The notes under the pieces: model-generated
Databases searched by the model: none
What the model was told of the DNA's origin: nothing
Seen by the model: the letters and a program-made list of their open reading frames with translations, nothing else
Position numbers and translations under genes: made by a program
Assembly (NCBI GenBank): GCA_021735655.1
Contig: JAIPGM010000004.1
Coordinates: forward strand, 32,001-96,000
DNA from: Candidatus Omnitrophota bacterium
GTDB taxonomy: Bacteria; Omnitrophota; Gorgyraeia; Duberdicusellales; 4484-171
Length of the DNA: 64,000 nucleotides
Reading direction: 5' to 3'
Shown: one piece after another, positions 1 to 64,000 of the stretch
Numbering within the stretch: the stretch's first letter is position 1
Layout: the number at the start of each line of letters is the position of its first letter

Positions 1-261
1 TTTAAAGTCGATTATGCTATCAAGAGAATATTTTTTAGCTATTTTTAGCATAATCTCCTCTTCCCCCAGGCCAGCCTCTAAAAAGGCGTCTATGTAAGCT
101 TTCATCTCTTTAGCGTGAGCACAAGTGCAGGAAATAAAAGATTTGCCGCACTTGCAACATTCCAATTTAGAATAAATGTCTTCTTTGGCCCCGGCAAAAA
201 CAGTACTGCTAAAAAACGCAACCAGTAAAACAAAAACAATAACTTTTAATTTTTTACTCAT
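1..261 (-). CDS. Partial (C-terminal part beyond window start) secreted CxxC protein, CcmH/NrfF-like thiol-disulfide oxidoreductase
   Basis: Manual minus-strand translation from ATG at 261-259: MSKKLKVIVFVLLVAFFSSTVFA signal peptide, then LECCKCGKSF..CTCAHAKEMKAYIDAFLEAGLGEEEIMLKIAKKYS. This resembles the CcmH LRCxxC...G.sd.EI...v.rYG pattern. No stop codon before position 1. Confidence 0.35.
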   Translation of the reverse strand, partial: MSKKLKVIVFVLLVAFFSSTVFAGAKEDIYSKLECCKCGKSFISCTCAHAKEMKAYIDAFLEAGLGEEEIMLKIAKKYSLDSIIDFK

Positions 262-1378
262 CGTTCTCTCCTCCTTCTACCGGATAGCCGGCATCTTCCC
301 AGGCGCCAAAGCCATCCTCAAAAACCTTGATTCTTCCCGGCTTAAAACCATTCTTGATCAAAATTCTTCCGGCACTCATACTGGCATCGCACTTTCCTCC
401 GTCCCAGGTACCTTCACAATAAAAAACCACCTCTTTATCAGGTGATATTTTATCAAGATTGTATTCTAAATCTGAAAGCGGAATACCCAGAGCGTCTTTA
501 ACATGCCCGGCCGAATAATCATCCTTATTTCTAACATCAACCCAAATAATATCCTTAAACAATAAAAAGTAATGTTCGTAAGCTTCCTCTAGGTGGACTA
601 TGGCCGGTTCTTGGCTAGCCGGTAACTTTGGCCCGCGAATTAAAGGATAACCTTTTTTCTCCCAAAAAGAGATACCGTCTAAGTTGTAAGCGTTGTAACC
701 CTTCTGCCGCAGCTTCTTGGTTATGTAACTGCTTCTATGGCCGGCTCCGCAATAAGAAACTAGAGGTGTTTCTTTGTCGATGTCCTGAAGTTTAGCTAAA
801 ACATTCTCATCATTGCGGTCGAACCTGCTTTTAGGAAACCATACGGCCTCGGGGATGTGCCGTTCAATATATTCATTCTCTTCCCTTACGTCTAAAATAA
901 CTATTTTTTGTTCCTTCCCTAACCGTTCATAGAGCTCAGTTGAGCTAAGGCTGGGTATCTTGGAAATGTTTTTCTGGCCAAAGGATGCCTTAGGCCCAAT
1001 CTCAGCTGAAATACTAAATTTTAACTTGGGCTGGGAGAGATCATTAGAAACAAGGTAGATATATTTCTCGTCTTTGCCGGGCTGCTTGCCTTGAGGATTG
1101 TAAATTACTTTTAATTCTGCCTTAACTCCGGCTGGTATTCGGTTAGAAGAAATCTCAGCAGTAGTACAACCGCAGGTAGTATAGACTTTCTCAATAACCA
1201 GATCCTCATCCCCGACATTCTCTACCGTAAAAATCTTCTCTTTTCTCTGGCTTTCCTCTATCTTGCCAAAATCCCAGTAATTTGAATCAACCCTAATATT
1301 GGGGCCGGATTTTCCGGCGGCTTCTTGGCTGAAAAATAAAGAAAAAAACAATAATAAATAAAGCAATTTTTTCATCAA
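254..1378 (-). CDS. Secreted tandem-rhodanese sulfurtransferase with N-terminal DUF1573-like domain
   Basis: Signal peptide MMKKLLYLLLFFSLFFSQEAAG. DUF1573-like VDSNYWDFGKI...TCGCTT. Two rhodanese modules with active-site loops CGAGHRSS and CEGTWDGGKC. Confidence 0.7.
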   Translation of the reverse strand: MMKKLLYLLLFFSLFFSQEAAGKSGPNIRVDSNYWDFGKIEESQRKEKIFTVENVGDEDLVIEKVYTTCGCTTAEISSNRIPAGVKAELKVIYNPQGKQPGKDEKYIYLVSNDLSQPKLKFSISAEIGPKASFGQKNISKIPSLSSTELYERLGKEQKIVILDVREENEYIERHIPEAVWFPKSRFDRNDENVLAKLQDIDKETPLVSYCGAGHRSSYITKKLRQKGYNAYNLDGISFWEKKGYPLIRGPKLPASQEPAIVHLEEAYEHYFLLFKDIIWVDVRNKDDYSAGHVKDALGIPLSDLEYNLDKISPDKEVVFYCEGTWDGGKCDASMSAGRILIKNGFKPGRIKVFEDGFGAWEDAGYPVEGGENDE

Positions 1379-1617
1379 TCAGCTTCCTTTTTCTGCTTTC
1401 CTTCATGACAGCTCTTAGGAACTTTTCCGCTGCCTTTGGCAATCCAGTTTAAGAATCCATCAGTGGGCTTTCTCCTAAGATAATCTCCAATATTCTCCTG
1501 GAAAGTAGCTTTGCAGGCTTGACAATCAAAATAATAAGTTTTTCCCTGATGAGAAAAAAAATATTCCGTATTTTTACTCACCCTTACTCCGCATACGGGA
1601 TCCCGTTTTTTAAACAT
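1375..1617 (-). CDS. YHS/TRASH-domain small metal-binding protein
   Basis: 80 aa with DPVCGVRV...YYFDCQAC, a YHS-like Cys pattern. It lies immediately upstream of copA on the same strand, with a 4-nt overlap with the downstream rhodanese gene. Confidence 0.55.
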   Translation of the reverse strand: MFKKRDPVCGVRVSKNTEYFFSHQGKTYYFDCQACKATFQENIGDYLRRKPTDGFLNWIAKGSGKVPKSCHEGKQKKEAD

Positions 1618-1630
1618 TTTTAACCTCCAA

Positions 1631-4111
1631 TTATATTGCCCGCTTGTACCTTCGCATCAACAAAGAATTAGATACTACGCTGACCGAACTAAAGGCCATG
1701 GCTGCGCCGGCAATCATCGGGTTCAATAAAAACCCAAATATTGGATAAAGTATACCGGCAGCAACCGGTATACCGGCAGCATTATAAAAGAAAGCCCAGA
1801 AAAGATTCTGTTTTATCTTCTTCATCGCATAATGCGATAAATCCATAGCCATAACCACATCGCGCAGGTCATCCTTAATCAATACTATGTCGCCGGATTC
1901 AATAGCTACATCGGTTCCGCTGCCGATAGCCAACCCAATATCAGCCTGAGTTAAAGCCGGGGCATCATTTATACCGTCGCCGACCATAGCTACTTTTAAA
2001 CCTTCAGCCTGAAGCTTCTTGACTTCATTAGCTTTATCTTTAGGCAGGACTTCGGCTAAAACCCGCTTAATACCCAGTTGTTTGGCTATGGCTTGGCCGG
2101 TGCGTTTGTTATCGCCGGTAATCATAATCACCTGTTTTTTCATCTGTTTCAATTTAGCCACTGCCGCTTTAGAAAATTCCTTCAAAGTATCGGCTACGGC
2201 GATAATTCCGATTAGCTTATCGGCAGCAGCTACCAGCATAGCGGTTTTCCCTTCGTTCTCTAATTTTTCTAAATCTTTTTCTGCTTTTAAAATATCGATA
2301 TTCTCTTCCTCCATAAACTTTCGATTACCCAGTAAAACTCTTACTCCCTCTACCCGGGCCAATACGCCTTTGCCGGTGATTGAGTTAAAATCAGTGATTG
2401 CTTTTAATTCTATAGCCTTATCTTTGGCTCCTTTTACAATTGCTTCAGCCAGAGGATGCTCAGAACTTTTCTCCACCGACGCCGCTAAACACAATACTTC
2501 ACTATCAGCTTTATCATAAGCTACCACATCTGTAATTTGCGGTTCTCCCTTGGTAAGTGTACCGGTCTTATCAAAAACTATTGCTTGAATTTGATGGGCT
2601 AGCTGAAGGCTTTCGGCACTCTTGATCAATATGCCGTTTTCTGCCCCTAAACCGGTCCCGACCATTACGGCAGTCGGGGTAGCTAAGCCCAAAGCACAGG
2701 GACAGGCAATAATTAAAACGGCAATGAAAATAGTTAAAGCAAAAACAAACCCCTGGCCAACAGCCAGCCAGATAATAAAAGCTAAGATAGCAATTCCTAC
2801 TACTGCCGGCACAAAATAGGCTGATATCTTATCGGCTAATTCCTGAATTGGCGCCTTAGACCCCTGGGCTTCTTCGACCAATCTGATGATCTGAGCCAAA
2901 GCCGTATCTTTGCCGACTTTGGTAGCTTTAAACTTAAAACTACCGGTTTTATTTATGGTAGCTCCGATAACCTGGCTGCCTTTAGATTTTTCAACCGGGA
3001 TACTTTCTCCGCTGATCATTGACTCATCCACGCTGGAATAGCCGTCTGTTACTTGGCCGTCAACCGGAATTTTTGCTCCCGGCCTGACTATGACAATATC
3101 GCCGGCTATTACTTCTTCTACCGAAACCTCCTGCTCCTTACCGTTACGTAAAACCAGGGCTTTTTTCGCTTGAAGGCCCATGAGTTTTTTTATCGCCTCA
3201 GAAGTTTTACCTTTAGCGATTGATTCTAAAAACTTACCTAACAAGATAAAAGCAATCAAGAATCCAGCAATCTCATAATAAAGATTTTTCATATCAAAAG
3301 CAGATGAGCCCGACCAGATCACTATCGAAACATATAAACTATAAAGGTAAGCTGCTCCCACACCTAAAGCCACCAAAGTATCCATGTTCGCAGTATGGGT
3401 TTTAATCACTGCCGAAAAACCTCGAGTAAAAAACTGATAGCCGGCAAACATAATCGGAGTAGCCAGGAGAAACTGAATCAAAGCCATATTATTTACCATC
3501 CAGGAAGCAAGAGGCAGTTTTAACCCCGAACTCATCGCAAAATACATCAGCGGCGCAGCCAGAATAATCGAAACTATAAACTTAAGTTTAAGAATTCTTA
3601 TCTCCCTTTCTCGAGTTTCTTTTTCTAAATCCGGGGTGGCTTTTTCTTGCTCAATCGGCTCATAGCCAGCGGCTTTAATTACGGCTTTAATCTTCTCGGC
3701 AGAAAGAATAGCCGGATCAAATTTAATCTTTGCCCGCTGGTTCACCAATAACTCTTTGCTGGTTATCCCCTTAAGGCTGTTTAGGGCTCCCTCTACCGTG
3801 CTAAGGCAATGAGGGTTGTCCATACCGATAACTTTAAGCTCTAACAGGCCTGCGGTTTTCTTATTGCCGGCTACCTTGTAGCCGGTTTTCTCTATAGCCT
3901 TATGCAAAACCTCCAAATTAACTTTACCGGAATCATAGTCAACATAAGCCTTTTCGCTGGCAAAATTAACCCTGGCTTGTTTTACTCCCGGAGTTTTTTT
4001 CAAGGCACCTTCAATAGTTGCCACACAGCTCGCACAGTGCATACCGCTTATACTGATAACCGTCTTACTTAAACCAGACATAGATTTACCCTCTCCTTTC
4101 GTTATCCGCAA
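1631..4111 (-). CDS. copA: Copper-translocating P1B-type ATPase
   Basis: 826 aa. Two N-terminal HMA domains (GMHCASCV; second one degenerate). CPC transmembrane motif ([13 protein letters not shown]), DKTGTLT phosphorylation site, GDGINDAP hinge. Confidence 0.95.
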
Positions 4112-4140
4112 CCCCCTGACTGTTCTTTTCCGAGATACTC

Positions 4141-4533
4141 TTAATGATGAGCCTCATGTCCGGAAGGCATTTCTTTTTCACTGTTTTTTCTGCCCTGGCC
4201 GGCATCATCTTTACCCATCATCGGACAACTTTTCATCATTTCTTTCATCATTTGCCGCATTCCTTCGCTATCGATGCTTAGCTCAACCTCTTTCACCAAA
4301 TTTAACTTTTTATCATATTTAACAAGCTTATTGCCTAAAAGCAACACTACCCCTCCATCTTCAGTGGCCACTAATTGTTTTTTAACCATCATCTGCATCA
4401 TACCTTTTCCCATCATACTCTTGCTCATCATACCTTTATCCATCATCTCTGAAGAATGTTCTTCAGCAAAAACAGAAAAGTTAACAACAACCAACAGCAA
4501 ACTACCTAAAACAATACCGGTAAACCGCTTCAT
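4141..4533 (-). CDS. Periplasmic methionine-rich (MxxM/MMxxM repeats) putative Cu(I)-binding protein
   Basis: Signal peptide, then [20 protein letters not shown] and [17 protein letters not shown], ending in a His-rich GHEAHH tail. Directly upstream of copA. Confidence 0.5.
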
Positions 4534-4534
4534 C

Positions 4535-4723
4535 TTACGCCTCCTTTTTTAATCCGGGAATAAAAGCCGGAACCCGTTTTCTGTACTCCAGAAATTCCCA
4601 GTCGAACTGCTTCTCGACTTCTTTTTCCTCTCTCATCGCTAACTTGTAGTAAACCGACACAAGAACCGGCCACATCCCGTATGCATAACTGTCTAAACCT
4701 TCTCCAGGCATATTTATCTTCAT
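4535..4723 (-). pseudogene. Fragment resembling the C-terminus of an isoprenylcysteine carboxyl methyltransferase (ICMT/PEMT) family protein
   Basis: 62 aa ending ...REEKEVEKQFDWEFLEYRKRVPAFIP, like the ICMT C-terminal EE..L...FG.eY..Y...V.r.iP motif. The full family is about 150-200 aa, and there is no room for the rest before metW. Confidence 0.3.
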
Positions 4724-4870
4724 TTATAATTATGCCTAGTCTAGGCAAGACTGTAAATTAGACCTTAGCCCAATAGCCAACTCTATGATACCACACCCCC
4801 CTATGGTATGTCAAGATGATATTAAAATATTTTCCGCTCATAACTCCTTGAGAATAAGGGTCTTACAAGC

Positions 4871-5461
4871 TTAATCCTTAGTAACCAAAAAAATAGCGTT
4901 TAAAGCGAAAAGGTTGGGGAAAAACTTTACTAACTTCCTTTTGCCAAGATAAAAGGCACTAGAAACCTTTATCTGTTTTTCAACACAGAAGTCTTTAAAG
5001 TCATTAATGCTCAAAAAATGAACATTGGGTGTATCATGCCAATGGTAAGGTAAAGAAGCGGTTATCGGAACTTTTCCTCTAAAGAAAATTCTAAAGCGGG
5101 CCGGAAAATAGGTAAAATTGGGAAAGCCAACAATTACTTCTTTGCCAATCCTCAAAGATTCAGTCACTACGTAGTCGACTTTTTTAATTTCTTGCATACT
5201 TTGATTCAATATCACATAATCAAAAGCTTTAGCCGGATATCCAGAAAGCCCTGTTTCAATGTCGCCATGGAATACACTTAAATCCTTCTCAACACAATTA
5301 TAAATACCTCTCTCATCCAGCTCAATGCCTTGTGCTTTTACTTTCTTTTCTTTGACTAAAAAATGCAAAAGATCTCCATTGCCGCAGCCAAGATCAAGCA
5401 CCTTAGCTCCGGGTTTAACAATCTTATAGATTATCCTATGGTCCAAACGTATCTTATCCAT
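4871..5461 (-). CDS. metW: Methionine biosynthesis protein MetW (SAM-MTase-like partner of MetX)
   Basis: [30 protein letters not shown] are conserved MetW blocks. It overlaps metX by 8 nt. Confidence 0.8.
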
Positions 5462-6596
5462 TTTTCACCAAATCATAGGTCTTTCTCAAAAAATTCTTAA
5501 CCAAACGGGTCTGTTCGTCAACCTCCAGCAAAAAAGCATCGTGGCCATAGGTTGACTCTATTTCACAATAAGTAACATCAACTTGTCGAGTTTTAAGCTG
5601 CTGAATTATCTCTCTAGACTGATAAGGCGGATAGAGCCAGTCTGACTTAAAGGCAATAACTAAGAAGCGAGTATCAATTTTGTTACTCTTCGCCACTAAT
5701 TTCCCTTCTGACAAATCAAGATAGTCCATAGCCTTAGTGATATAAAGGTAGCTGTTAGCATCAAAGCGCTTTACAAAGCTATCTCCTTGATATCTCAAAT
5801 ATCCTTCAACTTCAAAGTCAGTCTTAAAACTAAAGCTATAGTTTTTTTCTTTAAGTTTACGGGAAAACTTCTTCTCCATCGACTCATCGCTCATATAAGT
5901 TATATGACCGATCATCCTAGCAACAGACAAACCCCTCTGAGGCTGAGATTTTCCGTAGTAATTACCCTCAAGCCAATCTGGGTCAGCCATTACCGCCTGC
6001 CTCCCAACCTCATCGAAAGCTATTTGCTGAGGAGAATGCTTTAAGGCCGTAGCTATAGGAATTGCCGATGAGATGACTTCCGGATAAGAAGCTGCCCATT
6101 GTAAGACTTGCATACCACCCATTGATCCGCCAGTAACACAAAGTATCTTCTTAATGCCTAAATAATCTATAAGTCTCTTCTGAGCCGCGACCATATCAGC
6201 AATGGTAATTATCGGAAAATCAATACCATAAGGTTTATTGGTCTTAGGGCTAGTTGAAGAAGGCCCGGTTGAGCCTTTACAGCCACCAAGAACATTAGAG
6301 CAAATTATGAAATACTTATCGGTATCAAAAGCTTTGCCCGGGCCAATCATTATATCCCACCAGCCGGGTTTTTCGTCTCCTTGATGAAAACCAGCCGCAT
6401 GAGCATCACCGCTTAAAGCATGGGCAACTAGAACGGCATTGGTTTTAGCTGAATTTAATTCCCCATAAGTTTCATAGCAAAGAGTAATCGGGCCTAGCTC
6501 TCCCCCATTAGCTAGCTTAAGCTGATCAGACTGATCAGCAAAAGTAAAACTCTGCGGTTCAATAATTCCTAAGCTATTTTTAGCATTTTTGCTCAT
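5454..6596 (-). CDS. metX: Homoserine O-acetyltransferase
   Basis: 380 aa alpha/beta hydrolase with the GGSMGGMQ nucleophile elbow and a typical MetXA N-terminus ([13 protein letters not shown]). Confidence 0.9.
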
Positions 6597-6673
6597 AATT
6601 TACTAGATTTACTACTTAATCTGACTAAAGATTATTAGACCACAAGAGCAAACATTGTTCAAGGCCTTTATTC

Positions 6674-7600
6674 TTAGCCCTTAAACAACCAGGTTGAAAG
6701 ATATCTTTCGCCAGTATCGGGTAGAATTGCCACAATTGTTTTTCCTGAGGAATCTTTACGCTTGGCTACCTCTAGGGCCGCCCACATTGCTGCTCCGCTG
6801 GATATACCGACAAAAATTCCTTCCTTCTTAGCTAAAAGGCCAGCAACTTTACCGGCATCAACATGGGACACCTTTATAATTTCATCGATTATTTCTCGAT
6901 TTAAAACTTCCGGGATAAACCCGGCACCGATTCCCTGAATTTTATGCGAACCTGGTTTTTCACCGGAGATAACCGCTGACTCAACTGGTTCAAGGGCGAT
7001 AACCTTTAAAGATTTATTTTTTTTCTTTAAGGCTTCGCCTACCCCGGTTACTGTGCCTCCAGTACCAACCCCGGAAATAAAAATATCAATTTTTCCGCCA
7101 GTGGCTTCCCAAATTTCTTCGGCTGTTGTAATTCTATGAATCTCGGGATTAGCCGGATTATTAAACTGTTGAGGTACAAAACTGTTGGGAGTGTTTTTTG
7201 CAATTTCTTCTGCCTTTTCAACAGCCCCCTTCATGCCTTTAGCTCCTTCAGTCAATACTAATTCTGCTCCAAAAATCTCAAGAAGTTGCCGACGCTCAAT
7301 ACTCATTGTGTCAGGCATGGTAAGAATTAATCTATAGCCCTTAGCAGCACAAACAAAAGCTAAAGCTATCCCAGTATTTCCGCTAGTCGGTTCTACTATA
7401 ACCGAACCCTTCTTGATTAAACCTTTACTTTCAGCATCCGCAATCATTGCTGCGCCAATTCTGTCTTTAACGCTGGAAAGTGGATTAAAAGATTCTAATT
7501 TTGCCAATACTGTAGCCTGGGTATCTTTTGCCAAACGGTTGATTTTCACCAAAGGAGTATTGCCAATAGTTTTCGTAATATCATCTAATATTTTCGCCAC
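6674..7600 (-). CDS. cysK: Cysteine synthase (O-acetylserine sulfhydrylase)
   Basis: PLP-binding K in [22 protein letters not shown], GxGTGGT loop. 308 aa. Confidence 0.9.
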
Positions 7601-7617
7601 AATAACCTCCTTAGTTA

Positions 7618-9916
<2,299 letters not shown>

Positions 9917-9922
9917 TTTATT

Positions 9923-10777
9923 TTATAAACTTACCCAGTCCTCAGATACAATATTTCCTTTAATGCCTACCACTACACATTTCAACGGTACTTTTCTTTG
10001 GGCTTGGCCCAACCCTTCTTTTACTAAAGCCAAGAGACCACCACAGCAAGGAACCTCCATAATCATTACAGTTAAAGTATTGATTTTTGCCTCATCAGCC
10101 AAAATTTTTATCTTTTCTAAATAAACCTCTTTATTCGTATCTAATTTAGGGCAAGCAATAGCCAAAGATTTCCCAACTAGATATTTGGAATGAAAATTAC
10201 CCAAGGTATAAGCTACGCAATCAGCCGAAAGCAAAACATCTTTTCCCTGAAAATATGGCGCTCGGGGTGATACCAAATGTAATTGAAGCGGCCACTGCCT
10301 TAAAGCTGACGGTTGCTCTCCTGACACTTCTCCTATGTCTGGCTTATCAGAAAAATCCATCGTTCGCATCCCCGGACAACCCTGATGCGCCGCCACAAGC
10401 TTATCTTTAGCAACCGCAAAACCTTCAGGAATTTCTATGCCCTTTGTTTTTAACACTTCTAAGGCCTGTTTAAGGTATCCTCCTTCTCCGTGAACCTTCA
10501 AATGTTCAAGATGAGCTTTAATAGTACCTGCGCCTTGCTTTACAATATTCTCCATTACTTTTCTTTCGTCGTATTTTTCAGCTTCCCGTTCCTCAATGGT
10601 AATTGCATCTACCGGACAACTTCCGATACAAGCCCCTAGGCCATCACAAAAAAGATCACTAATCAAACGAACCTTTCCGTCAATAAGCTGTAAAGCCCCT
10701 TCGGGGCAATTAGGGATACAATCTCCGCAACCAGTGCATTTATCCAAATCAATTTTTATTATTTTTCTTTTTGACAT
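9923..10777 (-). CDS. Fe-S oxidoreductase: N-terminal 2x[4Fe-4S] ferredoxin domain fused to a CCG (HdrB/GlpC-like Cys-rich) domain
   Basis: CTGCGDCIPNCP and CDGLGACIGSCP ferredoxin motifs. C-terminal IACPKLD...about 35 aa...VPCCGG fits the C-x(31-39)-CCG pattern. Confidence 0.55.
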   Translation of the reverse strand: MSKRKIIKIDLDKCTGCGDCIPNCPEGALQLIDGKVRLISDLFCDGLGACIGSCPVDAITIEEREAEKYDERKVMENIVKQGAGTIKAHLEHLKVHGEGGYLKQALEVLKTKGIEIPEGFAVAKDKLVAAHQGCPGMRTMDFSDKPDIGEVSGEQPSALRQWPLQLHLVSPRAPYFQGKDVLLSADCVAYTLGNFHSKYLVGKSLAIACPKLDTNKEVYLEKIKILADEAKINTLTVMIMEVPCCGGLLALVKEGLGQAQRKVPLKCVVVGIKGNIVSEDWVSL

Positions 10778-10794
10778 GACAACCCTTTTCTAGT

Positions 10795-11238
10795 TTAAAT
10801 ATTATACATAAAAACACTCTTAGCATTCTTATCATTATATCGTTTAACTAAAGTTTCAAGAGTCACTGAATCCAAAGCCTTGATAATACTATTTCCGGTC
10901 TCATCCCAAAGTTGACGAACAATTGATACTGAGGCTGGTTGAAGACTATTATCATCTTGCAAATTATCAATTAAAGTTAAGCCACCTTCAAGAATTTCCA
11001 CTATTTCTCTAACCGTTATCTCTCCGGGAGCTTTCGCTAAAGAATAGCCACCGTGGGCTCCACGAAAAGAATTAACTAACCCTTGGGTCCGTAAAGGAAT
11101 AATGATCTGACTAAGGTACTTTTCAGAAATATCTTCCTTCCGGGCAATGTCTTTTAAAAAAACTGGCCCCTTATCGCAGGCCAAGGCTAAGGCCAGCATC
11201 AACCGAGTTCCATATCGACTACGAGCTGAAATTTTCAT
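10795..11238 (-). CDS. Rrf2-family transcriptional regulator (IscR/CymR-like)
   Basis: N-terminal wHTH MKISARSRYGTRLMLALA...; 147 aa. Embedded in the sulfur-assimilation array. Confidence 0.8.
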   Translation of the reverse strand: MKISARSRYGTRLMLALALACDKGPVFLKDIARKEDISEKYLSQIIIPLRTQGLVNSFRGAHGGYSLAKAPGEITVREIVEILEGGLTLIDNLQDDNSLQPASVSIVRQLWDETGNSIIKALDSVTLETLVKRYNDKNAKSVFMYNI

Positions 11239-11284
11239 TTTTTTCTCCTAATTACTAGTAAGATAATCACCACCATAGGTATTA

Positions 11285-12013
11285 TCAAATTCTATTACTG
11301 ACCCCTAATTTGTCAAGGAAGTTATCACGACCGATCTCTTCGATTAAAAGAGCCAATCTTTGCCTGGGTTTAGCATTATCTTTGAAAAAATTAACTACCT
11401 TCTCGATTAAAGAAAGCACCTCATCTTCGGTAAAAATTTTACCTAGCTTGAATCCCAACCGGGGAGTTCTCCCTCCACAGCCACCCAAATAAACAGCATA
11501 GCCAACTATTTTCTCAGAATGATTAAGGTCAATCTCACCGTGTATACCAATTTCAGAACTTTCGGATCGAGTGCAACGATTAGGACAACCGGAAATCGCA
11601 ATTTTAAATTTATGCGGTAGATCCAATCCGCAAACAATATTTAACTCCTTTTCTATTCTTTCAGAAAGAGAAAAGGTATTAACCAAACCTCGCTTACACC
11701 AGTTATTACCCGGACAAACAGTTGTAACTCTAAGTCGCGGGCCAGAAGTTCCAACTTTAATTTCAGCGAGTCTTAGCTCTTTCTCCACTTTCCCAATGTC
11801 TTCGAAACGAATAAAAGGAATTTCTACTGACTGACGAACTGTAAAATGAACAAAACTCCTAGCATACTTTTTAGAAATCTGAGAAAGTTTCTCTAGCTGC
11901 TCAGCTGAAGAGTTACCGGCAAGCATCCTTGTACGTAAAGTAAAATAGCCATCTTCTCGGGCCTTCAAAAACCCTCTCTTTTTTAAAGCATCTAGGTCTA
12001 TCTTATCCTTCAT
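11285..12013 (-). CDS. Small (about 27 kDa) siroheme-[4Fe-4S] sulfite/nitrite reductase-family protein (alSiR-type small sulfite reductase)
   Basis: NIR_SIR ferredoxin-like half-domain plus 4Fe-4S/siroheme Cys motifs CPGNNWC (C-x5-C) and CPNRC (C-x3-C). Only 242 aa. Confidence 0.65.
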   Translation of the reverse strand: MKDKIDLDALKKRGFLKAREDGYFTLRTRMLAGNSSAEQLEKLSQISKKYARSFVHFTVRQSVEIPFIRFEDIGKVEKELRLAEIKVGTSGPRLRVTTVCPGNNWCKRGLVNTFSLSERIEKELNIVCGLDLPHKFKIAISGCPNRCTRSESSEIGIHGEIDLNHSEKIVGYAVYLGGCGGRTPRLGFKLGKIFTEDEVLSLIEKVVNFFKDNAKPRQRLALLIEEIGRDNFLDKLGVSNRI

Positions 12014-13323
12014 TAGCTAACCTCTTTTTTTACAAAACAACTTAAAGTCTTTTTAACCGAAATTATTGATTTAGCAATATCAGCTGAACTATGGGCAAAA
12101 GATAAAAAATTTGCCTCATATTCCGAAGGGGCAAAGTAAACCCCTTGCTCCAAAGCAGACCGATAAAATAAACTAAACAAAGCCCTGTCGGAAAACTTAA
12201 AGCTAAACATTGATCGATATCTACTTATCTTTAAATCTATACCATTAGCAACAGCATATTTACTTATCGAATCACAAAACTGCTTAGCGAACTGGTTAAT
12301 TATTTCGTAATTTTTAGCTTCCTGGTTCAAAATTCTCAAGGTTGCAATGCCGGCTTGCATAACAATTGGATTACCGGAAAAAGTTGACGCCTGATAGACC
12401 TCTCCCTGAGGAGCTAAACAATTCATAATCTTAGAGCTGCCACCGTAGGCACCAATCGGTAAACCACCACCAATAATCTTTCCTAAACAGATTAAATCAG
12501 CATTTATGCCAACAGTTTGTAAAAAAGAACCAAAGTTAAACCTAAAACCGGTAATCACCTCATCGGCGACAAGCAAACTATCATGCTTTTCAGTAATCAA
12601 CCGCAAAGCTTTCAAAAATTCTATATCCGGAAGGGTTACTCCGTAATTTCCACCGACTGGTTCAACCAAAACTGCAGCGATTGACTTACCGTACTGCTTA
12701 AAAATGCTATTCAAGGCTTCGGTATCACCATAATCAACAATTAAAGTATGTTTTATAAACTCAAGCGGTACACCTTTGCTTAAAGGAATCTGTCCGGTTG
12801 CCAAGCCCGAACCAGCTTCAGCCAATAAATAATCGGCATGGCCATGATAAGAGTTTTTGAACTTAACTATTTTATCTCTTTGAGTGTAGCCACGAGCTAG
12901 ACGAACCGCACTCATTAAGCTTTCAGTCCCTGAATTAACAAAACGGATCTTTTCGATAGCCGGGATTGCTGCGTTAATGGTTCGGGCAAGCTCAACTTCA
13001 CTTTGATGAGTTGCGCCAAAACCAAACCCTTTAGTTAATTGATTTCTAACTGCTTCAACCACTTCTGGACGAGCCTGACCCAAAATCATTGCACCAAAAG
13101 ATGAACAATAGTCAATAAACTCTCTACCTTCATAGTCGTATATCTTTGAACCATGGCCTTGCTTTAATAATACCGGTTCACCGCCGACATAGGAAAAACT
13201 CCGTACCGGACTATTCACTCCGCCAACTAAAAACTGTTTGGCTTCTTTAAACAACTGACTGTTCTCTGAGTAATATTCTTTCTTGTTCATATTTTTTTTG
13301 CCAATAAGCAATATCAGCTGCAT
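12013..13323 (-). CDS. hemL: Glutamate-1-semialdehyde 2,1-aminomutase
   Basis: Class-III aminotransferase: VADEVITGFR, GNYGVTLPDIEFL, GTFSGNP. 436 aa (true start may be an internal Met). Confidence 0.9.
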   Translation of the reverse strand: MQLILLIGKKNMNKKEYYSENSQLFKEAKQFLVGGVNSPVRSFSYVGGEPVLLKQGHGSKIYDYEGREFIDYCSSFGAMILGQARPEVVEAVRNQLTKGFGFGATHQSEVELARTINAAIPAIEKIRFVNSGTESLMSAVRLARGYTQRDKIVKFKNSYHGHADYLLAEAGSGLATGQIPLSKGVPLEFIKHTLIVDYGDTEALNSIFKQYGKSIAAVLVEPVGGNYGVTLPDIEFLKALRLITEKHDSLLVADEVITGFRFNFGSFLQTVGINADLICLGKIIGGGLPIGAYGGSSKIMNCLAPQGEVYQASTFSGNPIVMQAGIATLRILNQEAKNYEIINQFAKQFCDSISKYAVANGIDLKISRYRSMFSFKFSDRALFSLFYRSALEQGVYFAPSEYEANFLSFAHSSADIAKSIISVKKTLSCFVKKEVS

Positions 13324-14221
13324 GGTAACTGATTATATAGTCTGCTCCCGCACGCTGGATTGCTCCAATAAGTTCGAACACAAAGTCTTCCTCCGACCAA
13401 AAACCCTGTTGGGCGCCAAGCTTAGCCAAGGCATATTCACCACTTACATTGTAAACAGCTAAAGGAAAATTAAATTGCCTTTTAGCCTGAACAATTATAT
13501 CCAGATAAGCTAAAGCCGGCTTAACCATTACAATGCCTGCTCCTTCTTTGATATCTTGTCTTATCTTCTCTAGGGCAGTTTCTCGATCATGATAATCAAG
13601 TTGATAGGCTCGACGATCTCCAAAACGCGGAGCTGAATCAGCGATTTCACGAAAAGGACCATAAAATTGAGAAGCAAACTTTGCTGAATAAGCCATAATT
13701 TTAACCTGATTATAACCATTTTGATCAAGCTTATTGCGAATTGCCCGAACTTGATTCTCGGCCATTGCTGAAGGACAAACAAAATCAGCGCCAGCTTTTG
13801 CATGTAAAAGTGCCATTGCCGCAAGAGCTTTAAGAGTTAGGGTATTATCAATGGCGACTTGACCCTCCAGAACTATTCCACAATGACCATGTGAACTATA
13901 AGCACACAAGCAAATATCAGTAAAAATAGTAAAACTAGGATAACGAGACTTAATAAAACTTATAGCCTCGCAAAGAAAATAATTACTCTCCCAAGCTGAT
14001 TTTCCTCGCCAACTTTTTTGAACTGGCAGACCAAAAAGTAAAATATTCCTAATCCCAAGATGATCAAGATTAACCAGCTCATCCTTTAAGGCTTCTAAAG
14101 AATATTTAAAAACTCCTGACATTGACTTAACCTCATCGGCCGGACCTTCCTTTTCTTTTACAAACAAAGGATAGATCAACTTTGAAAGCGATAAATTAAA
14201 CTTATTACTTTCTTTTATCAT
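13247..14221 (-). CDS. hemB: Porphobilinogen synthase (delta-aminolevulinate dehydratase)
   Basis: 324 aa. Active-site region ...VKPALAYLDII..., metal-Cys cluster DICLCAYSSHGHCG. Confidence 0.9.
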   Translation of the reverse strand: MIKESNKFNLSLSKLIYPLFVKEKEGPADEVKSMSGVFKYSLEALKDELVNLDHLGIRNILLFGLPVQKSWRGKSAWESNYFLCEAISFIKSRYPSFTIFTDICLCAYSSHGHCGIVLEGQVAIDNTLTLKALAAMALLHAKAGADFVCPSAMAENQVRAIRNKLDQNGYNQVKIMAYSAKFASQFYGPFREIADSAPRFGDRRAYQLDYHDRETALEKIRQDIKEGAGIVMVKPALAYLDIIVQAKRQFNFPLAVYNVSGEYALAKLGAQQGFWSEEDFVFELIGAIQRAGADYIISYHAADIAYWQKKYEQERILLREQSVV

Positions 14222-14954
14222 TTCTAAATTGCCTCACTCTCTCTCTAACTACTTCACCAACGATTAAAACCGCCGGTGGTTTAATTTTCGATTTTTTAGA
14301 TCTTTTTTCAATAGTTCCTATTGTTGCCTGTAAAATCCGCGACTTTTTTGTAGTTGCCCGTTCAATAAAAGCGCAAGGTACTGTATCTTTTCGACCGGAC
14401 TTGCGCAAAGCTTTAACTACATTTCCAATATTAGCTACGGCCATAAGATAAACTAAGGTTTCACAATCAGGGGCATCTATCAAAGCTTTTTTGTCTTTCT
14501 TTCTGCCAGTTAAAATGGCCACCGATGAAATTCGATTTTTTATTGTAAGCGGGATTTCAGCACTTAAAGGCCCTGCCAAAGCTGAAGTTATCCCGGGAAT
14601 AATTTCGTAGTTAACTTTTTTTAAATTAAGATACCTTGCTTCCTCAGCTCCCCGGCTAAAAATAAAAGGGTCCCCCCCTTTAAGCCGAACTACCGTTTTA
14701 AAAGCCAAGGACTTCTTGTATAAAAGCCGATTGATTTGGTTTTGCTCTTTTAAATGTAAACCGTCACTTTTACCAACACAAATCTTCTCACAAGACGGTT
14801 GAACTTCTCTTAATAATTCCGGAGCCGATAAAAAATCATAAAGAACACAATCGGCTGTACGAAGAGCCCTGACTCCCTTTAGGCTAATCAATTCAGGATC
14901 TCCTGGTCCAGCTCCAACTATATATACTTTTCCTTTATTATTGTTAATTGACAT
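14205..14954 (-). CDS. cobA: Uroporphyrinogen-III C-methyltransferase (SUMT; siroheme/precorrin-2 synthesis)
   Basis: VYIVGAGPGDPELISLKG TP-methylase N-terminus. 249 aa, no fused HemD domain. Confidence 0.85.
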   Translation of the reverse strand: MSINNNKGKVYIVGAGPGDPELISLKGVRALRTADCVLYDFLSAPELLREVQPSCEKICVGKSDGLHLKEQNQINRLLYKKSLAFKTVVRLKGGDPFIFSRGAEEARYLNLKKVNYEIIPGITSALAGPLSAEIPLTIKNRISSVAILTGRKKDKKALIDAPDCETLVYLMAVANIGNVVKALRKSGRKDTVPCAFIERATTKKSRILQATIGTIEKRSKKSKIKPPAVLIVGEVVRERVRQFRNDKRK

Positions 14955-15600
14955 TTAGCCTCCGAATGATTTCCAATAAATCATCCCTTTTTCTAAATAG
15001 CTGAATTGCCAAACGGCCCTGTAAATGGTGTGGTTCAATAATACTAAAAGGAATAATTTGTGAAATGCGTTTTTCTAATCCCAAACGGATTAGAGCTGCC
15101 TTAGCCATAACAACTGCGTCATATTTTCCGCAATCAACTTGGGCCAAGCGTTCTTCAATGTCACCACGAATATCCAAAGCAACTAAATCCTCTCGATAAT
15201 TTAAAATTGCTTGTTTGCGATTTTTGCTACTGGTACCTATTCGAGATCCCTTGGGCAGCGTATCTAAGGTAAAGTTGCCACGAACGACCAAACAATCGGC
15301 CCGGCTTATAGATTTGGTTAGCGCCGCCACTATCAAACTTTTAGGGATTTCATCTTCTAGATCCTTTGCACTATGCACAGCAAGATCTATTTCACCACTC
15401 AATAAAGCTGCTTCAATTTCATAGGTAAAAAAATCACTCCCTTCCTTAAAAGCCAAAGGTGTCTTTTTATCTTTATCCCCTTTAGTCTTAATTACAACAA
15501 CCTCAAAGTTAAAAAACGGCAAAAGCTGTTTAACTTCCTCAACCTGTTTAAGCGCTAACGAACTCGGCCGAGTTCCTATTTTGATATAGCGAATCATCAA
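14944..15600 (-). CDS. hemC: Hydroxymethylbilane synthase (porphobilinogen deaminase), domains 1-2 only
   Basis: IKIGTRPSSLALKQ N-terminus, ends ...QGRLAIQLFRKRDD. 218 aa versus about 300 aa typical; the C-terminal domain 3 with the cofactor Cys is absent. Confidence 0.75.
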   Translation of the reverse strand: MMIRYIKIGTRPSSLALKQVEEVKQLLPFFNFEVVVIKTKGDKDKKTPLAFKEGSDFFTYEIEAALLSGEIDLAVHSAKDLEDEIPKSLIVAALTKSISRADCLVVRGNFTLDTLPKGSRIGTSSKNRKQAILNYREDLVALDIRGDIEERLAQVDCGKYDAVVMAKAALIRLGLEKRISQIIPFSIIEPHHLQGRLAIQLFRKRDDLLEIIRRLNVN

Positions 15601-16561
15601 TCTGCCTCCTAATAGCTAACACCTGTTCTTCTATGGCCGCTTCAGCTAATTTTACATAGCTGCTCATAGATTGATTATGTCTTTTGCAAAGATCACTTAA
15701 CGAATCAAGGTTTTTTAAAAAAACGCCTGGAATTTTTGTCAACTCAAAATCTATATCTCGCGGTAAAGCTAAATCATAAACATAAAGTGGCTTTTTACGC
15801 AACCGAATAACCTTGACTAATAACTTGCTACTCAGCACCTGGTGAGGGCTTGAAGTTGCACTCACTAAACAATCTGCCCCTAAAAGCTCTTCTGATAAAT
15901 TATCTAGTAGAAAAACTTTGGCAGAATTTTTCCTAGCTAGACTTTGAGCCTTTTTTATCTTCTTTTTAGCGAAAAAATATAGTTCGAGATCAGTAAATTT
16001 ACTTTCTGAAAACATCTTAGCTATTTTTCCAGTACCGACAATAAGCACTTTTTTCTTACTAGCTAATCCGGTATTAAAAATAAGATCTTCTAAAACAATC
16101 TCGGAAATATTGTTTTCGTTACCGAATAAATCTAGCTGTTGACGTAAATCGTAGCTCGAAGTTAAAACTCCTCGCCAAAGATTCTTAATTGGCCAAGAAA
16201 AACTATCCCTCCTAACCCAAGAATCTAATTGCTCAAGAATTTGCCTTTCTCCGACAATTTGTGACTCAAGACCGCAAGCCAACCTCAAAGCTTTACGGAT
16301 AACACCCTGTGTATCCTGTATAAAGTGGGCTTTTTCAAAAATCGGATGGAACTGGCTCTTAAAATTTGCAATATCTTTTATTAATAGCTCTGTGTTTTCA
16401 GCAAGACCATAAATTTCTACTCGATTGCAAGTAAATAGCACCTCGGATTCAAAAACTGATTCTTTCCAGAACCGTACAATCTGATCACGCCGCAGGCAAG
16501 CATGTTCCCTTAGCGATAAAGGTGTATTCTTATAGTCTATTGCGATAGAGTAAAAATTCAT
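15548..16561 (-). CDS. hemA: Glutamyl-tRNA reductase
   Basis: FTCNRVEIY catalytic Cys block, GERQILEQ, NADP-binding VLIVGTGKIAKM. 337 aa (short C-terminus). Confidence 0.8.
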   Translation of the reverse strand: MNFYSIAIDYKNTPLSLREHACLRRDQIVRFWKESVFESEVLFTCNRVEIYGLAENTELLIKDIANFKSQFHPIFEKAHFIQDTQGVIRKALRLACGLESQIVGERQILEQLDSWVRRDSFSWPIKNLWRGVLTSSYDLRQQLDLFGNENNISEIVLEDLIFNTGLASKKKVLIVGTGKIAKMFSESKFTDLELYFFAKKKIKKAQSLARKNSAKVFLLDNLSEELLGADCLVSATSSPHQVLSSKLLVKVIRLRKKPLYVYDLALPRDIDFELTKIPGVFLKNLDSLSDLCKRHNQSMSSYVKLAEAAIEEQVLAIRRQIDDSLYQNRNSAEFVSA

Positions 16562-17003
16562 CCCACTTCTCCTTGAGATAATTTTTTAAATCTCGGGATA
16601 AAACCGGATCCTTGCCATCAGTATACACTGCGATTAAAGCTTTTTCCGTTCGCAGAACAGCTGGTGAAATAAAATCACTCAAAAGAGGTTTGTCTACAAC
16701 ATTAACTGAAATGCCCTTGACTTTAGCCCAATTGCTCACCTGTTCATTTAGGAAAGAATCATCGGTTGCCGAGATAACTAAAGTTGCTCCGAAGATGTCT
16801 GATTCTTTAGCTTTGCGCTCCAACCATTCAATAGCCCCCTGCTTGGCTAACTCTCTTAACTCTACTGTGACTTTAGGCGCAATCAGAGTAATTCTGGCTT
16901 CAGCCAAAAGCAAAGCCTCAATTTTACGCTGGCCTACTTTACCACCGCCAACCACGATGGCTTTCTTGTTTTTAATTTTAAGCGCAACTGGTAAATAATT
17001 CAT
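16530..17003 (-). CDS. sirC: Precorrin-2 dehydrogenase / sirohydrochlorin ferrochelatase-type Rossmann domain (SirC/CysG N-terminal domain-like)
   Basis: 157 aa; AIVVGGGKVGQRKIEALLLAEARITLIAP NAD-binding fold typical of the siroheme synthase N-terminal domain. Confidence 0.65.
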   Translation of the reverse strand: MNYLPVALKIKNKKAIVVGGGKVGQRKIEALLLAEARITLIAPKVTVELRELAKQGAIEWLERKAKESDIFGATLVISATDDSFLNEQVSNWAKVKGISVNVVDKPLLSDFISPAVLRTEKALIAVYTDGKDPVLSRDLKNYLKEKWDEFLLYRNRL

Positions 17004-17015
17004 AAACTCTTTAAC

Positions 17016-17741
17016 TTATATCCCATCTCCGTCTAAATTAGACTTTAACGGCCGAGTGTGGATTCCACACTCACCACCGCATTTGCTAGTTCCAATCCAA
17101 CGTCCGGCCCGCTCATTGTCGTCATTAGTGATTCTGGTGCAAGGAGAGCAACCTAAAGAACGATAACCCTCCTTATAAAGAGGGTTCACCTTAACTTCAT
17201 ATAAGGCTAAATACTGCCAAACTTCTCTTTCTTTCCAAATGAGAATCGGATTAAGTTTTATCAATCCTTTATCGCGTTCCTCAACTTCCTTGTAATCGGT
17301 CCGGGTTCGACCCTCAGTACAACGCAATCCAGTAACCCAACAGGTAACTTTCATCTCATCCACCGCTCTCTTCACCGGCTCAACCTTTAAAACCTCACAA
17401 CATTGATCAGGATCAACATTGTATAATTCGGGCGATATCTCTGAATCATTCTTATATACTGCCAATTCCGGATAACGGACAACTTCTTGATTCATAAACT
17501 CAACTGTTTCTTTGGGCTTGAACCGAGTGGTTACAATAAACCCTTTTATTTTTGGGTCAACCTTCTTTGCCAAATCCCAAACCACAACTGAATCCTTACC
17601 TAAACTGTTAGCAACAACCAGGCCATCACCATATTTATCATATGCTTCTCTTATAAGTTGTAAGGATCGATCCACCTTTTGCTTAAAATTTAAAGTTTCA
17701 ACCAATACTTTCAAATCGTCTTGTGTGCCTAACAAACTCAT
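17016..17741 (-). CDS. cysH: Adenylyl-sulfate (APS) reductase, thioredoxin-dependent, Fe-S type
   Basis: PAPS_reduct fold (SLGKDSVVVWDL). CC...CxxC Fe-S cysteines (DQCCEV, GCSPCT). C-terminal catalytic KCGGECGIH like the ECGLH motif. Confidence 0.8.
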   Translation of the reverse strand: MSLLGTQDDLKVLVETLNFKQKVDRSLQLIREAYDKYGDGLVVANSLGKDSVVVWDLAKKVDPKIKGFIVTTRFKPKETVEFMNQEVVRYPELAVYKNDSEISPELYNVDPDQCCEVLKVEPVKRAVDEMKVTCWVTGLRCTEGRTRTDYKEVEERDKGLIKLNPILIWKEREVWQYLALYEVKVNPLYKEGYRSLGCSPCTRITNDDNERAGRWIGTSKCGGECGIHTRPLKSNLDGDGI

Positions 17742-17788
17742 TTTTCCCCTCCTTCAATGATACTAACCCTTAAAATGAGTTAGTTAAA

Positions 17789-18010
17789 TTAGATTTGATA
17801 CTCTATTTCCTTAATTCTTCCGAATTTTACCTTATTCCAAATTCGTTCATGTATATAGTAAAGGAATATCTTTACTGTATTTGCGGCAATGCCCACTACC
17901 AATGACTCTTTAACGTCTTTGGTATAAATATAGATAGCAATTATCGTAGTCAAAAAAGCAATTACCCGCCAAGTTAAAGATTTGACTAAAGATCGTTTTG
18001 GATGTTCCAT
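17789..18010 (-). CDS. Small 2-TM membrane protein (DUF2061-like)
   Basis: 73 aa, SLTWRVIAFLTTIIAIYIY... Directly upstream of cysH on the same strand. Confidence 0.45.
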   Translation of the reverse strand: MEHPKRSLVKSLTWRVIAFLTTIIAIYIYTKDVKESLVVGIAANTVKIFLYYIHERIWNKVKFGRIKEIEYQI

Positions 18011-18210
18011 TTACTCACTAAATAGTATAAAAATGTATTTTATACACTACCTATTCTATCAAAATACTAGCTAATACTTTCAAAAAATATAGGCGCACAA
18101 ACGCCTTTTTTAATCACTATCAATGCAATCTCTTTGATAGAGATTAAAATATACCATATTATTAAGAATTGTCAAGGATAAATTTTAAGTTTTTTAAACC
18201 TTGTTTCTAG

Positions 18211-18238
18211 TTGCTAAGTAGCCCAAATATGGTATTAT
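18211..18238 (+). promoter_or_regulatory. Candidate sigma70-type promoter for the thi operon (TTGCTA-16 bp-TATTAT)
   Basis: TTGCTA at 18211-18216 and TATTAT at 18233-18238, about 33 nt upstream of the thiE ATG at 18271. Confidence 0.3.
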
Positions 18239-18270
18239 TAAGGATAATAATCAAAATTAACCCCTGGGGA

Positions 18271-18924
18271 ATGAAGAGCATTAGCAATTACAACTTATAT
18301 TTAGTTACTGGTGAGCAACGCTCAGCTACAAAAAAAACCCTAGAAGTAGTGAGGTTAGCCATTAACGGCGGGGCAAATATTATCCAGCTACGTGATAAAA
18401 ATATGGCCCGGTCTGAGCTAGTCAGCTTAGGAAAAAAACTCTCGACATTAGCTAAGAGTAAGAATATAGTATTTATTGTTAACGACGACCCGGATTTAGC
18501 CGCTGAGCTAGATGCTGACGGAGTGCACCTAGGACAAACTGACATAGAAAAATACTCGGTAGAAAAAACAAGAAAACTAATCGGTAGGAATAAAATTATT
18601 GGCCTATCAACCCATTCCCTAGAACAAATAGAACAAGCTAATAAGCTTGATATTAATTACATTGCCTTTGGACCATTATTTGAAACTAAAACTAAAAACT
18701 ACTCAATTGGAACTAGAGATTTAACTAAAGCTTTATCGTTATCAAAATTTCCTTTAGTTTGTATTGGTGGTATAAACTCAAATAATATCGAAGAAGTTTT
18801 AAAGCTGGGCGCAACTAATATTGCTATGATTCGAGAAATTACTGAAAGTCAAGATATAGAAAAAAAAGTGAAACAGCTAAAAAGCCTGATAACCAAATAT
18901 AAAAAAAATGCAGATAACAATTAA
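18271..18924 (+). CDS. thiE: Thiamine-phosphate synthase
   Basis: Start chosen at the internal ATG (MKSISNYNLYLVTGEQ...), preceded by a GGGGAA RBS; the track ORF starts earlier at 18211. TMP-TENI fold blocks GANIIQLRDK and VHLGQTD. Confidence 0.85.
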   Translation: MKSISNYNLYLVTGEQRSATKKTLEVVRLAINGGANIIQLRDKNMARSELVSLGKKLSTLAKSKNIVFIVNDDPDLAAELDADGVHLGQTDIEKYSVEKTRKLIGRNKIIGLSTHSLEQIEQANKLDINYIAFGPLFETKTKNYSIGTRDLTKALSLSKFPLVCIGGINSNNIEEVLKLGATNIAMIREITESQDIEKKVKQLKSLITKYKKNADNN

Positions 18925-19108
18925 CGGGAAAAAAGAAATTATCGATAACCCTAAATCTCTCCTTGAGCTTATCGGTGAAAAAAAACTAAATAAAGAAAAA
19001 ATGGTAGTTGAGTTAAATCTCAAGATTATTCCCCGTGACAATCTTAAAAGTACTCAAATTCAAGAAGGAGATTCAATTGAATTTGTTAGCTTCGTAGGAG
19101 GAGGTTAA
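18908..19108 (+). CDS. thiS: Sulfur-carrier protein ThiS
   Basis: 66 aa ubiquitin-like protein ending in GG(G). Confidence 0.7.
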   Translation: MQITINGKKEIIDNPKSLLELIGEKKLNKEKMVVELNLKIIPRDNLKSTQIQEGDSIEFVSFVGGG

Positions 19109-19882
19109 ATGTCGGATTCATTAATAATCGCCGGACAAGAAATCAAAAACCGCCTTTTCGTGGGGACCGGTAAGTTTCCCAACAAACCAATCATAAAGGA
19201 AGTTTTAGAACAGGCTAAAACAGAAGTTGCAACCGTTGCTTTGCGCCGAATTGACCTAGAATCAAAAGAAGATAATATTCTTGATTACATTCCAACTAAC
19301 TGCACAGTTATGACTAACACCTCTGGTGCAAGAAACGCCCAGGAAGCAATCCGTATTGCTAGATTGAGTAAAGCTGCTGGCTGTGGAAATTGGATAAAAC
19401 TAGAGGTAATCGCCGACAATAAACACCTCCTGCCTGACAATCTAGAAACTTTAAAAGCTACTGAAGTTTTAGCCAAAGAAGGTTTTATAGTCCTGCCCTA
19501 TATGAGCCCTGATTTATCAGTAGCTAAAAAATTGATCGAGGTCGGAGCTGCTGCAGTTATGCCACTGGGCTCACCAATCGGCTCAAAACGCGGAGTAAAA
19601 ACTGCGGAATTAGTCAAAATTCTAATTAAAGAAATTGCTGAACCAATTATCGTTGACGCTGGAATTGGTTATCCATCAGAAGCAGCTTACTGTATGGAAC
19701 TAGGCTGTGCGGCGGTCTTAGTTAATACGGCCATAGCCACTGCCAAAGATCCGGTTAAAATGGCTGAAAGCTTCAACTTGGCAGTCCGTGCCGGCCGCCT
19801 GTCTTATCTTAACGCAACTAAAAGCTCTGGACAGGCATCAGCATCTTCTCCGCTTACCGGTTTCCTGCAAACAAGTGAATAG
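19109..19882 (+). CDS. thiG: Thiazole synthase
   Basis: 257 aa; [22 protein letters not shown] (ThiG Schiff-base/TIM-barrel blocks). Confidence 0.9.
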
Positions 19883-19884
19883 CT

Positions 19885-20955
19885 ATGAGTTTTTATAATA
19901 TTTATCACAAATACAAAAACTGCTCCTTTGAAGAACTACCCAACCAAGAGCTAACCAAGCTTCTTTCTCTTGAGGCTGAAAAATCTTTAGAAGCAATGGC
20001 TCAAAAAGCCAAAACTTTGACCTTGCAGAATTTCGGAAAAACAATTAGCCTCTATACCCCACTCTACCTATCAAACTATTGCGAGAATGAATGCCTTTAC
20101 TGCGGATTCAATGCAAACAATAAAATTCCAAGAAGGAAACTAAAAATTGATGAGCTAAAAAAAGAAGCTAAATTCATCGCTAAGACCGGCCTGCAACACA
20201 TACTAATTCTTACTGGCGAATCGAAAAAGCTAAGCCCACTCTCCTACATAAAAGAATCTGTAAAAATACTAAATAAATTATTTAGTTCAATATCAATTGA
20301 AATTTACCCCTTAAGTCAAACAGAATATAAAGAACTTATCGCCGCGGGTGTCGACGGTCTAACAATTTATCAAGAGGTATATTCTCAATCAGAATACAAA
20401 AAACTCCATCCGGCTGGTCCAAAACAAGATTATCAATTTAGACTCGATGCTCCAGAAAGGGCTGCCCGAGCCGGTATACGTACCATTAACATCGGAAGCC
20501 TGCTAGGGCTAGCTCCTTGGCGAAAAGAAGCTTTTTTCATGCTAAAGCATGCTGAATACCTGCAAAATAAATACCCAGAAATAGAAATGAGCATTTCCTT
20601 ACCGCGGCTAAGACCTCAATTTAATAACTTTCAAACTCCTTATGAGGTAAGTGATAAAAACATCGTCCAAATAATTACTGCCGCCAGGATATTTATGCCA
20701 CGCTTAGGAATTACCCTATCAACCCGGGAAAATTCTCAGCTTCGCAATAACCTAATTAAATTAGGCATAACTAAAATGAGCGCTGGTTCAACCACTGCTG
20801 TCGGCGGTCATACTTTGGAAAAAACTTACATTAAAAATTCACTCCAGTTTGAAATTTCTGACAAACGAGATGTTTCTCAAATCAAAATAATGTTGCTTAA
20901 AGAAGGATACCAACCAGTGCTAAAGGACTGGGTCGGAGCACTGCAAAATGAATAA
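19885..20955 (+). CDS. thiH: 2-iminoacetate synthase (tyrosine lyase), radical SAM
   Basis: [10 protein letters not shown] radical-SAM cluster motif; 356 aa; thiS-thiG-thiH-thiF context. Confidence 0.8.
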
Positions 20956-21559
20956 CTTTGAAAAAGAAATCATTAAGTACTTTGGTAAAGATCAATTTAA
21001 AAAAATTCAATCAGTAACCATCGGCATTGCTGGGCTTGGTGGCCTTGGCTCAAACTGCAGCCATAATCTTATCCGCTGCGGTTTTAAAAAACTAATAATT
21101 GTTGATTTTGATAAGGTTGAGCTTTCAAATTTAAACCGCCAATTTTACTTCTTAAATCAAATAGGCAAGCGCAAAGTTGATGCCCTTAAAGAAAATCTGC
21201 TTAAAATTAACCCCGACATCAAAATCACGACTTATTGTGAAAAATTAGAAAAAAACAACCTAAAAAATATTTTTAAAGGTTGTTCTATTATCATTGAAGC
21301 TTTCGATAAAGCCGAATACAAAAGCTTAATCGTTGAAACTTTCCTCCCTACCGATAAGTTTATTGTTTCGGCCTCAGGCTTAGCCGGATATGGAAAAAGT
21401 GATGAAATAAAAATTCACCGCCTAAGAAAAAATCTGGCTATTGTTGGTGACCTTAAGTCCGAAGCCAGCCAAGACTTGCCACCGCTTTCTCCACGGGTAA
21501 ATATTGCGGCAGCTAAACAAGCTGATGTGGTATTAAACTATATATTAAAAAACATTTAA
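20948..21559 (+). CDS. thiF: ThiF/MoeB-family E1-like adenylyltransferase
   Basis: [10 protein letters not shown] nucleotide-binding loop. 203 aa. Confidence 0.75.
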
Positions 21560-21563
21560 TATC

Positions 21564-22844
21564 TTAGAATGACTTAAACTGTTCTTTTGGCAAGTTAAAA
21601 TAGCCCATTTTGAGCTTAGGAAACTCTCTTTTGATAGATTTAAGCAGATATAAAATACCTTGAGCTTTTACATTTTTGGTTGGAATTATTTTTCGATAGA
21701 TCTCCGGATCCATATTCAAATTACGCCATTGAATCATATCAATCCCACTATTTTTTATAAGTTTAATCAAACTTTTTATTTGTTTGGTTGAATCTGAAAA
21801 ACCGGGAAAAACAAACAGATTTATCGAAACAAACTTATTATACCTTTTGGCTATCGCTATTGACTTTAAAACATCTGAAAAACTATATCCTTGGGGTTTA
21901 AAATATAGATCATAAAACCTCTTATCTGGACTATTCAAGCTCACCCGAAAAGAATCAATCCCAGCTAAGCATAAATTTTTAATCTTATTGGGCAAGCTAG
22001 CATTAGTATTCATATTGATCGTGCCTCGGGAAGTCAACTTCCTAACCTCAACCACAGCCCTAGCAAGGCTATCTGCGCCTAGCAATGGTTCGCCTTCGCA
22101 ACCCTGACCAAAGCTAACTATAGCTTCTTGGGCCACCCTCAAATGGTTACTCATAACCTCAACCAGCTCATCTCGATCAGGCATAAAACTAATCCGGTTA
22201 TGCGAAGCACAAAGACCTTCCTCTTGATGGCTCAAGCAACCCAAGCATTTTGCATTACAACTTCTGGCTGTCGGCAAAGGTGCCTCCCACCGCTGAAGAA
22301 ACAAATTTTTCGCGGCTAAGCAATTATAATTAAGAGCGCAATTAGCTAAGTGCTGATAAAGCCTATTTTTAGGATATCTTTTAAAAAAGCTTCTCACCCC
22401 TTCTTTAACTCGCTTACCATCGTAAAACCACGGGCTTTGGCGGACTCTTTTATCTACTCTTATAGCGCTAACAACAAAACGACCTCGATGAAAACCACAA
22501 GCAGTATAGGCCCAAAGCGGTAGACATTTTTTACTAATAACCTTTACTACTGGTAGATGTAACCTTAAATAAGCTGGAATCGGAAAAACTGCAACAGCAA
22601 AAACATCCTGGCCCTTAAATTTATCTAAAAGCTCAACTTTCTTGCTTTGAGGATTAAATCCCAGGGGTTTTCGCCCAGGCAGATAAAAAAGAGTTGAGCC
22701 CTTAGGCATTGCAATTATCTCCTGGCCCTTAGGTAAAGAATACTTTCCTAAGCTTTCAACCACCATCTTTAAGGTTGAGTGGTGGTAAACCTTACCCTTA
22801 GAATCGGAAAATAATAAATCAGGTAATTTGGCTATCGAACTCAT
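21564..22844 (-). CDS. Radical SAM protein of unknown function with an about 190-aa uncharacterised N-terminal domain
   Basis: CNAKCLGC (C-x3-C-x2-C) at about residue 196; 426 aa. Convergent with the thi operon. Confidence 0.6.
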   Translation of the reverse strand: MSSIAKLPDLLFSDSKGKVYHHSTLKMVVESLGKYSLPKGQEIIAMPKGSTLFYLPGRKPLGFNPQSKKVELLDKFKGQDVFAVAVFPIPAYLRLHLPVVKVISKKCLPLWAYTACGFHRGRFVVSAIRVDKRVRQSPWFYDGKRVKEGVRSFFKRYPKNRLYQHLANCALNYNCLAAKNLFLQRWEAPLPTARSCNAKCLGCLSHQEEGLCASHNRISFMPDRDELVEVMSNHLRVAQEAIVSFGQGCEGEPLLGADSLARAVVEVRKLTSRGTINMNTNASLPNKIKNLCLAGIDSFRVSLNSPDKRFYDLYFKPQGYSFSDVLKSIAIAKRYNKFVSINLFVFPGFSDSTKQIKSLIKLIKNSGIDMIQWRNLNMDPEIYRKIIPTKNVKAQGILYLLKSIKREFPKLKMGYFNLPKEQFKSF

Positions 22845-22869
22845 AAATCGCTATTTAAGGCGGGGTGAA

Positions 22870-24003
22870 TTAATTAAAAATCAAAATAAGACTACCGAGA
22901 ACAAAAAAAACAAAAGCCATAATTAACTTTATTAAGCCGACGTTTTTCTTTAAAAAGTTATTAAACTTTTGGGATCCTACCCCCACTAATGAAAGAATAA
23001 ACACGATCACTAAAGGAAAAATAAACATCAAATTATAAAGCACCAGATAAAACCAAGCTCTCAAGCGTAGCTGATCGCTCTTTAAAACAAAAACAATAGT
23101 CGGAAGATACAACTGTCCAGTACAAGCTGCTTCGAGCAAAGAGACCATAAACCCAACCGAAAAAGAAGTAATTGCTAACCCCCAAAGGCTATCCTTTTTC
23201 TTATCGCGAAGCTTTGAGCCAATAGTAAGATTTATTTTTTTCTTTAAGAATTTTGGCAACTGCAACAAAGCACCCTCTGACTTCTTGGTTATTTTAAAAT
23301 GGATATAATCATAAATTGCAAAGATACCCATAAAAAAGCAAAAAAAGCCGACAACATAATAAAACCACTTTATAAAAAAAGTAATATTACCCAAAGAGTA
23401 AAAAAACTCAAAAACTCCCAGACCAATTAAAAGATAAGTGATAAAAACAGCAAGGCAATATGAAATTCCTACATAAATTATCTCTCTCTTTTTGTAGCCA
23501 TAAATCGAAAGGAATGATATAAAGAATACAATCACCGCAAAGGCACAAGGATTAACCCCATCGGCCAAACCGCTACCCAGTATTGCAAGAAGCGAAAACT
23601 TTTTAAAAATATCCATTAAGTTTTGTTTAGAAAAGGCCGGTACTCCTACTTTAGTATCAATTACATCCTGAATAGCCTGATCAAGCCCAGCCTGGATTTC
23701 ACCAAAACCAACAAACATCTTATCCCCAACCACAATGCTAGGAACTAGAGCTTTTTCGCGGCCAAACTGCTCACTCAACGATTTAAGCATCTCTAGACTG
23801 GCTGGCTCGCTAACCCCTGACTCCAACCAATCAGCTTTACCTTTATATTTTTCTTTTAGCTCAGGCAAAAGTTCAGCCTTAACTTTATGGCAAACATGAC
23901 AACTAGAAGAAGTAAATACTAAAATTGTTGGCTTATCTTGCGCATAAGAATATCCAATGAGGCCTAAAAAGGCCATAGTTAAAATAATAATTATCTTTCT
24001 CAT
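22870..24003 (-). CDS. Thiol:disulfide interchange protein: periplasmic thioredoxin-like CxxC domain fused to a CcdA/DsbD-type transmembrane domain
   Basis: Signal peptide, then SSSCHVCH (CxxC). Polytopic C-terminal region with NPCAF and EAACTGQ (the two membrane-embedded Cys of the CcdA/DsbD core). Confidence 0.65.
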   Translation of the reverse strand: MRKIIIILTMAFLGLIGYSYAQDKPTILVFTSSSCHVCHKVKAELLPELKEKYKGKADWLESGVSEPASLEMLKSLSEQFGREKALVPSIVVGDKMFVGFGEIQAGLDQAIQDVIDTKVGVPAFSKQNLMDIFKKFSLLAILGSGLADGVNPCAFAVIVFFISFLSIYGYKKREIIYVGISYCLAVFITYLLIGLGVFEFFYSLGNITFFIKWFYYVVGFFCFFMGIFAIYDYIHFKITKKSEGALLQLPKFLKKKINLTIGSKLRDKKKDSLWGLAITSFSVGFMVSLLEAACTGQLYLPTIVFVLKSDQLRLRAWFYLVLYNLMFIFPLVIVFILSLVGVGSQKFNNFLKKNVGLIKLIMAFVFFVLGSLILIFN

Positions 24004-24087
24004 AGTTAGGATTATACCAATTATTGCTAAAAAATCTATACCAGAATTTATATTTCAAAAACAAACAATTTAGGGTAAAATGTAACG

Positions 24088-26730
24088 ATGCTTTACGAAT
24101 TCATCGACAATCAAGGCACATTTAAAGTAAAAAATCCTCAAGGCCACAACCTATATTTCCCGCTTACCAATCGTGATGGCTCACTACTTAGCTCAATAAG
24201 CCCGAATCTTGCTGGAGATATAAAAGCTGACAACGACCATTTTATAACTCCGCCTCTTTCTTTGGTTGATATAAAGACTAACCTCCTTTGTCGACGAGAT
24301 TTCTTTATAAAAATTAGTTCTCCAAACATCAAAACAAAAAATAAAATTTTACGATTATCTAGCCCCTGGAAAGATACCCTCGAAGCAGGATTTCTCTACC
24401 ACAAAGTTATAAAAGAAAGTTCACAGCTAAAAGCAGAAGTTTTAAATTTTATCCCCTACAATCTCGGGGTTGAAATTACCTGGATAAAATTAATCAATAC
24501 AGGCAACACTGCCTTAGAAATAACTCCTACTTCCTTTATGCCTCTCTATGGCCGTGACGCTAATTGTCTTCGCGACCATCGCCACGTAAGTAGCCTCCTA
24601 AATCGAGTTGATCTGACTAAGCACGGAATATTGCTAAAGCCAACTATGGTTTTTGATGAAACCGGTCACAAGGCCAATGATGCAACTTATTTCTCTCTGG
24701 GTTTTCAAGATAACGCTAGAGCCCCATTAGGTCAATTCCCCAGCTTAAACTACTTCTGCGGCCAAGGCGATTTAATTAAACCTGATGCTATTGAGAAAAC
24801 TGTTAAGCCGATCACTAAAAACCAAAAGGAGTTTGACGGAAAAGAGACGATCGCGGCCTTGCTTTTTGATAAAAAAATATTAAAAAAATCGTCTGAAGTA
24901 AATTACTTTTTAATCACCGGTATGGTCAGAGCCTCTAAGGGCAAGGCTAAGCTAGCAATAAACAACATATTCTCAAAGCTAAACACACCGGCTAAAATTG
25001 AAAAAAGCCTATCGGACACTAAGCAATATTGGTTAAAAAATCTTAAAACAATAGACTTTGACTTCGCCAACAAAGATCTAAATAACTGGTTGCTCTGGGT
25101 TAAGTTGCAGCCAACCTTGCGCAAGCTATTCGGCAACTCGTTTCTGCCCCACTTTGACTACGGTAAGGGGGGCCGTGGCTGGCGCGACCTTTCACAAGAC
25201 GCTCTGGCCTTACTACTATCAGAACCGGACAAAGCTAAAAAAATAATTATCAATAATTTTAAAGGTGTCCGGCTGGATGGTTCCAATGCTACGATAATTA
25301 CTAAAAAGGGTGAGTTTCTTTCTGACCGAAACAGCATTCCCAGAGTCTGGATGGACCATGGCATCTGGCCCTACTTATCCCTGCGCCTATACATTAACCA
25401 AACAGCTGACCTTAATATTCTCAATAAAGATATTACCTATTTTAAAGATCACGTCCTAAAAAGAGCCAAGGAAGTCGACCAAAACTTCAAGCAAAAAGAT
25501 TTTTTGCTTCGCGATAAATCAAACCGTATTTATAAAGGCACTGTACTTGAACACATCTTAATTCAACATCTGGTTTCTTTTTTTAATGTTGGAAAACATA
25601 ATATCATCCGTCTAGAGAATGCTGACTGGAACGATGGCTTAGATATGGCCCCAGATTTAGGTGAAAGCGTAGCTTTTAGTTTCATGTACGCTCGGAATTT
25701 AAAAGATTTGGCTTGCCTCTTAAAGCAGCTGAAACAAAAGCAGAAAAAAATAATCTTGCTCAAAGAAATTTCTTTTCTGCTTGATCTAATAAAAAATCCC
25801 ATCAACTACAATGATTTTAAAAATAAACAGCAACGATTGAAAGATTTTTTTGAAAAAACAAAAAATATAGACGGAAAAAAAATTAGCTTGGAAATCGACG
25901 CAGTGATCAAAGATTTAGAAAATAAATCTGACCACCTGCTAAGTTGGCTTAAAAAAAAGGAATGGCTAAAAAATGGTTTCTTTAACGGCTATTACGATAA
26001 TAAAGGAAAAAGGGTTGAAGGCAAAATTAATAAAAAAATTAGGATAGCCCTACCTTCTCAAGTTTTTGCCTTAATGAATAAGGGCCTAGATTCTTATCAG
26101 CTTAAAAAAACTTGGAGCTCAATAAATAAATATTTAAAAGACCCAAAATTGGGTGGCTTTCGGCTAAATAGTGACTTTGGTTCAATTTATCTTGACTTAG
26201 GAAGGGCCTTTGGCTTTTCTTACGGCGACAAGGAAAATGGTGCTTTTTTTAACCATATGGTGATAATGCTTAGTTACGCTCTCTATGGCCAGGAATTAAG
26301 CCAAGAGGGCTCAATAGCCCTAGAATCCATCTATAAGATGGCAACCACCAAGGAAGCTAGAATCTACCCCGGGATTCCCGAATATTTTAACAGCCAAGGA
26401 AAAGGACTTTATCTCTATCTCACCGGATCGGCAAGCTGGTATATCTACACCCTTTTTGAAAAAGTCCTCGGAATTAAACTCACAATCGGTGACATACGTT
26501 TTAAACCGCTTTTAAACGCAGGAAATTTTTTTAAAGATAGGATAAAGGTCAGCTTTTCCTTAGGTAATAAAAAACTAACTATTTGCTACCAAAGAATCAG
26601 CAAAAACAAAATTCTTAAAATAAAAAAATTATTAGTAGCCGGCAAAAAAATAACACCTAAGAATAATAGCTACCTAATAAAAAGAAATTCTTTGAGTAAA
26701 AATACTAGGATTACAGTTTACTTGGGGTAG
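24088..26730 (+). CDS. Large (880 aa) glycoside phosphorylase/hydrolase-like protein, (alpha/alpha)6-barrel GH94/GH65-like
   Basis: YGKGGRGWRDLSQDA and LENADWNDGLDM resemble phosphate-binding and catalytic-acid blocks of GH94-type phosphorylases. No signal peptide. Confidence 0.4.
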   Translation: MLYEFIDNQGTFKVKNPQGHNLYFPLTNRDGSLLSSISPNLAGDIKADNDHFITPPLSLVDIKTNLLCRRDFFIKISSPNIKTKNKILRLSSPWKDTLEAGFLYHKVIKESSQLKAEVLNFIPYNLGVEITWIKLINTGNTALEITPTSFMPLYGRDANCLRDHRHVSSLLNRVDLTKHGILLKPTMVFDETGHKANDATYFSLGFQDNARAPLGQFPSLNYFCGQGDLIKPDAIEKTVKPITKNQKEFDGKETIAALLFDKKILKKSSEVNYFLITGMVRASKGKAKLAINNIFSKLNTPAKIEKSLSDTKQYWLKNLKTIDFDFANKDLNNWLLWVKLQPTLRKLFGNSFLPHFDYGKGGRGWRDLSQDALALLLSEPDKAKKIIINNFKGVRLDGSNATIITKKGEFLSDRNSIPRVWMDHGIWPYLSLRLYINQTADLNILNKDITYFKDHVLKRAKEVDQNFKQKDFLLRDKSNRIYKGTVLEHILIQHLVSFFNVGKHNIIRLENADWNDGLDMAPDLGESVAFSFMYARNLKDLACLLKQLKQKQKKIILLKEISFLLDLIKNPINYNDFKNKQQRLKDFFEKTKNIDGKKISLEIDAVIKDLENKSDHLLSWLKKKEWLKNGFFNGYYDNKGKRVEGKINKKIRIALPSQVFALMNKGLDSYQLKKTWSSINKYLKDPKLGGFRLNSDFGSIYLDLGRAFGFSYGDKENGAFFNHMVIMLSYALYGQELSQEGSIALESIYKMATTKEARIYPGIPEYFNSQGKGLYLYLTGSASWYIYTLFEKVLGIKLTIGDIRFKPLLNAGNFFKDRIKVSFSLGNKKLTICYQRISKNKILKIKKLLVAGKKITPKNNSYLIKRNSLSKNTRITVYLG

Positions 26731-26749
26731 GAAATTCTACCGATATATT

Positions 26750-27250
26750 TTAAAAACCTATCGAAAGAATAAGTTTCGTTTGGTCATTAATATTAACCAA
26801 TTCAACAGTACTTTCAGTAATCTCAACCACTCTATACTCACCAACCAAATCTTCTTCCTTAAGAGTATTACCATTAATGATTGCAACCGGAAAATCTAAA
26901 TCATAGATAATCCCATCAAGACGATAGACCCCTGCTTTTCCTGACCCAGGGACACTCTTTGAGGGAAGTGGCAACTTAAAACCTAAAGATTTTTGTTGAT
27001 CAGACAAGTCTCCTTTCTTTATTAGCGAAAATAAAGAGCTGGCTTTTTCTAGCAAGTATTGTCGGCCAACAGTGAAAGAAAAAACTAAAATAGTTACCGC
27101 TAAAATTACTATTAAAATCGAAATAATTTTTTTGTTCAATGACCACCTTGACTTTTTAGGCTGGGTTAAATTTTTACCTGGCTCTTCTTGAGAGCTACCC
27201 GATTTATCATTACCTTCCAACTTTTTTAAAGCATCATAAATTATACTCAC
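26750..27250 (-). CDS. GspB/PilP-like small membrane-anchored protein (partner of the ExeA-like ATPase)
   Basis: One TM segment; the C-terminal block GIIYDLDFPVAIINGNTLKEEDLVGEYRVVEI is paralogous to the C-terminus of the PilP-like ORF at 29610-29981. Confidence 0.4.
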   Translation of the reverse strand: MSIIYDALKKLEGNDKSGSSQEEPGKNLTQPKKSRWSLNKKIISILIVILAVTILVFSFTVGRQYLLEKASSLFSLIKKGDLSDQQKSLGFKLPLPSKSVPGSGKAGVYRLDGIIYDLDFPVAIINGNTLKEEDLVGEYRVVEITESTVELVNINDQTKLILSIGF

Positions 27251-28044
27251 TGCAACTCCTTAATACATGAAGAGAACATCTCTGGACCAAAAATACTTTT
27301 TTCTTTAACAAATCCTAAAAGTAAAACTCGATCACAAAGCATATTAACTAAACGAGGAATCCCTTTAGAAAATTCATAAATTAACTTAAAAGACTCTGGG
27401 GCAATTACGATATGTTCAGCCTCAGCTTGTCTTAACCGAAAATTAACATACCGCTCCACTTCAGCCTGGTTTAAAGGACTAAGGTTATGTTTTACGAAAA
27501 TACGTTGATGTATTTGTCGTAAATCAAACCGATTAAGCTTTTCAGTCAACTCCGGCTGGCCAACAAGAACAATTTGCAACAACTTATCAGTTGAAGTTTC
27601 TAAGTTAGAAAGTAGGCGGATTTGTTCTAACTGACGATTGCTTAAATCCTGAGCTTCATCAATAATGACTACTGCCTTTTCACCCCTCAAATTAATATCG
27701 ACCAAAAAAGAATTTAGGGCATTGACAATATCGAGACGGGTTTTCTTTTTAAGCTTCAAACCAAAATCCTCTACTATTGCTCGCAATAACTGAACCTCGC
27801 TAAAATAAGGATTAAGGATCAAAGAAGTCCTAGTGTTAGCCGAAATTCGATTAAGAAAAGCCTTACAAAGAGTAGTTTTACCTGTCCCTACTTCGCCAGT
27901 GATAAGAATAATGCCTTTTTTCTCTTGAACTCCATAAGATAACGCCGCCAATGCTTCCTTGTGAGATAAGCTCTCAAAGAAAAATTGTGGATCAGAAGTA
28001 ATATTGAAAGGTATCTTTTTTAAACCGTAAAGTTCTAGGTACAT
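27247..28044 (-). CDS. ExeA/GspA/MshM-like AAA+ ATPase
   Basis: Walker A ITGEVGTGKTTL; Walker B VVIIDEAQ; 265 aa. Adjacent to the secretin gene. Confidence 0.75.
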   Translation of the reverse strand: MYLELYGLKKIPFNITSDPQFFFESLSHKEALAALSYGVQEKKGIILITGEVGTGKTTLCKAFLNRISANTRTSLILNPYFSEVQLLRAIVEDFGLKLKKKTRLDIVNALNSFLVDINLRGEKAVVIIDEAQDLSNRQLEQIRLLSNLETSTDKLLQIVLVGQPELTEKLNRFDLRQIHQRIFVKHNLSPLNQAEVERYVNFRLRQAEAEHIVIAPESFKLIYEFSKGIPRLVNMLCDRVLLLGFVKEKSIFGPEMFSSCIKELQ

Positions 28045-28077
28045 CTTTAGGCTCTATTGATGAAATCAGAAAGAAAA

Positions 28078-29610
28078 CTATTTTTCCTTCTTTTCATTTA
28101 GATTAAACTGAACCGGTATCTGACTTGCCCTTATAAGATCTTGACCGAATATTTCACCAGGCTGTACGATTTCAGCGGTGATAAAAATTAACAAATCAAT
28201 CTTATCAATGTCTTCGGTTTGACGCTTAAATAACCAACCAATTAAAGGTATCTTGCTTAAATAAGGTATACCAATATCATACCTGCTTTTTACATCTTTA
28301 AGCAAACCACCAATGACAATCGTCTCGCCGTCTTTAGTTATTACTTGAGTTTCTGCTTCTCGAGATGTAAGCCAAGGATAAGAAACAAGGGTGGTTTGAT
28401 TTTGATCAACGACTCCGATGTCACTTAAACGAGCGGTAACCGCCGGATGGACAATCATACTGATAAAATCTTCGTTCTCGCCGCAAATCTGAGGCACAAC
28501 ATTAAGTTGAATTCCAATATCCTGATAGAAATCTAGAGAACCGCCAGTAATCTGAGAAGTTTCACTACTGGTTTCGGTTTTAACAATTGGGTATTTCTGT
28601 CCAACAAGAATAGATGCTTCCTGGTTATTCAGAGTAAGGATTACCGGCGCCGAAAGCGTATTAGTCCGAACATCTTCCTCAAGAGCATGAATTATCATCT
28701 CAAACTCAGTACCAGTAAGCTTACGGTACAAAAATTGATAAGCATTAGAAGTGATACCGCTTGCCCCGGAAGGTGTTGATGATATTGAAGGTATCGGAGA
28801 TATCGCCCGAATTGCTGCCTGGCCAATAAGATCACCGGCACTATTTTTATCAGCATCTACATATTGAGCTGAGCTTGCAGTCGCTCCGGTTGTACCAGTT
28901 CCCCAGTCAAGACCAAAATCTTCAAGCACGTCTTTACTAACCTCCATAATCCTGGTTTTTATCAAAATCTGTTTCGGCATAACATCAATTTTTTCAAAAA
29001 GGGTATCTATCTCATCTAATTTCTTAGCAATATCGGAAACAACCATTATCTTAGTCCGAGAGGTTTTTCCTTCTTTGACTCTTTGTCTTTTAGTAACATC
29101 GGTACCAAACTCCCAACCAGCCTGGCCAGTAGTTTCTAAAACTGAAATTCTTCCCATCGGAGAAAGTAACGGCTCAATCATTTTCCTAGCATCATTAGCA
29201 TCGATGAATTTTAAGCGATAAACTTTAGTCCGAGCAGGCTCCACCTCCTGACGCTCTTTAGCTGAAGCTTCTCTTCCGCTTATCTTTTCAGTAGTGTCTA
29301 CCAAAACTATATTTTCTCCGACCCACTCATAACTATAATTATAGGGGCGGATGACTGCCTCAAGGGCAGTAAACCAATCTACTTGCTCTAAATTTATACT
29401 AACTAAACCTTGAACCTCGGGACTCACCACTATGTTGATTTTTTGACCTTCTTTGTAAGCTTTTTGAGCTATTGACTGAAGAACAATTTTGATGTCGACA
29501 TCTTTAAACTTAATTACCGATATTGACTCATTTTGAGCACACACAAAGCTAGCCGGGATCAAACAACAAACAATAAACAATAATATAATTGATTTTTTAT
29601 ATTTTTTCAC
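28078..29610 (-). CDS. pilQ: Type IV pilus / T2SS-type outer-membrane secretin
   Basis: Signal peptide, STN-like N-terminus (VIKFKDVDIKIVLQSIA), secretin C-domain (NQEASILVGQKYPIVKTETS...LLIFITAEIV). Confidence 0.85.
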   Translation of the reverse strand: MKKYKKSIILLFIVCCLIPASFVCAQNESISVIKFKDVDIKIVLQSIAQKAYKEGQKINIVVSPEVQGLVSINLEQVDWFTALEAVIRPYNYSYEWVGENIVLVDTTEKISGREASAKERQEVEPARTKVYRLKFIDANDARKMIEPLLSPMGRISVLETTGQAGWEFGTDVTKRQRVKEGKTSRTKIMVVSDIAKKLDEIDTLFEKIDVMPKQILIKTRIMEVSKDVLEDFGLDWGTGTTGATASSAQYVDADKNSAGDLIGQAAIRAISPIPSISSTPSGASGITSNAYQFLYRKLTGTEFEMIIHALEEDVRTNTLSAPVILTLNNQEASILVGQKYPIVKTETSSETSQITGGSLDFYQDIGIQLNVVPQICGENEDFISMIVHPAVTARLSDIGVVDQNQTTLVSYPWLTSREAETQVITKDGETIVIGGLLKDVKSRYDIGIPYLSKIPLIGWLFKRQTEDIDKIDLLIFITAEIVQPGEIFGQDLIRASQIPVQFNLNEKKEK

Positions 29611-29981
29611 TATTCCTCCAGTTCTAAAGTAAACCCTTGGTTATTTTTCTCTAGAATAACTTTCCTTCTTTCAATAGTTAAGACTTTATACTCACCAATC
29701 ATGTCTCCGATTTTAACTACTTCATTATTAATAATTGCCACTGATTCTTCTTCAGAGTATATTATACCTCCTAATTCCATGTTTGTAACGTCTGTTTCGC
29801 GAGGTATAAGAATTAGCCCATTTCGGCTAACTAAAGGGACAAACGGATCCCGGCTATTTAGCCCAAAAGAATATTTTTCTAAACTCGCATCGGTGGTCGC
29901 CGTTTGAGAGAATCCCAAAGTCGGCAAAACCAACAATAACGAAATAAAAAATACAACTATTACTTTTCGGCTATCGCGCAT
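29610..29981 (-). CDS. PilP-like pilus assembly lipoprotein/periplasmic protein
   Basis: 123 aa with signal peptide; its position between pilO and pilQ; beta-domain shared with the 26750-27250 ORF. Confidence 0.45.
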   Translation of the reverse strand: MRDSRKVIVVFFISLLLVLPTLGFSQTATTDASLEKYSFGLNSRDPFVPLVSRNGLILIPRETDVTNMELGGIIYSEEESVAIINNEVVKIGDMIGEYKVLTIERRKVILEKNNQGFTLELEE

Positions 29982-30499
29982 ACTACTATTTCTATAGAAT
30001 TATAAGGGTAATCTGAAGAAACTTTTAACTCTTTAATATCAAAAAAATATTGGCTAGTTTGAAGATATTCCAAAAATAAAGCTAAGTTATGAAATTTAGC
30101 TTTGGCCTCTATACTGATTGGCAAATAGAATAAATTCTCTTCCGATTCCGCAAGATAGTTAATCAATTCGCCAGGGAGAAAAGACTTTATCTCTACCCCA
30201 AACTCCTTGCTAGCGGTTGAAATAAAAGATAGTGATTCTGAAGCTTCCTGAGAAAGAATGAGCTTGCTTCGACTATTCTCTATTTGATTTTTAAGCTCTT
30301 GATTAACCTTTGAATACTCATTAAGCCTAGGCCAATCATTCTCGGTGCTCTTAATTTGCTGACCGATTAAAGCGATTTTCTTATTAAGGCCAATCACTCT
30401 CTTTATGCTCCAAGGAAGCAAAATCAGTATTTCAATTACAATGACCGCGATTAAAAGTGAAAACGCAATTATTTTTTTATCAAAATTTATTTTTTGCAT
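29960..30499 (-). CDS. PilO-like inner-membrane pilus assembly protein
   Basis: Single N-terminal TM plus coiled coil, 179 aa; its position in the pilMNOPQ order. Confidence 0.5.
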   Translation of the reverse strand: MQKINFDKKIIAFSLLIAVIVIEILILLPWSIKRVIGLNKKIALIGQQIKSTENDWPRLNEYSKVNQELKNQIENSRSKLILSQEASESLSFISTASKEFGVEIKSFLPGELINYLAESEENLFYLPISIEAKAKFHNLALFLEYLQTSQYFFDIKELKVSSDYPYNSIEIVVCAIAEK

Positions 30500-31050
30500 T
30501 CGACAATGAATTTTAGAACCTCAGCATTATTGAAATTTTCCTTTTGGGATTCCTTTATTTCAACTACCGAGAATTGTGAAGAAAAGTACTCTCGCTCACG
30601 CAAAGATCTAATAAAATCATTTAAAGATACTAAAAAATCTTTATTCCATTTCACCACATAGCCTTGAATTTCTAGAGTTCCTTCCTGAAAATCTAAATTT
30701 TGAAACCATATGTTTTTAGGTAGTGAGAAAAAAATATCCCCTAAAATAAGGGACATTTTATAGCGCGGGGTTAAAACTTTATCTAACCTGTCGCGTTTTG
30801 TTTTTAAATTATTGGTTTGCTGCTTGATATCCTGCAGGGTTTTAGCTTTTGACTCCCATTGCTGCCAATTTTTAGCCTCAGAAGAGTAAGTATGGGCCTT
30901 TTTCAAAGCTATTACCTGAAGCAATAAAACCATGGCCAAGCCAACAATGGCAACCACAATCAACAAAGGAAGATAGGCGATTAAATTTCCTAAATCTAAT
31001 TTCATCGCCTTTTGTTTTTGAGGACTTAAATTTATAACTACTTTTTTCAT
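30487..31050 (-). CDS. PilN-like inner-membrane pilus assembly protein
   Basis: Single TM (LPLLIVVAIVGLAMVLLLQVIAL), 187 aa; directly downstream of the pilM-like gene. Confidence 0.55.
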   Translation of the reverse strand: MKKVVINLSPQKQKAMKLDLGNLIAYLPLLIVVAIVGLAMVLLLQVIALKKAHTYSSEAKNWQQWESKAKTLQDIKQQTNNLKTKRDRLDKVLTPRYKMSLILGDIFFSLPKNIWFQNLDFQEGTLEIQGYVVKWNKDFLVSLNDFIRSLREREYFSSQFSVVEIKESQKENFNNAEVLKFIVECKK

Positions 31051-31063
31051 GCTAATAAATACA

Positions 31064-32194
31064 TTATAAAATCAAACCGAAGGCGGCCGAAAAACTACTC
31101 TTAAAGTGATTAAACCGCTCATCTAGGATTTGACCGTCTAGTTTTTTTAAAAAGCTAGGGATATTTGGCAAAAGGCTCACCTCTACATCTAAGGCTTCAG
31201 CAAAAACACTCTCAATATCTTTAATCGAAGCTAACCCGCCGGTCAAATAGACTTTATCTATATGTTCACCTTTGTTAACTTCGAAATAATCAAAAGAGCT
31301 TTTCATTTCCTTGCAAAGCCCCGAGATGCCGCTTTGAATAAATTCCAGAAATTCGCCAGCATCAGGAGAACTCACAAGTTGCTTTTCAACCTCACCTGGC
31401 TTCAAACCTTTGGTCCGAGCTACGATCGCCACTATATCTTTTGTGCTGAATTTGACATCCCGAGTTAGAAAAGGAACCCCTTTATTTACGATCGTCATAA
31501 CCGAGAAACTACTGCCAATGTCTAAAATGCAAGAATTAATCTCCTTGTTATCGCTACAGTTATCGAGAAAAAGATTGAAGATGCAAATGCTATCTAAATT
31601 TATCTCAGATACTTCTACTCCGAGTGTTTTAAAAGCTTCCAAAATATTATCGATATAATCCTTCTTGGCGACGGCTAGCAAAATTGATAGCTCTGTTGGG
31701 CTGGCATCTTTTAAAATATAATAATCAAAATACACCTCTTCCGGAGAAAAAGGAATATGCTTATTCAGCTCATAGAAAAGTGCCTGCTCTAATCTTTTCT
31801 TCTCCATTTTAGGAAAGGAAAAATAACGCACTAGACAACTCGGATTCTTAATAGAAATCTTGACTGATTTGGCAGAAATCTTCTTTTGAGCCCAGACTTT
31901 TCCAAGAGTTTTAACTAAATCTTCATTCGGTTCAATAAAATAATCAGAAAGGCTATCTCCTTTAAAAATTAGCCCTTTAAGGTAGTAATTTCCAATGTTT
32001 AAACCTACCGTGGGCCTAGCTTCAGTTTTAAGAAAATCATTCGGCCGGAGAATTTTTCTAACCTGTTCTTTAAATTGGCTAATCGGTAAGGATTTTTTGA
32101 ATCGCTTCAAAACAGACTGCGATTGAATTGCTTTTAGAAAAACATTAGCCTTGATCATCATATATATACTATTATAGTCATTACGGCTTGTCAA
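31064..32194 (-). CDS. pilM: PilM-like actin-fold pilus assembly ATPase
   Basis: 376 aa, VGLNIGNYYLK and ILDIGSSFSVM (actin/FtsA-like phosphate loops); first gene of the MNOPQ order. Confidence 0.7.
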   Translation of the reverse strand: MTSRNDYNSIYMMIKANVFLKAIQSQSVLKRFKKSLPISQFKEQVRKILRPNDFLKTEARPTVGLNIGNYYLKGLIFKGDSLSDYFIEPNEDLVKTLGKVWAQKKISAKSVKISIKNPSCLVRYFSFPKMEKKRLEQALFYELNKHIPFSPEEVYFDYYILKDASPTELSILLAVAKKDYIDNILEAFKTLGVEVSEINLDSICIFNLFLDNCSDNKEINSCILDIGSSFSVMTIVNKGVPFLTRDVKFSTKDIVAIVARTKGLKPGEVEKQLVSSPDAGEFLEFIQSGISGLCKEMKSSFDYFEVNKGEHIDKVYLTGGLASIKDIESVFAEALDVEVSLLPNIPSFLKKLDGQILDERFNHFKSSFSAAFGLIL

Positions 32195-32210
32195 CGCAAT
32201 AGGAAGAATT

Positions 32211-32669
32211 TTACTCTACTTCGGAAAAGCCAACAGGACAACTTGTTCCGATATGAATATTTGGGGCAGGAGTGTTTACAGAATTAGATCTACAAAGAAG
32301 ACCGTCCTCGTCAATATAATAAGTTTTAGCTTGAGCTAAATTCTGCGGTGTGGCCGTAGCGTAGAAATCAATGTAAGTATTAGGAACCGCTTTAATAATA
32401 TATTCCTGCTTTATGCCGCTAGCTAAAGAAACGTCAATATAGGGAGGCTGGGCAGAAGCTAACTCCTGTAAAGTTGCATATTCCGGGTTAGTTGCCCGCC
32501 ACTGCACTTCAGCAGAACAAACAATGCGAAGAAGATTCGCCGAAATAGCTGCTCGGGCAGACATCCGCGAACGCAATAAATTAGGTATAGCCAAAGCTGC
32601 CAAGACAGATATTATGGTTACAACTATCATAAGCTCCATGAGAGTTATGGCCTTTTTTAATTTTTCCAT
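32211..32669 (-). CDS. Type IV (pseudo)pilin, paralog B of the major pilin
   Basis: Class-III signal/N-terminal helix KKAITLMELMIVVTIISVLAALAIPNLLRSR; C-terminal disulfide loop CRSNSV...CPVGF. Paralogous to 35328-35777 (shared blocks ATNP.YA.L, PPYID, YYIDEDG.LCRS). Its start overlaps the OST gene end by 13 nt. Confidence 0.8.
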   Translation of the reverse strand: MEKLKKAITLMELMIVVTIISVLAALAIPNLLRSRMSARAAISANLLRIVCSAEVQWRATNPEYATLQELASAQPPYIDVSLASGIKQEYIIKAVPNTYIDFYATATPQNLAQAKTYYIDEDGLLCRSNSVNTPAPNIHIGTSCPVGFSEVE

Positions 32670-35203
32670 TTTATCTTAAAAGCATAAAGGTTAGCTTTAT
32701 CTAACGCTATAAACGGTTCAAAGTAATCAAGAGTCTTTGCTTTTGTAAAATAAAGCTTAGCAAGCAAGCTCTCGCCTAAAGCTTTATTCGAAACTCCGAT
32801 ACATTTCCACTGACCGTTATCCTTAAAAAAGAAACCACCAGAATTAAATCGCATTGGCTGGCTCATTTTAGATTCATTATAGGTCAAGTTGTCGCCATCA
32901 AAAATAAAAGTAAAACTAAGCTCTTTGAATTTTTTTTCCGGCTGTTGAAACATCGTAGCCCGAGAACTATTCAGAGCTAAAACTATGCCATTGTCAAAAT
33001 AAACAGTTCCTGAATCCTCCCTACCTGCCGCCAAATAAAGCGGAAATGTCCACTTCTCAGAAACTACCTCGTTTACCTCTCGGCCAATTCTAGAAAACAT
33101 TACCTCTTCGTAAAGAAGTTCTGCTTCTGACTGCTTTAAACCAAACACCCGAAAAAGATTATTAATCACTTCCAACTTCGGCAGATCTTGATGCTTGATT
33201 ATATAAACTTTGGCAAAATTCCAATTACCTAAAAAAGAAATGGCTGAAATTTTATAGATCATGGTCTCATCAATAAACAAATAGGCTGGTGCCGGAATTT
33301 TAACAAAAATTACATCTTTTATTTTCTTAGCTAATCCTTTAGGTATTTTGTACTCTTTAAAAATAGCCTCGATATTTTTTTCTTCAGATCTCAATATCTT
33401 ATTAAGAAAAACAATTGAGGAAAAGTCGTCACCAAGGAAAGAATTAATTTGATCAAAAAGTGCGTCTGAAGAATTATTGATCATACGTAAAATTCGTACA
33501 GCTTCCTCTTCGTTACCAGCCAAGAAAACCCTCGCCATCCAATAAGTAATCGGTGCATCTTGAATTTGTGGGTCGACTAAGGTACGTCGATTAGCTATCT
33601 CTTTAAACCAGTTGCCATAATCCCACCAACTATTAATTACGCTATTCTCAGGTGTTTTTTCCTTTATTTGGATCATAAGATCATACCAACCATCATTAAG
33701 TATTGGAAACTGTATACTGGCTTGAGAAAAGCTTCTTCGCACCGGAATTGAAACTACAAGGCAAATTAAACAAACCGCACTCAAAATAAGGCCACTTCTA
33801 ACCTTATGGCTACTAACGCCTCTTACCCAATTCGGAAGTAACCGCCAGACATCGCCCAAGCTAACACTTAAAAAAATACCTAAAGGCACAAAAAGGAATT
33901 GAGTAAAACGCAACCCTTTTAGGCTGGCAAAAAACATAACAAAGGTCCAACAGCTAAGAATCAATACTATATCTGCCCGCTTGCCTCTTTTCTCTCGCAA
34001 ATATGTCCAAAGCAAACCAAACAAAGACAACATAAATATAGCCCAACCGCCAGTATATACCGGAATACTTGTAAAGCTTCCTTGCTTTAGCTCTGACACC
34101 GTATATAAAACTGAGGGCCAAATCGAGAAAGAAAGAGAGTTGCCCAATCTTAAATTGCTAGCTAAAGAACCATAAAGAAAAGAAAAAGGTTCAACCTTTG
34201 CAATAAGTAAACAAAAAATTACACTCCCCGATAAGAAAACAGCCAGAGAAACTAGATAGGGTGCATTTTTTTTCTTCAGGGTATCTCTATCTTTAAAATG
34301 TAAACAAAAATTATTAGCCAAGGTCGCAAGAAAAAATATAACGATTACCGCGAAAATAAACCACCAACCAACCCAGCTAAAAGCATATAATCCTAAAAGC
34401 AATGAAGCTAATAAAGAGTACTTAACGATTTGTATAAAAGTTTTGCTTTTTAGCCCTATACCAAGAAACCAAACTATCAACAAAGGAAATAAAACATTAA
34501 ATACATCCTGGTCAAACCAACCAGCAGAACTACGATGAATAAACACCGGAGAAAGACCAATAAAGATAATCGCAAATATTCCGGAAATGTTCGAAAAGAA
34601 ATAACGACAGAATAGGTAAAGAACAATACAAAACACAAAGGTAAGGAAAACCGGCAAATAAAAAACAAATTTCTCCAAAGACAGGTTGGGGAAAATAAAT
34701 GAAACTGCCCTATATAAATAGGCTGAAAAATAATAAAGAAACCTCTCAGGTGGAACTAACCCTCCCTGGGGGGCAAGCATAAACTTATCATAGATCTTGC
34801 CGTCTACTATCTTATTTCCCGGATAACCATTTTCTAAGGTAAGCCTAGTAAAACGTTTTCGACAATAAGGATCAACTTCAAGTAAGTAAGTCTGACCACT
34901 ATCATCTTGATATTGTGACTTTAGCCGCTCGTATTCCTTATTAACTCGCAGTTTAAAGCCTTTAGAATTCTTTCTGCCCTCTTTGACTACCTGCTTAGCA
35001 ATTTTTTCCTTTATCAAAGAGTTATAGCCAGGATACTGCTTTTGGGTAAATTCTCGAGCCTGAGAAAGCATCCGATCCTCTATATTAAGATGGGCTCTTT
35101 TCTTAAGTTGGGGAAAGTTGGCCGGAAATAAACGTAGGTAGACATTTAGCCCCAATACAGTTGCGAGGATTAAAAAAATGGTTACTTTTTTTAGCTTATC
35201 CAT
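32657..35203 (-). CDS. STT3/PglB/AglB-family oligosaccharyltransferase (polytopic N-terminal domain + periplasmic C-terminal domain)
   Basis: 848 aa with about 13 predicted TM segments, then SWWDYGNWF...TLVD, matching the PglB hallmark WWDYG...TLVDGG. Acidic loop motifs EVDPY and WFDQD in the external loops. Confidence 0.75.
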   Translation of the reverse strand: MDKLKKVTIFLILATVLGLNVYLRLFPANFPQLKKRAHLNIEDRMLSQAREFTQKQYPGYNSLIKEKIAKQVVKEGRKNSKGFKLRVNKEYERLKSQYQDDSGQTYLLEVDPYCRKRFTRLTLENGYPGNKIVDGKIYDKFMLAPQGGLVPPERFLYYFSAYLYRAVSFIFPNLSLEKFVFYLPVFLTFVFCIVLYLFCRYFFSNISGIFAIIFIGLSPVFIHRSSAGWFDQDVFNVLFPLLIVWFLGIGLKSKTFIQIVKYSLLASLLLGLYAFSWVGWWFIFAVIVIFFLATLANNFCLHFKDRDTLKKKNAPYLVSLAVFLSGSVIFCLLIAKVEPFSFLYGSLASNLRLGNSLSFSIWPSVLYTVSELKQGSFTSIPVYTGGWAIFMLSLFGLLWTYLREKRGKRADIVLILSCWTFVMFFASLKGLRFTQFLFVPLGIFLSVSLGDVWRLLPNWVRGVSSHKVRSGLILSAVCLICLVVSIPVRRSFSQASIQFPILNDGWYDLMIQIKEKTPENSVINSWWDYGNWFKEIANRRTLVDPQIQDAPITYWMARVFLAGNEEEAVRILRMINNSSDALFDQINSFLGDDFSSIVFLNKILRSEEKNIEAIFKEYKIPKGLAKKIKDVIFVKIPAPAYLFIDETMIYKISAISFLGNWNFAKVYIIKHQDLPKLEVINNLFRVFGLKQSEAELLYEEVMFSRIGREVNEVVSEKWTFPLYLAAGREDSGTVYFDNGIVLALNSSRATMFQQPEKKFKELSFTFIFDGDNLTYNESKMSQPMRFNSGGFFFKDNGQWKCIGVSNKALGESLLAKLYFTKAKTLDYFEPFIALDKANLYAFKIKWKN

Positions 35204-35215
35204 ATCTTTATCGAT

Positions 35216-35243
35216 ATTTTACCATACTAAGTTTAAATCGCAA
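35216..35243 (-). promoter_or_regulatory. Candidate sigma70-like promoter for the OST gene (TTGCGA-16 bp-TAAAAT on the minus strand)
   Basis: Minus-strand TTGCGA (35243-35238) and TAAAAT (35221-35216), between the pilin A terminator and the OST ATG at 35203. Confidence 0.25.
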
Positions 35244-35279
35244 TAACCGGATTGACTTTAAAGGCGGGTCGTAAAAATA

Positions 35280-35304
35280 ATAAGGCGGTGGGAATCCCAC
35301 CGCC
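35280..35304 (-). terminator. Rho-independent terminator downstream of major pilin gene A
   Basis: Perfect 11-bp stem AAGGCGGTGGG-AAT-CCCACCGCCTT flanked by A/T runs on both sides, 24 nt after the pilin stop codon. Confidence 0.55.
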
Positions 35305-35327
35305 TTATTATTTAATCACTTTTTTGC

Positions 35328-35777
35328 TTACTGCATTTCAGCATAACCAGATGGACAAGCATTCGTACCTTCATGAGCTGCGGCAGCAGTGCCAACAGCA
35401 GTAGATCTACATAGAATTCCATCTTCATCTATATAGAAAGAATGACCTTGTGCAGCAGTATTAACTGCTCTAGCTGCAAAAGTCCCATTAGTGTTGTCGG
35501 TAACAACTGAAAAAGTATATCCCTGTTTAGTTCCACCAGCCAAAGTTGTATCAATATAGGGTGGATTCTCACTGCCTAAAGTTGCCAAGGCAGCATAACC
35601 AGGATTAGTTGCTCGATATTGAATCTCAGCGGCAGCAACTGTATGAGCGGCTGCAGCTGCAGCAGCTTCTTGGGCTGACAAACGAGCCCTCAAAAGATTG
35701 GGTATAGCTATCGCCGCTAAAAGAGCAATGATAGCTACAACGATCATAATTTCAACAAGAGTAAAACCTTTCTTCAT
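35328..35777 (-). CDS. pilA: Type IV major pilin (paralog A)
   Basis: MKKGFTLVEIMIVVAIIALLAAIAIPNL, a canonical prepilin leader and N-methylatable F+1. Strong GGAGG RBS. C-terminal CRSTAV...CPSGY disulfide loop. One N-G-T sequon. Confidence 0.9.
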   Translation of the reverse strand: MKKGFTLVEIMIVVAIIALLAAIAIPNLLRARLSAQEAAAAAAAHTVAAAEIQYRATNPGYAALATLGSENPPYIDTTLAGGTKQGYTFSVVTDNTNGTFAARAVNTAAQGHSFYIDEDGILCRSTAVGTAAAAHEGTNACPSGYAEMQ

Positions 35778-35930
35778 CTTAACACCTCCAAATTTTCAAA
35801 TGGCGAGATCCTCTTTTTTAAACTTTTTCACCTCCTTTTCAAAAAAGAACCTCATTAATAAAATAATATAAAGAACACTGTTTCAAGGGCTTAACTTAAG
35901 GCTTCTTGCCTATTTTACCCGACCACTTCA

Positions 35931-35959
35931 AATATAGCATATCGACCTCAGCTTGTCAA
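35931..35959 (-). promoter_or_regulatory. Candidate sigma70 promoter for pilin A (TTGACA-17 bp-TATATT on the minus strand), about 150-nt leader
   Basis: Minus-strand TTGACA (35959-35954) and TATATT (35936-35931), located just after the pilC stop codon. Confidence 0.3.
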
Positions 35960-35976
35960 CGCCAAGACTTAGCTTA

Positions 35977-37191
35977 TCAATGAACTCCGCCAATATATTG
36001 GGTAATTTTGATTATTGGCAAAAATAAAGAAACTACAATGCCACCAACGACTATTCCCAAAAAGCCAATAACTATAGGCTCGATTAAACTTGATAACCCA
36101 GCAACCATAGCATCAGTCTGCTCTTCATAAAATTGAGCTATCTTAGACAACATCTCCTCCAGCCTTCCGCTTTTTTCACCTACCGAAATCATCCTGGTAA
36201 CCATTGGAGGGAAAACTCCGGTTTTTTCTAAAGGAAAAGAAATCGGCTGTCCTTCTTGAATCGCTGTCCGGGACTCCATAACTGCCTCTTCAATAACAAC
36301 ATTTCCTGAGGTCTTGGCTACAATCTCCAAACACTTTAATATCGGAACTCCGCTACGAACCAAAGTAGAAAATGTCCGGGAAAATTTAGCAATCGCTAAC
36401 TTTCTAGCTAAATTTCCAAATACCGGAAGCCGTAAAATAAATTTATGGAAGTTGCGCTTGCCTTTTGGTGTTTTGATATAACGAGTAAAAAGCATGCCGC
36501 CGCCGCCTAAAATAATCAGTAAGCCAAGGATTGATGTTGGCTTTCGGGCCAAATCCGAAAAACTTATCAAAATTCTAGTAGGCAAAGGTAAAACCCCGCC
36601 AAGAGCAGAAAAAATCTCTTTAAAGGTAGGGATTACCTTAAAGATTAAAAACGAAGTTATGGCTATCGCCATAAGAACAATGATTACCGGATAATAAAGA
36701 GCCGAAATCACTTTCTTCCTTAAAGCACTGCTTTTTTCTAAGTAAAATGAAACCCGATCTAAAATCTCCGGCAAATTCCCAGAAGCTTCCGCTGCTTCAA
36801 CCATGCTTAAATAAATATCAGGAAAAACATCCTTATGCCCAGAAAGGCTGGCTGAAAGAGATGTTCCTTCTTTAACCTCGCGCAAAATAGCCCAGATAAC
36901 TTCCTTAAAATAAGCCTGCTCGGTTTGTTCGCCTAGAATGCCCAAACACTCAACTACCGGAATTCCGCTTTCAATTAAAGTAGTGAATTGACGCGAAAAA
37001 ATTACTAAATCATCGGTTTTTATCTTGCCTTTTCTTTTTTTCCTAGCCTTTTCCTTAGTCTCTTCAATTGAAAAAATAATACTCTCTTGGCCATGAAAAT
37101 GCTCAATAAGCTTTTGTTTAGACTCAGCCTCAATAACCCCCTTGGTTGTTTTTCCTTCCTTGTCCTTAACGATATATGAAAATAACTTCAT
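35977..37191 (-). CDS. pilC: Type IV pilus inner-membrane platform protein (GspF/PilC family)
   Basis: 404 aa, two T2SSF repeats (…GIPVVECLGILGEQ… / …GVPILKCLEIVAKT…), 3 TM segments. Confidence 0.9.
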   Translation of the reverse strand: MKLFSYIVKDKEGKTTKGVIEAESKQKLIEHFHGQESIIFSIEETKEKARKKRKGKIKTDDLVIFSRQFTTLIESGIPVVECLGILGEQTEQAYFKEVIWAILREVKEGTSLSASLSGHKDVFPDIYLSMVEAAEASGNLPEILDRVSFYLEKSSALRKKVISALYYPVIIVLMAIAITSFLIFKVIPTFKEIFSALGGVLPLPTRILISFSDLARKPTSILGLLIILGGGGMLFTRYIKTPKGKRNFHKFILRLPVFGNLARKLAIAKFSRTFSTLVRSGVPILKCLEIVAKTSGNVVIEEAVMESRTAIQEGQPISFPLEKTGVFPPMVTRMISVGEKSGRLEEMLSKIAQFYEEQTDAMVAGLSSLIEPIVIGFLGIVVGGIVVSLFLPIIKITQYIGGVH

Positions 37192-37192
37192 C

Positions 37193-38914
37193 TCACTCCG
37201 AGATTACCCGAATAACTTCCTCTGCCGAAGTTACCCCTTCGCTACATTTTAAAAAACCATCTTCGGCCAAAGATTGGTAACCCTTAAATTCTCGAGCGTA
37301 CTGGATAATCGTTTCCTCAGTTGCTAATTCAATAATCATCTCTCTTATTTTATCATCTAAAAGAATAATTTCCAGTATTGCTACTCTACCTCTATAACCG
37401 CTGTGAGCGCAGTGAGGACAGCCCTTGGCTCGATAAATCTTTTTTGGCTCGTTGTTCCCCATTATTTTACTACTTAATCCAAACCCCAAACGCTTCAATA
37501 AATCCTTATCCGGGATATATCCTTCCTTACATTTAGGACAAAGCTTACGCACTAAACGCTGAGCAGTAAGGGCAACTAACGATGAAGCTAACAGGAATGG
37601 CTCTGTACCCATATCGCGCAGACGAGCTATTGCTCCCACTGCGCTATTGGTATGAAGAGTAGAAAGTATGGTCTCGCCGGTTAAAGAAGCTTTAATCGCT
37701 GTGTCGGCAGTCTCAGCATCTCTGATTTCACCAACCATAATTACATCCGGTGATTGACGCAAAACCGACCGTAAACCAGCAGAAAAAGTTAAGCCGATTT
37801 CAGCATTAACTTGAATTTGAGTTATACCTTCTAAATGATACTCAACCGGCTCTTCAATAGTTATAATATTTTTATCAGTCGAGTTAATCTGATTAATGAT
37901 TGAATAAAGAGTTGTTGATTTACCGCTTCCAGTTGGCCCAGTAACTAACATTATTCCAAAGGGAGCTTTGATTGCCTCTTCAAACAAAGCCAGCGGCCCG
38001 GGCGAAAACCCTAGTTTTTTTAACCCTATCGATAAGCTCTCTCTATCGAGCACCCGGAGAACAAACTTCTCGCCAAAGTGGGTAGGTAAACTAGAAACTC
38101 TAAAATCTATTTCCCGAGACTCAAATTTAACCCGAAATCTACCGTCTTGAGGAAGCCGCGACTCAGTAATGTCTAGAGATGAAATGATCTTCAAGCGAGC
38201 AATTACGGCTTGCTGGCTGGTTTTAGGAAAACTAAACTCATCGGCCAAGGATCCATCTACTCGATAACGAATTAATAATTTATCTTCACAAGGCTCAATA
38301 TGGATATCTGATGCCCGCTTCTTTAAGGCATTATAAATAATAACATCAATTGCTCTCACGACCGGAGGATGCTTGCTTTCTGAAATTGAACTCTCTAGAT
38401 CTTGTTTAGACTCTTGATGCAACAATCCTTCGCCAACCGAATCAAGAGATACATCGCTACTAAGGGTTTCGGAAATATGTTCAGCCGACTTGTATAAAAA
38501 ATTTATGGCTCTACTTATATCCTTCTCACGAGAAAGAACCAAATCAACCTTTTCGGCATTGGTAATAATCTTTATGTCGTCATGAGTAATAACATCTAAA
38601 GGATTGGCTGTGGCCAAAGTCAGAACATTGCCGATCTTGCATAAAGGAAGAACCTTATGCTTAATTGCTATATCTTTAGGTAATAGCTCTTGATTCTTGT
38701 AAGGTAGTTTATATTTTTTTAAATCAAGAAAAGGGATCTTAAGTTCTTTGGAAAACATCAATAAGAGCTCTTCTTCGCTGATAAGCCCGCTCTCAATCAA
38801 AAGGCTCCTTAAATCAGCATAGGTACGAGCTCGTTTGGCAATATCGATAAGGACCTTCTTGTCACATTTTTTGTCCTCTTGAATGTACTTTATTATCTTC
38901 TCTTTTATGGTCAT
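37193..38914 (-). CDS. pilB: Type IV pilus assembly ATPase (GspE/PilB family) with N-terminal T2SSE_N/MshEN-type domain
   Basis: Walker A GPTGSGKST, Asp box, His box, tetracysteine CPKC...CPHC. 573 aa. Confidence 0.9.
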   Translation of the reverse strand: MTIKEKIIKYIQEDKKCDKKVLIDIAKRARTYADLRSLLIESGLISEEELLLMFSKELKIPFLDLKKYKLPYKNQELLPKDIAIKHKVLPLCKIGNVLTLATANPLDVITHDDIKIITNAEKVDLVLSREKDISRAINFLYKSAEHISETLSSDVSLDSVGEGLLHQESKQDLESSISESKHPPVVRAIDVIIYNALKKRASDIHIEPCEDKLLIRYRVDGSLADEFSFPKTSQQAVIARLKIISSLDITESRLPQDGRFRVKFESREIDFRVSSLPTHFGEKFVLRVLDRESLSIGLKKLGFSPGPLALFEEAIKAPFGIMLVTGPTGSGKSTTLYSIINQINSTDKNIITIEEPVEYHLEGITQIQVNAEIGLTFSAGLRSVLRQSPDVIMVGEIRDAETADTAIKASLTGETILSTLHTNSAVGAIARLRDMGTEPFLLASSLVALTAQRLVRKLCPKCKEGYIPDKDLLKRLGFGLSSKIMGNNEPKKIYRAKGCPHCAHSGYRGRVAILEIILLDDKIREMIIELATEETIIQYAREFKGYQSLAEDGFLKCSEGVTSAEEVIRVISE

Positions 38915-38915
38915 C

Positions 38916-40619
38916 TTATTTTAATGGTTCATCTGGCGCAGTAACTTTAAGTACTTCTTCTAAAGTAGTAATTCCTTTTTCGACTTTCAAAATTCCATCC
39001 TGGCGCAAAGTACGCATACCTAGGTTACGGGCTTTTTTCTTAATGATACTTTCTGAAGCCGAAGAGTTTACTAAATTTTTTATTTGTTGATCAACGTGCA
39101 GATACTCACAAAGGGCAACTCTTCCCTTATAGCCAGTATTCTGGCAATTTCTACAGCCTTTTGATTTATAAATTAAAACTTCTTTATTAATAAGATATCG
39201 CTCGCGAACCGAATCAGATAATTCAAATTCCTCTTTACACTTAGGACACAACATTCGCACTAAACGCTGAGTGAGCACCCCAACCAATGTCGAAGAAAGC
39301 AAAAATGGCTCAACTCCCATATTAATAAGACGAGTGATTGAACCTGCGCTGGTCGTAGTATGAAGTGTGGAAAGAACTAAGTGCCCGGTTAAAGCTGACT
39401 TTATGGCCATGTCAGCAGTGTCAGCATCTCTGACCTCACCGATCATTATTATGTCCGGATCCTGACGCAATATTGAACGTAAACAGGCAGAAAAAGTCAA
39501 ATGAATCGAAGGATTAATACTGGTTTGGTTGATCCCTTTTAATTGGTATTCTATCGGATCTTCTACGGTAACTATGTTCTTCTCCGGTGCGTAAACATGT
39601 TTAATCACCGAATAAAGGCTGGTGGTCTTACCGGCCCCAGTAGGACCACAAACCAAAAGAAGACCGTGAGACTTAAGACTATCTTCCCGTAACTGTTTTA
39701 AAACATCTTCTTCAAACCCCAAAAGATCCAAATTAAGTAAAGCAGTTGCCTTATCTAAAACTCTAATCGCGACTTTTTCTCCAACACTAGTAGGAAGAAC
39801 TGAAACTCGAAAATCAACATTTTTATTTGAAATTCTGCTCCGAAATCTTCCTTCTTGAGGCAAACGGTGTTCGGCAATGTTTAAATTACACATTACCTTT
39901 ATCCGTGATATAGCAAAAGGATGAATTTTTTTTGAAAAGGTATCGATTTCTTGCAAAATTCCGTCAATCCGAAATCGAATCCGACTTACGTTTTCTAAGG
40001 GTTCTATCAGAATATCTGAAGCGGCCTCTTCAACTGCCTTAGTTAAAAAAGAATTGGTAAACTTTATTACCGGAGCCTCTTCAATTGAACGGACGATTTC
40101 TTCTTGAGTTACTTCCTTTTTGACCTTTTTTACAAACTCTAAGCTTTCGGCATGCTGCCCCTTAATAATATCCTCAATCGAAACCATATGGACCTGAGAA
40201 TAATGCATTGAGATGGCTTCTTTTATTTCTGAAAGCGGGGCAATTATCGGATTTACTTCACACTTAGTAATTTTTTTAATATCGTCAATAACTAAAATAT
40301 CTAAAGGATCACCCATGGCCAAGGTTAAGGTGTTGCCAATCTTGCCGATTGGTAAAACCTTATGGTCTCGGGCGACTCTTTCCGGAACTAAAGATATGAT
40401 CTCCTTGGGAATATTAAGATTAAGGATTCGAACCGGTGGGATTGAAAGATAGCTAGATAGTAAATCGAGAAGATCTGGTTCTTTTATGTAGCCTAACTGC
40501 ATAAGCTGCTCAACTAAAGAACCGCCCTTCTCCTTGTGGACGACTAAGACTTTATCTAAATCCTGTTTAGTTAAAAGTCCTTTTTCTAATATGTAATCGG
40601 TAAATTTTTTACTCTTCAT
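38916..40619 (-). CDS. Second GspE/PilB-family secretion ATPase paralog with N-terminal T2SSE_N domain
   Basis: Walker A GPTGAGKTT, CPKC...CRNC; 567 aa. Its N-domain IGNTLTLAMGDPLD matches the one in the standalone ORF. Confidence 0.9.
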   Translation of the reverse strand: MKSKKFTDYILEKGLLTKQDLDKVLVVHKEKGGSLVEQLMQLGYIKEPDLLDLLSSYLSIPPVRILNLNIPKEIISLVPERVARDHKVLPIGKIGNTLTLAMGDPLDILVIDDIKKITKCEVNPIIAPLSEIKEAISMHYSQVHMVSIEDIIKGQHAESLEFVKKVKKEVTQEEIVRSIEEAPVIKFTNSFLTKAVEEAASDILIEPLENVSRIRFRIDGILQEIDTFSKKIHPFAISRIKVMCNLNIAEHRLPQEGRFRSRISNKNVDFRVSVLPTSVGEKVAIRVLDKATALLNLDLLGFEEDVLKQLREDSLKSHGLLLVCGPTGAGKTTSLYSVIKHVYAPEKNIVTVEDPIEYQLKGINQTSINPSIHLTFSACLRSILRQDPDIIMIGEVRDADTADMAIKSALTGHLVLSTLHTTTSAGSITRLINMGVEPFLLSSTLVGVLTQRLVRMLCPKCKEEFELSDSVRERYLINKEVLIYKSKGCRNCQNTGYKGRVALCEYLHVDQQIKNLVNSSASESIIKKKARNLGMRTLRQDGILKVEKGITTLEEVLKVTAPDEPLK

Positions 40620-41060
40620 TTAAGGGTAGAATCTACCTATACCACTACGTATGTCTGAAGGGGTACTAACAAATATTTGGATATCGCAATGGGTCAGGTC
40701 TTCTAAATCTTCAATGGCATGAATATTAAGAGGATTGGCCATAGCTAAAGTCAAAGTGTTCCCTATTTTATCTATTGGAAGTAAACAATAATGACCGCAA
40801 ACGTTTTTGGGGACTAAAGAAACTACCTCTTCGGAAACTTGATAGTTCTCTAAAGGAAGATAGGGATAACCAAACTGTAAAGACAAGCAATAGGCAATAT
40901 CTTCCTCTTTGGCAAAGCCTAAACTTACAATGACTTCACCGATTAAACCTCCTTGACGTTTCTGGCTTGTTATAGCTTCCTTCAGTTGATCGGGAGTAAT
41001 TACCCCTCTTTCTGCTAAAATCTGCCCCAAAGGCTTATCTATTTTTTTGTGAGATTTCAT
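40620..41060 (-). CDS. Standalone T2SSE_N / MshEN-type domain protein (predicted c-di-GMP-binding)
   Basis: 146 aa. PLGQILAERGVITPDQLKEAITSQ fits the MshEN motif RLGxxLLxxGxIxxxQLxxALxxQ. IGNTLTLAMANPLN is the shared N-domain block. Confidence 0.7.
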   Translation of the reverse strand: MKSHKKIDKPLGQILAERGVITPDQLKEAITSQKRQGGLIGEVIVSLGFAKEEDIAYCLSLQFGYPYLPLENYQVSEEVVSLVPKNVCGHYCLLPIDKIGNTLTLAMANPLNIHAIEDLEDLTHCDIQIFVSTPSDIRSGIGRFYP

Positions 41061-42380
41061 TTAATTATCTTGCTTATTTTTCTTAAGCTTGGTGAATTTA
41101 ATCAACTCTTTGGCAGTTGTCCCGTCCAATGGGCTTGCTGCCACCGAAAAAGAAAGCTTAACTTTTCCCTGAGTTATTACCTTAAGAGCGGCTTCTGCCT
41201 TCTTCGCTGCCTCTTGAGAATGACGCTTATTGCTTTCTATAATAATGGCACCTAAGGTTTGGGGGCCTATTCTTCCGGCGATATCAATCGGACGCAAACT
41301 TCTCTTAAAGCCATGGGCGATTTTTTTAAGTATCTTCTCAGATTCAATCAAACCAAATTCTTTCTGATATTTATCAGGATCTAACAAACTAACCGAGATA
41401 AAGCCACAGGGACGCTGATAAATGCTTGAGCGCCTTATTTCTTCATCAAGCCTTCTAATAATTACCTTTTCATTATATAGATCAGTCAAATCGTCAAGCA
41501 CCTCTAAATCTTCAATCTTTGAAGAAAGACGTCGATGCTCCCAAATAAGAGTTACATTTTGAGAAAATAGGTTCAAAACATCTATTTCGTCTTTGCTAAA
41601 ATTATACTCATCCTGATTATTGCCGACTCCGACGATACCAACAACTATGCCTTTAGCAACAACCGGGACTAAAGCCATATTCACAAGCCCCAATTCTTTA
41701 GCCCACCCCAGATAAGGCTTAGGTTTATTGCTAGAATCAACAACTGACAGCTTCATCCTCTGAGGTAAATCACTATTACGATTTTCAATAAAAGAATCGA
41801 TAATCGGTATTTCTACTCCTAAAAAGGAAATTGGTTTTAGCTTACTTTGAGCATCATCTTTTAAGCTACAAAAACAAACATTAGTTTCCAAAATCTTCTT
41901 TAAATGCTCACTTAAAAACTTAATAATCTCTTCAGCCGGAGCATCCTTAGAAAATAAATCATTGGCCTGTAGAATAGCTGAGAGGACAAGAACTTTCTTA
42001 GTGACCTCTCGGTTGAGTTCTTCGGTTTTTTGAGTAAAGTCTTTTAATTCTTCAAACCCGCTTTTAACTTTATCCGAAAGTACGTTAATAACTGTCTCTA
42101 GGCTCTGGACTTCATCTGAAATTTCTGGAGCCTGTTCGCCAATATCTTCTAAAGCAGTCTTTGATTGTGTATATAGTCTAATAATTGATGAAAAAACCTC
42201 AAAAACAACTCGCCATCCCAAAATTACAACTAATAATAATGTCGTAGCTGCAAAAAAAGATATCTGGTATCCGAATAAATAGTAAAGAAGCACAATCAAC
42301 GGAATGAGAGAAACCAAAGCAATCGAAATCCAAATCCTTCTGGCTAGACTTAAATTAGTTATTCTATTTTTTGTTTTCAC
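41061..42380 (-). CDS. Membrane-anchored GAF + degenerate GGDEF protein (PelD-like c-di-GMP receptor architecture)
   Basis: 2 N-terminal TM segments, a coiled segment, a GAF-like block, then a GGDEF fold where the A-site reads GRIGPQTL instead of GG(D/E)EF. The RxxD I-site (RPID) is retained 5 aa upstream. Confidence 0.6.
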   Translation of the reverse strand: MKTKNRITNLSLARRIWISIALVSLIPLIVLLYYLFGYQISFFAATTLLLVVILGWRVVFEVFSSIIRLYTQSKTALEDIGEQAPEISDEVQSLETVINVLSDKVKSGFEELKDFTQKTEELNREVTKKVLVLSAILQANDLFSKDAPAEEIIKFLSEHLKKILETNVCFCSLKDDAQSKLKPISFLGVEIPIIDSFIENRNSDLPQRMKLSVVDSSNKPKPYLGWAKELGLVNMALVPVVAKGIVVGIVGVGNNQDEYNFSKDEIDVLNLFSQNVTLIWEHRRLSSKIEDLEVLDDLTDLYNEKVIIRRLDEEIRRSSIYQRPCGFISVSLLDPDKYQKEFGLIESEKILKKIAHGFKRSLRPIDIAGRIGPQTLGAIIIESNKRHSQEAAKKAEAALKVITQGKVKLSFSVAASPLDGTTAKELIKFTKLKKNKQDN

Positions 42381-42662
42381 TCTGCCCCCTCTTATAATAA
42401 TATAGTATTTATACGCTTACTACAAAATACTAACACCTTTCATTGCTAGTGTCAACTCGACTGAACCGAAAACATATTATATTTACTGTAATTTTAGACA
42501 AAACCGCTAGTTTAATTCAACTAAAGTAAGCCCCCTTTGGCTTCATGATCTTACCTCAGTTAAGAGGATAAATATTCTGAGCATCCCTCCAAGAAATAAA
42601 CTGAGCATCGGCATCTAAGCCCAAGGGCTCTATTGCCAATATGTCATCTTTACTGTATTTAT

Positions 42663-43532
42663 CTATTCAATATCTTGCCAAGACACTGTCTCCGAAGATG
42701 AGAACCCCAAATTAGCTAAAGCTGCACTTATCAGGTCAGGGTCATAAGCTAAATCGACACTGCCCTTAATGGTAGTATCTATACCGGCGCCGCTTTCAGC
42801 AAGAACTGACCCGCTGATAGCAACATTACCGGTAATTGAAAGTTCCCCGATAACATAAATTATACCTTCAAAATTTTCAGTTCCCGACATGTGAACGTCC
42901 CCTTCTATGACTAAAATCCCGCTGCCCTGTAAATTTCCTGCCGTTGTCAAAGTTACCCCCGGAGAAACCTCAACCCAGGTTATGCCGTCAACCGGCTCAC
43001 CAAAAGTGCTTTCATCGTAAAGGTGCGTGGCCATATTCTTTACTGATTCTTTACTATTTGCAAACAAATCCGAAAAATTTAAAACCGCTTGTTCATTGAA
43101 CGAATCCTCAGGAGTAATGGTATATGCCTGGCCTTTAATTACTAAATCACCTGTTGTCTCAATCGCGTATTGGAACTTGGAGGAATCAGGAGGATCTACT
43201 CTTACAATTGCGCGTAAAGACTTTTCGATTGTTGCCCCGGAAGATAAAGTAACTGTGCCGGTTGAGTCGATCTGATAATACCAATTACCTAACGCTTCTG
43301 TGGTTGCCGCATAACAATAGTTACTTTTCATACATCCAGATGTATTGTCGGGTAGATTACCCTTGCTCATTGCAATACCAGCCTCGGCCAGCCAAAAAGC
43401 TTCGACAGCCCCTACATATCTTGTGGTAAGCTTGTTCTCATTTATAGTTTTTAAAAAAAGTGCTGTCGATAGCATAATCATAATCAACATCATTAAAAGA
43501 CTAAGGATTAAAACACCGCCTCTTTTATTCAT
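42663..43532 (-). CDS. PilX-like minor pilin / pilus assembly protein
   Basis: N-terminal MNKRGGVLILSLLMMLIMIM hydrophobic segment typical of the PilX N-terminus; 289 aa. Confidence 0.55.
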   Translation of the reverse strand: MNKRGGVLILSLLMMLIMIMLSTALFLKTINENKLTTRYVGAVEAFWLAEAGIAMSKGNLPDNTSGCMKSNYCYAATTEALGNWYYQIDSTGTVTLSSGATIEKSLRAIVRVDPPDSSKFQYAIETTGDLVIKGQAYTITPEDSFNEQAVLNFSDLFANSKESVKNMATHLYDESTFGEPVDGITWVEVSPGVTLTTAGNLQGSGILVIEGDVHMSGTENFEGIIYVIGELSITGNVAISGSVLAESGAGIDTTIKGSVDLAYDPDLISAALANLGFSSSETVSWQDIE

Positions 43533-44154
43533 TTCTTATTTTCACATCCAGTTCTAAGGTAATTGGAAGAAGGTCCCTCTCCCGAACCTGACTTTGGCCG
43601 GTGATCGCGACAACCATCCTCTTACTATTATTAAGATTATCTTTAAAATTATCCGTCGTTCTCGCGCCGCCAGTATCGATAGTATAAAAAGGCGGCTCTG
43701 TTATGCCTATAAACTCCCTGCTTTCTGTTGTATTGTTGCCGCTATCAATAACACTGCGCGTAATCTTACTTAAAGTATTATCGTAATCATACTCAATATA
43801 GTCCAGACTTAATATATAATTACCGGTAGTTGTATTTATCCCGTCAACCGTCCGAAATTTAATATACGAAGCAGAAGGGTTATTGTTGGCTATGTCCCAG
43901 CAAGGAGCCTGGCGGATATCTCTAACTATTAAATTCCCTATCGACCTTATCTTAGCCTGAAAATCTATTTTGGCAGTCATTACCGGAAAAACTGATTCTC
44001 CTGCTTGAAGAACTCTAACCACTGCAGTAGCAATAAGTGACAGCACCAGAGAAGCAATCAATATCTCCGTAAGGGTAAATGCTTTCTGCTTAGCGATGAA
44101 TGCATGTTGAGAGCTCAAAATATCTTGTTTTCTGCCTTTCAGACCAGCTAACAT
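43525..44154 (-). CDS. Minor (pseudo)pilin with prepilin-type N-terminus (PilW/PilV-like)
   Basis: QKAFTLTEILIASLVLSLIATAVV class-III leader; 209 aa. Confidence 0.65.
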   Translation of the reverse strand: MLAGLKGRKQDILSSQHAFIAKQKAFTLTEILIASLVLSLIATAVVRVLQAGESVFPVMTAKIDFQAKIRSIGNLIVRDIRQAPCWDIANNNPSASYIKFRTVDGINTTTGNYILSLDYIEYDYDNTLSKITRSVIDSGNNTTESREFIGITEPPFYTIDTGGARTTDNFKDNLNNSKRMVVAITGQSQVRERDLLPITLELDVKIRNE

Positions 44155-44497
44155 TTGCTATTACCTCCGTAAGCGACGTTTCTGTACCTGCCGCCTGAAC
44201 AGTAACATTCTCATCTATCAAATTATCAAACACCGGCGGAGAATAAACATCTATATCCCCATAAGATAAGGTCTTGATCTCCTCTAATACACATTGAGCA
44301 TCGTTAGCCGCAGCTACTAAGTTATTGCTTGATTCATTGAGAAAAGCGCAAGAAACAAAAGCCATAATCAACCCACTAGCAACTATCATTATAATAGCCG
44401 CAGCTATCATCACTTCCAATAGAGTAAACCCAGCCCGCTTAGAAAAACTCTTACGCATAGCTTTATTTATTTGGCCTTTTTCCTTAAAATTCCTCAT
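44090..44497 (-). CDS. Minor (pseudo)pilin with prepilin-type N-terminus (PilV/FimT-like)
   Basis: RAGFTLLEVMIAAAIIMIVASGL class-III leader; 135 aa. Confidence 0.65.
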   Translation of the reverse strand: MRNFKEKGQINKAMRKSFSKRAGFTLLEVMIAAAIIMIVASGLIMAFVSCAFLNESSNNLVAAANDAQCVLEEIKTLSYGDIDVYSPPVFDNLIDENVTVQAAGTETSLTEVIANVSWSERQKTRYFELSTCIHR

Positions 44498-44597
44498 AAC
44501 CCAATATTTAACCTACCCTCTCAATTCAATTTTACCATTTAAGGGGAGACCTTTCAACTAGACTAAAAAAGTAAACTCAGTTAAGGATTTTTAGTCC

Positions 44598-45113
44598 TTA
44601 GTAATCCTTAACAATGCCGATAATTTCATCAACAAAGGTTTCCTCGGCACTTAAGAGATTAAGGTGATGTTTAAGAAGGAGGCGTTGGTGAACTGGAAAT
44701 TCTTCTTCAATCGCAATGTTCTCAGACAACCATTGCTTTACTTTCTCTAAGAATCGTTTCCTCAAACGCAAGCGGGCCATTACTTCTTTTGTATCTAAAA
44801 AAGGAAGGAAATATAAAGGAATGTCGATATCGATAAACGGCCGCTTCTCGCTCAATAAAGCTTCTAGGGCCAGCCTTAAAAATTCTTTATTACCATGAGG
44901 AGTAATAGAGTATACGTATCTAGGCAGTCTTCCTTTATCTTTAGCAGTAGTCTTTTTGATGAGCCCTTCTCGGGCCATAATCTTTAAAGGATAGTAGATT
45001 GATTTATTTTCAAGAGAGGTAAAAACAGCGAGGTCTTTCTTTATAATCTTTTTTATCTCGTAACCGTGTCGTGGGCTATTTTTTAAAATACCTAATATTA
45101 TTAGGCGTTGCAT
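44598..45113 (-). CDS. PadR-family transcriptional regulator
   Basis: LIILGILKNSPRHGYEIKKII...YYPLKIMAREGLI wHTH, 171 aa with a C-terminal extension. First gene of the pilus-gene strand run. Confidence 0.75.
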   Translation of the reverse strand: MQRLIILGILKNSPRHGYEIKKIIKKDLAVFTSLENKSIYYPLKIMAREGLIKKTTAKDKGRLPRYVYSITPHGNKEFLRLALEALLSEKRPFIDIDIPLYFLPFLDTKEVMARLRLRKRFLEKVKQWLSENIAIEEEFPVHQRLLLKHHLNLLSAEETFVDEIIGIVKDY

Positions 45114-45116
45114 CCG

Positions 45117-46070
45117 TTACTCGTTAAAAACTCCCATCTTTCTGTAACGCTGTTGTCTAGAGCTTAGCAATTGCGGTACAGAGAGCTGAGTAAGTTCGTC
45201 TAAATTTTTATTAACTGCTTTTTTTAAATTACCGGCTGATGCTTCATACTCCCAATGAGCGCCACCCTCAACTTCAGGAATCACCCCATCAATGAGCCCC
45301 AAAGAAAGAAGCTCCGGAGCAGTAAGCTTTAAAACATCAGCTGCTTTTTCACGTTTAGATGCATCTTTCCAAAGAATTGCTGCGCAACCTTCAGGTGAAA
45401 TAACCGAATAATAAGAATACTCCATAACCAAAACCCTGTCTCCAACACCGATACCTAAAGCCCCGCCGCTTCCACCTTCGCCGATGACTACGACTAAAAT
45501 CGGCACTTTGAGCAAAAACATATCTCTAATATTTTCAGCAATTGCCTGAGCCTGGCCCCTCTCTTCGGCCCCTACTCCCGGGTAAGCTCCCGGAGTATCA
45601 ACTAAACAAAGAATTGGCATTGAAAAACGCTCAGCCAATTTCATCACCCGCATAGCTTTGCGATATCCTTCCGGATGAGCACAGCCAAAATTACGCTCAA
45701 TGTTTTCCTTGGTATCTTTACCCTTTTGATGCCCGATGATAGCAATTTTTCTATCATCCAGCTTAGCAAGACCTGAGATTAAAGCTAGATCATCACCATA
45801 AAGACGATCGCCACAAAGAGAAACAAAATCTTTAAAAATTAAATTTATATAATCAAGGGTGGTTGGCCGATTAGGATGACGGGCGATTTGAACTTTTTGC
45901 CAAGCCGATAGGCCAGAATAAACTTCTTTCTTCAAAGTTTGCAGCTTCTCTTCCAAATCGGAAATCTCAGAGTTAAGATCAACCGCCTTATCCTTGGAGA
46001 ACTTTCGTAACTCCTCAATTTTATTCTCTAGCTCAATAATTGGTTTTTCAAAATCCCAAGTCTGCATCAT
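45117..46070 (-). CDS. accA: Acetyl-CoA carboxylase carboxyltransferase alpha subunit
   Basis: 317 aa; GGSGGALGIGVGD, PEGCAAILWKD blocks. Confidence 0.9.
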   Translation of the reverse strand: MMQTWDFEKPIIELENKIEELRKFSKDKAVDLNSEISDLEEKLQTLKKEVYSGLSAWQKVQIARHPNRPTTLDYINLIFKDFVSLCGDRLYGDDLALISGLAKLDDRKIAIIGHQKGKDTKENIERNFGCAHPEGYRKAMRVMKLAERFSMPILCLVDTPGAYPGVGAEERGQAQAIAENIRDMFLLKVPILVVVIGEGGSGGALGIGVGDRVLVMEYSYYSVISPEGCAAILWKDASKREKAADVLKLTAPELLSLGLIDGVIPEVEGGAHWEYEASAGNLKKAVNKNLDELTQLSVPQLLSSRQQRYRKMGVFNE

Positions 46071-46075
46071 AATAT

Positions 46076-46906
46076 CTAATCAATGATTAACACTTCGGTT
46101 CCTATCGGAACAATATCAAAAAGTTCCTCAACCTCTTGATTCCTCATCCGTATGCAGCCCAAGGTAATCTGTTTACCTAATTCTTGAGGTTTGGTTGTTC
46201 CATGAATGCCGTACCCTTTTATATCTTCTCCGTTTGCATCTTTACCCTCTAAACCCATCCAACGAGAACCCAAAATATTTTCTGGATCTGCAGGATCAAC
46301 GATAGCCCCGGTCCTAAACCAAGTAGGATTTCTAAGCTTATTCCGATCGATAGTAAACTTACCTACCGGAGTTGAGTTATCCTTCCCCGTAGAAACAATA
46401 TAGGTTTTTACTACTTCACCTTTTCGTTTTAAAAAAAGTAAATTTTGCGACTTATCAACTACTATCGAAAATTCACAAGAAGCTACCTTTAACTTTTGCT
46501 TAGGACGAATCGTATCCGACGACAAATTATTAGAACGTTTAATTAGACTTACCGTGGTTTTAAATTTCTTGGAAATTTTTGTTAGAGTATCCTTGGGTTG
46601 AACAACATAGGTAGTGCTGCACTGATCAAGATCTTTTGAAAAAATAATTCTTATATTGATATCTTCAATCTTCTGGCGAATACTATTGATTAGGTTAGGA
46701 TCATCGACATTTTCTAAACTTTCCTGATACAACCTCTTGGCCTCTTTGAACGATCCAACCGAAAAAGCTGATTCAGCTTCCTTTAAAACTGCCGATTTAA
46801 AAATAGTTTTTTTAGGTATGGTTGATTTTTTTGAAGATAGGGCTATAAGCGTAAAAATTATCACCATACTGATACTGACAATAATAACTATGTGAATTTT
46901 CTTCAT
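46076..46906 (-). CDS. L,D-transpeptidase (YkuD) with LysM domain
   Basis: LysM (YVVQPKDTLTKISKKF...), YkuD catalytic HGT...LGCIRM. Confidence 0.8.
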   Translation of the reverse strand: MKKIHIVIIVSISMVIIFTLIALSSKKSTIPKKTIFKSAVLKEAESAFSVGSFKEAKRLYQESLENVDDPNLINSIRQKIEDINIRIIFSKDLDQCSTTYVVQPKDTLTKISKKFKTTVSLIKRSNNLSSDTIRPKQKLKVASCEFSIVVDKSQNLLFLKRKGEVVKTYIVSTGKDNSTPVGKFTIDRNKLRNPTWFRTGAIVDPADPENILGSRWMGLEGKDANGEDIKGYGIHGTTKPQELGKQITLGCIRMRNQEVEELFDIVPIGTEVLIID

Positions 46907-46928
46907 TAAGCCTTTCCTTTTATTTTAA

Positions 46929-47378
46929 TTATCGGTAAAAGAAAAGAGTTACTACTATGCCGACTATGGCCCCGATAAAAACTTCTATCGGAGTATGACC
47001 AACAAGTTCTCGCAAACGAGATTCTCCAATCTTCTTTCCTTCCTGAAAATCCTCAACCATTCGATTAAGCACTTTTGCCTGGAAGCCTATCGAACGCCGC
47101 CAAGTTTGGGCATCAAACATATTAATCACCGCGAACAAAACACTCATCGCAAAAAGAATAGATCCGGTTCCAGCCTCTTTGGCCACGCAAACAACCAAAG
47201 AAACCACTGCGGCACTATGAGCTGATGGCATGCCGCCAGTACCCATAACCCAAAAAAAGTTAAACTTCTTATCTTTTATGAGCCCGGTAAAAATCTTTAA
47301 AACTTGGGCTACGAAAATTGTGGTTACAATAGCCCAAAAAGCCCTATTTCTATATATTCCTTCCCAAAACCCCTGCAT
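46929..47378 (-). CDS. Divergent PAP2-like membrane phosphatase (DUF212 family)
   Basis: 149 aa, 4 TM, GGMPSAHSA motif. Confidence 0.55.
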   Translation of the reverse strand: MQGFWEGIYRNRAFWAIVTTIFVAQVLKIFTGLIKDKKFNFFWVMGTGGMPSAHSAAVVSLVVCVAKEAGTGSILFAMSVLFAVINMFDAQTWRRSIGFQAKVLNRMVEDFQEGKKIGESRLRELVGHTPIEVFIGAIVGIVVTLFFYR

Positions 47379-47588
47379 ATAGGCCTTATTATAAAAAGAA
47401 AAGGTGATTTAAGCAACAACTATTTAGTCCATCTTCAAATTGCAATATCTACCCATGGAAATCTCTTAAAAAATCTAATCTGCTCTGCTTCTAAAGCGCT
47501 CTCTGGGTTAGCCCGAGCTTTAGGGTTTCCTTTTGCTCCATTTATCAAAACATAAAAATCTGTATCAGCGGCTATCGCGGCTCTGGTT

Positions 47589-48491
47589 TTAAATTCCAAA
47601 ATAAATTACTAAAATGCAAACTATACACCAGAGGGCCAAATTAAGCTGCAACTTTAAGTCAGCAAAAAGTATTCGCGTAGGATCTCCGTGTTTAAAGCGT
47701 TGATGAATTATGTAAAGATAACGAAATATACCATAATATACAAACGGCAGGCTGTACATAAGATGATTACTTCCAAATGCATTAATAGTCCTTGTGTCTA
47801 CTGTATAAAGCATATAGATAACTACCATCGAAGACGTCAGCACCGCTATCATTTGATCTATAAAGTATACGCTATATTTAGACAAAACCTTCCGGTGTAA
47901 AACAGCCTTTTTTTGCAAAATTATCAGCTCCTGACGCCTTTTAATAAATCCCAAAAATAATGCCAGCAAAACCGTCATTAATATAATCCAATGTGACATT
48001 TCAATTCCGGTAGCCACGCTGCCGGCTATTATTCGCAAAAGGAAAAACCCACCAACACAAAAAACATCGACAATAACAAAGTTTTTAAGCACCTTTGTAT
48101 AAATTAAATTAAACAACAGATAAATAAGCATAACCAAACCCAAATATCTGTTCAAAACAAAAGCTAGGCCAATAGACAAAAAAGATAAAATAATTGCCGC
48201 TATCAACGCGTTGGCGATGCTTAGCTTACCGGAAGCAATTGGCCGAAATTTCTTTAAGGGATGAACCCGATCATTCCTTACGTCAATTAAATCATTAAAC
48301 AGATAAACCGCACCCGATGTCATTGAAAACAAAACCATAGCGATTACGGCATCAAGATTAGCAGGATAAGAAAAAAGCTTCTTTCCGAAAATTAAAGGCA
48401 AAAGTATAAAAGAATTCTTAATCCATTGCCTTGGTCTTATAGAATATAAAAAGTTTTTCATTAAACTAAAGTTTCCATTACAATTAACCAC
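47589..48491 (-). CDS. UbiA-family prenyltransferase, decaprenyl-phosphate phosphoribosyltransferase (DPPR synthase)-like
   Basis: NDLIDVRNDRVHPLKKFRPIASG matches the NDxxDxxxD...RP(I/L)ASG block of DPPR synthases; 300 aa, polytopic. Confidence 0.7.
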   Translation of the reverse strand: MVNCNGNFSLMKNFLYSIRPRQWIKNSFILLPLIFGKKLFSYPANLDAVIAMVLFSMTSGAVYLFNDLIDVRNDRVHPLKKFRPIASGKLSIANALIAAIILSFLSIGLAFVLNRYLGLVMLIYLLFNLIYTKVLKNFVIVDVFCVGGFFLLRIIAGSVATGIEMSHWIILMTVLLALFLGFIKRRQELIILQKKAVLHRKVLSKYSVYFIDQMIAVLTSSMVVIYMLYTVDTRTINAFGSNHLMYSLPFVYYGIFRYLYIIHQRFKHGDPTRILFADLKLQLNLALWCIVCILVIYFGI

Positions 48492-48544
48492 CTATCAGGT
48501 TGACGGAAAAGTACCTGTCCAAGCTATTAACTGTTTCTAAATTA

Positions 48545-49183
48545 TTATTCGGCTTCTTCGATGGAAAATAACTGAAAATGTTGTGGGCAAATAAAAGTAG
48601 TGTCAAAATCAGAAGTTCCTTTATAAAAAACGGCCTTATCTACAAAATTACTTAAATCCCCAACCTGTGAAATATCTAGCCTGGCACACCCTCTTAGCTT
48701 TCGACCATTAAATACTATCGTATTTCCTTTGCTCGCCTTCAGACAATAACAAGCTCCACAAGCCCTGCTGCCAGCCCGGTAGTTACATCTAGTTATAACG
48801 CCTTCACCCTTCTGAATAACTACTTCTGGCTGATCAGACTCTTCTTCTGAATCATCAATGTCTAGTTTGTTTTGAAAAGAACCCTTTTTTAACTCTCGGA
48901 GCTTACCAAAAAGCTCCTGAGTTGCCTTTTTATCTCTAAAGCAATCTTTCGGGCAACTTTCTGCCGTTTCGCAACAAGTAAATCCGCGAGAACCACAGCC
49001 TTTATCTTGACAAAATCCATCACCGCAACGATCAGTACATCTATCTAAAGGCTCATCATTAGCCTTCCCCTCTATGCCCGGCAGACCAGTTTCGATATCT
49101 ACAACTCTACCTTCAGAAAAAACATTCTGAAAGACAAAAAATGAAAATACCATAATTGAAATACTTATAGTTACTGGTTTCAT
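48545..49183 (-). CDS. Secreted cysteine-rich hypothetical protein (two Cys-rich modules separated by an acidic linker)
   Basis: Signal peptide; CTDRCGDGFCQDKGCGSRGFTCCETAESCPKDC, then DIDDSEEESD, then CNYRAGSRACGACYC...C...C. Confidence 0.4.
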   Translation of the reverse strand: MKPVTISISIMVFSFFVFQNVFSEGRVVDIETGLPGIEGKANDEPLDRCTDRCGDGFCQDKGCGSRGFTCCETAESCPKDCFRDKKATQELFGKLRELKKGSFQNKLDIDDSEEESDQPEVVIQKGEGVITRCNYRAGSRACGACYCLKASKGNTIVFNGRKLRGCARLDISQVGDLSNFVDKAVFYKGTSDFDTTFICPQHFQLFSIEEAE

Positions 49184-49193
49184 TTATTTGCCT

Positions 49194-49697
49194 CTACATC
49201 TTGGTAAAATTAACATCTTTGTCTTTCTTTTGTCTGTCAGTAATTTCTTTTTCCTCTTCCTCCTTGTCTACCACTCTCCTAAAAGACCCTTCTGAGGAAG
49301 ACCCTCCTCCAATTAGGATATTTTTTTCGGCATAGCCTTCAACAAGTTCAGCAAGCCGATCTCCTAATAATTTTCTTACACTCTTTAACTTCCGTTCATA
49401 GTAAACAATTAGCTTCTCCCCTTCCCCGGAAGCTTTCTCGTTAGCTTTCTTTATTTCTTCCTGGCTAGGTAAATCTTTATCTTCAGAAATAAAATTACTG
49501 ATTTCTTGCCAACGCTTAAGCAAGGAGCTGTCTTCTGAATTCTTTGCTTTCTCCACCTCTTCTTTTAGGTCTTTCTCTAGCTCTTTTGAAATCTCTAATG
49601 AAGTCTGGTTCTTTGTCTGATCTCCTCTTATCTCATCCAGTCGCAACTGGACTAAGCGGTACTCATCGACTAAACATTTTAAACGGTCTTTTCTCAT
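49194..49697 (-). CDS. Hypothetical charged/coiled-coil cytoplasmic protein
   Basis: 167 aa, very K/E-rich, with a GGGSSSEGS linker. Confidence 0.35.
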   Translation of the reverse strand: MRKDRLKCLVDEYRLVQLRLDEIRGDQTKNQTSLEISKELEKDLKEEVEKAKNSEDSSLLKRWQEISNFISEDKDLPSQEEIKKANEKASGEGEKLIVYYERKLKSVRKLLGDRLAELVEGYAEKNILIGGGSSSEGSFRRVVDKEEEEKEITDRQKKDKDVNFTKM

Positions 49698-49705
49698 AAT
49701 CCCTC

Positions 49706-50521
49706 CTAATTATTAATAAAATACTTATCGTACATATCTCGATAAAAATTAAAATAACTCTCTCTGCCAAACATCATATATCCATATTCTAAATCAGTTG
49801 GTGCTGTGGCATAACCGGCAAAAAGTGATTTTGAACTGGTCTTAAACCGATGCTTAATAGCCCAGGGCTGCCAAACCCGATAATAAAATTCCTTTGTCTT
49901 CTTAACTGCTTCAAATTCTACCTTGGCAATTTGCATAACAAACTCTTCTTTAGTAATTTTTCTATCTGCGGCTTTTTCAAAAATATCATTAAACTCATCT
50001 TTGTTGTTAATATTAATTAATTCAAATATAGCACAAGCCCACAGATCTTCAAAGGAAAGATCTCTGCCAATACTTTTCCGATTATGAGCCGTCTCTTTTG
50101 TATAAATTATATTTATACTAATAGATCCTCTGCGACCGGTTTGATTACGATTTACAGCTAACCAACCCTGAGGAGGATATTTGGGGTTCCAATCGACTAA
50201 CTCTCTAGAATCTTGACCAGCATATTTTCTAACTACCCACTGCCAAATAGAGTCTTCCTCGCTGACCGATCTTAGAAAATGGAACCTATTAACATACTTG
50301 GACATCCCCGGCCTGTCTTTAAGCATTTTTCGAATTTGTTGCTTCCCGTGGCGGATAGCCCGCTCCGATAAGTTTGTCCCTGAATATCGTGGGTCACTTC
50401 CGTATATTAGCCGATCCTCGAAAAGCACAAGATCAATCTTCAAATAAAGAAAAATTGCCCCTAAAACAAGAAAGCTGGCTATTATAAAAATTTTCCTCTG
50501 AGAAAAACCTTTAAAAACCAT
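49706..50521 (-). CDS. Hypothetical N-terminally membrane-anchored protein
   Basis: TM FIIASFLVLGAIFLYL then a 240-aa soluble domain with no recognisable motif. Confidence 0.4.
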   Translation of the reverse strand: MVFKGFSQRKIFIIASFLVLGAIFLYLKIDLVLFEDRLIYGSDPRYSGTNLSERAIRHGKQQIRKMLKDRPGMSKYVNRFHFLRSVSEEDSIWQWVVRKYAGQDSRELVDWNPKYPPQGWLAVNRNQTGRRGSISINIIYTKETAHNRKSIGRDLSFEDLWACAIFELININNKDEFNDIFEKAADRKITKEEFVMQIAKVEFEAVKKTKEFYYRVWQPWAIKHRFKTSSKSLFAGYATAPTDLEYGYMMFGRESYFNFYRDMYDKYFINN

Positions 50522-50566
50522 ATGCTCATTCTATCAAAACCTAACCAGTTTTCAATAAAGAAAACC

Positions 50567-50594
50567 TTGACAAAACCCGAGTTTTAGCCATAAT
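50567..50594 (+). promoter_or_regulatory. Near-consensus sigma70 promoter (TTGACA-16 bp-CATAAT)
   Basis: TTGACA at 50567-50572; CATAAT at 50589-50594; 10 nt before the ATG at 50605. Confidence 0.3.
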
Positions 50595-50604
50595 CGAAGA
50601 TATT

Positions 50605-50772
50605 ATGGGAAGGCCAAAAAAAGAATTAAAAAAGCTCCACCGGAAAAAAATCAGAAAGGCTAAAGAAAAGGTACGGCTACACGCAAAAAAAGAGCTGCCC
50701 TTTGAAAAGCTAACTGAACGCGGTAAACATTTTCTAGAGAAGAAAAGAAAACAGGAAAGAAAAACTTCTTAG
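50605..50772 (+). CDS. Small (55 aa) highly basic Lys/Arg-rich protein, unannotated by the ORF track
   Basis: MGRPKKELKKLHRKKIRKAKEKVRLHAKKELPFEKLTERGKHFLEKKRKQERKTS; sits in an otherwise empty intergenic region directly behind a consensus promoter. Confidence 0.3.
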   Translation: MGRPKKELKKLHRKKIRKAKEKVRLHAKKELPFEKLTERGKHFLEKKRKQERKTS

Positions 50773-50773
50773 T

Positions 50774-51043
50774 TTATTCGAACTTGTAATGTTTTCGAAC
50801 GTCTCTCTGAATATGCCACTTGCAGCTTAAGCCTTTGGGGAAAGTTGCAAAATCGCCTTTCTTAATTTTAATCTTTTCACCACTCTCAACCTCTACTTCA
50901 ACTTCTCCTTCTAAAAAATAACAAGACTCTTTTTGGTCATAATACCAATCAAAGCTACTCGCTTCCTTTTCCCAAATCGGCCAACTCTTAACTCCTAAAA
51001 CTTCTAACTCTTGCTCTGTAGGTTTCTTAACTTCAATATTCAT
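50774..51043 (-). CDS. Small cupin-fold protein
   Basis: 89 aa, YFLEGEVEVEVESGEKIKIKKGDFATFPKGLSCKW beta-barrel motif pattern. Confidence 0.5.
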   Translation of the reverse strand: MNIEVKKPTEQELEVLGVKSWPIWEKEASSFDWYYDQKESCYFLEGEVEVEVESGEKIKIKKGDFATFPKGLSCKWHIQRDVRKHYKFE

Positions 51044-51108
51044 CCGATCTTTTACCTCCTCTTCTTTTTCATTTATTTAAACTATTCTTTTGCTTTAGAG
51101 TAAGTGAA

Positions 51109-51378
51109 CTACCCAACAAAAAGAGATATTAAGCTGCCAATAAACACAATTACTCCCATGAACATCGTGAATTTACCTACTTTTACAGACTTAAATACTT
51201 TAATTGTCTTATTAGGTGACTCTTTATTAAGTTTCATGCCTTGGATAACAAAGTAAATTGCAGCTATTAACATACCGATATTTGCTATCTTATTTGTAAT
51301 CTTACCATACACACATGCCATAATTACACCAATAATGACAAAAACAATCATTACGACAACTAAACTTTTCTTTTCCAT
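51109..51378 (-). CDS. Small 2-3 TM membrane protein
   Basis: 89 aa hydrophobic. Confidence 0.35.
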   Translation of the reverse strand: MEKKSLVVVMIVFVIIGVIMACVYGKITNKIANIGMLIAAIYFVIQGMKLNKESPNKTIKVFKSVKVGKFTMFMGVIVFIGSLISLFVG

Positions 51379-51421
51379 TATTTATCCTTTTTAGCCACCA
51401 GCATTTAAGGAAGGAAGACAA

Positions 51422-51495
51422 TGGCGGCGAGTGGACTTGAACCACCGACAAAACGGGTATGAGCCGTTTGCTCTACCAGCCTGAGCTACGCCGCC
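51422..51495 (-). tRNA. tRNA-Met (anticodon CAT; elongator-type, could alternatively be the Ile2 lysidine isoacceptor)
   Basis: Reverse complement GGCGGCGTAGCTCAGGCTGGTAGAGCAAACGGCTCATACCCGTTTTGTCGGTGGTTCAAGTCCACTCGCCGCCA folds as a cloverleaf (7-bp acceptor, GCTC/GAGC D-stem, AACGG/CCGTT anticodon stem, CAT, T-loop TTCAAGT). CCA not encoded. Confidence 0.85.
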
Positions 51496-51530
51496 AACGG
51501 GGAAAAATTATACCACATCTTTGAAAAAAA

Positions 51531-52559
51531 TTAGAATCTTTTAATAAATTCTATTTTTTCAATCACTGTTCCATCATTAGTACTAATTTTAAAATCATCA
51601 AGCGAACCATTGTTAGTAACATTATTTATCCGAAGGCGATAATATATTGGCTCGTCTCTTCTTTTTATCATTCGAAATTTTTCTTGCGGTACTACCCCCC
51701 TATAAAGAGTAACTCCAGTTATCGGACCATTAGCATAAACATGAATTTCCAAATTAATTTCCAACTGAGGGAATCCTTCTTCTTTGAGAAAAAATTCAGG
51801 AGCTTGCGGATAAACGATTAGCTTCGTTTTTCTTCCCTCAAGGTCTATCTCCGCTCTTTTTACATTTTTTATCTTTTTGCTAATCTTCTGCGCGGCTTGA
51901 TACCTAGATACTTTATCTTTTTGATAGTGGAAAAATGAAATTAAATTTATAAATGCTGTCTTCTCTTGATTCTCCGAAAAATAATACTTAGCCAAACATA
52001 AATAAATAATCGGATTTTCTGGTTGAGTCTGGGCTGCTTTAATTAACTCTGATTCCAAGCCCTTAATTAAATAATATTCAAAAAGATAAGAATAAGTATT
52101 CGGATCTTTGGAATATAGTTGGGTTGCCTTAATTAATTCAGATTTAGCCCTTTCATCGCCTTCGATTGTATAAAACCGACCCAACCTTAAGTGATAATCA
52201 AAATTGGTCGGGTTCAACCTTATTGCTTTCTTGTAAAGACTCTCTATTTGGACCTTATCGATAGAAAGCTCATCAGCCAACCCCTCTTCCTTGGCCTCTA
52301 ATAGATAGTCCCCTTTTTTTGCATAATAGTCAGCTTTATCAGGACTTATTTTTATGGCTTTAAATACTGATTTTAAAACCTTGCGGTAATAACTTAAACT
52401 AGCCGCATTTAAATCTGGTTTCTGAAAAGTAGAAAGATTTTCGTAAATGCAATTTGCTCTATAATTAGAACTGATATAAAAAGTGAGGTAGATTAATAAA
52501 AAAATGCTTCCTATAAAAAAAATATATTTTTCTTTCCGATCAAAAACCTTTTCTTTCAT
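51531..52559 (-). CDS. N-terminally anchored TPR-like repeat protein
   Basis: TM segment then repeated A..YY/LG..Y helical motifs. Confidence 0.45.
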   Translation of the reverse strand: MKEKVFDRKEKYIFFIGSIFLLIYLTFYISSNYRANCIYENLSTFQKPDLNAASLSYYRKVLKSVFKAIKISPDKADYYAKKGDYLLEAKEEGLADELSIDKVQIESLYKKAIRLNPTNFDYHLRLGRFYTIEGDERAKSELIKATQLYSKDPNTYSYLFEYYLIKGLESELIKAAQTQPENPIIYLCLAKYYFSENQEKTAFINLISFFHYQKDKVSRYQAAQKISKKIKNVKRAEIDLEGRKTKLIVYPQAPEFFLKEEGFPQLEINLEIHVYANGPITGVTLYRGVVPQEKFRMIKRRDEPIYYRLRINNVTNNGSLDDFKISTNDGTVIEKIEFIKRF

Positions 52560-53882
52560 TTAAGTTCTATTCTTATTAGTCACATGGTGATTAAACTGAG
52601 TATTAACGCACTTATAAATTAAAGCCAAAATTAGCCAAAATAGGAATGTCGTCGCTGGAATATGAAAATTAAACTCAAAAAAGCTATGCAACAAAACCCC
52701 AATGAGACCGCAGGCGCCGCTTAAGGTAATTATCTTTACAAAACTGTCCTGCCTTTGACTAATCTTTTTTAAAATGCTTTTAAAAATCGTAACTATAAAC
52801 CCCAGATAAAAAAAAGCTCCGATAAGTCCGGTTTCAACAACCATCTGGAGATGGTCGTTATGAAGATGGTAAAAAAATTTACTCCATGCGAATTCTTGAT
52901 AGTAGGGAAAAATATATGAAAAATTTCCTAGACCTATACCGAATAAAGGAAAATCTTTTATAATAGCCAAAGAATTAGCCGCTATCTTAAGACGACCCAA
53001 AAATCCCTCTTCAATCATAATAAATCGCGCTTTTATTGGGGCTAAGCCTGGAATTAGAACTAATCCCAAACCGAAAATTAATACCAAGGGAATAATCCAG
53101 CCGCTACTCTTTATTAAAAATTTTCGTTTAGAAAATATCCCCATCAATAACAAGGAAAAAATTAAACTCAGCGATCCGGCTCGCGAAAGAGAAATAAATA
53201 CACTGGCTGAAATCAAAACTGCTAGGAATCCAAAAATAATTTTTTTAGCCTTGTCTCGGTAATACAAAGCATGGCCGACAGCCAAAGGCGCAACCATAAC
53301 CATATAGCCGGCAAAATGGTTACGATTACCGAAAGTGCTAAAAGCACCAGTTATCTCAGCATTAATTATAAAATACTTTTTTATGACCCCATAAAATGAA
53401 AGAATCGCTCCCCAAATGATTATCGTTAAAAACAGACGCTCGAATTGAGAGCGTTTCTTTATAGTATTAAGTGTAACCAAAAATAAAATCAAAAATGATA
53501 ACAGATTTATGCTTTCTGCTTTAGTTGCTGCTCTATAAAAAGATAACGATAAAAATCCCGACTGACTATCAAGCGGCATATAGTTATGCTTAAAAAAATA
53601 GGTTTTTGATGAAATAAATTTTATTGCAGCTTGTGGAAGCGGTAAAATCTGGAAAATAACAATAGCGATAAAAACAACTAAAAGATAGGTCTGCCGCGGA
53701 TAAACAATTTGCAACTGACCAGGAAAACTCCTCGCCAGATATAAAGCTAAAATAACTAGTATAGTTATCTGAACGACAAAAAGAAATGTTCCTTTAACTG
53801 AACCGTAACCGAGGGGAACAAAAACTATAAGAAAAACCAAGATAGCTTCAAATAGCCAATCCGGAATTACTTTTTTTATCAT
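52560..53882 (-). CDS. Wzy_C-family polytopic membrane protein (O-antigen ligase/polymerase-like; could also be an O-oligosaccharyltransferase)
   Basis: 440 aa, about 10-12 TM segments, with a periplasmic loop containing NDHLQMVVETG (the H-containing Wzy_C loop). Confidence 0.6.
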   Translation of the reverse strand: MIKKVIPDWLFEAILVFLIVFVPLGYGSVKGTFLFVVQITILVILALYLARSFPGQLQIVYPRQTYLLVVFIAIVIFQILPLPQAAIKFISSKTYFFKHNYMPLDSQSGFLSLSFYRAATKAESINLLSFLILFLVTLNTIKKRSQFERLFLTIIIWGAILSFYGVIKKYFIINAEITGAFSTFGNRNHFAGYMVMVAPLAVGHALYYRDKAKKIIFGFLAVLISASVFISLSRAGSLSLIFSLLLMGIFSKRKFLIKSSGWIIPLVLIFGLGLVLIPGLAPIKARFIMIEEGFLGRLKIAANSLAIIKDFPLFGIGLGNFSYIFPYYQEFAWSKFFYHLHNDHLQMVVETGLIGAFFYLGFIVTIFKSILKKISQRQDSFVKIITLSGACGLIGVLLHSFFEFNFHIPATTFLFWLILALIYKCVNTQFNHHVTNKNRT

Positions 53883-55720
53883 TTTTTAGTTTCCGGGGAG
53901 TAAGAATAATGATAAAAATAGTAACCACCCTTACTTTGCTCAATACCATTCAAAACAGCGCCGATAATTTTTGTTTTATTGCCTAATATTTTCCTAGCTT
54001 CAGCTATATGCTTAAGTGGAGTAACTCCGGCTCGAATCACAAAAACTAACCCATCGCATTTATCCGCTAAAAGAATAGCCTCAGATACACTCAAAACCGG
54101 GGTGGAATCAATAATAACTCTTTTATACTTTTTCTCTACCTCGCGCAATATATCTTTTAAAGTGGCTGAGCCCAAAAGCTCTGTGGGGTTAGGCGTGTAA
54201 TGACCACAACCAATAAAATCAAGATTCGGGACATCAGTTGACACTATTACTTCCTCTAAAGAAGCTACGCCAGCCAGCAGGCTACTTAAGCCAATTTCGG
54301 AAGAAGGACTAAAAGATTTCGCTAAGTGCCCCTTGCGCATATCAGCATCGATAAGTAAAGTTGAGTCGCCGGTTTGTGCAAAAGCTATTGCTAAATTAGC
54401 AGAAGTAAAACTTTTTCCCTCCTGCGGAATAGTACTACCAATGACTATAGTTCGTAGAGGCTTATCCTCCGGAAAAGAAAAAATTAAGGCTGTTCTTAAA
54501 TTCTTAAAGTTTTCAGCAACTATAGAAAAAGGCTGGGTGTGAGACAATAAATTTAGTTTTTCTCGGGTTTGCTCTTCCTTTGCCAAGTTGATTGCTCCAA
54601 GAAAGGGGAGCTTAGCGTAAAATTCTACATCGTCCGATGTCTTCAAGGTAGAATCGGTATATTCTAGAAAAAAACAAAAAGATAAGCTTAGAAAAATGCT
54701 CATCGCTAAAGCTAGAATGATATCCCGCTTCGGCCGAGGCCAAACCGGAGACAAAGGAACATCAGCTTCATCAACTATGCGTATATTAGAAATAGAAAGT
54801 TCTTTAGAAACATCTAATTCCTTAGCCCGCTGCAGAAGGTTTTCATATATCGATTTATTCGAATCTACTCTTCGTTTAAGAATTCTGTACTCAGCCGAAA
54901 TATCTTGAATGGCCATGAATTTTTCAGTCTCACTTTTAATCGTTAAAATAACCGTATTTAGCTCCTCATTCAAAGCAAGTATTTCAGGATGTTTTCCTTT
55001 GTATTTCTTAGATAAGGAAGCCACTTCATTTTCCAAGTCAGATTTTTGTTTTTCGAGGTCACGCAAAATACTTTTATCATACTCTTTCTCCATGTCTGGA
55101 ATATTAACGATCTTATTTTTACGAACAAAATTATTTAACTCTTTGTCCGATTGTTGTATTTTCTTTAATGCTTCTTCAAGCTGTCCTTCCAACCAAGAAA
55201 CACCATATTTGGCAATCCCAGTCCTTCTTTCTATATCCTGATAAATAAATTCCCTAGCCCAAGTGTTAGCGATACTGGTTATTTTTAAACGGTCCCTACC
55301 GGTAACCGTAATGATAACTAAATTGCTCATCCGCTCAGGCTTAACATCAACCCAAGACAAAAGAACTCTAGCCGGATTTCTCTTCCCGCCAATTTCAGGA
55401 TCATTAGCAAGATCCAACTTATCAATAACCCGTTCAGCCAAAGAAAGTGATTTCAACAAACCATACTGGCTATAATAATACTCTCTATCTCTGACTTCGC
55501 CCTGATAAGCATACCCACCCTTTTCAGACATAATCTGCGGGTTTTGCTTTTCAATATGCATTGTCATCTCTGCCCGATATTTTTTAGGTTGAGTGAAATC
55601 ATAAAAAGCAACTAGGCTTACGGTTATCAAGATAAAAGACACAACTAACCATTTACGCTTCAAAAAAATTTCCCAATAATCCTTAATGCCTAACACTTTT
55701 ACTTCTGCGGGTGGTATCAT
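53879..55720 (-). CDS. Polysaccharide co-polymerase / BY-kinase (Wzc/EpsG-like)
   Basis: Wzz-like N-terminal domain with 2 TM and coiled coil. C-terminal P-loop GSTIPQEGKSFTSANLA and DADMRKG. Confidence 0.8.
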   Translation of the reverse strand: MIPPAEVKVLGIKDYWEIFLKRKWLVVSFILITVSLVAFYDFTQPKKYRAEMTMHIEKQNPQIMSEKGGYAYQGEVRDREYYYSQYGLLKSLSLAERVIDKLDLANDPEIGGKRNPARVLLSWVDVKPERMSNLVIITVTGRDRLKITSIANTWAREFIYQDIERRTGIAKYGVSWLEGQLEEALKKIQQSDKELNNFVRKNKIVNIPDMEKEYDKSILRDLEKQKSDLENEVASLSKKYKGKHPEILALNEELNTVILTIKSETEKFMAIQDISAEYRILKRRVDSNKSIYENLLQRAKELDVSKELSISNIRIVDEADVPLSPVWPRPKRDIILALAMSIFLSLSFCFFLEYTDSTLKTSDDVEFYAKLPFLGAINLAKEEQTREKLNLLSHTQPFSIVAENFKNLRTALIFSFPEDKPLRTIVIGSTIPQEGKSFTSANLAIAFAQTGDSTLLIDADMRKGHLAKSFSPSSEIGLSSLLAGVASLEEVIVSTDVPNLDFIGCGHYTPNPTELLGSATLKDILREVEKKYKRVIIDSTPVLSVSEAILLADKCDGLVFVIRAGVTPLKHIAEARKILGNKTKIIGAVLNGIEQSKGGYYFYHYSYSPETKK

Positions 55721-55721
55721 T

Positions 55722-56954
55722 TTAAAAATCCATTGATAGCTTTAAAGACACTATATTATTATCATGCTCAGCCAAGGTTGAGTCTGAACCTATTTTTTCA
55801 AATTCATAATTACCGATTATTTTTAGCTGTTTTGTTAAAGTGTACTCTGAGCTTAACAAAATATTGTATTGTTTATCTTGTCTCCCAGATTCATATTCAT
55901 CAAAATTAAAAGAGACGTTAGATATTAATTTTAGCTTTCGGTTAAACGGCGGAAAGTATCGAAACCCGAAACCGAAGTTAGAATAAGAATCTAGCTCATC
56001 AGTGCTAATAGAAGACGCTCCCACTCCCTGTTCAGCGTTAACATTAAGAATGAATCTTCGAGAAAGTAAATAATCTAAATTTATATTCACAGCATTGGAA
56101 GATACGTGCTCTTCTGGATAGTGCCCTTCCTCATAACCAAATTTTATTAGCCCCTTAATCTTTGAAAATATATCCCCTCTTACTCCGATCCAATATTCAT
56201 CGCGATCCCGGTCTACACTCCCACCTTTATAGAAATCTTTCCATTCATGATCGTACTCCAAAAAAGCATAGGTTTTAGAAGCAATCCTTAAAGACCCAGT
56301 AAAACTAACTGTATCGGCTTTATAGCTATGAGTTGTTCGAAAATCGCCTTCTTCGTAGGCCTTATCGCGATGTAGATAGGCCATCTCCCAACGAAACCGA
56401 TTCCAATTTACATCCAGGCTTAGTTTTGGATAATGCTCTAAATAATCCACAAACCCTTCGTCAGTAGTAAGGCTCAAGTCGGTCAAAGTAGCCTGTTCCT
56501 TTATGAATCGATAGTCTAGAGTTAAAGCAAACATACCCAGGCCATGGCTAACCAAAAAACTAAAATAGGGATTTTCAACGTTATGCTCGTCATGTTCAGC
56601 ATATTGTTTAACCAAAATCCCGGTATCAACAAAAATATTAGTTTTTTTCTGACTGCTTAGATCTCCATATCTTACCCCCGGGCTAATCTCAGTAACAAAA
56701 TCTCCCTCAATATCTTCAGTGGTAAGAAAAATATTATCGTTAATAGTCGTTTTAAGCTCAACGTAAGGAGTAAGATTGTCTAAAAATTTTCTTATTGCGC
56801 TAAGTCTTCCCCCCTGAGCTTCCTGAACCAAGACATCAAAGCTATTCTGATCCGGCTCGGTCTCGGCGTAGGCTCCAACTGACCCCACCCCAATCAAACA
56901 GACAGCAGCTATAATTATCACTCTTAATAACAAAGTTCTCTGCTGATATTGCAT
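55722..56954 (-). CDS. Outer-membrane beta-barrel protein (EpsL-like exopolysaccharide-locus OMP)
   Basis: Signal peptide, alternating amphipathic beta-strands, C-terminal ...SLKLSMDF with terminal Phe. Confidence 0.5.
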   Translation of the reverse strand: MQYQQRTLLLRVIIIAAVCLIGVGSVGAYAETEPDQNSFDVLVQEAQGGRLSAIRKFLDNLTPYVELKTTINDNIFLTTEDIEGDFVTEISPGVRYGDLSSQKKTNIFVDTGILVKQYAEHDEHNVENPYFSFLVSHGLGMFALTLDYRFIKEQATLTDLSLTTDEGFVDYLEHYPKLSLDVNWNRFRWEMAYLHRDKAYEEGDFRTTHSYKADTVSFTGSLRIASKTYAFLEYDHEWKDFYKGGSVDRDRDEYWIGVRGDIFSKIKGLIKFGYEEGHYPEEHVSSNAVNINLDYLLSRRFILNVNAEQGVGASSISTDELDSYSNFGFGFRYFPPFNRKLKLISNVSFNFDEYESGRQDKQYNILLSSEYTLTKQLKIIGNYEFEKIGSDSTLAEHDNNIVSLKLSMDF

Positions 56955-56961
56955 AACCTTA

Positions 56962-57372
56962 TTAATGCCTTTCTCCCTCTCTAATATTCTTGCCTCGAGC
57001 CTTATAACTATTTACAATGCTATTATTAATAAACTCTTTCGCCTTCTCATCAATATTGACAAATTCGGTTGCAAGATCATATCCACCCATTTTCTTCAAA
57101 GCCCTGCTTCTTAAAACTTTAGCCACGACTTTAATTGAATCAACCCGTGGCGGAAAATTTATCTCTATTTCTACTATGTTGTTAACCGGAATATTTTCCT
57201 TGGCATGGAAGAGAACCCCGCCAGCACTTATATCTCTGGCAAAAGACAACTTTGACTGGCCATCAATGCTTTTATATTTCAATAAACAGTGCACTCGAAT
57301 CCTAGCAAAATTTCTATTTCTCTTCTTAAAAAATTTACTGGCCAATCTTGAAAAAAACAGCGACTTCATCAC
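56962..57372 (-). CDS. PilZ-domain c-di-GMP-binding protein
   Basis: RNFARIRV (RxxxR) and DISAGGVLF (DxSxGG) motifs; 136 aa. Confidence 0.65.
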   Translation of the reverse strand: MMKSLFFSRLASKFFKKRNRNFARIRVHCLLKYKSIDGQSKLSFARDISAGGVLFHAKENIPVNNIVEIEINFPPRVDSIKVVAKVLRSRALKKMGGYDLATEFVNIDEKAKEFINNSIVNSYKARGKNIREGERH

Positions 57373-59133
57373 TTAGTAGCCCATCCTTTCTTTAATCCTG
57401 GTTAAATATTGTTCGGTTTTTCTGTAACCTGATTGCAGACCAACTACCTGATTAAACATTTCCCGCGACCTAGCATAGTCTCCCAAAGAAAATAAAACTA
57501 CGGCTAAGTTATACTTTGGCTCGATATAATCGAGCTTTAAAGCTATGGCCTTTCTGAAATATTTTTGAGCTGTGCGGTGATCACGCTCAAGCCAAAAAAT
57601 ATAACCTAAATTATTATAGGCTTCAGCAAAATCAGGATTAACTTTTATAGCTCGGATAAGTAAAGTCTTAGCTTTTGCATAATCCTTGTCTAACAGATAA
57701 AGAGTTCCTAAATTGTAATTCGATACATCCAAACTGGGGTTAATTTTTGAGGCCCTCTTGTACTCAGCTATTGCCTCATCACCCATGCCCAAATTGTAAT
57801 AAATTGAACCTAAAACAATTGTACTTTCAGCCCCTTTCTCAGAAAGTTGCTGCGTTTTTTCGACTTCTTCTAGAGCCTCTTCGGTTTTATTAAGCAAATT
57901 ATAAGCCAAGCTTTTTCCGCTATAGGCTAAGTCTAAATCAGAAGAAACTCCTAAAGCTAAATCAAATTGTTTCAAAGCTTGGTAATATTTTTCGGGATTG
58001 GAAGTTCGATACCCTTCCCTCAACAAATTAAAACCTTCATAGCCATAATGATCGGCTAAATCGTATTTAATCTTTTCCTCATAATAATCGCTGTACTCAG
58101 TTTCTCCGGACTTAGTTTTTAGCTTATCAAACGCAGCCTTAGCTGCTTTCATATCTTCCATATCACGCATATAAATATAACCTACCCGAAGTTGCGATAA
58201 CTGTCCCGTTTTTTGAGATAAACCTGCCTCAAAATTTTCCTTAAACATAGCTAAAGCTTTCTCAGTTTCCCCTAAAGCGTAAAGAGAGCTAGCCTCCTGA
58301 TAGCTAGAAAACCCCTGCCATTCTTTGGGCAAGTTTTGTTTTATTTCATTAAAAACTAACTGTGCTTTTTTAAAATCTTTTTTGGCTTTATAAGCAATAC
58401 CTGAATAGAACTTAGCCGCCAAGGCTTCTATGTTGTTGGGATCAGCTTCTACCACCTTATTCAAATAAACTAAAGAATTATCAAAATCTTTCATCTGCAA
58501 ATATAGCTGGCCCAATTTTAAATATTCTCGCTGGAGATCTTCTTTGCTATAAGACCCTTGCTTACTATAAGCGACTAGCTTACTTCTTACATCTTCGATA
58601 TCTTTATTTAAATTTCTCTTCACGCCTTTTTTGCCAACAGTCGTGAGAGCAATCACAAAATCATCGAGCTTGGAACGTAAAAACGATTTATCTTTCTGTT
58701 TCTTTACGATAGTTGCTCGAATGAAATGTTTTGCATCTTCGATGTGGTCGCCGCTAGAAGCTTGAGAAAGAAGATCGCTGGCAACATCAATTTCAGTTGC
58801 AGCAATCATGCCTTCTATATACTTTTTATTAGTTTCCCGTTGTTGGAAAGAAATTTTTTCGCTTGCTAAATCACCAATTTCTATTTTTAAAGCCGCTGCT
58901 AGATCAAATCCTTCTTTGGTTGACTCTGCCACAAAGGCATTATCTAAAATATCTTTAACTGCCCTTATTTGGCTTACTGTTTCCGCTCCATCTAGCTCCC
59001 TTAAAGAAAGCTTTAAGTTGACTAATGAATTATCTAATAAATAATGGTTATAGCCAGCGAAAAAGACAAAAGCTCCCCCAAGAGCAACAATCAAAGGAAG
59101 AAAATTTTTGAAAAATATCCTTTTACTCATCAC
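57373..59133 (-). CDS. N-terminally anchored multi-TPR repeat protein
   Basis: 586 aa; TM helix then more than 8 TPR-like repeats (…AEAYNNLGYIF…, …KYNLAVVLFSLGDY…). Confidence 0.6.
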   Translation of the reverse strand: MMSKRIFFKNFLPLIVALGGAFVFFAGYNHYLLDNSLVNLKLSLRELDGAETVSQIRAVKDILDNAFVAESTKEGFDLAAALKIEIGDLASEKISFQQRETNKKYIEGMIAATEIDVASDLLSQASSGDHIEDAKHFIRATIVKKQKDKSFLRSKLDDFVIALTTVGKKGVKRNLNKDIEDVRSKLVAYSKQGSYSKEDLQREYLKLGQLYLQMKDFDNSLVYLNKVVEADPNNIEALAAKFYSGIAYKAKKDFKKAQLVFNEIKQNLPKEWQGFSSYQEASSLYALGETEKALAMFKENFEAGLSQKTGQLSQLRVGYIYMRDMEDMKAAKAAFDKLKTKSGETEYSDYYEEKIKYDLADHYGYEGFNLLREGYRTSNPEKYYQALKQFDLALGVSSDLDLAYSGKSLAYNLLNKTEEALEEVEKTQQLSEKGAESTIVLGSIYYNLGMGDEAIAEYKRASKINPSLDVSNYNLGTLYLLDKDYAKAKTLLIRAIKVNPDFAEAYNNLGYIFWLERDHRTAQKYFRKAIALKLDYIEPKYNLAVVLFSLGDYARSREMFNQVVGLQSGYRKTEQYLTRIKERMGY

Positions 59134-59155
59134 TAAGTCTTAGTGTAGCAAAATA

Positions 59156-59572
59156 TTAGACATTGTCAACGAAATAGGCCTTTCGTTTCATTAAATAAAT
59201 TATTATTAATATATTAATTACTATACCTAAAACAACAATTAAATTTTCACCATTATGTCTAGTTGCCCTTAGGCCTTCTATTTTTAAAAACGCCGTCTTC
59301 TGATTGGCAATAAGAATGCCATTAATTAGAAAAATAATATGCAAAAACAAAGCAGCCACAAAGCCGCTTTTTTTAGCTTCCCTCATTGCTAAATAAAGAA
59401 ACCAAAATAAAATAAGAAAGTTAAAATGAATGATTTTGGCCAAAAAAGGGCTAACCGCTACTCCAAAAATCACCAGTTGGGTAGAAAAGACGAAAAGAGG
59501 TAGCCCGTAAAGGATACTTAAGCAGAGATAAAAATAACCGATGGTTCTTATTCCTAACTTCCTGTCTACCAA
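59156..59572 (-). CDS. Small 4-TM membrane protein
   Basis: 138 aa hydrophobic. Confidence 0.35.
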   Translation of the reverse strand: MVDRKLGIRTIGYFYLCLSILYGLPLFVFSTQLVIFGVAVSPFLAKIIHFNFLILFWFLYLAMREAKKSGFVAALFLHIIFLINGILIANQKTAFLKIEGLRATRHNGENLIVVLGIVINILIIIYLMKRKAYFVDNV

Positions 59573-59637
59573 TAAGTTACCTCCTTGACAATGGTCCTAA
59601 CTAATGTTATACTTAAATTGAAGGAGAAAAGGACAAT

Positions 59638-59862
59638 ATGAGTAAAAAAATACTGTTTATTCTAATAGTGTTGTTTGTAAATGGGCTAATTTTCAATGGG
59701 GTTGTATTCTCCGATAAAGACAAAAAGGATGCTGCTTCACCGAAAATCCACTATGATGAGAAAACCTCTCGCGAACGCGACAGCGATAAAATTAGCACTA
59801 AGGCAGTTGCCGAAGACCTCGTAGTAAGCGAACCTTTGATTTACTTTCCTAAGGAATCTTAA
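59638..59862 (+). CDS. Small secreted protein
   Basis: AAGGAG RBS 8 nt upstream; signal peptide MSKKILFILIVLFVNGLIF. The only plus-strand gene in this region. Confidence 0.35.
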   Translation: MSKKILFILIVLFVNGLIFNGVVFSDKDKKDAASPKIHYDEKTSRERDSDKISTKAVAEDLVVSEPLIYFPKES

Positions 59863-59892
59863 AGATACTACTCATTAAATTATTTTTATAGC

Positions 59893-61359
59893 TTAGGCCT
59901 CTGCTGGCCTATCACCCTTCCTTTTGTCTAAAACAAAACAGCTTCTTGGCTCATTCTTGGCTTTTTTCTTTACTTCAGCGGCAATATTAGTTACTTCGGC
60001 ATAAGATTCAATCGACCGGTGAGCATTAGTTATGCCGGCCAAAGATATGGTCATAATCGGAAACTGCTTTACTGAACCGTCCCGAGCATGAGCAACAATA
60101 TGCCCTCTTTCTAAATCTTCCTGATTGTACAAAGCTCTGACCTTCTCATCAAAGGTAGAAGTTATGTGATCGGCTAGATCTTGTGCTCTTTCCGGTTCAG
60201 TCACCAAAAGAAAGTCATCGCCGCCTTCATGCCCGATAAAATCCGTAGCGGCTCCCTTGGTTTTAACTGCCTCCTTAAATATACCCCCGGTTAACATGAT
60301 CGCTTCATCACCTTTATGAATTCCATACTTATCATTAAAAGCCTTAAAATTATCTAAATCGCAATAAATAACTGTAAATTTCTTACCCTCTTCAATTCTT
60401 CTAGTCACATCTTCCATAATTACGATGTTGCCAGGGAGCTTGGTAAGAGGATTCGCATCCTCTGCCTTTTCCTTCATTAAGGCTAATTCTTTAGTCATGG
60501 TATTAAAAGTATCAGCCAGCTCTTCGAGTTCATCATTAGTAGAGATTCTTACGCGCGAATCGAGTTGGCCAGAAGCAATGGTTTTAGCTGCCCGGTTAAA
60601 AACCCTTATTGGCCTGACTACTAAGCGGGATAAAAAAATGCCTAAAAAGATATTGGTTATTACCAACAACACTCCTACTATGATCGCCGGTTGATAAACT
60701 TTTTTTATGGCTAACCAGACGTCACCCAAAGGGAAAAAGGCTCGGACCACTAAGGGAATGCGTTTCTGGCTATCGGTGAGTGGAATATATACAGAAAATT
60801 GTTTTAAGCTCTTATTCACTACCGACTGGCCGCTAACCGTCTCGTTTCGTCTTAATTTCTTAATTATATCCAGATCATCATAATCGCCTTGAGCCCCGGA
60901 AAACCATTTCTCGGTTGAGAATACTATTTGGCCTTTTCTGTCCAAGATATAAGCTGCCTGCAAAGACTCTGCATTCTTTAGAAACTCCAAACCTTTGCCA
61001 AGATAGCCAATTCTTTCTTCAATTGGCAAATCAATACTTAGTTGTCGATTTAACAACCGTAGCCCTTTATTTACAGCTTTAATCTTTTCGCTGTCCGCTA
61101 TTGAAGATGCTAGAGTTTCACTTAACAATTGTAAACCCTTACCTAAGGCCTCTAGCTTGGTCTCTGCTCCTGATGAATTTAATACCTCAGTTAGTTTTTC
61201 TTCAATATGTAAAGAAGTTGTTTTTGCCTTATACTTTATCGACCCGTCAACCGTCCCCACTTCGTGAGCGAGCTGGATTACAAGAAACATACTAATAGTA
61301 ACTATGGTAAAAATCGTTACTATAAGAATGATTCTGGTTTTTAAACTAATAGCTTTCAT
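59893..61359 (-). CDS. Membrane sensor with periplasmic domain, HAMP and GGDEF domain (GGDDF variant)
   Basis: 2 TM segments flanking an about 180-aa loop; HAMP (LSRLVVRPIRVFNRAAKTIASGQL); GGDEF fold NPLTKLPGN...YCDLDNFKAFND...HEGGDDF. Confidence 0.75.
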   Translation of the reverse strand: MKAISLKTRIILIVTIFTIVTISMFLVIQLAHEVGTVDGSIKYKAKTTSLHIEEKLTEVLNSSGAETKLEALGKGLQLLSETLASSIADSEKIKAVNKGLRLLNRQLSIDLPIEERIGYLGKGLEFLKNAESLQAAYILDRKGQIVFSTEKWFSGAQGDYDDLDIIKKLRRNETVSGQSVVNKSLKQFSVYIPLTDSQKRIPLVVRAFFPLGDVWLAIKKVYQPAIIVGVLLVITNIFLGIFLSRLVVRPIRVFNRAAKTIASGQLDSRVRISTNDELEELADTFNTMTKELALMKEKAEDANPLTKLPGNIVIMEDVTRRIEEGKKFTVIYCDLDNFKAFNDKYGIHKGDEAIMLTGGIFKEAVKTKGAATDFIGHEGGDDFLLVTEPERAQDLADHITSTFDEKVRALYNQEDLERGHIVAHARDGSVKQFPIMTISLAGITNAHRSIESYAEVTNIAAEVKKKAKNEPRSCFVLDKRKGDRPAEA

Positions 61360-61526
61360 TTAATTTTAATCGGTTCATTTAAAAACTTTTAGTGATCAAC
61401 TGTATTTTCATAATTCTTGCTAGCCTATATTATACATCGGCCATCACCAATACAAACAAATATTTTATCTACGCCTTATTGTTTTACCCTCTCAACGCCT
61501 CCAAAATAATCTAGCTGATCAAGTGA

Positions 61527-61625
61527 ATCCTCCCCGGCCTAAAGGCCAGGGCTTCCTCCCGAGCAGAAATCCTAAAAGAGCATTCATCCCTCGGGCTAAA
61601 GCCCGGGGATTTCTGCGAGGGATTA
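61527..61625. repeat. GC-rich nested inverted-repeat element in intergenic spacer
   Basis: Two similar hairpins (CCCCGGCC-TAAA-GGCCAGGG and CCTCGGGC-TAAA-GCCCGGGG) plus a 10-bp long-range stem GCAGAAATCC/GGATTTCTGC. Locally far more GC-rich than the flanks. Confidence 0.3.
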
Positions 61626-61640
61626 AAATTACCCTTTAGC

Positions 61641-62321
61641 TTAGTAACCTTTAGCCTCAATATTTTGTTTTATGCCTCGGGCCATGATTTTAAAGTCAGT
61701 CAATAAAAGACGCCAAGCCGAAAACTCCATATATTTTTTGATATAGTCGTACTCCAAAACTAAATTATGTAAATCTGGTGTACCCTTACGAACATCCGTT
61801 TCGCTCCACAAAGCAGCCTTTAAAACTTTTTTATGCACATAGCCTTCTTGCAAAACATCCTGATAAACCTCCCAAGCAATAGCTCGTGTTCCAACAAAGG
61901 ACATATCGCCTTTAACGATATTGAAAAGTTGGGGAAGCTCATCTAAGTAAGCTTTTTTTAAAATTTTTCCCACCCGAGTTAATTTTTCGGGAAACTCTTC
62001 CGGATAAGCCGCAACATCATATTGCTCTCTTAAGCGTTTGTTGATAAAACGCATTTTAGTAATTCTAAATTTATACTTTATGAATTTTTTTCCTCGGTCT
62101 GAAGCAATATAGGAAGCTAAAATCCCGCCTCGATCGTCGGGATAAAAAAGATTATCAATTAGGTAGGCAAAAAATATCAGTAGAAAAACCGGCGAAGCAA
62201 ATAAAATCGCAATGACTGAAGCACAACGGTCAAATATCGCTTTACAAGGCCTAACCGGCAATGGCCCCTTTAAAGCAAAAATTTCTTTATAATTTTCTCG
62301 TAACTGCTCAACTTTTTCCAT
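61641..62321 (-). CDS. Small monotopic phosphoglycosyltransferase (Bac_transf/PglC-like), divergent paralog
   Basis: 226 aa; single N-terminal re-entrant helix; DELPQLFNIVKGDMSFVGTR (DE dyad retained, PRP motif degenerate). Confidence 0.65.
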   Translation of the reverse strand: MEKVEQLRENYKEIFALKGPLPVRPCKAIFDRCASVIAILFASPVFLLIFFAYLIDNLFYPDDRGGILASYIASDRGKKFIKYKFRITKMRFINKRLREQYDVAAYPEEFPEKLTRVGKILKKAYLDELPQLFNIVKGDMSFVGTRAIAWEVYQDVLQEGYVHKKVLKAALWSETDVRKGTPDLHNLVLEYDYIKKYMEFSAWRLLLTDFKIMARGIKQNIEAKGY

Positions 62322-62336
62322 ATAAATAACTTAAAA

Positions 62337-62978
62337 TTAATTAGGGTCGTTTAGTTGGCTTTCTATTTTGTTTTTAAGAGCTCCTCCTAAAAAACGAAAT
62401 TTATCGCCTTCTACTTCCCACTTGCTGTTAAACGTTACTAAAAATGATAGAAAAATAAGATAAAAATCTAAAAAAAAGGTCCGATTTTTTACATACCAGA
62501 TATCGTATTTAAACTTTTCGCGAAAATTAAGATAGTGAGAACCAAACACTTGAGCCACCCCGGTCAGTCCCGGCCTTATAGCATTTCGCTTAGTAAAATC
62601 GGGAAACTCCAGACAAAACTTTTTAACAAATTCCGGTCTTTCAGTCCGCGGGCCAACGAAACTCATATCTCCTTTTAAAATATTAATTAATTGCGGAAGC
62701 TCGTCTAAAGCCGACTTCCTTAGCCTTTTCCCGATCTTTGTACTTCTGGCATCATTTCCTAAGGATAGAGTTGGGCCAATATCCTTTTCAGCGTTAGGGA
62801 CCATTGAACGAAACTTAAGTATTTTGAATACTTTATTATCTTTGCCAATTCTGGCTTGAGAATAAAAAATAGGCCCGCCGTCTTCCACTTTAATCAATAA
62901 AGCAATGACAACCCCCAAGGGAAAAGCTAAGATTAAGCCAGTTAAGGAAAAAATAATATCGAATGATCGTTTAAGCAT
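62337..62978 (-). CDS. Small monotopic phosphoglycosyltransferase (Bac_transf/PglC-like initiating sugar-1-P transferase)
   Basis: 213 aa; KRSFDIIFSL..., ILKFRSM, DELPQLINILKGDMSFVGPRTERPE canonical blocks. Confidence 0.85.
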   Translation of the reverse strand: MLKRSFDIIFSLTGLILAFPLGVVIALLIKVEDGGPIFYSQARIGKDNKVFKILKFRSMVPNAEKDIGPTLSLGNDARSTKIGKRLRKSALDELPQLINILKGDMSFVGPRTERPEFVKKFCLEFPDFTKRNAIRPGLTGVAQVFGSHYLNFREKFKYDIWYVKNRTFFLDFYLIFLSFLVTFNSKWEVEGDKFRFLGGALKNKIESQLNDPN

Positions 62979-63028
62979 TTAAGTTAAGCCATAAATCTAA
63001 AAATTATTTCCGAAGGCATTTTACTATA

Positions 63029-64000
63029 TTACAATCTACATTTCAATATCTCTTCATACACCTGTTGGCTCTCGACCAGCATCCGATCTAAACTAAACTT
63101 TCTTAGGGCCCGTTGATAACCTGCTTCCCCCATATCTTTGCGCAATTTCTTATCTTCGATTAGCTTCTCTAAGGCTCCGGCTAAAGCCGCGGGGTCGCGC
63201 GGCGGGACTAAAAACCCGGTAACTGAATTTTTAACCAACTCACTCACTCCCCCGACATCTGTGGCTACTACTGGCAGCTTAGCTAACATTGCTTCAATGA
63301 TTGAGCGCGGAAGGCCTTCCCAATTCGAAGATAGCACAAAAATATCTGAAGCAACTAAAAACTCTTCCACCCGCTTTTGTTCGCCGACGAGCACCACCCG
63401 ATCAGCTAAATTACTCTTACCGATCATCCCTTGCACTTGCTGACGCAAAGGGCCATCACCAACAATAATTATTTTTGCTTTTGCGATAAGCTTTGCCGCT
63501 TTGATAAGAGTAGATAAATCTTTCTGAGGGTTTAGGCGGCCAACAAAAGTTATCACCGTGGCCTTCTCTAGTTTTAGCTCCTTTCGAATTTTCATTCTAT
63601 CAGCTTCGCCAATTGGGGCTGGATCTATGCCATTATGAATGATTGCCAGCTTGTTCGGCGGTGCGATTCTGAACTTAAGCGCTAGCCTATAGTCATACTC
63701 GGAAACGCAGATAATCTTAACTGTAGATTTAGCAGCTAAACGTTCAAGCCATGACAAAAACCAACGTTTCCCAAAAGAGCGTCCTTCGCCAAAACTCCAT
63801 CCATGAGCTGTAAAGATTACTGGCTTACGCTCCCAGGCTGCGCTAAGCCGCGCCGCCAACCCAGCTTTAGTGCTATGGCTGCTTATTATATCCGGCTTAA
63901 AAAACTTTATTGCCCGCCATACTGAAATTAAAGCCCTCAAATCGTGGTAAGGAGAAATAGGATAAATAAAATGGGGCTCGGGGAAAACTTTGGCTCCAAT
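63029..64000 (-). CDS. GT4 (GT-B) glycosyltransferase, N-terminus beyond the window end
   Basis: EX7E-type C-terminal block (FVLSSNWEGLPRSIIEAMLAKLPVVATDVGGVSELV). The reading frame stays open upstream of the track's TTG start through to position 64000. Confidence 0.75.
   Translation of the reverse strand: MGAKVFPEPHFIYPISPYHDLRALISVWRAIKFFKPDIISSHSTKAGLAARLSAAWERKPVIFTAHGWSFGEGRSFGKRWFLSWLERLAAKSTVKIICVSEYDYRLALKFRIAPPNKLAIIHNGIDPAPIGEADRMKIRKELKLEKATVITFVGRLNPQKDLSTLIKAAKLIAKAKIIIVGDGPLRQQVQGMIGKSNLADRVVLVGEQKRVEEFLVASDIFVLSSNWEGLPRSIIEAMLAKLPVVATDVGGVSELVKNSVTGFLVPPRDPAALAGALEKLIEDKKLRKDMGEAGYQRALRKFSLDRMLVESQQVYEEILKCRL

Follow-up and report, generated by a model that had tools for sequence, protein, structure and literature searches.

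What does an MshEN domain do when it is encoded by a gene of its own, beside two pilus assembly ATPases that each carry such a domain already? The window (the whole 64-kb stretch of DNA that we analyzed) comes from a Candidatus Omnitrophota genome and contains a type IV pilus gene cluster with this arrangement. According to the Pfam results, three adjacent minus-strand genes encode an MshEN domain (PF05157). All three matches exceed the gathering score (E = 4.3e-21 for the free-standing protein of 146 aa, which is MshEN only, 5.8e-19 for PilB1, 567 aa, and 2.2e-16 for PilB2, 573 aa), and the coordinates of the genes (41060..40620, 40619..38916 and 38914..37193) are exactly those given in a preliminary description of this DNA. 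The junctions in the trio are of the form TAA-ATG, with intergenic distances of 0-1 nt. The 146-aa gene, which had been described as the third of the three, is transcriptionally the first. The features of the cluster are as follows (window coordinates):

42663..44497, minus strand: genes for minor pilins and a PilX-like protein, lying ahead of the regulatory pair (N_methyl, PilX_N, DUF7305)
41061..42380, minus strand: degenerate-GGDEF membrane protein, 439 aa (Pfam GGDEF, E = 9e-12)
40620..41060, minus strand: free-standing MshEN protein, 146 aa, candidate c-di-GMP receptor without ATPase domain (PF05157, NF053729)
40962..41033, minus strand: c-di-GMP motif I of the free protein, residues 10-33, PLGQILAERGVITPDQLKEAITSQ (translation)
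40947-40961, minus strand: 5-residue spacer KRQGG between motifs I and II (translation)
40875..40946, minus strand: c-di-GMP motif II, residues 39-62, LIGEVIVSLGFAKEEDIAYCLSLQ (translation)
40623..40874, minus strand: MshEN_C (T2SSE_N / N1-type) subdomain of the free protein, residues 63-146 (PF05157 match to residues 63-145)
38916..40619, minus strand: PilB1, PilB/GspE-type assembly ATPase, 567 aa (T2SSE, E = 1.4e-130)
37193..38914, minus strand: PilB2, second PilB/GspE-type ATPase, 573 aa (T2SSE, E = 1.3e-133)
35977..37191, minus strand: PilC/GspF platform protein (T2SSF, E = 1.2e-61, and PilC NCBIfam models)
35328..35777, minus strand: candidate major pilin carrying a prepilin N-methylation motif (N_methyl and IV_pilin_GFxxxE matches)
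28078..32669, minus strand: second pilin, PilM, PilN, PilO, T2SSB/PilP-like protein and PilQ secretin (Pfam)

Domain, fold and distribution of the free protein

Among the three MshEN proteins, only PilB1 and PilB2 contain the T2SSE ATPase domain. No match to PF00437 was found in the 146-aa protein, which is thus not an ATPase of the PilB/GspE type and, as had been claimed, consists of the MshEN domain only (PF05157: 75.1 bits, cut-off 23.1). Its match to TIGR02538 is limited to profile positions 2-136 and reaches 75.8 bits, where the cut-off is 675. We note that the JGI label 'type IV pilus assembly protein PilB' describes the domain only, because this protein has no ATPase domain. PilB1 and PilB2 both fall under the equivalog cut-offs of TIGR02538 and TIGR02533, and both have the full PilB/GspE architecture (MshEN/N1, N2, ATPase and four-Cys motif) and lie in the pilus cluster. 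In PilB1 the two Walker motifs (A and B) are intact, as are its Asp and His boxes and its four-Cys motif, and the ATPase motifs are present in PilB2. PilB2 represents a separate orthologous group (~800-970 bits to its orthologues vs ~430 bits to PilB1).

The AF2 model of the free protein (pLDDT 91.8) has helices at residues 11-17, 23-36, 40-46 and 52-63 and a beta/alpha part after them, giving the four-helix bundle and three-stranded alpha/beta subdomain of the MshEN fold. The closest fold match found by Foldseek is MshE bound to c-di-GMP (PDB 5HTL, TM 0.79-0.83), and other top matches include PilF GSPII-A, GSPII-B (c-di-GMP-bound) and XpsE-N. PDB sequence matches are to PilF GSPII domains (PilF being the best, E = 3.3e-42 summed), the N-domains of Geobacter and Myxococcus PilB, and MshE (5HTL).

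Homologues of the free protein form more than 120 clusters of 145-150 aa with 68-93% identity over the full length, and those with an organism named by the source are Omnitrophota without exception. The module order (degenerate-GGDEF protein, MshEN, PilB1, PilB2, PilC, pilin) was found in ~40 species-level genomes. In 40 out of 46 MshEN-seeded loci PilB1 is the next gene after the free MshEN gene (median gap 32 nt), and an independent PilB1-seeded metagenome scan found the free gene in all 21 orthologous loci that have upstream sequence. In one genome (L044), the gene is located beside PadR and PilQ in a locus without PilB. No active diguanylate cyclase was found within the window, and only one GGDEF-motif ORF was seen across all loci examined.

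c-di-GMP motifs in the free protein and the ATPases

The strict MshEN motif consists of two 24-residue copies of [RKL]LGxx[LVI][LVI]xxG[LVIF][LVI]xxxxLxxxLxxQ placed 5 residues apart. Both copies and the canonical spacer KRQGG are found in the free protein; motif II was absent from the preliminary description, which had called motif I near-perfect. Motif I is indeed present at residues 10-33, and the family consensus retains 10 of its 11 strict key positions, but the wording was slightly generous for the window copy, which retains 8, with Pro at position 1, Ala at 7 and Ile at 21. Taking both motifs together, the window copy has 16 of 22 strict key positions (family mean 17.7); it departs from the motif at I-1 (P), at I-7 and II-12 (both A), and at I-21, II-2 and II-17, where Ile stands in place of Leu. 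Pro rather than Arg, Lys or Leu at motif I position 1, together with Ala at two hydrophobic positions, speaks against a c-di-GMP-sensing role. Both window motifs match the relaxed pattern of Wang 2016, which permits Pro at position 1 (PMC5013675), and motif I of NfrB (RPLGQIL) likewise has Pro at position 1. Leu at position 1, which the free protein has in motif II, is a high-affinity variant in PilF GSPII-B (PMC11731258).

As had been proposed, the free copy carries the best motifs and the ATPase-attached copies are poorer: NF053729 (c-di-GMP_motif, NCBIfam, cut-off 38) gives 61.6 bits for the free protein and 34.2 bits for PilB1, and has no match in PilB2 (window copy and 33 orthologues), even at E <= 1e-3. 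At E <= 1e-9 it detects 43/43 free copies and 20/38 PilB1 N-domains; that half of the latter still reach this level counts against the motor-subunit reading proposed below. The residues G12, Q33, G41 and Q62 of the free protein, which are G3 and Q24 of the two motifs, are invariant or nearly so in sets of 43 and 63 homologues. In the orthologue alignment, motif I keeps G3 in 43/43 and Q24 in 42/43 free copies, and L1, G3, G10, L21 and Q24 of motif II are each found in 43/43.

The PilB1 bundle in the window lacks G3 and Q24 in both motifs; among its 38 orthologues G3 is found in none for either motif, and Q24 in 16 for motif I and in none for motif II. PilB2 lacks all four contact residues (G3 and Q24 of both motifs). 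In MshE, the G11L mutant shows no binding, G40I binds 72-fold, Q32A 9-fold and Q61A 12-fold more weakly, and XpsE, with G11V, G40L and Q61V, is a non-binder (PMC5013675). Since the Gly of motif I is swapped for a small Thr or Ser in PilB1, its N-domains may bind c-di-GMP weakly in cis.

The block that had been reported as shared by the three N-domains is present, as IGNTLTLAMANPLN (the free protein's), IGNTLTLAMGDPLD and IGNVLTLATANPLD, but it is located in MshEN_C, outside the c-di-GMP-binding bundle of four helices. Here ANPLN is found in the free family vs DPxD/N in most PilBs; judging by position, ANPLN probably replaces the guanine-contacting Asp of MshE. Cys58, Cys92 and Cys125 are invariant in the free family and are absent from canonical MshEN domains.

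Constraint, origin and a natural fusion

Conservation was calculated as mean pairwise identity over the same 27 genomes for all proteins. The bundle has an identity of 0.76 in the free copy, 0.52 in PilB1 and 0.47 in PilB2 (ATPase cores: 0.73), and MshEN_C has 0.72, 0.64 and 0.61, respectively. Read from these identities, constraint has moved to the putative binding bundle of the free copy, which is conserved like the ATPase cores.

A contig of 62.5% GC (L050, non-Omnitrophota) encodes a 765-aa fusion of a motif-bearing MshEN domain, a degenerate MshEN domain and a PilB1-like ATPase, followed downstream by a PilB2-like ATPase and then PilC. The first domain of this fusion is nearer the free family than PilB1 or PilB2 in 100% of the bootstrap samples.

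The preliminary description had raised an origin of the free gene by duplication of the PilB1 N-domain. A recent event of this kind is unsupported by the phylogeny: free copies and PilB1 N-domains are sisters in 0 of 500 bootstrap trees, and the Geobacter PilB N-domain is closer to the free copy (distance 1.25) than the neighboring PilB1 is (1.50). Bootstrap support for the deep nodes of this domain tree is weak (27-38%).

Candidate roles and known systems

The 439-aa protein encoded upstream, which belongs to the conserved module and had gone unmentioned in the preliminary description, is a membrane protein with a weak GAF-like region (GAF and GAF_2 matches are below the Pfam gathering score) and a degenerate GGDEF domain. 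GPQTL takes the place of GG[DE]EF in its A-site, the I-site-like RPID is still there, and a PDB alignment pairs its 'rpidiagrigpqtl' with 'rksdiisrfggeef'. GG[DE]EF is found in 0/38 orthologues; with GPQTL in the window copy, this speaks against an active diguanylate cyclase. Most of the orthologues retain RxxD, and all have D366 and R370. In 39 loci the gene directly precedes the free MshEN gene, in many cases with an overlap at the MshEN start, and at L046 a shorter degenerate GGDEF (DDGQF) stands ahead of the module. PelD of Pseudomonas aeruginosa has a receptor-type architecture that combines a membrane anchor with a GAF-like region and a degenerate, RxxD-bearing GGDEF domain. The 439-aa protein is built similarly, its GAF-like region being one of sub-threshold matches, and differs in being encoded in a pilus cluster instead of an exopolysaccharide operon. 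By analogy it may work like PelD; no PelD chain was among its PDB sequence matches at E <= 1.

We consider it probable, at roughly 55%, that the free protein senses c-di-GMP as a detached subunit of the type IV pilus motor encoded downstream (PilB1, PilB2 and PilC), because the split between an intact free sensor and ATPases with lost motifs is kept across the phylum. The preliminary description had suggested a detached sensor acting on the ATPases, and comparative support for it comes from gene order, the 21/21 loci, the partition of motifs, the constraint and the fusion. What we observed are the identity of the domain, its intact motifs and fold, the gene order, the selective constraint and a fused counterpart; c-di-GMP binding, the physical partner, the sign of regulation and an action on either ATPase are what we infer. 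Under this proposal, an MshEN-type receptor that is now a separate polypeptide would bind c-di-GMP in its N-terminal four-helix bundle, built from the two 24-residue motifs, and binding would re-orient the bundle relative to the C-terminal alpha/beta subdomain (cf. PilF GSPII-B). The re-orientation would change the association of the small protein with the hexamer of PilB1, PilB2 or both. The N-terminal bundles of these ATPases would themselves no longer bind the nucleotide well, and pilus extension would be tuned by the c-di-GMP level. Functionally, the free protein would be the non-covalent counterpart of the extra N-terminal MshEN in tandem-MshEN PilB ATPases. The ANPLN loop, the L044 locus without PilB, the weak deep nodes and the lack of a diguanylate cyclase in the window weigh against this reading.

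Among the alternatives, the least unlikely, though still doubtful, is that the free protein mainly partners the membrane-anchored degenerate-GGDEF protein, the two forming a membrane c-di-GMP receptor pair (I-site on one protein, MshEN bundle on the other) that would position or recruit the pilus machine without addressing the ATPases directly, likened to FimX-PilZ-PilB or PelD. The adjacency in 39 loci, often with overlap, the retention of RxxD with loss of the A-site in 38/38 orthologues and the recurrence of a degenerate GGDEF at L046 are consistent with such a pair; however, conservation within the module is lowest for the GGDEF-like protein (mean identity 0.50), the L050 fusion has no such gene upstream, I-site binding is putative, and the pair would be compatible with a detached motor subunit instead of excluding it. 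It is unlikely, too, that the free protein is a c-di-GMP-controlled decoy, whose MshEN_C would compete with PilB1 and PilB2 for a docking site on PilM or the platform and so inhibit motor engagement, or set which motor engages, rather than activate. A natural fusion to a PilB1-like ATPase suits a cooperating subunit better than a competitor, even though MshEN_C is more conserved in the free copy than in either ATPase, PilM is encoded in the same cluster, and the homologous N1 domain of GspE binds GspL (PDB 2BH1 and 4PHT are among the fold matches).

We regard it as improbable that the protein binds no c-di-GMP and has another ligand or is a purely structural motor accessory, its motif likeness reflecting the fold only. 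G3, Q24 and the Leu/Ile triads, which touch the nucleotide by backbone or side chain, are precisely the invariant residues, and the score is well above the curated NCBIfam cut-off, which argues against such a reading of the Pro at motif I position 1, the Asn for Asp in the ANPLN block and the three invariant Cys. NfrB, in which motif I reads RPLGQIL, binds c-di-GMP, and its NCBIfam name, 'cyclic di-3',5'-guanylate-activated glycosyltransferase', agrees with this. It is hardly credible that the free gene is what is left of a third PilB, decaying after the loss of the ATPase part: a domain-only architecture beside two full-length paralogues would look the same, but the identity of 68-93% and the constant length over more than 120 clusters, a conservation above that of the neighbors and the presence in every PilB1-seeded orthologous locus (21/21) effectively refute it.

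The proposed detached motor subunit has partial parallels in known systems. In FimX-PilZ-PilB (Xanthomonas) and FimX-PilB (Pseudomonas), a separate c-di-GMP receptor controls pilus assembly, acting on the PilB N-terminal domain (PDB 7LKM/7LKO/7LKQ; PMC8389850, PMC5595344); the receptors there are degenerate EAL/GGDEF and PilZ folds, whereas the trans factor here would be MshEN itself, a paralogue of the PilB part that it presumably addresses. The bundle is also found outside secretion ATPases in P. aeruginosa PA3740 (MshEN_N only, listed as 'probably functional' in the Wang 2016 supplement; PMC5013675) and in the MshEN_N fusion Bd2402 of Bdellovibrio (PMC12943098), but those have the N-terminal bundle only, and the literature searched held no report of a conserved operon with motif-less PilB paralogues, and no experimental work, for proteins of this type. 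The MshEN domain of Vibrio cholerae MshE (5HTL, PMC5013675) shares the two 24-residue motifs, the 5-residue spacer, the four-helix bundle and the alpha/beta subdomain; the window protein differs in being detached from the ATPase (identity ~29%), in having Pro (motif I) and Leu (motif II) instead of Arg at position 1, and in having ANPLN where MshE has an Asp-containing loop. Thermus thermophilus PilF (6F8L, 6EJF, 8PDK) is alike in having several MshEN-type domains per motor, only some of them c-di-GMP-competent (two of the three cis domains are binders; PMC11731258), and the start of its GSPII-C ('KPLGEIL') resembles the window protein. PilF is a single chain with a single ATPase, whereas here the putatively competent domain has its own gene, followed by two ATPase paralogues with degenerate domains.

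Gene cluster and fold of the free MshEN protein

The pilus-cluster genes of the window are all on the minus strand and tightly packed, with TAA-ATG junctions.

Table. Pilus-cluster genes in order of transcription
44497-42663, minus: minor pilins and a PilX-like protein, farthest upstream
42380-41061, minus: 439-aa membrane protein with a degenerate GGDEF domain
41060-40620, minus: 146-aa MshEN-only protein (the free copy)
40619-38916, minus: PilB1, 567 aa
38914-37193, minus: PilB2, 573 aa
37191-35977, minus: PilC
35777-35328, minus: pilin, the major pilin candidate
35203-32657, minus: STT3/AglB/PglB-type oligosaccharyltransferase, 848 aa (PF02516, E = 2.4e-37)
32669-28078, minus: second pilin (32211-32669), then PilM, PilN, PilO, a PilP-like protein and the PilQ secretin
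27247-28044, minus: AAA_22 ATPase, directly 3' of the PilQ secretin gene

Translation of the ORFs reproduced the coordinates, the 146-aa length, the IGN...PL(D/N) block shared by the three MshEN-bearing genes and the 24-residue string quoted in the preliminary description. The small gene had been called the third of the three; on the minus strand it is transcribed first. The shared block needs a correction too, as it belongs to the C-terminal subdomain, outside the nucleotide-binding bundle.

The AlphaFold2 model of the free protein (alignment of 63 homologues, database proteins) has a pLDDT of 91.8, and the structures it matches best are those of MshE bound to c-di-GMP (5HTL, TM 0.79–0.83) and of the GSPII domains of PilF. 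On every computational criterion its domain belongs to the MshEN family. Some sources name the protein PilB, which it is not; these small MshEN proteins are systematically mis-annotated, carrying the labels 'PilB' or 'hypothetical'.

The two tandem ATPases, PilB1 and PilB2, are both complete with intact ATPase motifs, and belong to separate ancient orthologous groups. No PilT-type retraction ATPase was found in the 64-kb window, and no active diguanylate cyclase either (an ORF with RYGGDEF was found once, at locus L019). The oligosaccharyltransferase gene lies inside the pilus cluster, next after the gene for the major pilin candidate, also at L005, L008, L020 and L024; this embedding of an STT3-type gene suggests that Omnitrophota pilins are glycosylated by an N-OST-type enzyme. 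The AAA_22 ATPase, which we take to be ExeA/GspA-like, is encoded directly behind PilQ both in the window (27247-28044, minus strand) and at locus L044 (5577-6374).

The 439-aa protein upstream of the free copy matches the GGDEF domain with E = 9e-12, with GPQTL at the active site. GG[DE]EF is absent from all 38 orthologues, and the Asp that would bind the first metal is likewise replaced; the RxxD I-site motif (RPID) is mostly retained, with D366 and R370 invariant. A cyclase role is excluded for this protein, which may instead act as a second c-di-GMP receptor or anchor the module to the membrane (degenerate-GGDEF protein, free MshEN, PilB1, PilB2, PilC and pilin). Its likeness to PelD is one of architecture only: GAF matches are below the Pfam cut-offs, and no PelD chain is among its PDB matches.

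Nucleotide-contact residues in the free and PilB-attached copies

The preliminary description held that the free copy has the best c-di-GMP motif and that the ATPase-attached copies match less well, and the scores bear this out. With NF053729, the NCBIfam model of the 53-residue binding bundle (cut-off 38 bits), the free protein scores 61.6 bits and PilB1 34.2 bits, and PilB2 has no match. The free protein also has a second complete motif that had been missed (residues 39-62), following the first after the canonical 5-residue spacer. Calling the first motif near-perfect was slightly generous, as the window copy has 8 of the 11 strict key positions.

In each motif the nucleotide contacts are the position-3 Gly and the position-24 Gln; the G11L mutant of MshE does not bind, binding is 72-fold (G40I), 9-fold (Q32A) and 12-fold (Q61A) weaker in others, and XpsE, which has G11V, G40L and Q61V, is a non-binder (Wang et al. 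2016, PMC5013675). At these four positions, G12, Q33, G41 and Q62 are found in the free protein and T, H, V and Y in PilB1; in the PilB2 N-domain the motif is not recognisable. At position 1 of motif I the free protein has Pro, as NfrB does ('RPLGQIL'); the relaxed motif of Wang et al. (2016, PMC5013675) allows it. Motif II starts with Leu, which has been tied to very high affinity in PilF GSPII-B (Neissner et al., PMC11731258).

Table. Contact residues across the clade (43 free copies, 38 PilB1 N-domains, 33 PilB2 N-domains)
Gly at position 3, motif I: free 43/43; PilB1 0/38; PilB2 0/33
Gln at position 24, motif I: free 42/43; PilB1 16/38; PilB2 0/33
Gly at position 3, motif II: free 43/43; PilB1 0/38; PilB2 0/33
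Gln at position 24, motif II: free 43/43; PilB1 0/38; PilB2 0/33

At E <= 1e-9, NF053729 matches all 43 free copies; PilB2 N-domains have no match (0/33) even at E <= 1e-3. PilB1 N-domains, of which 20 of the 38 match the model at E <= 1e-9, thus retain the helical scaffold, and PilB1 may have weak residual c-di-GMP binding. We note that the free family has three invariant cysteines (C58, C92 and C125) and, in place of the DPxD/N of PilB N-domains, an invariant ANPLN (N109/N112); by positional inference, N109 probably corresponds to MshE D108. These cysteines and the ANPLN could reflect redox chemistry, metal binding or an altered guanine contact.

Conservation of the module in Omnitrophota

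An identical protein (100%), annotated as hypothetical, is encoded in a metagenome-assembled Candidatus Omnitrophica genome. Homologues of 145–150 aa form more than 120 clusters (68–93% identity), and all of those for which a source gives an organism name are from Omnitrophota. Scanning one genome per species, with ORFs called and classified against the window proteins, gave 45 loci, all Omnitrophota by title or gene context; a few carry automatic labels of other taxa. Several public metagenome-assembled genomes with the module (e.g. L006, L010–L012 and L023) are labelled 'uncultured Planctomycetia' or 'Methanosarcinales archaeon', which is probably automatic mislabelling or mis-binning.

The free gene is immediately 5' of PilB1 at 40 loci (median gap 32 nt), and the degenerate-GGDEF gene is immediately 5' of the free gene at 39; nearly all exceptions to the module order are contig ends. 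A PilB1-seeded search of metagenome contigs, run against seeding bias, found the free gene in 21/21 orthologous loci with upstream sequence, and it is likewise present beside a more distant PilB1-PilB2 pair (L072, 47% identity). PilB1 and PilB2 form distinct orthologous groups, with orthologues scoring about 800–1000 bits and paralogues about 420 bits, so the duplication of the ATPase is old.

Among the same 27 genomes, mean pairwise identity is 0.76 for the binding bundle of the free copy and 0.72 for its C-terminal subdomain, 0.73 for the PilB1 and PilB2 ATPase cores, and 0.52, 0.47 and 0.50 for the PilB1 bundle, the PilB2 bundle and the degenerate-GGDEF protein, respectively. We infer that the nucleotide-contact residues are now under selection in the free copy alone. 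A pseudogene or gene fragment is ruled out by the conservation and constant length of the free protein.

Strict complementarity, with the cis motif kept wherever the free copy is absent, was not observed. Of the more distant loci with a single PilB, L079, L080 and L083 keep the position-3 Gly and the position-24 Gln, and at L075, L076 and L082 the motif is degenerate with no free copy nearby. Two arrangements differ from the module. Locus L044 (1053-6374, plus strand) encodes YkuD, AccA, PadR, free MshEN, PilQ and AAA_22, and is without the GGDEF-like gene, PilB1, PilB2, PilC, pilins and PilMNOP; deletion, relocation or an assembly artefact could have produced it. Locus L046 (8066-12156, plus strand) encodes a 280-aa degenerate GGDEF protein (DDGQF), a PilT-like 353-aa ATPase, free MshEN and only one PilB; the bundle of that PilB is nearer the consensus (RL..., Q24 present).

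Origin, proposed role and relatives in other architectures

The preliminary description raised duplication of the PilB1 N-domain as a source of the free gene. In neighbour-joining trees on 147 columns (500 bootstrap replicates), free copies, PilB1 and PilB2 N-domains form separate clades (93%, 74% and 100%, respectively), and free copies and PilB1 N-domains are sisters in 0/500 replicates. By distance, the Geobacter PilB N-domain (1.25) is closer to the free copy than the neighbouring PilB1 is (1.50). A recent duplication is thus rejected, the distances being those of an old split; deep nodes of the domain tree have weak support (27–38%).

An exhaustive search of 1.84 billion representatives returned 19,789 relatives at E <= 1e-3, including many more MshEN-only proteins of 145–210 aa (the two named ones are Omnitrophota) and proteins in which MshEN is repeated in tandem two to seven times. 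One relative, P0132, combines a motif-bearing MshEN, a degenerate MshEN and a PilB1-like ATPase in one 765-aa chain; on its metagenome contig (L050, 62.5% GC; 8001-12017, plus strand) genes for a PilB2-like ATPase and PilC come next. In 100% of bootstrap samples the first domain of P0132 lies nearer the free family, and in 79% the second lies nearer PilB1 or PilB2. P0132 is a Rosetta-stone fusion that joins the free gene to PilB1, and of all the computational evidence it hints most strongly that the two proteins act jointly. Upstream on that contig, glycosyltransferase and deacetylase genes take the place of the GGDEF-like gene. Degeneracy of the ATPase-proximal domain is not a general feature of tandem-MshEN PilBs: P0146 and P0165 have Gly at motif position 3 in both domains (sequences read by eye).

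We favor the reading, at a probability of roughly 0.55, that the free protein binds c-di-GMP and serves the tandem PilB motor as a detached sensing subunit; in that case it would be a non-covalent equivalent of the extra MshEN domains in PilF or P0132. Several observations count against it: motif I starts with Pro, ANPLN replaces DPxD/N (probably at the MshE D108 position), PilB1 N-domains are still similar to the NF053729 model, and at L044 the free gene has PadR and PilQ as its neighbours and no PilB close by. That the protein does not bind c-di-GMP at all, as the first two of these might indicate, we consider improbable, given the contact residues kept across the free family.

Two other readings concern the partner of the free protein. 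It might mainly pair with the degenerate-GGDEF membrane protein as a localization hub, which is compatible with a detached subunit and, though unlikely, is the least unlikely of the alternatives. A little less plausible is that its N1-type subdomain, which is very conserved, competes with the PilB N-domains for PilM or the platform, as an inhibitory decoy or selector. That the gene is the remnant of a third PilB gene is contradicted by its conservation, and we give this next to no weight. A broader, speculative and rather unlikely reading is that one diffusible MshEN subunit, common to two PilB motors, senses c-di-GMP for the Omnitrophota pilus; its nucleotide state would select which ATPase engages the PilC/PilM platform, possibly in place of the usual PilB/PilT antagonism, with the membrane-anchored degenerate GGDEF protein as docking or hand-over site.

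MshEN is among only two or three widespread c-di-GMP receptor domains and, to our knowledge, has been studied so far as a cis-acting N-terminal module of secretion/pilus ATPases or glycosyltransferases. Known systems include FimX and PilZ (trans-acting c-di-GMP receptors for PilB), PilF (a multi-MshEN ATPase) and PA3740 (a small MshEN_N-only protein). The stand-alone examples in the supplement of Wang et al. (2016, PMC5013675) are MshEN_N-only. In the searchable literature we found neither a characterised stand-alone full MshEN nor this Omnitrophota module, and no conserved operon combining a separate full-MshEN gene, two bundle-decayed PilB paralogues and a degenerate GGDEF protein. The module would be a phylum-wide case in which a predicted binding-competent MshEN is its own gene and the tethered copies have decayed. 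If true, MshEN can act as a stand-alone adaptor, like PilZ proteins, and the module is a clean natural system separating sensing from motor: a single sensor serves two motors, and another lineage has the fused form. Omnitrophota is a phylum of ultra-small, probably host-attached bacteria whose type IV pili are thought important for their lifestyle, and the reading proposes a concrete c-di-GMP output for these uncultivated organisms.

The architectural range of MshEN in metagenomes is wide. P0002, P0010 and P0014 (202–218 aa) are free-family variants of the form (MshEN_N)2-MshEN_C, with the N-terminal four-helix bundle duplicated and KPLGQIL...Q motifs in both bundles. Free-type MshEN is fused to a putative DnaA-like AAA+ module (assigned by eye) in P0162 (454 aa) and to a large C-terminal region in P0160 (723 aa). 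Other proteins noted here, among them P0126 and P0150 (about 1325 aa), have up to seven tandem MshEN stretches. The Omnitrophota MAG ELA036, which has the standard module at L026, also encodes a 284-aa MshEN-PilZ fusion (L047, 9980-10834, plus strand) joining two c-di-GMP receptor folds, which recalls the Xanthomonas PilB-N/PilZ complex.

Follow-up and report, generated by a model that had tools for sequence, protein, structure and literature searches.

The gene at positions 47589-48461 of the window (the whole stretch of DNA analyzed, 64 kb from a Candidatus Omnitrophota MAG) is, on sequence grounds, well supported as a member of the polyprenyl-phosphate 5-phosphoribosyltransferase (PPPRS, or DPPR-synthase) family of the UbiA superfamily, of the Rv3806c type. 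It is probably an orphan donor enzyme for a cell-surface pentose that was inserted recently beside a housekeeping gene of the DUF212 family. Neither is DUF212 a partner dedicated to PPPRS, nor is the pairing of the two genes conserved. The features of this locus are as follows:

47428..48544, minus strand: lineage-specific segment of ~1.1 kb bearing the PPPRS gene, delimited by synteny with the related loci L046, L048 and L050
47589..48461, minus strand: PPPRS/DPPR-synthase family gene, 290 aa, assigned from the NF008977 model, the alignment with 8j8j and the contact residues
47379..47427, minus strand: upstream element conserved ahead of the DUF212 gene, hardly varying among the window, L050, L046 and L048
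46929..47378, minus strand: DUF212/divergent-PAP2 membrane protein, ATG start, 149 aa, ~4 TM helices; putative lipid-phosphate phosphatase
46076-46906, minus strand: LysM-YkuD L,D-transpeptidase (Pfam), conserved partner of DUF212
45117-46070, minus strand: AccA (Pfam), conserved partner of DUF212

Family assignment of the UbiA-type gene

The two ORFs described in an earlier, sequence-only reading of this DNA are both present, on the minus strand. The mechanically delimited ORF of the UbiA-type gene spans 47589..48491 and opens with a GTG at 48491 (300 aa), but translation almost certainly begins at the ATG at 48461, since 290 aa is the length of nearly all homologs as well as of the identical NCBI protein. 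That NCBI protein, 100% identical to the 290-aa product, is named decaprenyl-phosphate phosphoribosyltransferase; the enzyme identity is thus not new, and the protein is an ordinary member of its family. The Pfam match of the ORF is at the superfamily level only (UbiA, PF01040, 1.3e-22). The NDxxDxxxD...RPIASG block, which the sequence-only reading had singled out, is found within the ORF as FNDLIDVRNDRVHPLKKFRPIASG.

The protein passes the curated cutoff of NF008977, the NCBIfam equivalog model for decaprenyl-phosphate phosphoribosyltransferase (265.7 bits, cutoff 234), as well as that of the second family model, NF008978 (210.5, cutoff 207), and falls below the cutoff of NF006088, the model for the fused type (190, cutoff 351). 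The NCBIfam models for quinone, heme, chlorophyll and archaeal-lipid enzymes (heme O synthase, 4-hydroxybenzoate prenyltransferase, chlorophyll synthase, DGGGP synthase and EboC) yield 17-48 bits against cutoffs of 180-350, the top scores outside the PPPRS family being 48.4 (cutoff 269), 38.5 (210), 34.8 (296) and 25.9 (275). No MenA model produced a match at E <= 0.01 in the NCBIfam search.

When compared with all PDB sequences, the protein matched M. tuberculosis Rv3806c (8j8j) best, with an E-value of 1.4e-38; residues 5-288 align with residues 18-301 of 8j8j, so that the two are collinear end to end. The second match was DGGGP synthase, at 8e-5. In Rv3806c, Mg2+ is bound by N73 and D77, the ribose is contacted by Q135, the 5-phosphate by K28, Y70 and Y157, and the pyrophosphate by a cluster consisting of R22, K87, R90, K143, Y138 and K208 (PMC10994848). 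With these residue numbers transferred through a HMMER alignment, 10 of the 12 experimentally important PRPP/Mg2+ contacts are identical in the window protein (R22, K28, Y70, N73, D77, K87, R90, Y138, K143 and K208), which thus keeps both Mg2+ ligands, two of the 5-phosphate contacts (K28 and Y70) and the K/R cluster around the pyrophosphate. The other two, Q135 to N and Y157 to F, are conservative changes, and the latter is also present in some mycobacteria (PMC10994848). The gene is under purifying selection, with a dN/dS of 0.145 relative to its ortholog in L050 (80% amino acid identity).

These results bear out the DPPR-synthase-like label given in the sequence-only reading. A MenA- or ubiquinone-type placement, the outcome that the same reading had regarded as contrary to its own, does not occur, the respective models being either far below their cutoffs or unmatched. 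It is hardly conceivable that this is an aromatic or lipid prenyltransferase of a conventional kind, such as MenA, UbiA, heme O synthase or DGGGP synthase. The protein shares with these enzymes the superfamily and the NDxxDxxxD motif, but not the model scores, and prenyltransferases in the PDB match it at E-values no better than 8e-5. The protein keeps the K/R cluster that stands where prenyltransferases have their second Asp-rich motif, and no genes of the quinone or heme O pathways were found by Pfam adjoining the UbiA-type gene.

The window protein belongs to the same curated-HMM family as Rv3806c and PsPA7_6246 of P. aeruginosa, with full-length alignment and collinearity of the 9-TM UbiA fold. 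As with these two, the enzyme stands alone, and no phosphatase is fused to it. Unlike theirs, its gene is not flanked by genes for a classical PAP2 protein, DprE1/E2, a GtrA/SMR flippase or a GT-C of the Emb/Aft/TfpW type.

The DUF212 neighbor and its genomic linkage

The downstream neighbor passes the gathering cutoff of PF02681 (DUF212/YuiD, 'Divergent PAP2 family', 5.2e-42) and reaches only 17 bits, against a cutoff of 27.2, with the classical PAP2 model PF01569; no NCBIfam model matched it. It therefore represents a family different from that of Rv3807c, which we take to be a classical PAP2 (PF01569) protein. In 25 Omnitrophota homologs of the neighbor (56-91% identity), K28, GGMPSxH54, FDAQTWRRSIG and GH128xPxEV are invariant. 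An AlphaFold model built from the alignment of these homologs has a pLDDT of 80. None of its Foldseek matches is significant; PAP2 enzymes nevertheless make up most of those at the top of the ranking, with PgpB, LpxE and LPP1 as the best structural matches. Thus, of the earlier description of the neighbor as a PAP2-type phosphatase, the predicted model upholds the PAP2 part at the level of the fold, and membership in the classical PAP2 family does not stand.

Compared with lipid phosphatases of the PgpB/LpxE type, the neighbor has a minimal 4-TM core. The active sites of PgpB and LpxE are periplasmic. By contrast, the motif site of DUF212 is predicted to face the cytoplasm by the positive-inside rule, because the two motif-bearing loops carry 11 K/R and the opposite side carries 3. 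Literature searches for DUF212, YuiD and PF02681 found nothing on function and no characterized member.

Rv3807c and PsPA7_6245, the PAP2 5-phosphoribose phosphatases, resemble the neighbor in being small polytopic membrane proteins of the PAP2 fold superfamily. Unlike them, DUF212 belongs to PF02681 rather than PF01569, is not consistently linked to PPPRS, and has an L,D-transpeptidase and AccA as its partners. The UbiA-type and DUF212 genes lie on the same strand and do not abut, being separated by 210 nt. On the synthase side, we collected 39 PPPRS loci with 10-kb flanks from GTDB species representatives (homologs with 28-61% identity); none contains DUF212, by tblastn even at an E-value of 10, and neither does any of seven further contexts of close PPPRS homologs (L040-L045 and L049), so that the linkage is found in 0 of 46 other PPPRS loci. 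On the DUF212 side, 80 metagenomic loci (46-79% identity) were fetched, and none of the 49 with more than 1.5 kb of upstream sequence encodes a UbiA/PPPRS homolog. The gene for the LysM-YkuD L,D-transpeptidase directly follows DUF212 in 45 of 49 loci with downstream sequence, and AccA lies within 2.5 kb in 34 of 34. DUF212 accordingly belongs to a fixed block of DUF212, L,D-transpeptidase and AccA, and is a strongly conserved housekeeping gene in Omnitrophota. Besides the window, PPPRS was observed next to DUF212 in a single locus, that of the nearest relative, L050.

The lineage-specific segment upstream of the DUF212 gene

The PPPRS gene lies on a segment located between the gene for a conserved 212-aa protein and the DUF212 upstream element. 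The locus L046, with a DUF212 protein 79% identical to that of the window, is collinear with the window at 56-87% amino acid identity, in the order Wzy_C, TPR, cupin, three unannotated proteins, DUF212, L,D-transpeptidase, AccA, PadR and pseudopilins. There, the homolog of the 212-aa protein is followed, after 85 nt, by DUF212, and the UbiA-type gene is absent. L048 has a similar neighborhood, also without the segment. The closest relative, L050 (UbiA-type protein 80%, DUF212 91% identical), has the UbiA-type gene, a gap of 234 nt, and then DUF212 and the L,D-transpeptidase.

In an alignment of the window with L050, L046 and L048, the 49 nt preceding the ATG of DUF212 hardly vary, with or without a UbiA-type gene upstream. 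They comprise TTGCTT (47416-47411), a 17-nt spacer, TATAAT (47393-47388) and 9 nt (AAGGCCTAT) before the ATG, and are a candidate for the gene's own promoter and/or ribosome-binding region. A scan of the coding strand for promoter and terminator consensus sequences made no call, and the -35 hexamer of the element fits the consensus at only 3 of 6 positions. Beyond this element, the rest of the gap between the two genes is unique to the window; the 210-nt gap gave no significant structured RNA on folding (z 0.49) and no Rfam match.

The simplest reading, since the syntenic relatives share the neighborhood without the UbiA-type gene, is a recent insertion of the ~1.1-kb segment in front of a housekeeping gene, which kept expression signals of its own. 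We also considered loss of the gene in the relatives instead of gain here. Because L046 and L048 lack the gene and only L050 has it, a single gain is more parsimonious than repeated losses.

The sequence-only reading had likened the two genes to the mycobacterial Rv3806c/Rv3807c pair. In the comparisons made here, this analogy fails because the phosphatase families differ, the linkage is not conserved on either side (0 of 46 and 0 of 49 loci), and DUF212 has an independent conserved upstream element; in addition, the syntenic relatives do without the UbiA-type gene. The case cautions against reading a one-off gene adjacency as an operon of the Rv3806c/Rv3807c kind.

It could still be that, in this lineage, DUF212 acts as the 5-phosphatase, turning polyprenyl-P-ribose-5-P into polyprenyl-P-ribose, and forms a working two-step unit with PPPRS. 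The two genes are adjacent on the same strand and have been kept together in L050, no HAD phosphatase domain is fused to the window PPPRS, and DUF212 combines a predicted PAP2 lipid-phosphatase fold with invariant PSxH and GH motifs and a site predicted to face the cytoplasm (11 versus 3 K/R), where the substrate is made. Moreover, the known systems draw their phosphatases from unrelated families: in Citrobacter the phosphatase is a HAD domain fused to the synthase, and in mycobacteria and Pseudomonas it is a protein of its own, unrelated to that domain (PMC11127046). We nevertheless regard such a unit as unlikely, given the absence of linkage from all the other loci on both sides, the presence of DUF212 at the same site in relatives without the UbiA-type gene, and the 210-nt gap with the separate upstream element. 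To our knowledge, DUF212 also occurs in organisms without Rv3806c homologs, for example, as YuiD in B. subtilis. Furthermore, according to the literature, loss of the Rv3807c homolog in P. aeruginosa Pa5196 only reduces pilin glycosylation, so a dedicated phosphatase is dispensable there and not strictly required.

A broader version of the same idea, and a rather improbable one, is that DUF212 proteins are cytoplasm-facing lipid phosphatases, and that, in this Omnitrophota lineage, a stand-alone PPPRS was captured beside one of them, which came to serve as the missing polyprenyl-P-ribose-5-P phosphatase. If true, this would provide the first substrate for the very widespread, uncharacterized DUF212 family, which is also represented in Firmicutes, cyanobacteria and plant plastids. 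Independently of the PPPRS gene, the near-universal linkage to the L,D-transpeptidase and AccA, the PAP2 fold and the predicted cytoplasmic active site offer leads for this large family without a known function.

Partners and proposed role of the phosphoribosyltransferase

Pfam scans covered most window ORFs with 120 aa or more, and every one longer than ~250 aa. The regions and genes that bear on possible partners are the following:

1-22000: housekeeping metabolism genes (Pfam)
27247-44497: type IV pilus cluster (Pfam)
32657-35203: STT3/PglB-type GT-C enzyme (STT3 family), next to the pilin gene
35328-35777: pilin gene, next to the STT3-family transferase
~51.5 kb to the end of the window: c-di-GMP-linked polysaccharide cluster of the Wzy/Wzz type (Pfam)

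The polysaccharide cluster begins ~3 kb upstream of the PPPRS gene and encodes TPR, Wzy_C, a Wzz/GNVR kinase, porin, PilZ, TPR, GGDEF, two Bac_transf proteins and GT1. A contig from a read assembly, recognized by an identical Bac_transf protein, extends 9 kb beyond the window, where it encodes seven Leloir glycosyltransferases and another Wzy_C. In the 64-kb window and these 9 kb, no PMT-type GT-C (PMT, PMT_2 or DUF2079), GtrA or MATE flippase, epimerase or DprE1/DprE2-like protein was found. Relaxed Pfam scans of the small polytopic ORFs at 59156-59572, 51109-51378 and 22870-24003 revealed no GtrA- or SMR-like flippase and no GT-C, and tblastn of the GT-C, DprE1-like and SDR neighbors from related loci against the window returned no partner. 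No HAD-PRP or classical PAP2 gene was detected in the window by Pfam, and the DUF212 neighbor is the only PAP2-fold gene in view near the stand-alone PPPRS.

Elsewhere, the usual neighbors of PPPRS are GT-C, DprE1-like and SDR epimerase genes. Among 113 immediate neighbors in the GTDB loci, the most common Pfam families are FAD_binding_4 (8), SDR (5) and PMT_2 (4), with Amino_oxidase and NAD_binding_8 also represented four times each. Of the 39 loci, 8 have a DprE1-like gene directly downstream of PPPRS, and a ninth, L023, has one upstream on the opposite strand; the loci with an adjoining DprE1-like gene include L002 and L003, whose PPPRS is 51% identical to that of the window. A PMT_2 gene directly follows PPPRS in L043; a PMT, PMT_2 or DUF2079 gene is found within two genes of it in L044, L040 and L005; and SDR epimerase genes adjoin it in L001 and L045. 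In L001, PPPRS shares 4 nt with a gene that resembles PMT_2 weakly, below the threshold, and the GT-C, PPPRS and epimerase genes are located directly upstream of homologs of the window's Bac_transf, GGDEF (58% identity), TPR, PilZ and porin genes. An STT3 homolog was found in none of the 46 PPPRS loci.

The last observation bears on the pilus. The sequence-only reading had proposed a lipid-linked sugar donor for the glycosylation of either the pilus or the cell surface, and had pointed to D-arabinose and to the pilin and oligosaccharyltransferase genes about 12 kb away. A general donor of cell-surface pentose remains the best reading of the UbiA-type gene taken by itself; the pilus part, including the link to these genes, is unsupported, and so is the D-arabinose part, no DprE1/DprE2-like gene having been found in the window or the 9 kb beyond. 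In full, the pilus proposal would have PPPRS feed a D-arabinofuranose pathway for pilin glycosylation by the STT3-family transferase 12 kb away, as for the group IV pilins of P. aeruginosa, where PPPRS and DprE1/E2 supply the pilin Araf and the sugar and pilin clusters are likewise unlinked. The pilin gene does sit beside an STT3/PglB-type GT-C within a type IV pilus cluster, and a DprE1-like gene adjoins PPPRS in the two relatives at 51% identity. Against this, bacterial STT3/PglB enzymes use diphosphate-linked oligosaccharides as donors, no STT3 homolog accompanies PPPRS in the 46 other loci, and the PPPRS gene seems to have been inserted recently into a block that, in the relatives, keeps the pilus genes without it. 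We consider this route highly improbable.

In the three-component model of pentofuranose addition, a PPPRS, a flippase and a GT-C act together, with epimerases as optional additions (Kelly et al. 2024; PMC11127046). The window protein is the same type of first enzyme as in the Citrobacter youngae system of ORF15, ORF14 and ORF12 (PMC11127046), and close Omnitrophota homologs adjoin GT-C and SDR epimerase genes within polysaccharide clusters, as that system would predict. Unlike its Citrobacter counterpart, the window protein consists of the UbiA domain only, without the HAD phosphoribose-phosphatase (290 aa versus ~480), and the MATE flippase and the GT-C were not found in the window, where PPPRS lies apart from the genes that usually accompany it. 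A PPPRS that stands alone depends on some 5-phosphatase; that the DUF212 neighbor is the only PAP2-fold gene in view counts against an orphan enzyme, as does the failure to find a PMT-type GT-C, a flippase or an epimerase in the window and the 9 kb beyond it.

Under the reading that we prefer, that of an orphan donor enzyme, the lipid, the sugar, the glycan target and the enzyme that removes the 5-phosphate are inferred. The product of 47589-48461 would be a functional membrane phosphoribosyltransferase, using PRPP to modify a polyprenyl phosphate, with a lipid that is probably C55-P, not decaprenyl-P. The 5-phosphate would then be removed by a presumed phosphatase, and the resulting polyprenyl-P-ribofuranose would be flipped across the membrane, possibly after epimerization by enzymes not found in the window. 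A GT-C encoded elsewhere in the genome would transfer the pentofuranose onto a glycan of the cell surface. Given the gene order in L001, the likeliest target would be the product of the Wzy/Wzz-type polysaccharide cluster, a connection drawn from this one related genome.

A literature search combining Omnitrophota with decaprenyl found nothing. The PPPRS genes described here suggest that lipid-linked pentofuranose donors based on this enzyme extend into the candidate phylum Omnitrophota, where their genes usually lie beside a GT-C gene in polysaccharide clusters, as predicted by the three-component model.

The DUF212 gene block and adjoining genes

DUF212 (PF02681, divergent PAP2), the neighbour of the polyprenyl-phosphate 5-phosphoribosyltransferase (PPPRS) gene, lies in a block traced through the window, L046 and L048, syntenic relatives without the PPPRS gene, and the metagenomic loci L052-L131.

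45117-47378: DUF212, LysM-YkuD L,D-transpeptidase and AccA genes
47379-47427, minus strand: TATAAT and TTGCTT element upstream of the DUF212 ATG
48545-50521, minus strand: three consecutive genes (L046 counterpart, 3985-5915)

Among Omnitrophota metagenome contigs, the LysM-YkuD gene comes after DUF212 in 45 of 49 loci and AccA in all 34 of 34, with PadR as a frequent next gene. The great stability of the block is a hint that the uncharacterised DUF212 family may have a role tied to envelope lipids or peptidoglycan.

The perfect TATAAT ends just 9 nt from the DUF212 ATG, with TTGCTT 17 nt further upstream, and this element is kept across relatives. As read from the sequence, the DUF212 transcript could be leaderless or carry a very short leader; alternatively, AAGG between TATAAT and the ATG could serve as the ribosome-binding site.

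The products of the three consecutive genes (271, 167 and 212 aa) had no Pfam or NCBIfam matches. All three are kept in L046, at 56-64% identity, and are rare to absent in the remaining 80 loci with DUF212. The 212-aa product is rich in Cys and has a hydrophobic segment at its N-terminus.

PPPRS loci in relatives

L040 3513-12426 and L044 240-13166: glycan clusters with a PPPRS gene, in related Omnitrophota
L045 8001-12602 and L049 294-2129: PPPRS, HTH_17 and NusG paralogue

Each glycan cluster of L040 and L044 encodes three to four B12-binding radical SAM enzymes, interspersed with GT-C and Leloir transferases, which suggests unusual glycan modifications. In two other relatives, L045 and L049, genes for an HTH_17 protein and a paralogue of NusG lie just downstream of PPPRS, an arrangement reminiscent of the NusG-like antiterminators that head polysaccharide operons.

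The polysaccharide cluster

51422-51495, minus strand: tRNA gene (Rfam RF00005, 63.8 bits), between a cupin gene and the polysaccharide cluster
51531-64000, continued in read-assembly contig L051, 1-10000: large polysaccharide cluster running beyond the window end
59156-59572, minus strand: small unannotated ORF (positional counterpart in PPPRS locus L001, 15613-15939)

Besides two Bac_transf genes, the cluster encodes two Wzy_C proteins, a Wzz/GNVR tyrosine-kinase-like protein, a beta-barrel porin, PilZ and GGDEF proteins and no fewer than eight Leloir glycosyltransferases. Both the window and L001 carry a small ORF flanked by the GGDEF and TPR genes (138 aa with four predicted hydrophobic segments, and 108 aa, respectively), paired by position and neither with a family match; it is possibly a small transporter or flippase.

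The pilus cluster

32657-35777, minus strand: STT3/PglB-family oligosaccharyltransferase and type IV pilin-like genes
37193-41060, minus strand: two PilB/MshE-type ATPases, MshEN protein and GAF-GGDEF protein

The pilin-oligosaccharyltransferase unit of the sequence-only reading consists of the STT3/PglB gene (848 aa, 11 hydrophobic segments, PF02516 at 2.4e-37) and the pilin-like gene directly upstream, both within a complete pilus cluster. The tandem ATPases each contain an MshEN domain, and upstream of them are encoded a stand-alone MshEN-domain protein (146 aa) and a GAF-GGDEF protein; together, these suggest that the pilus is under c-di-GMP control.
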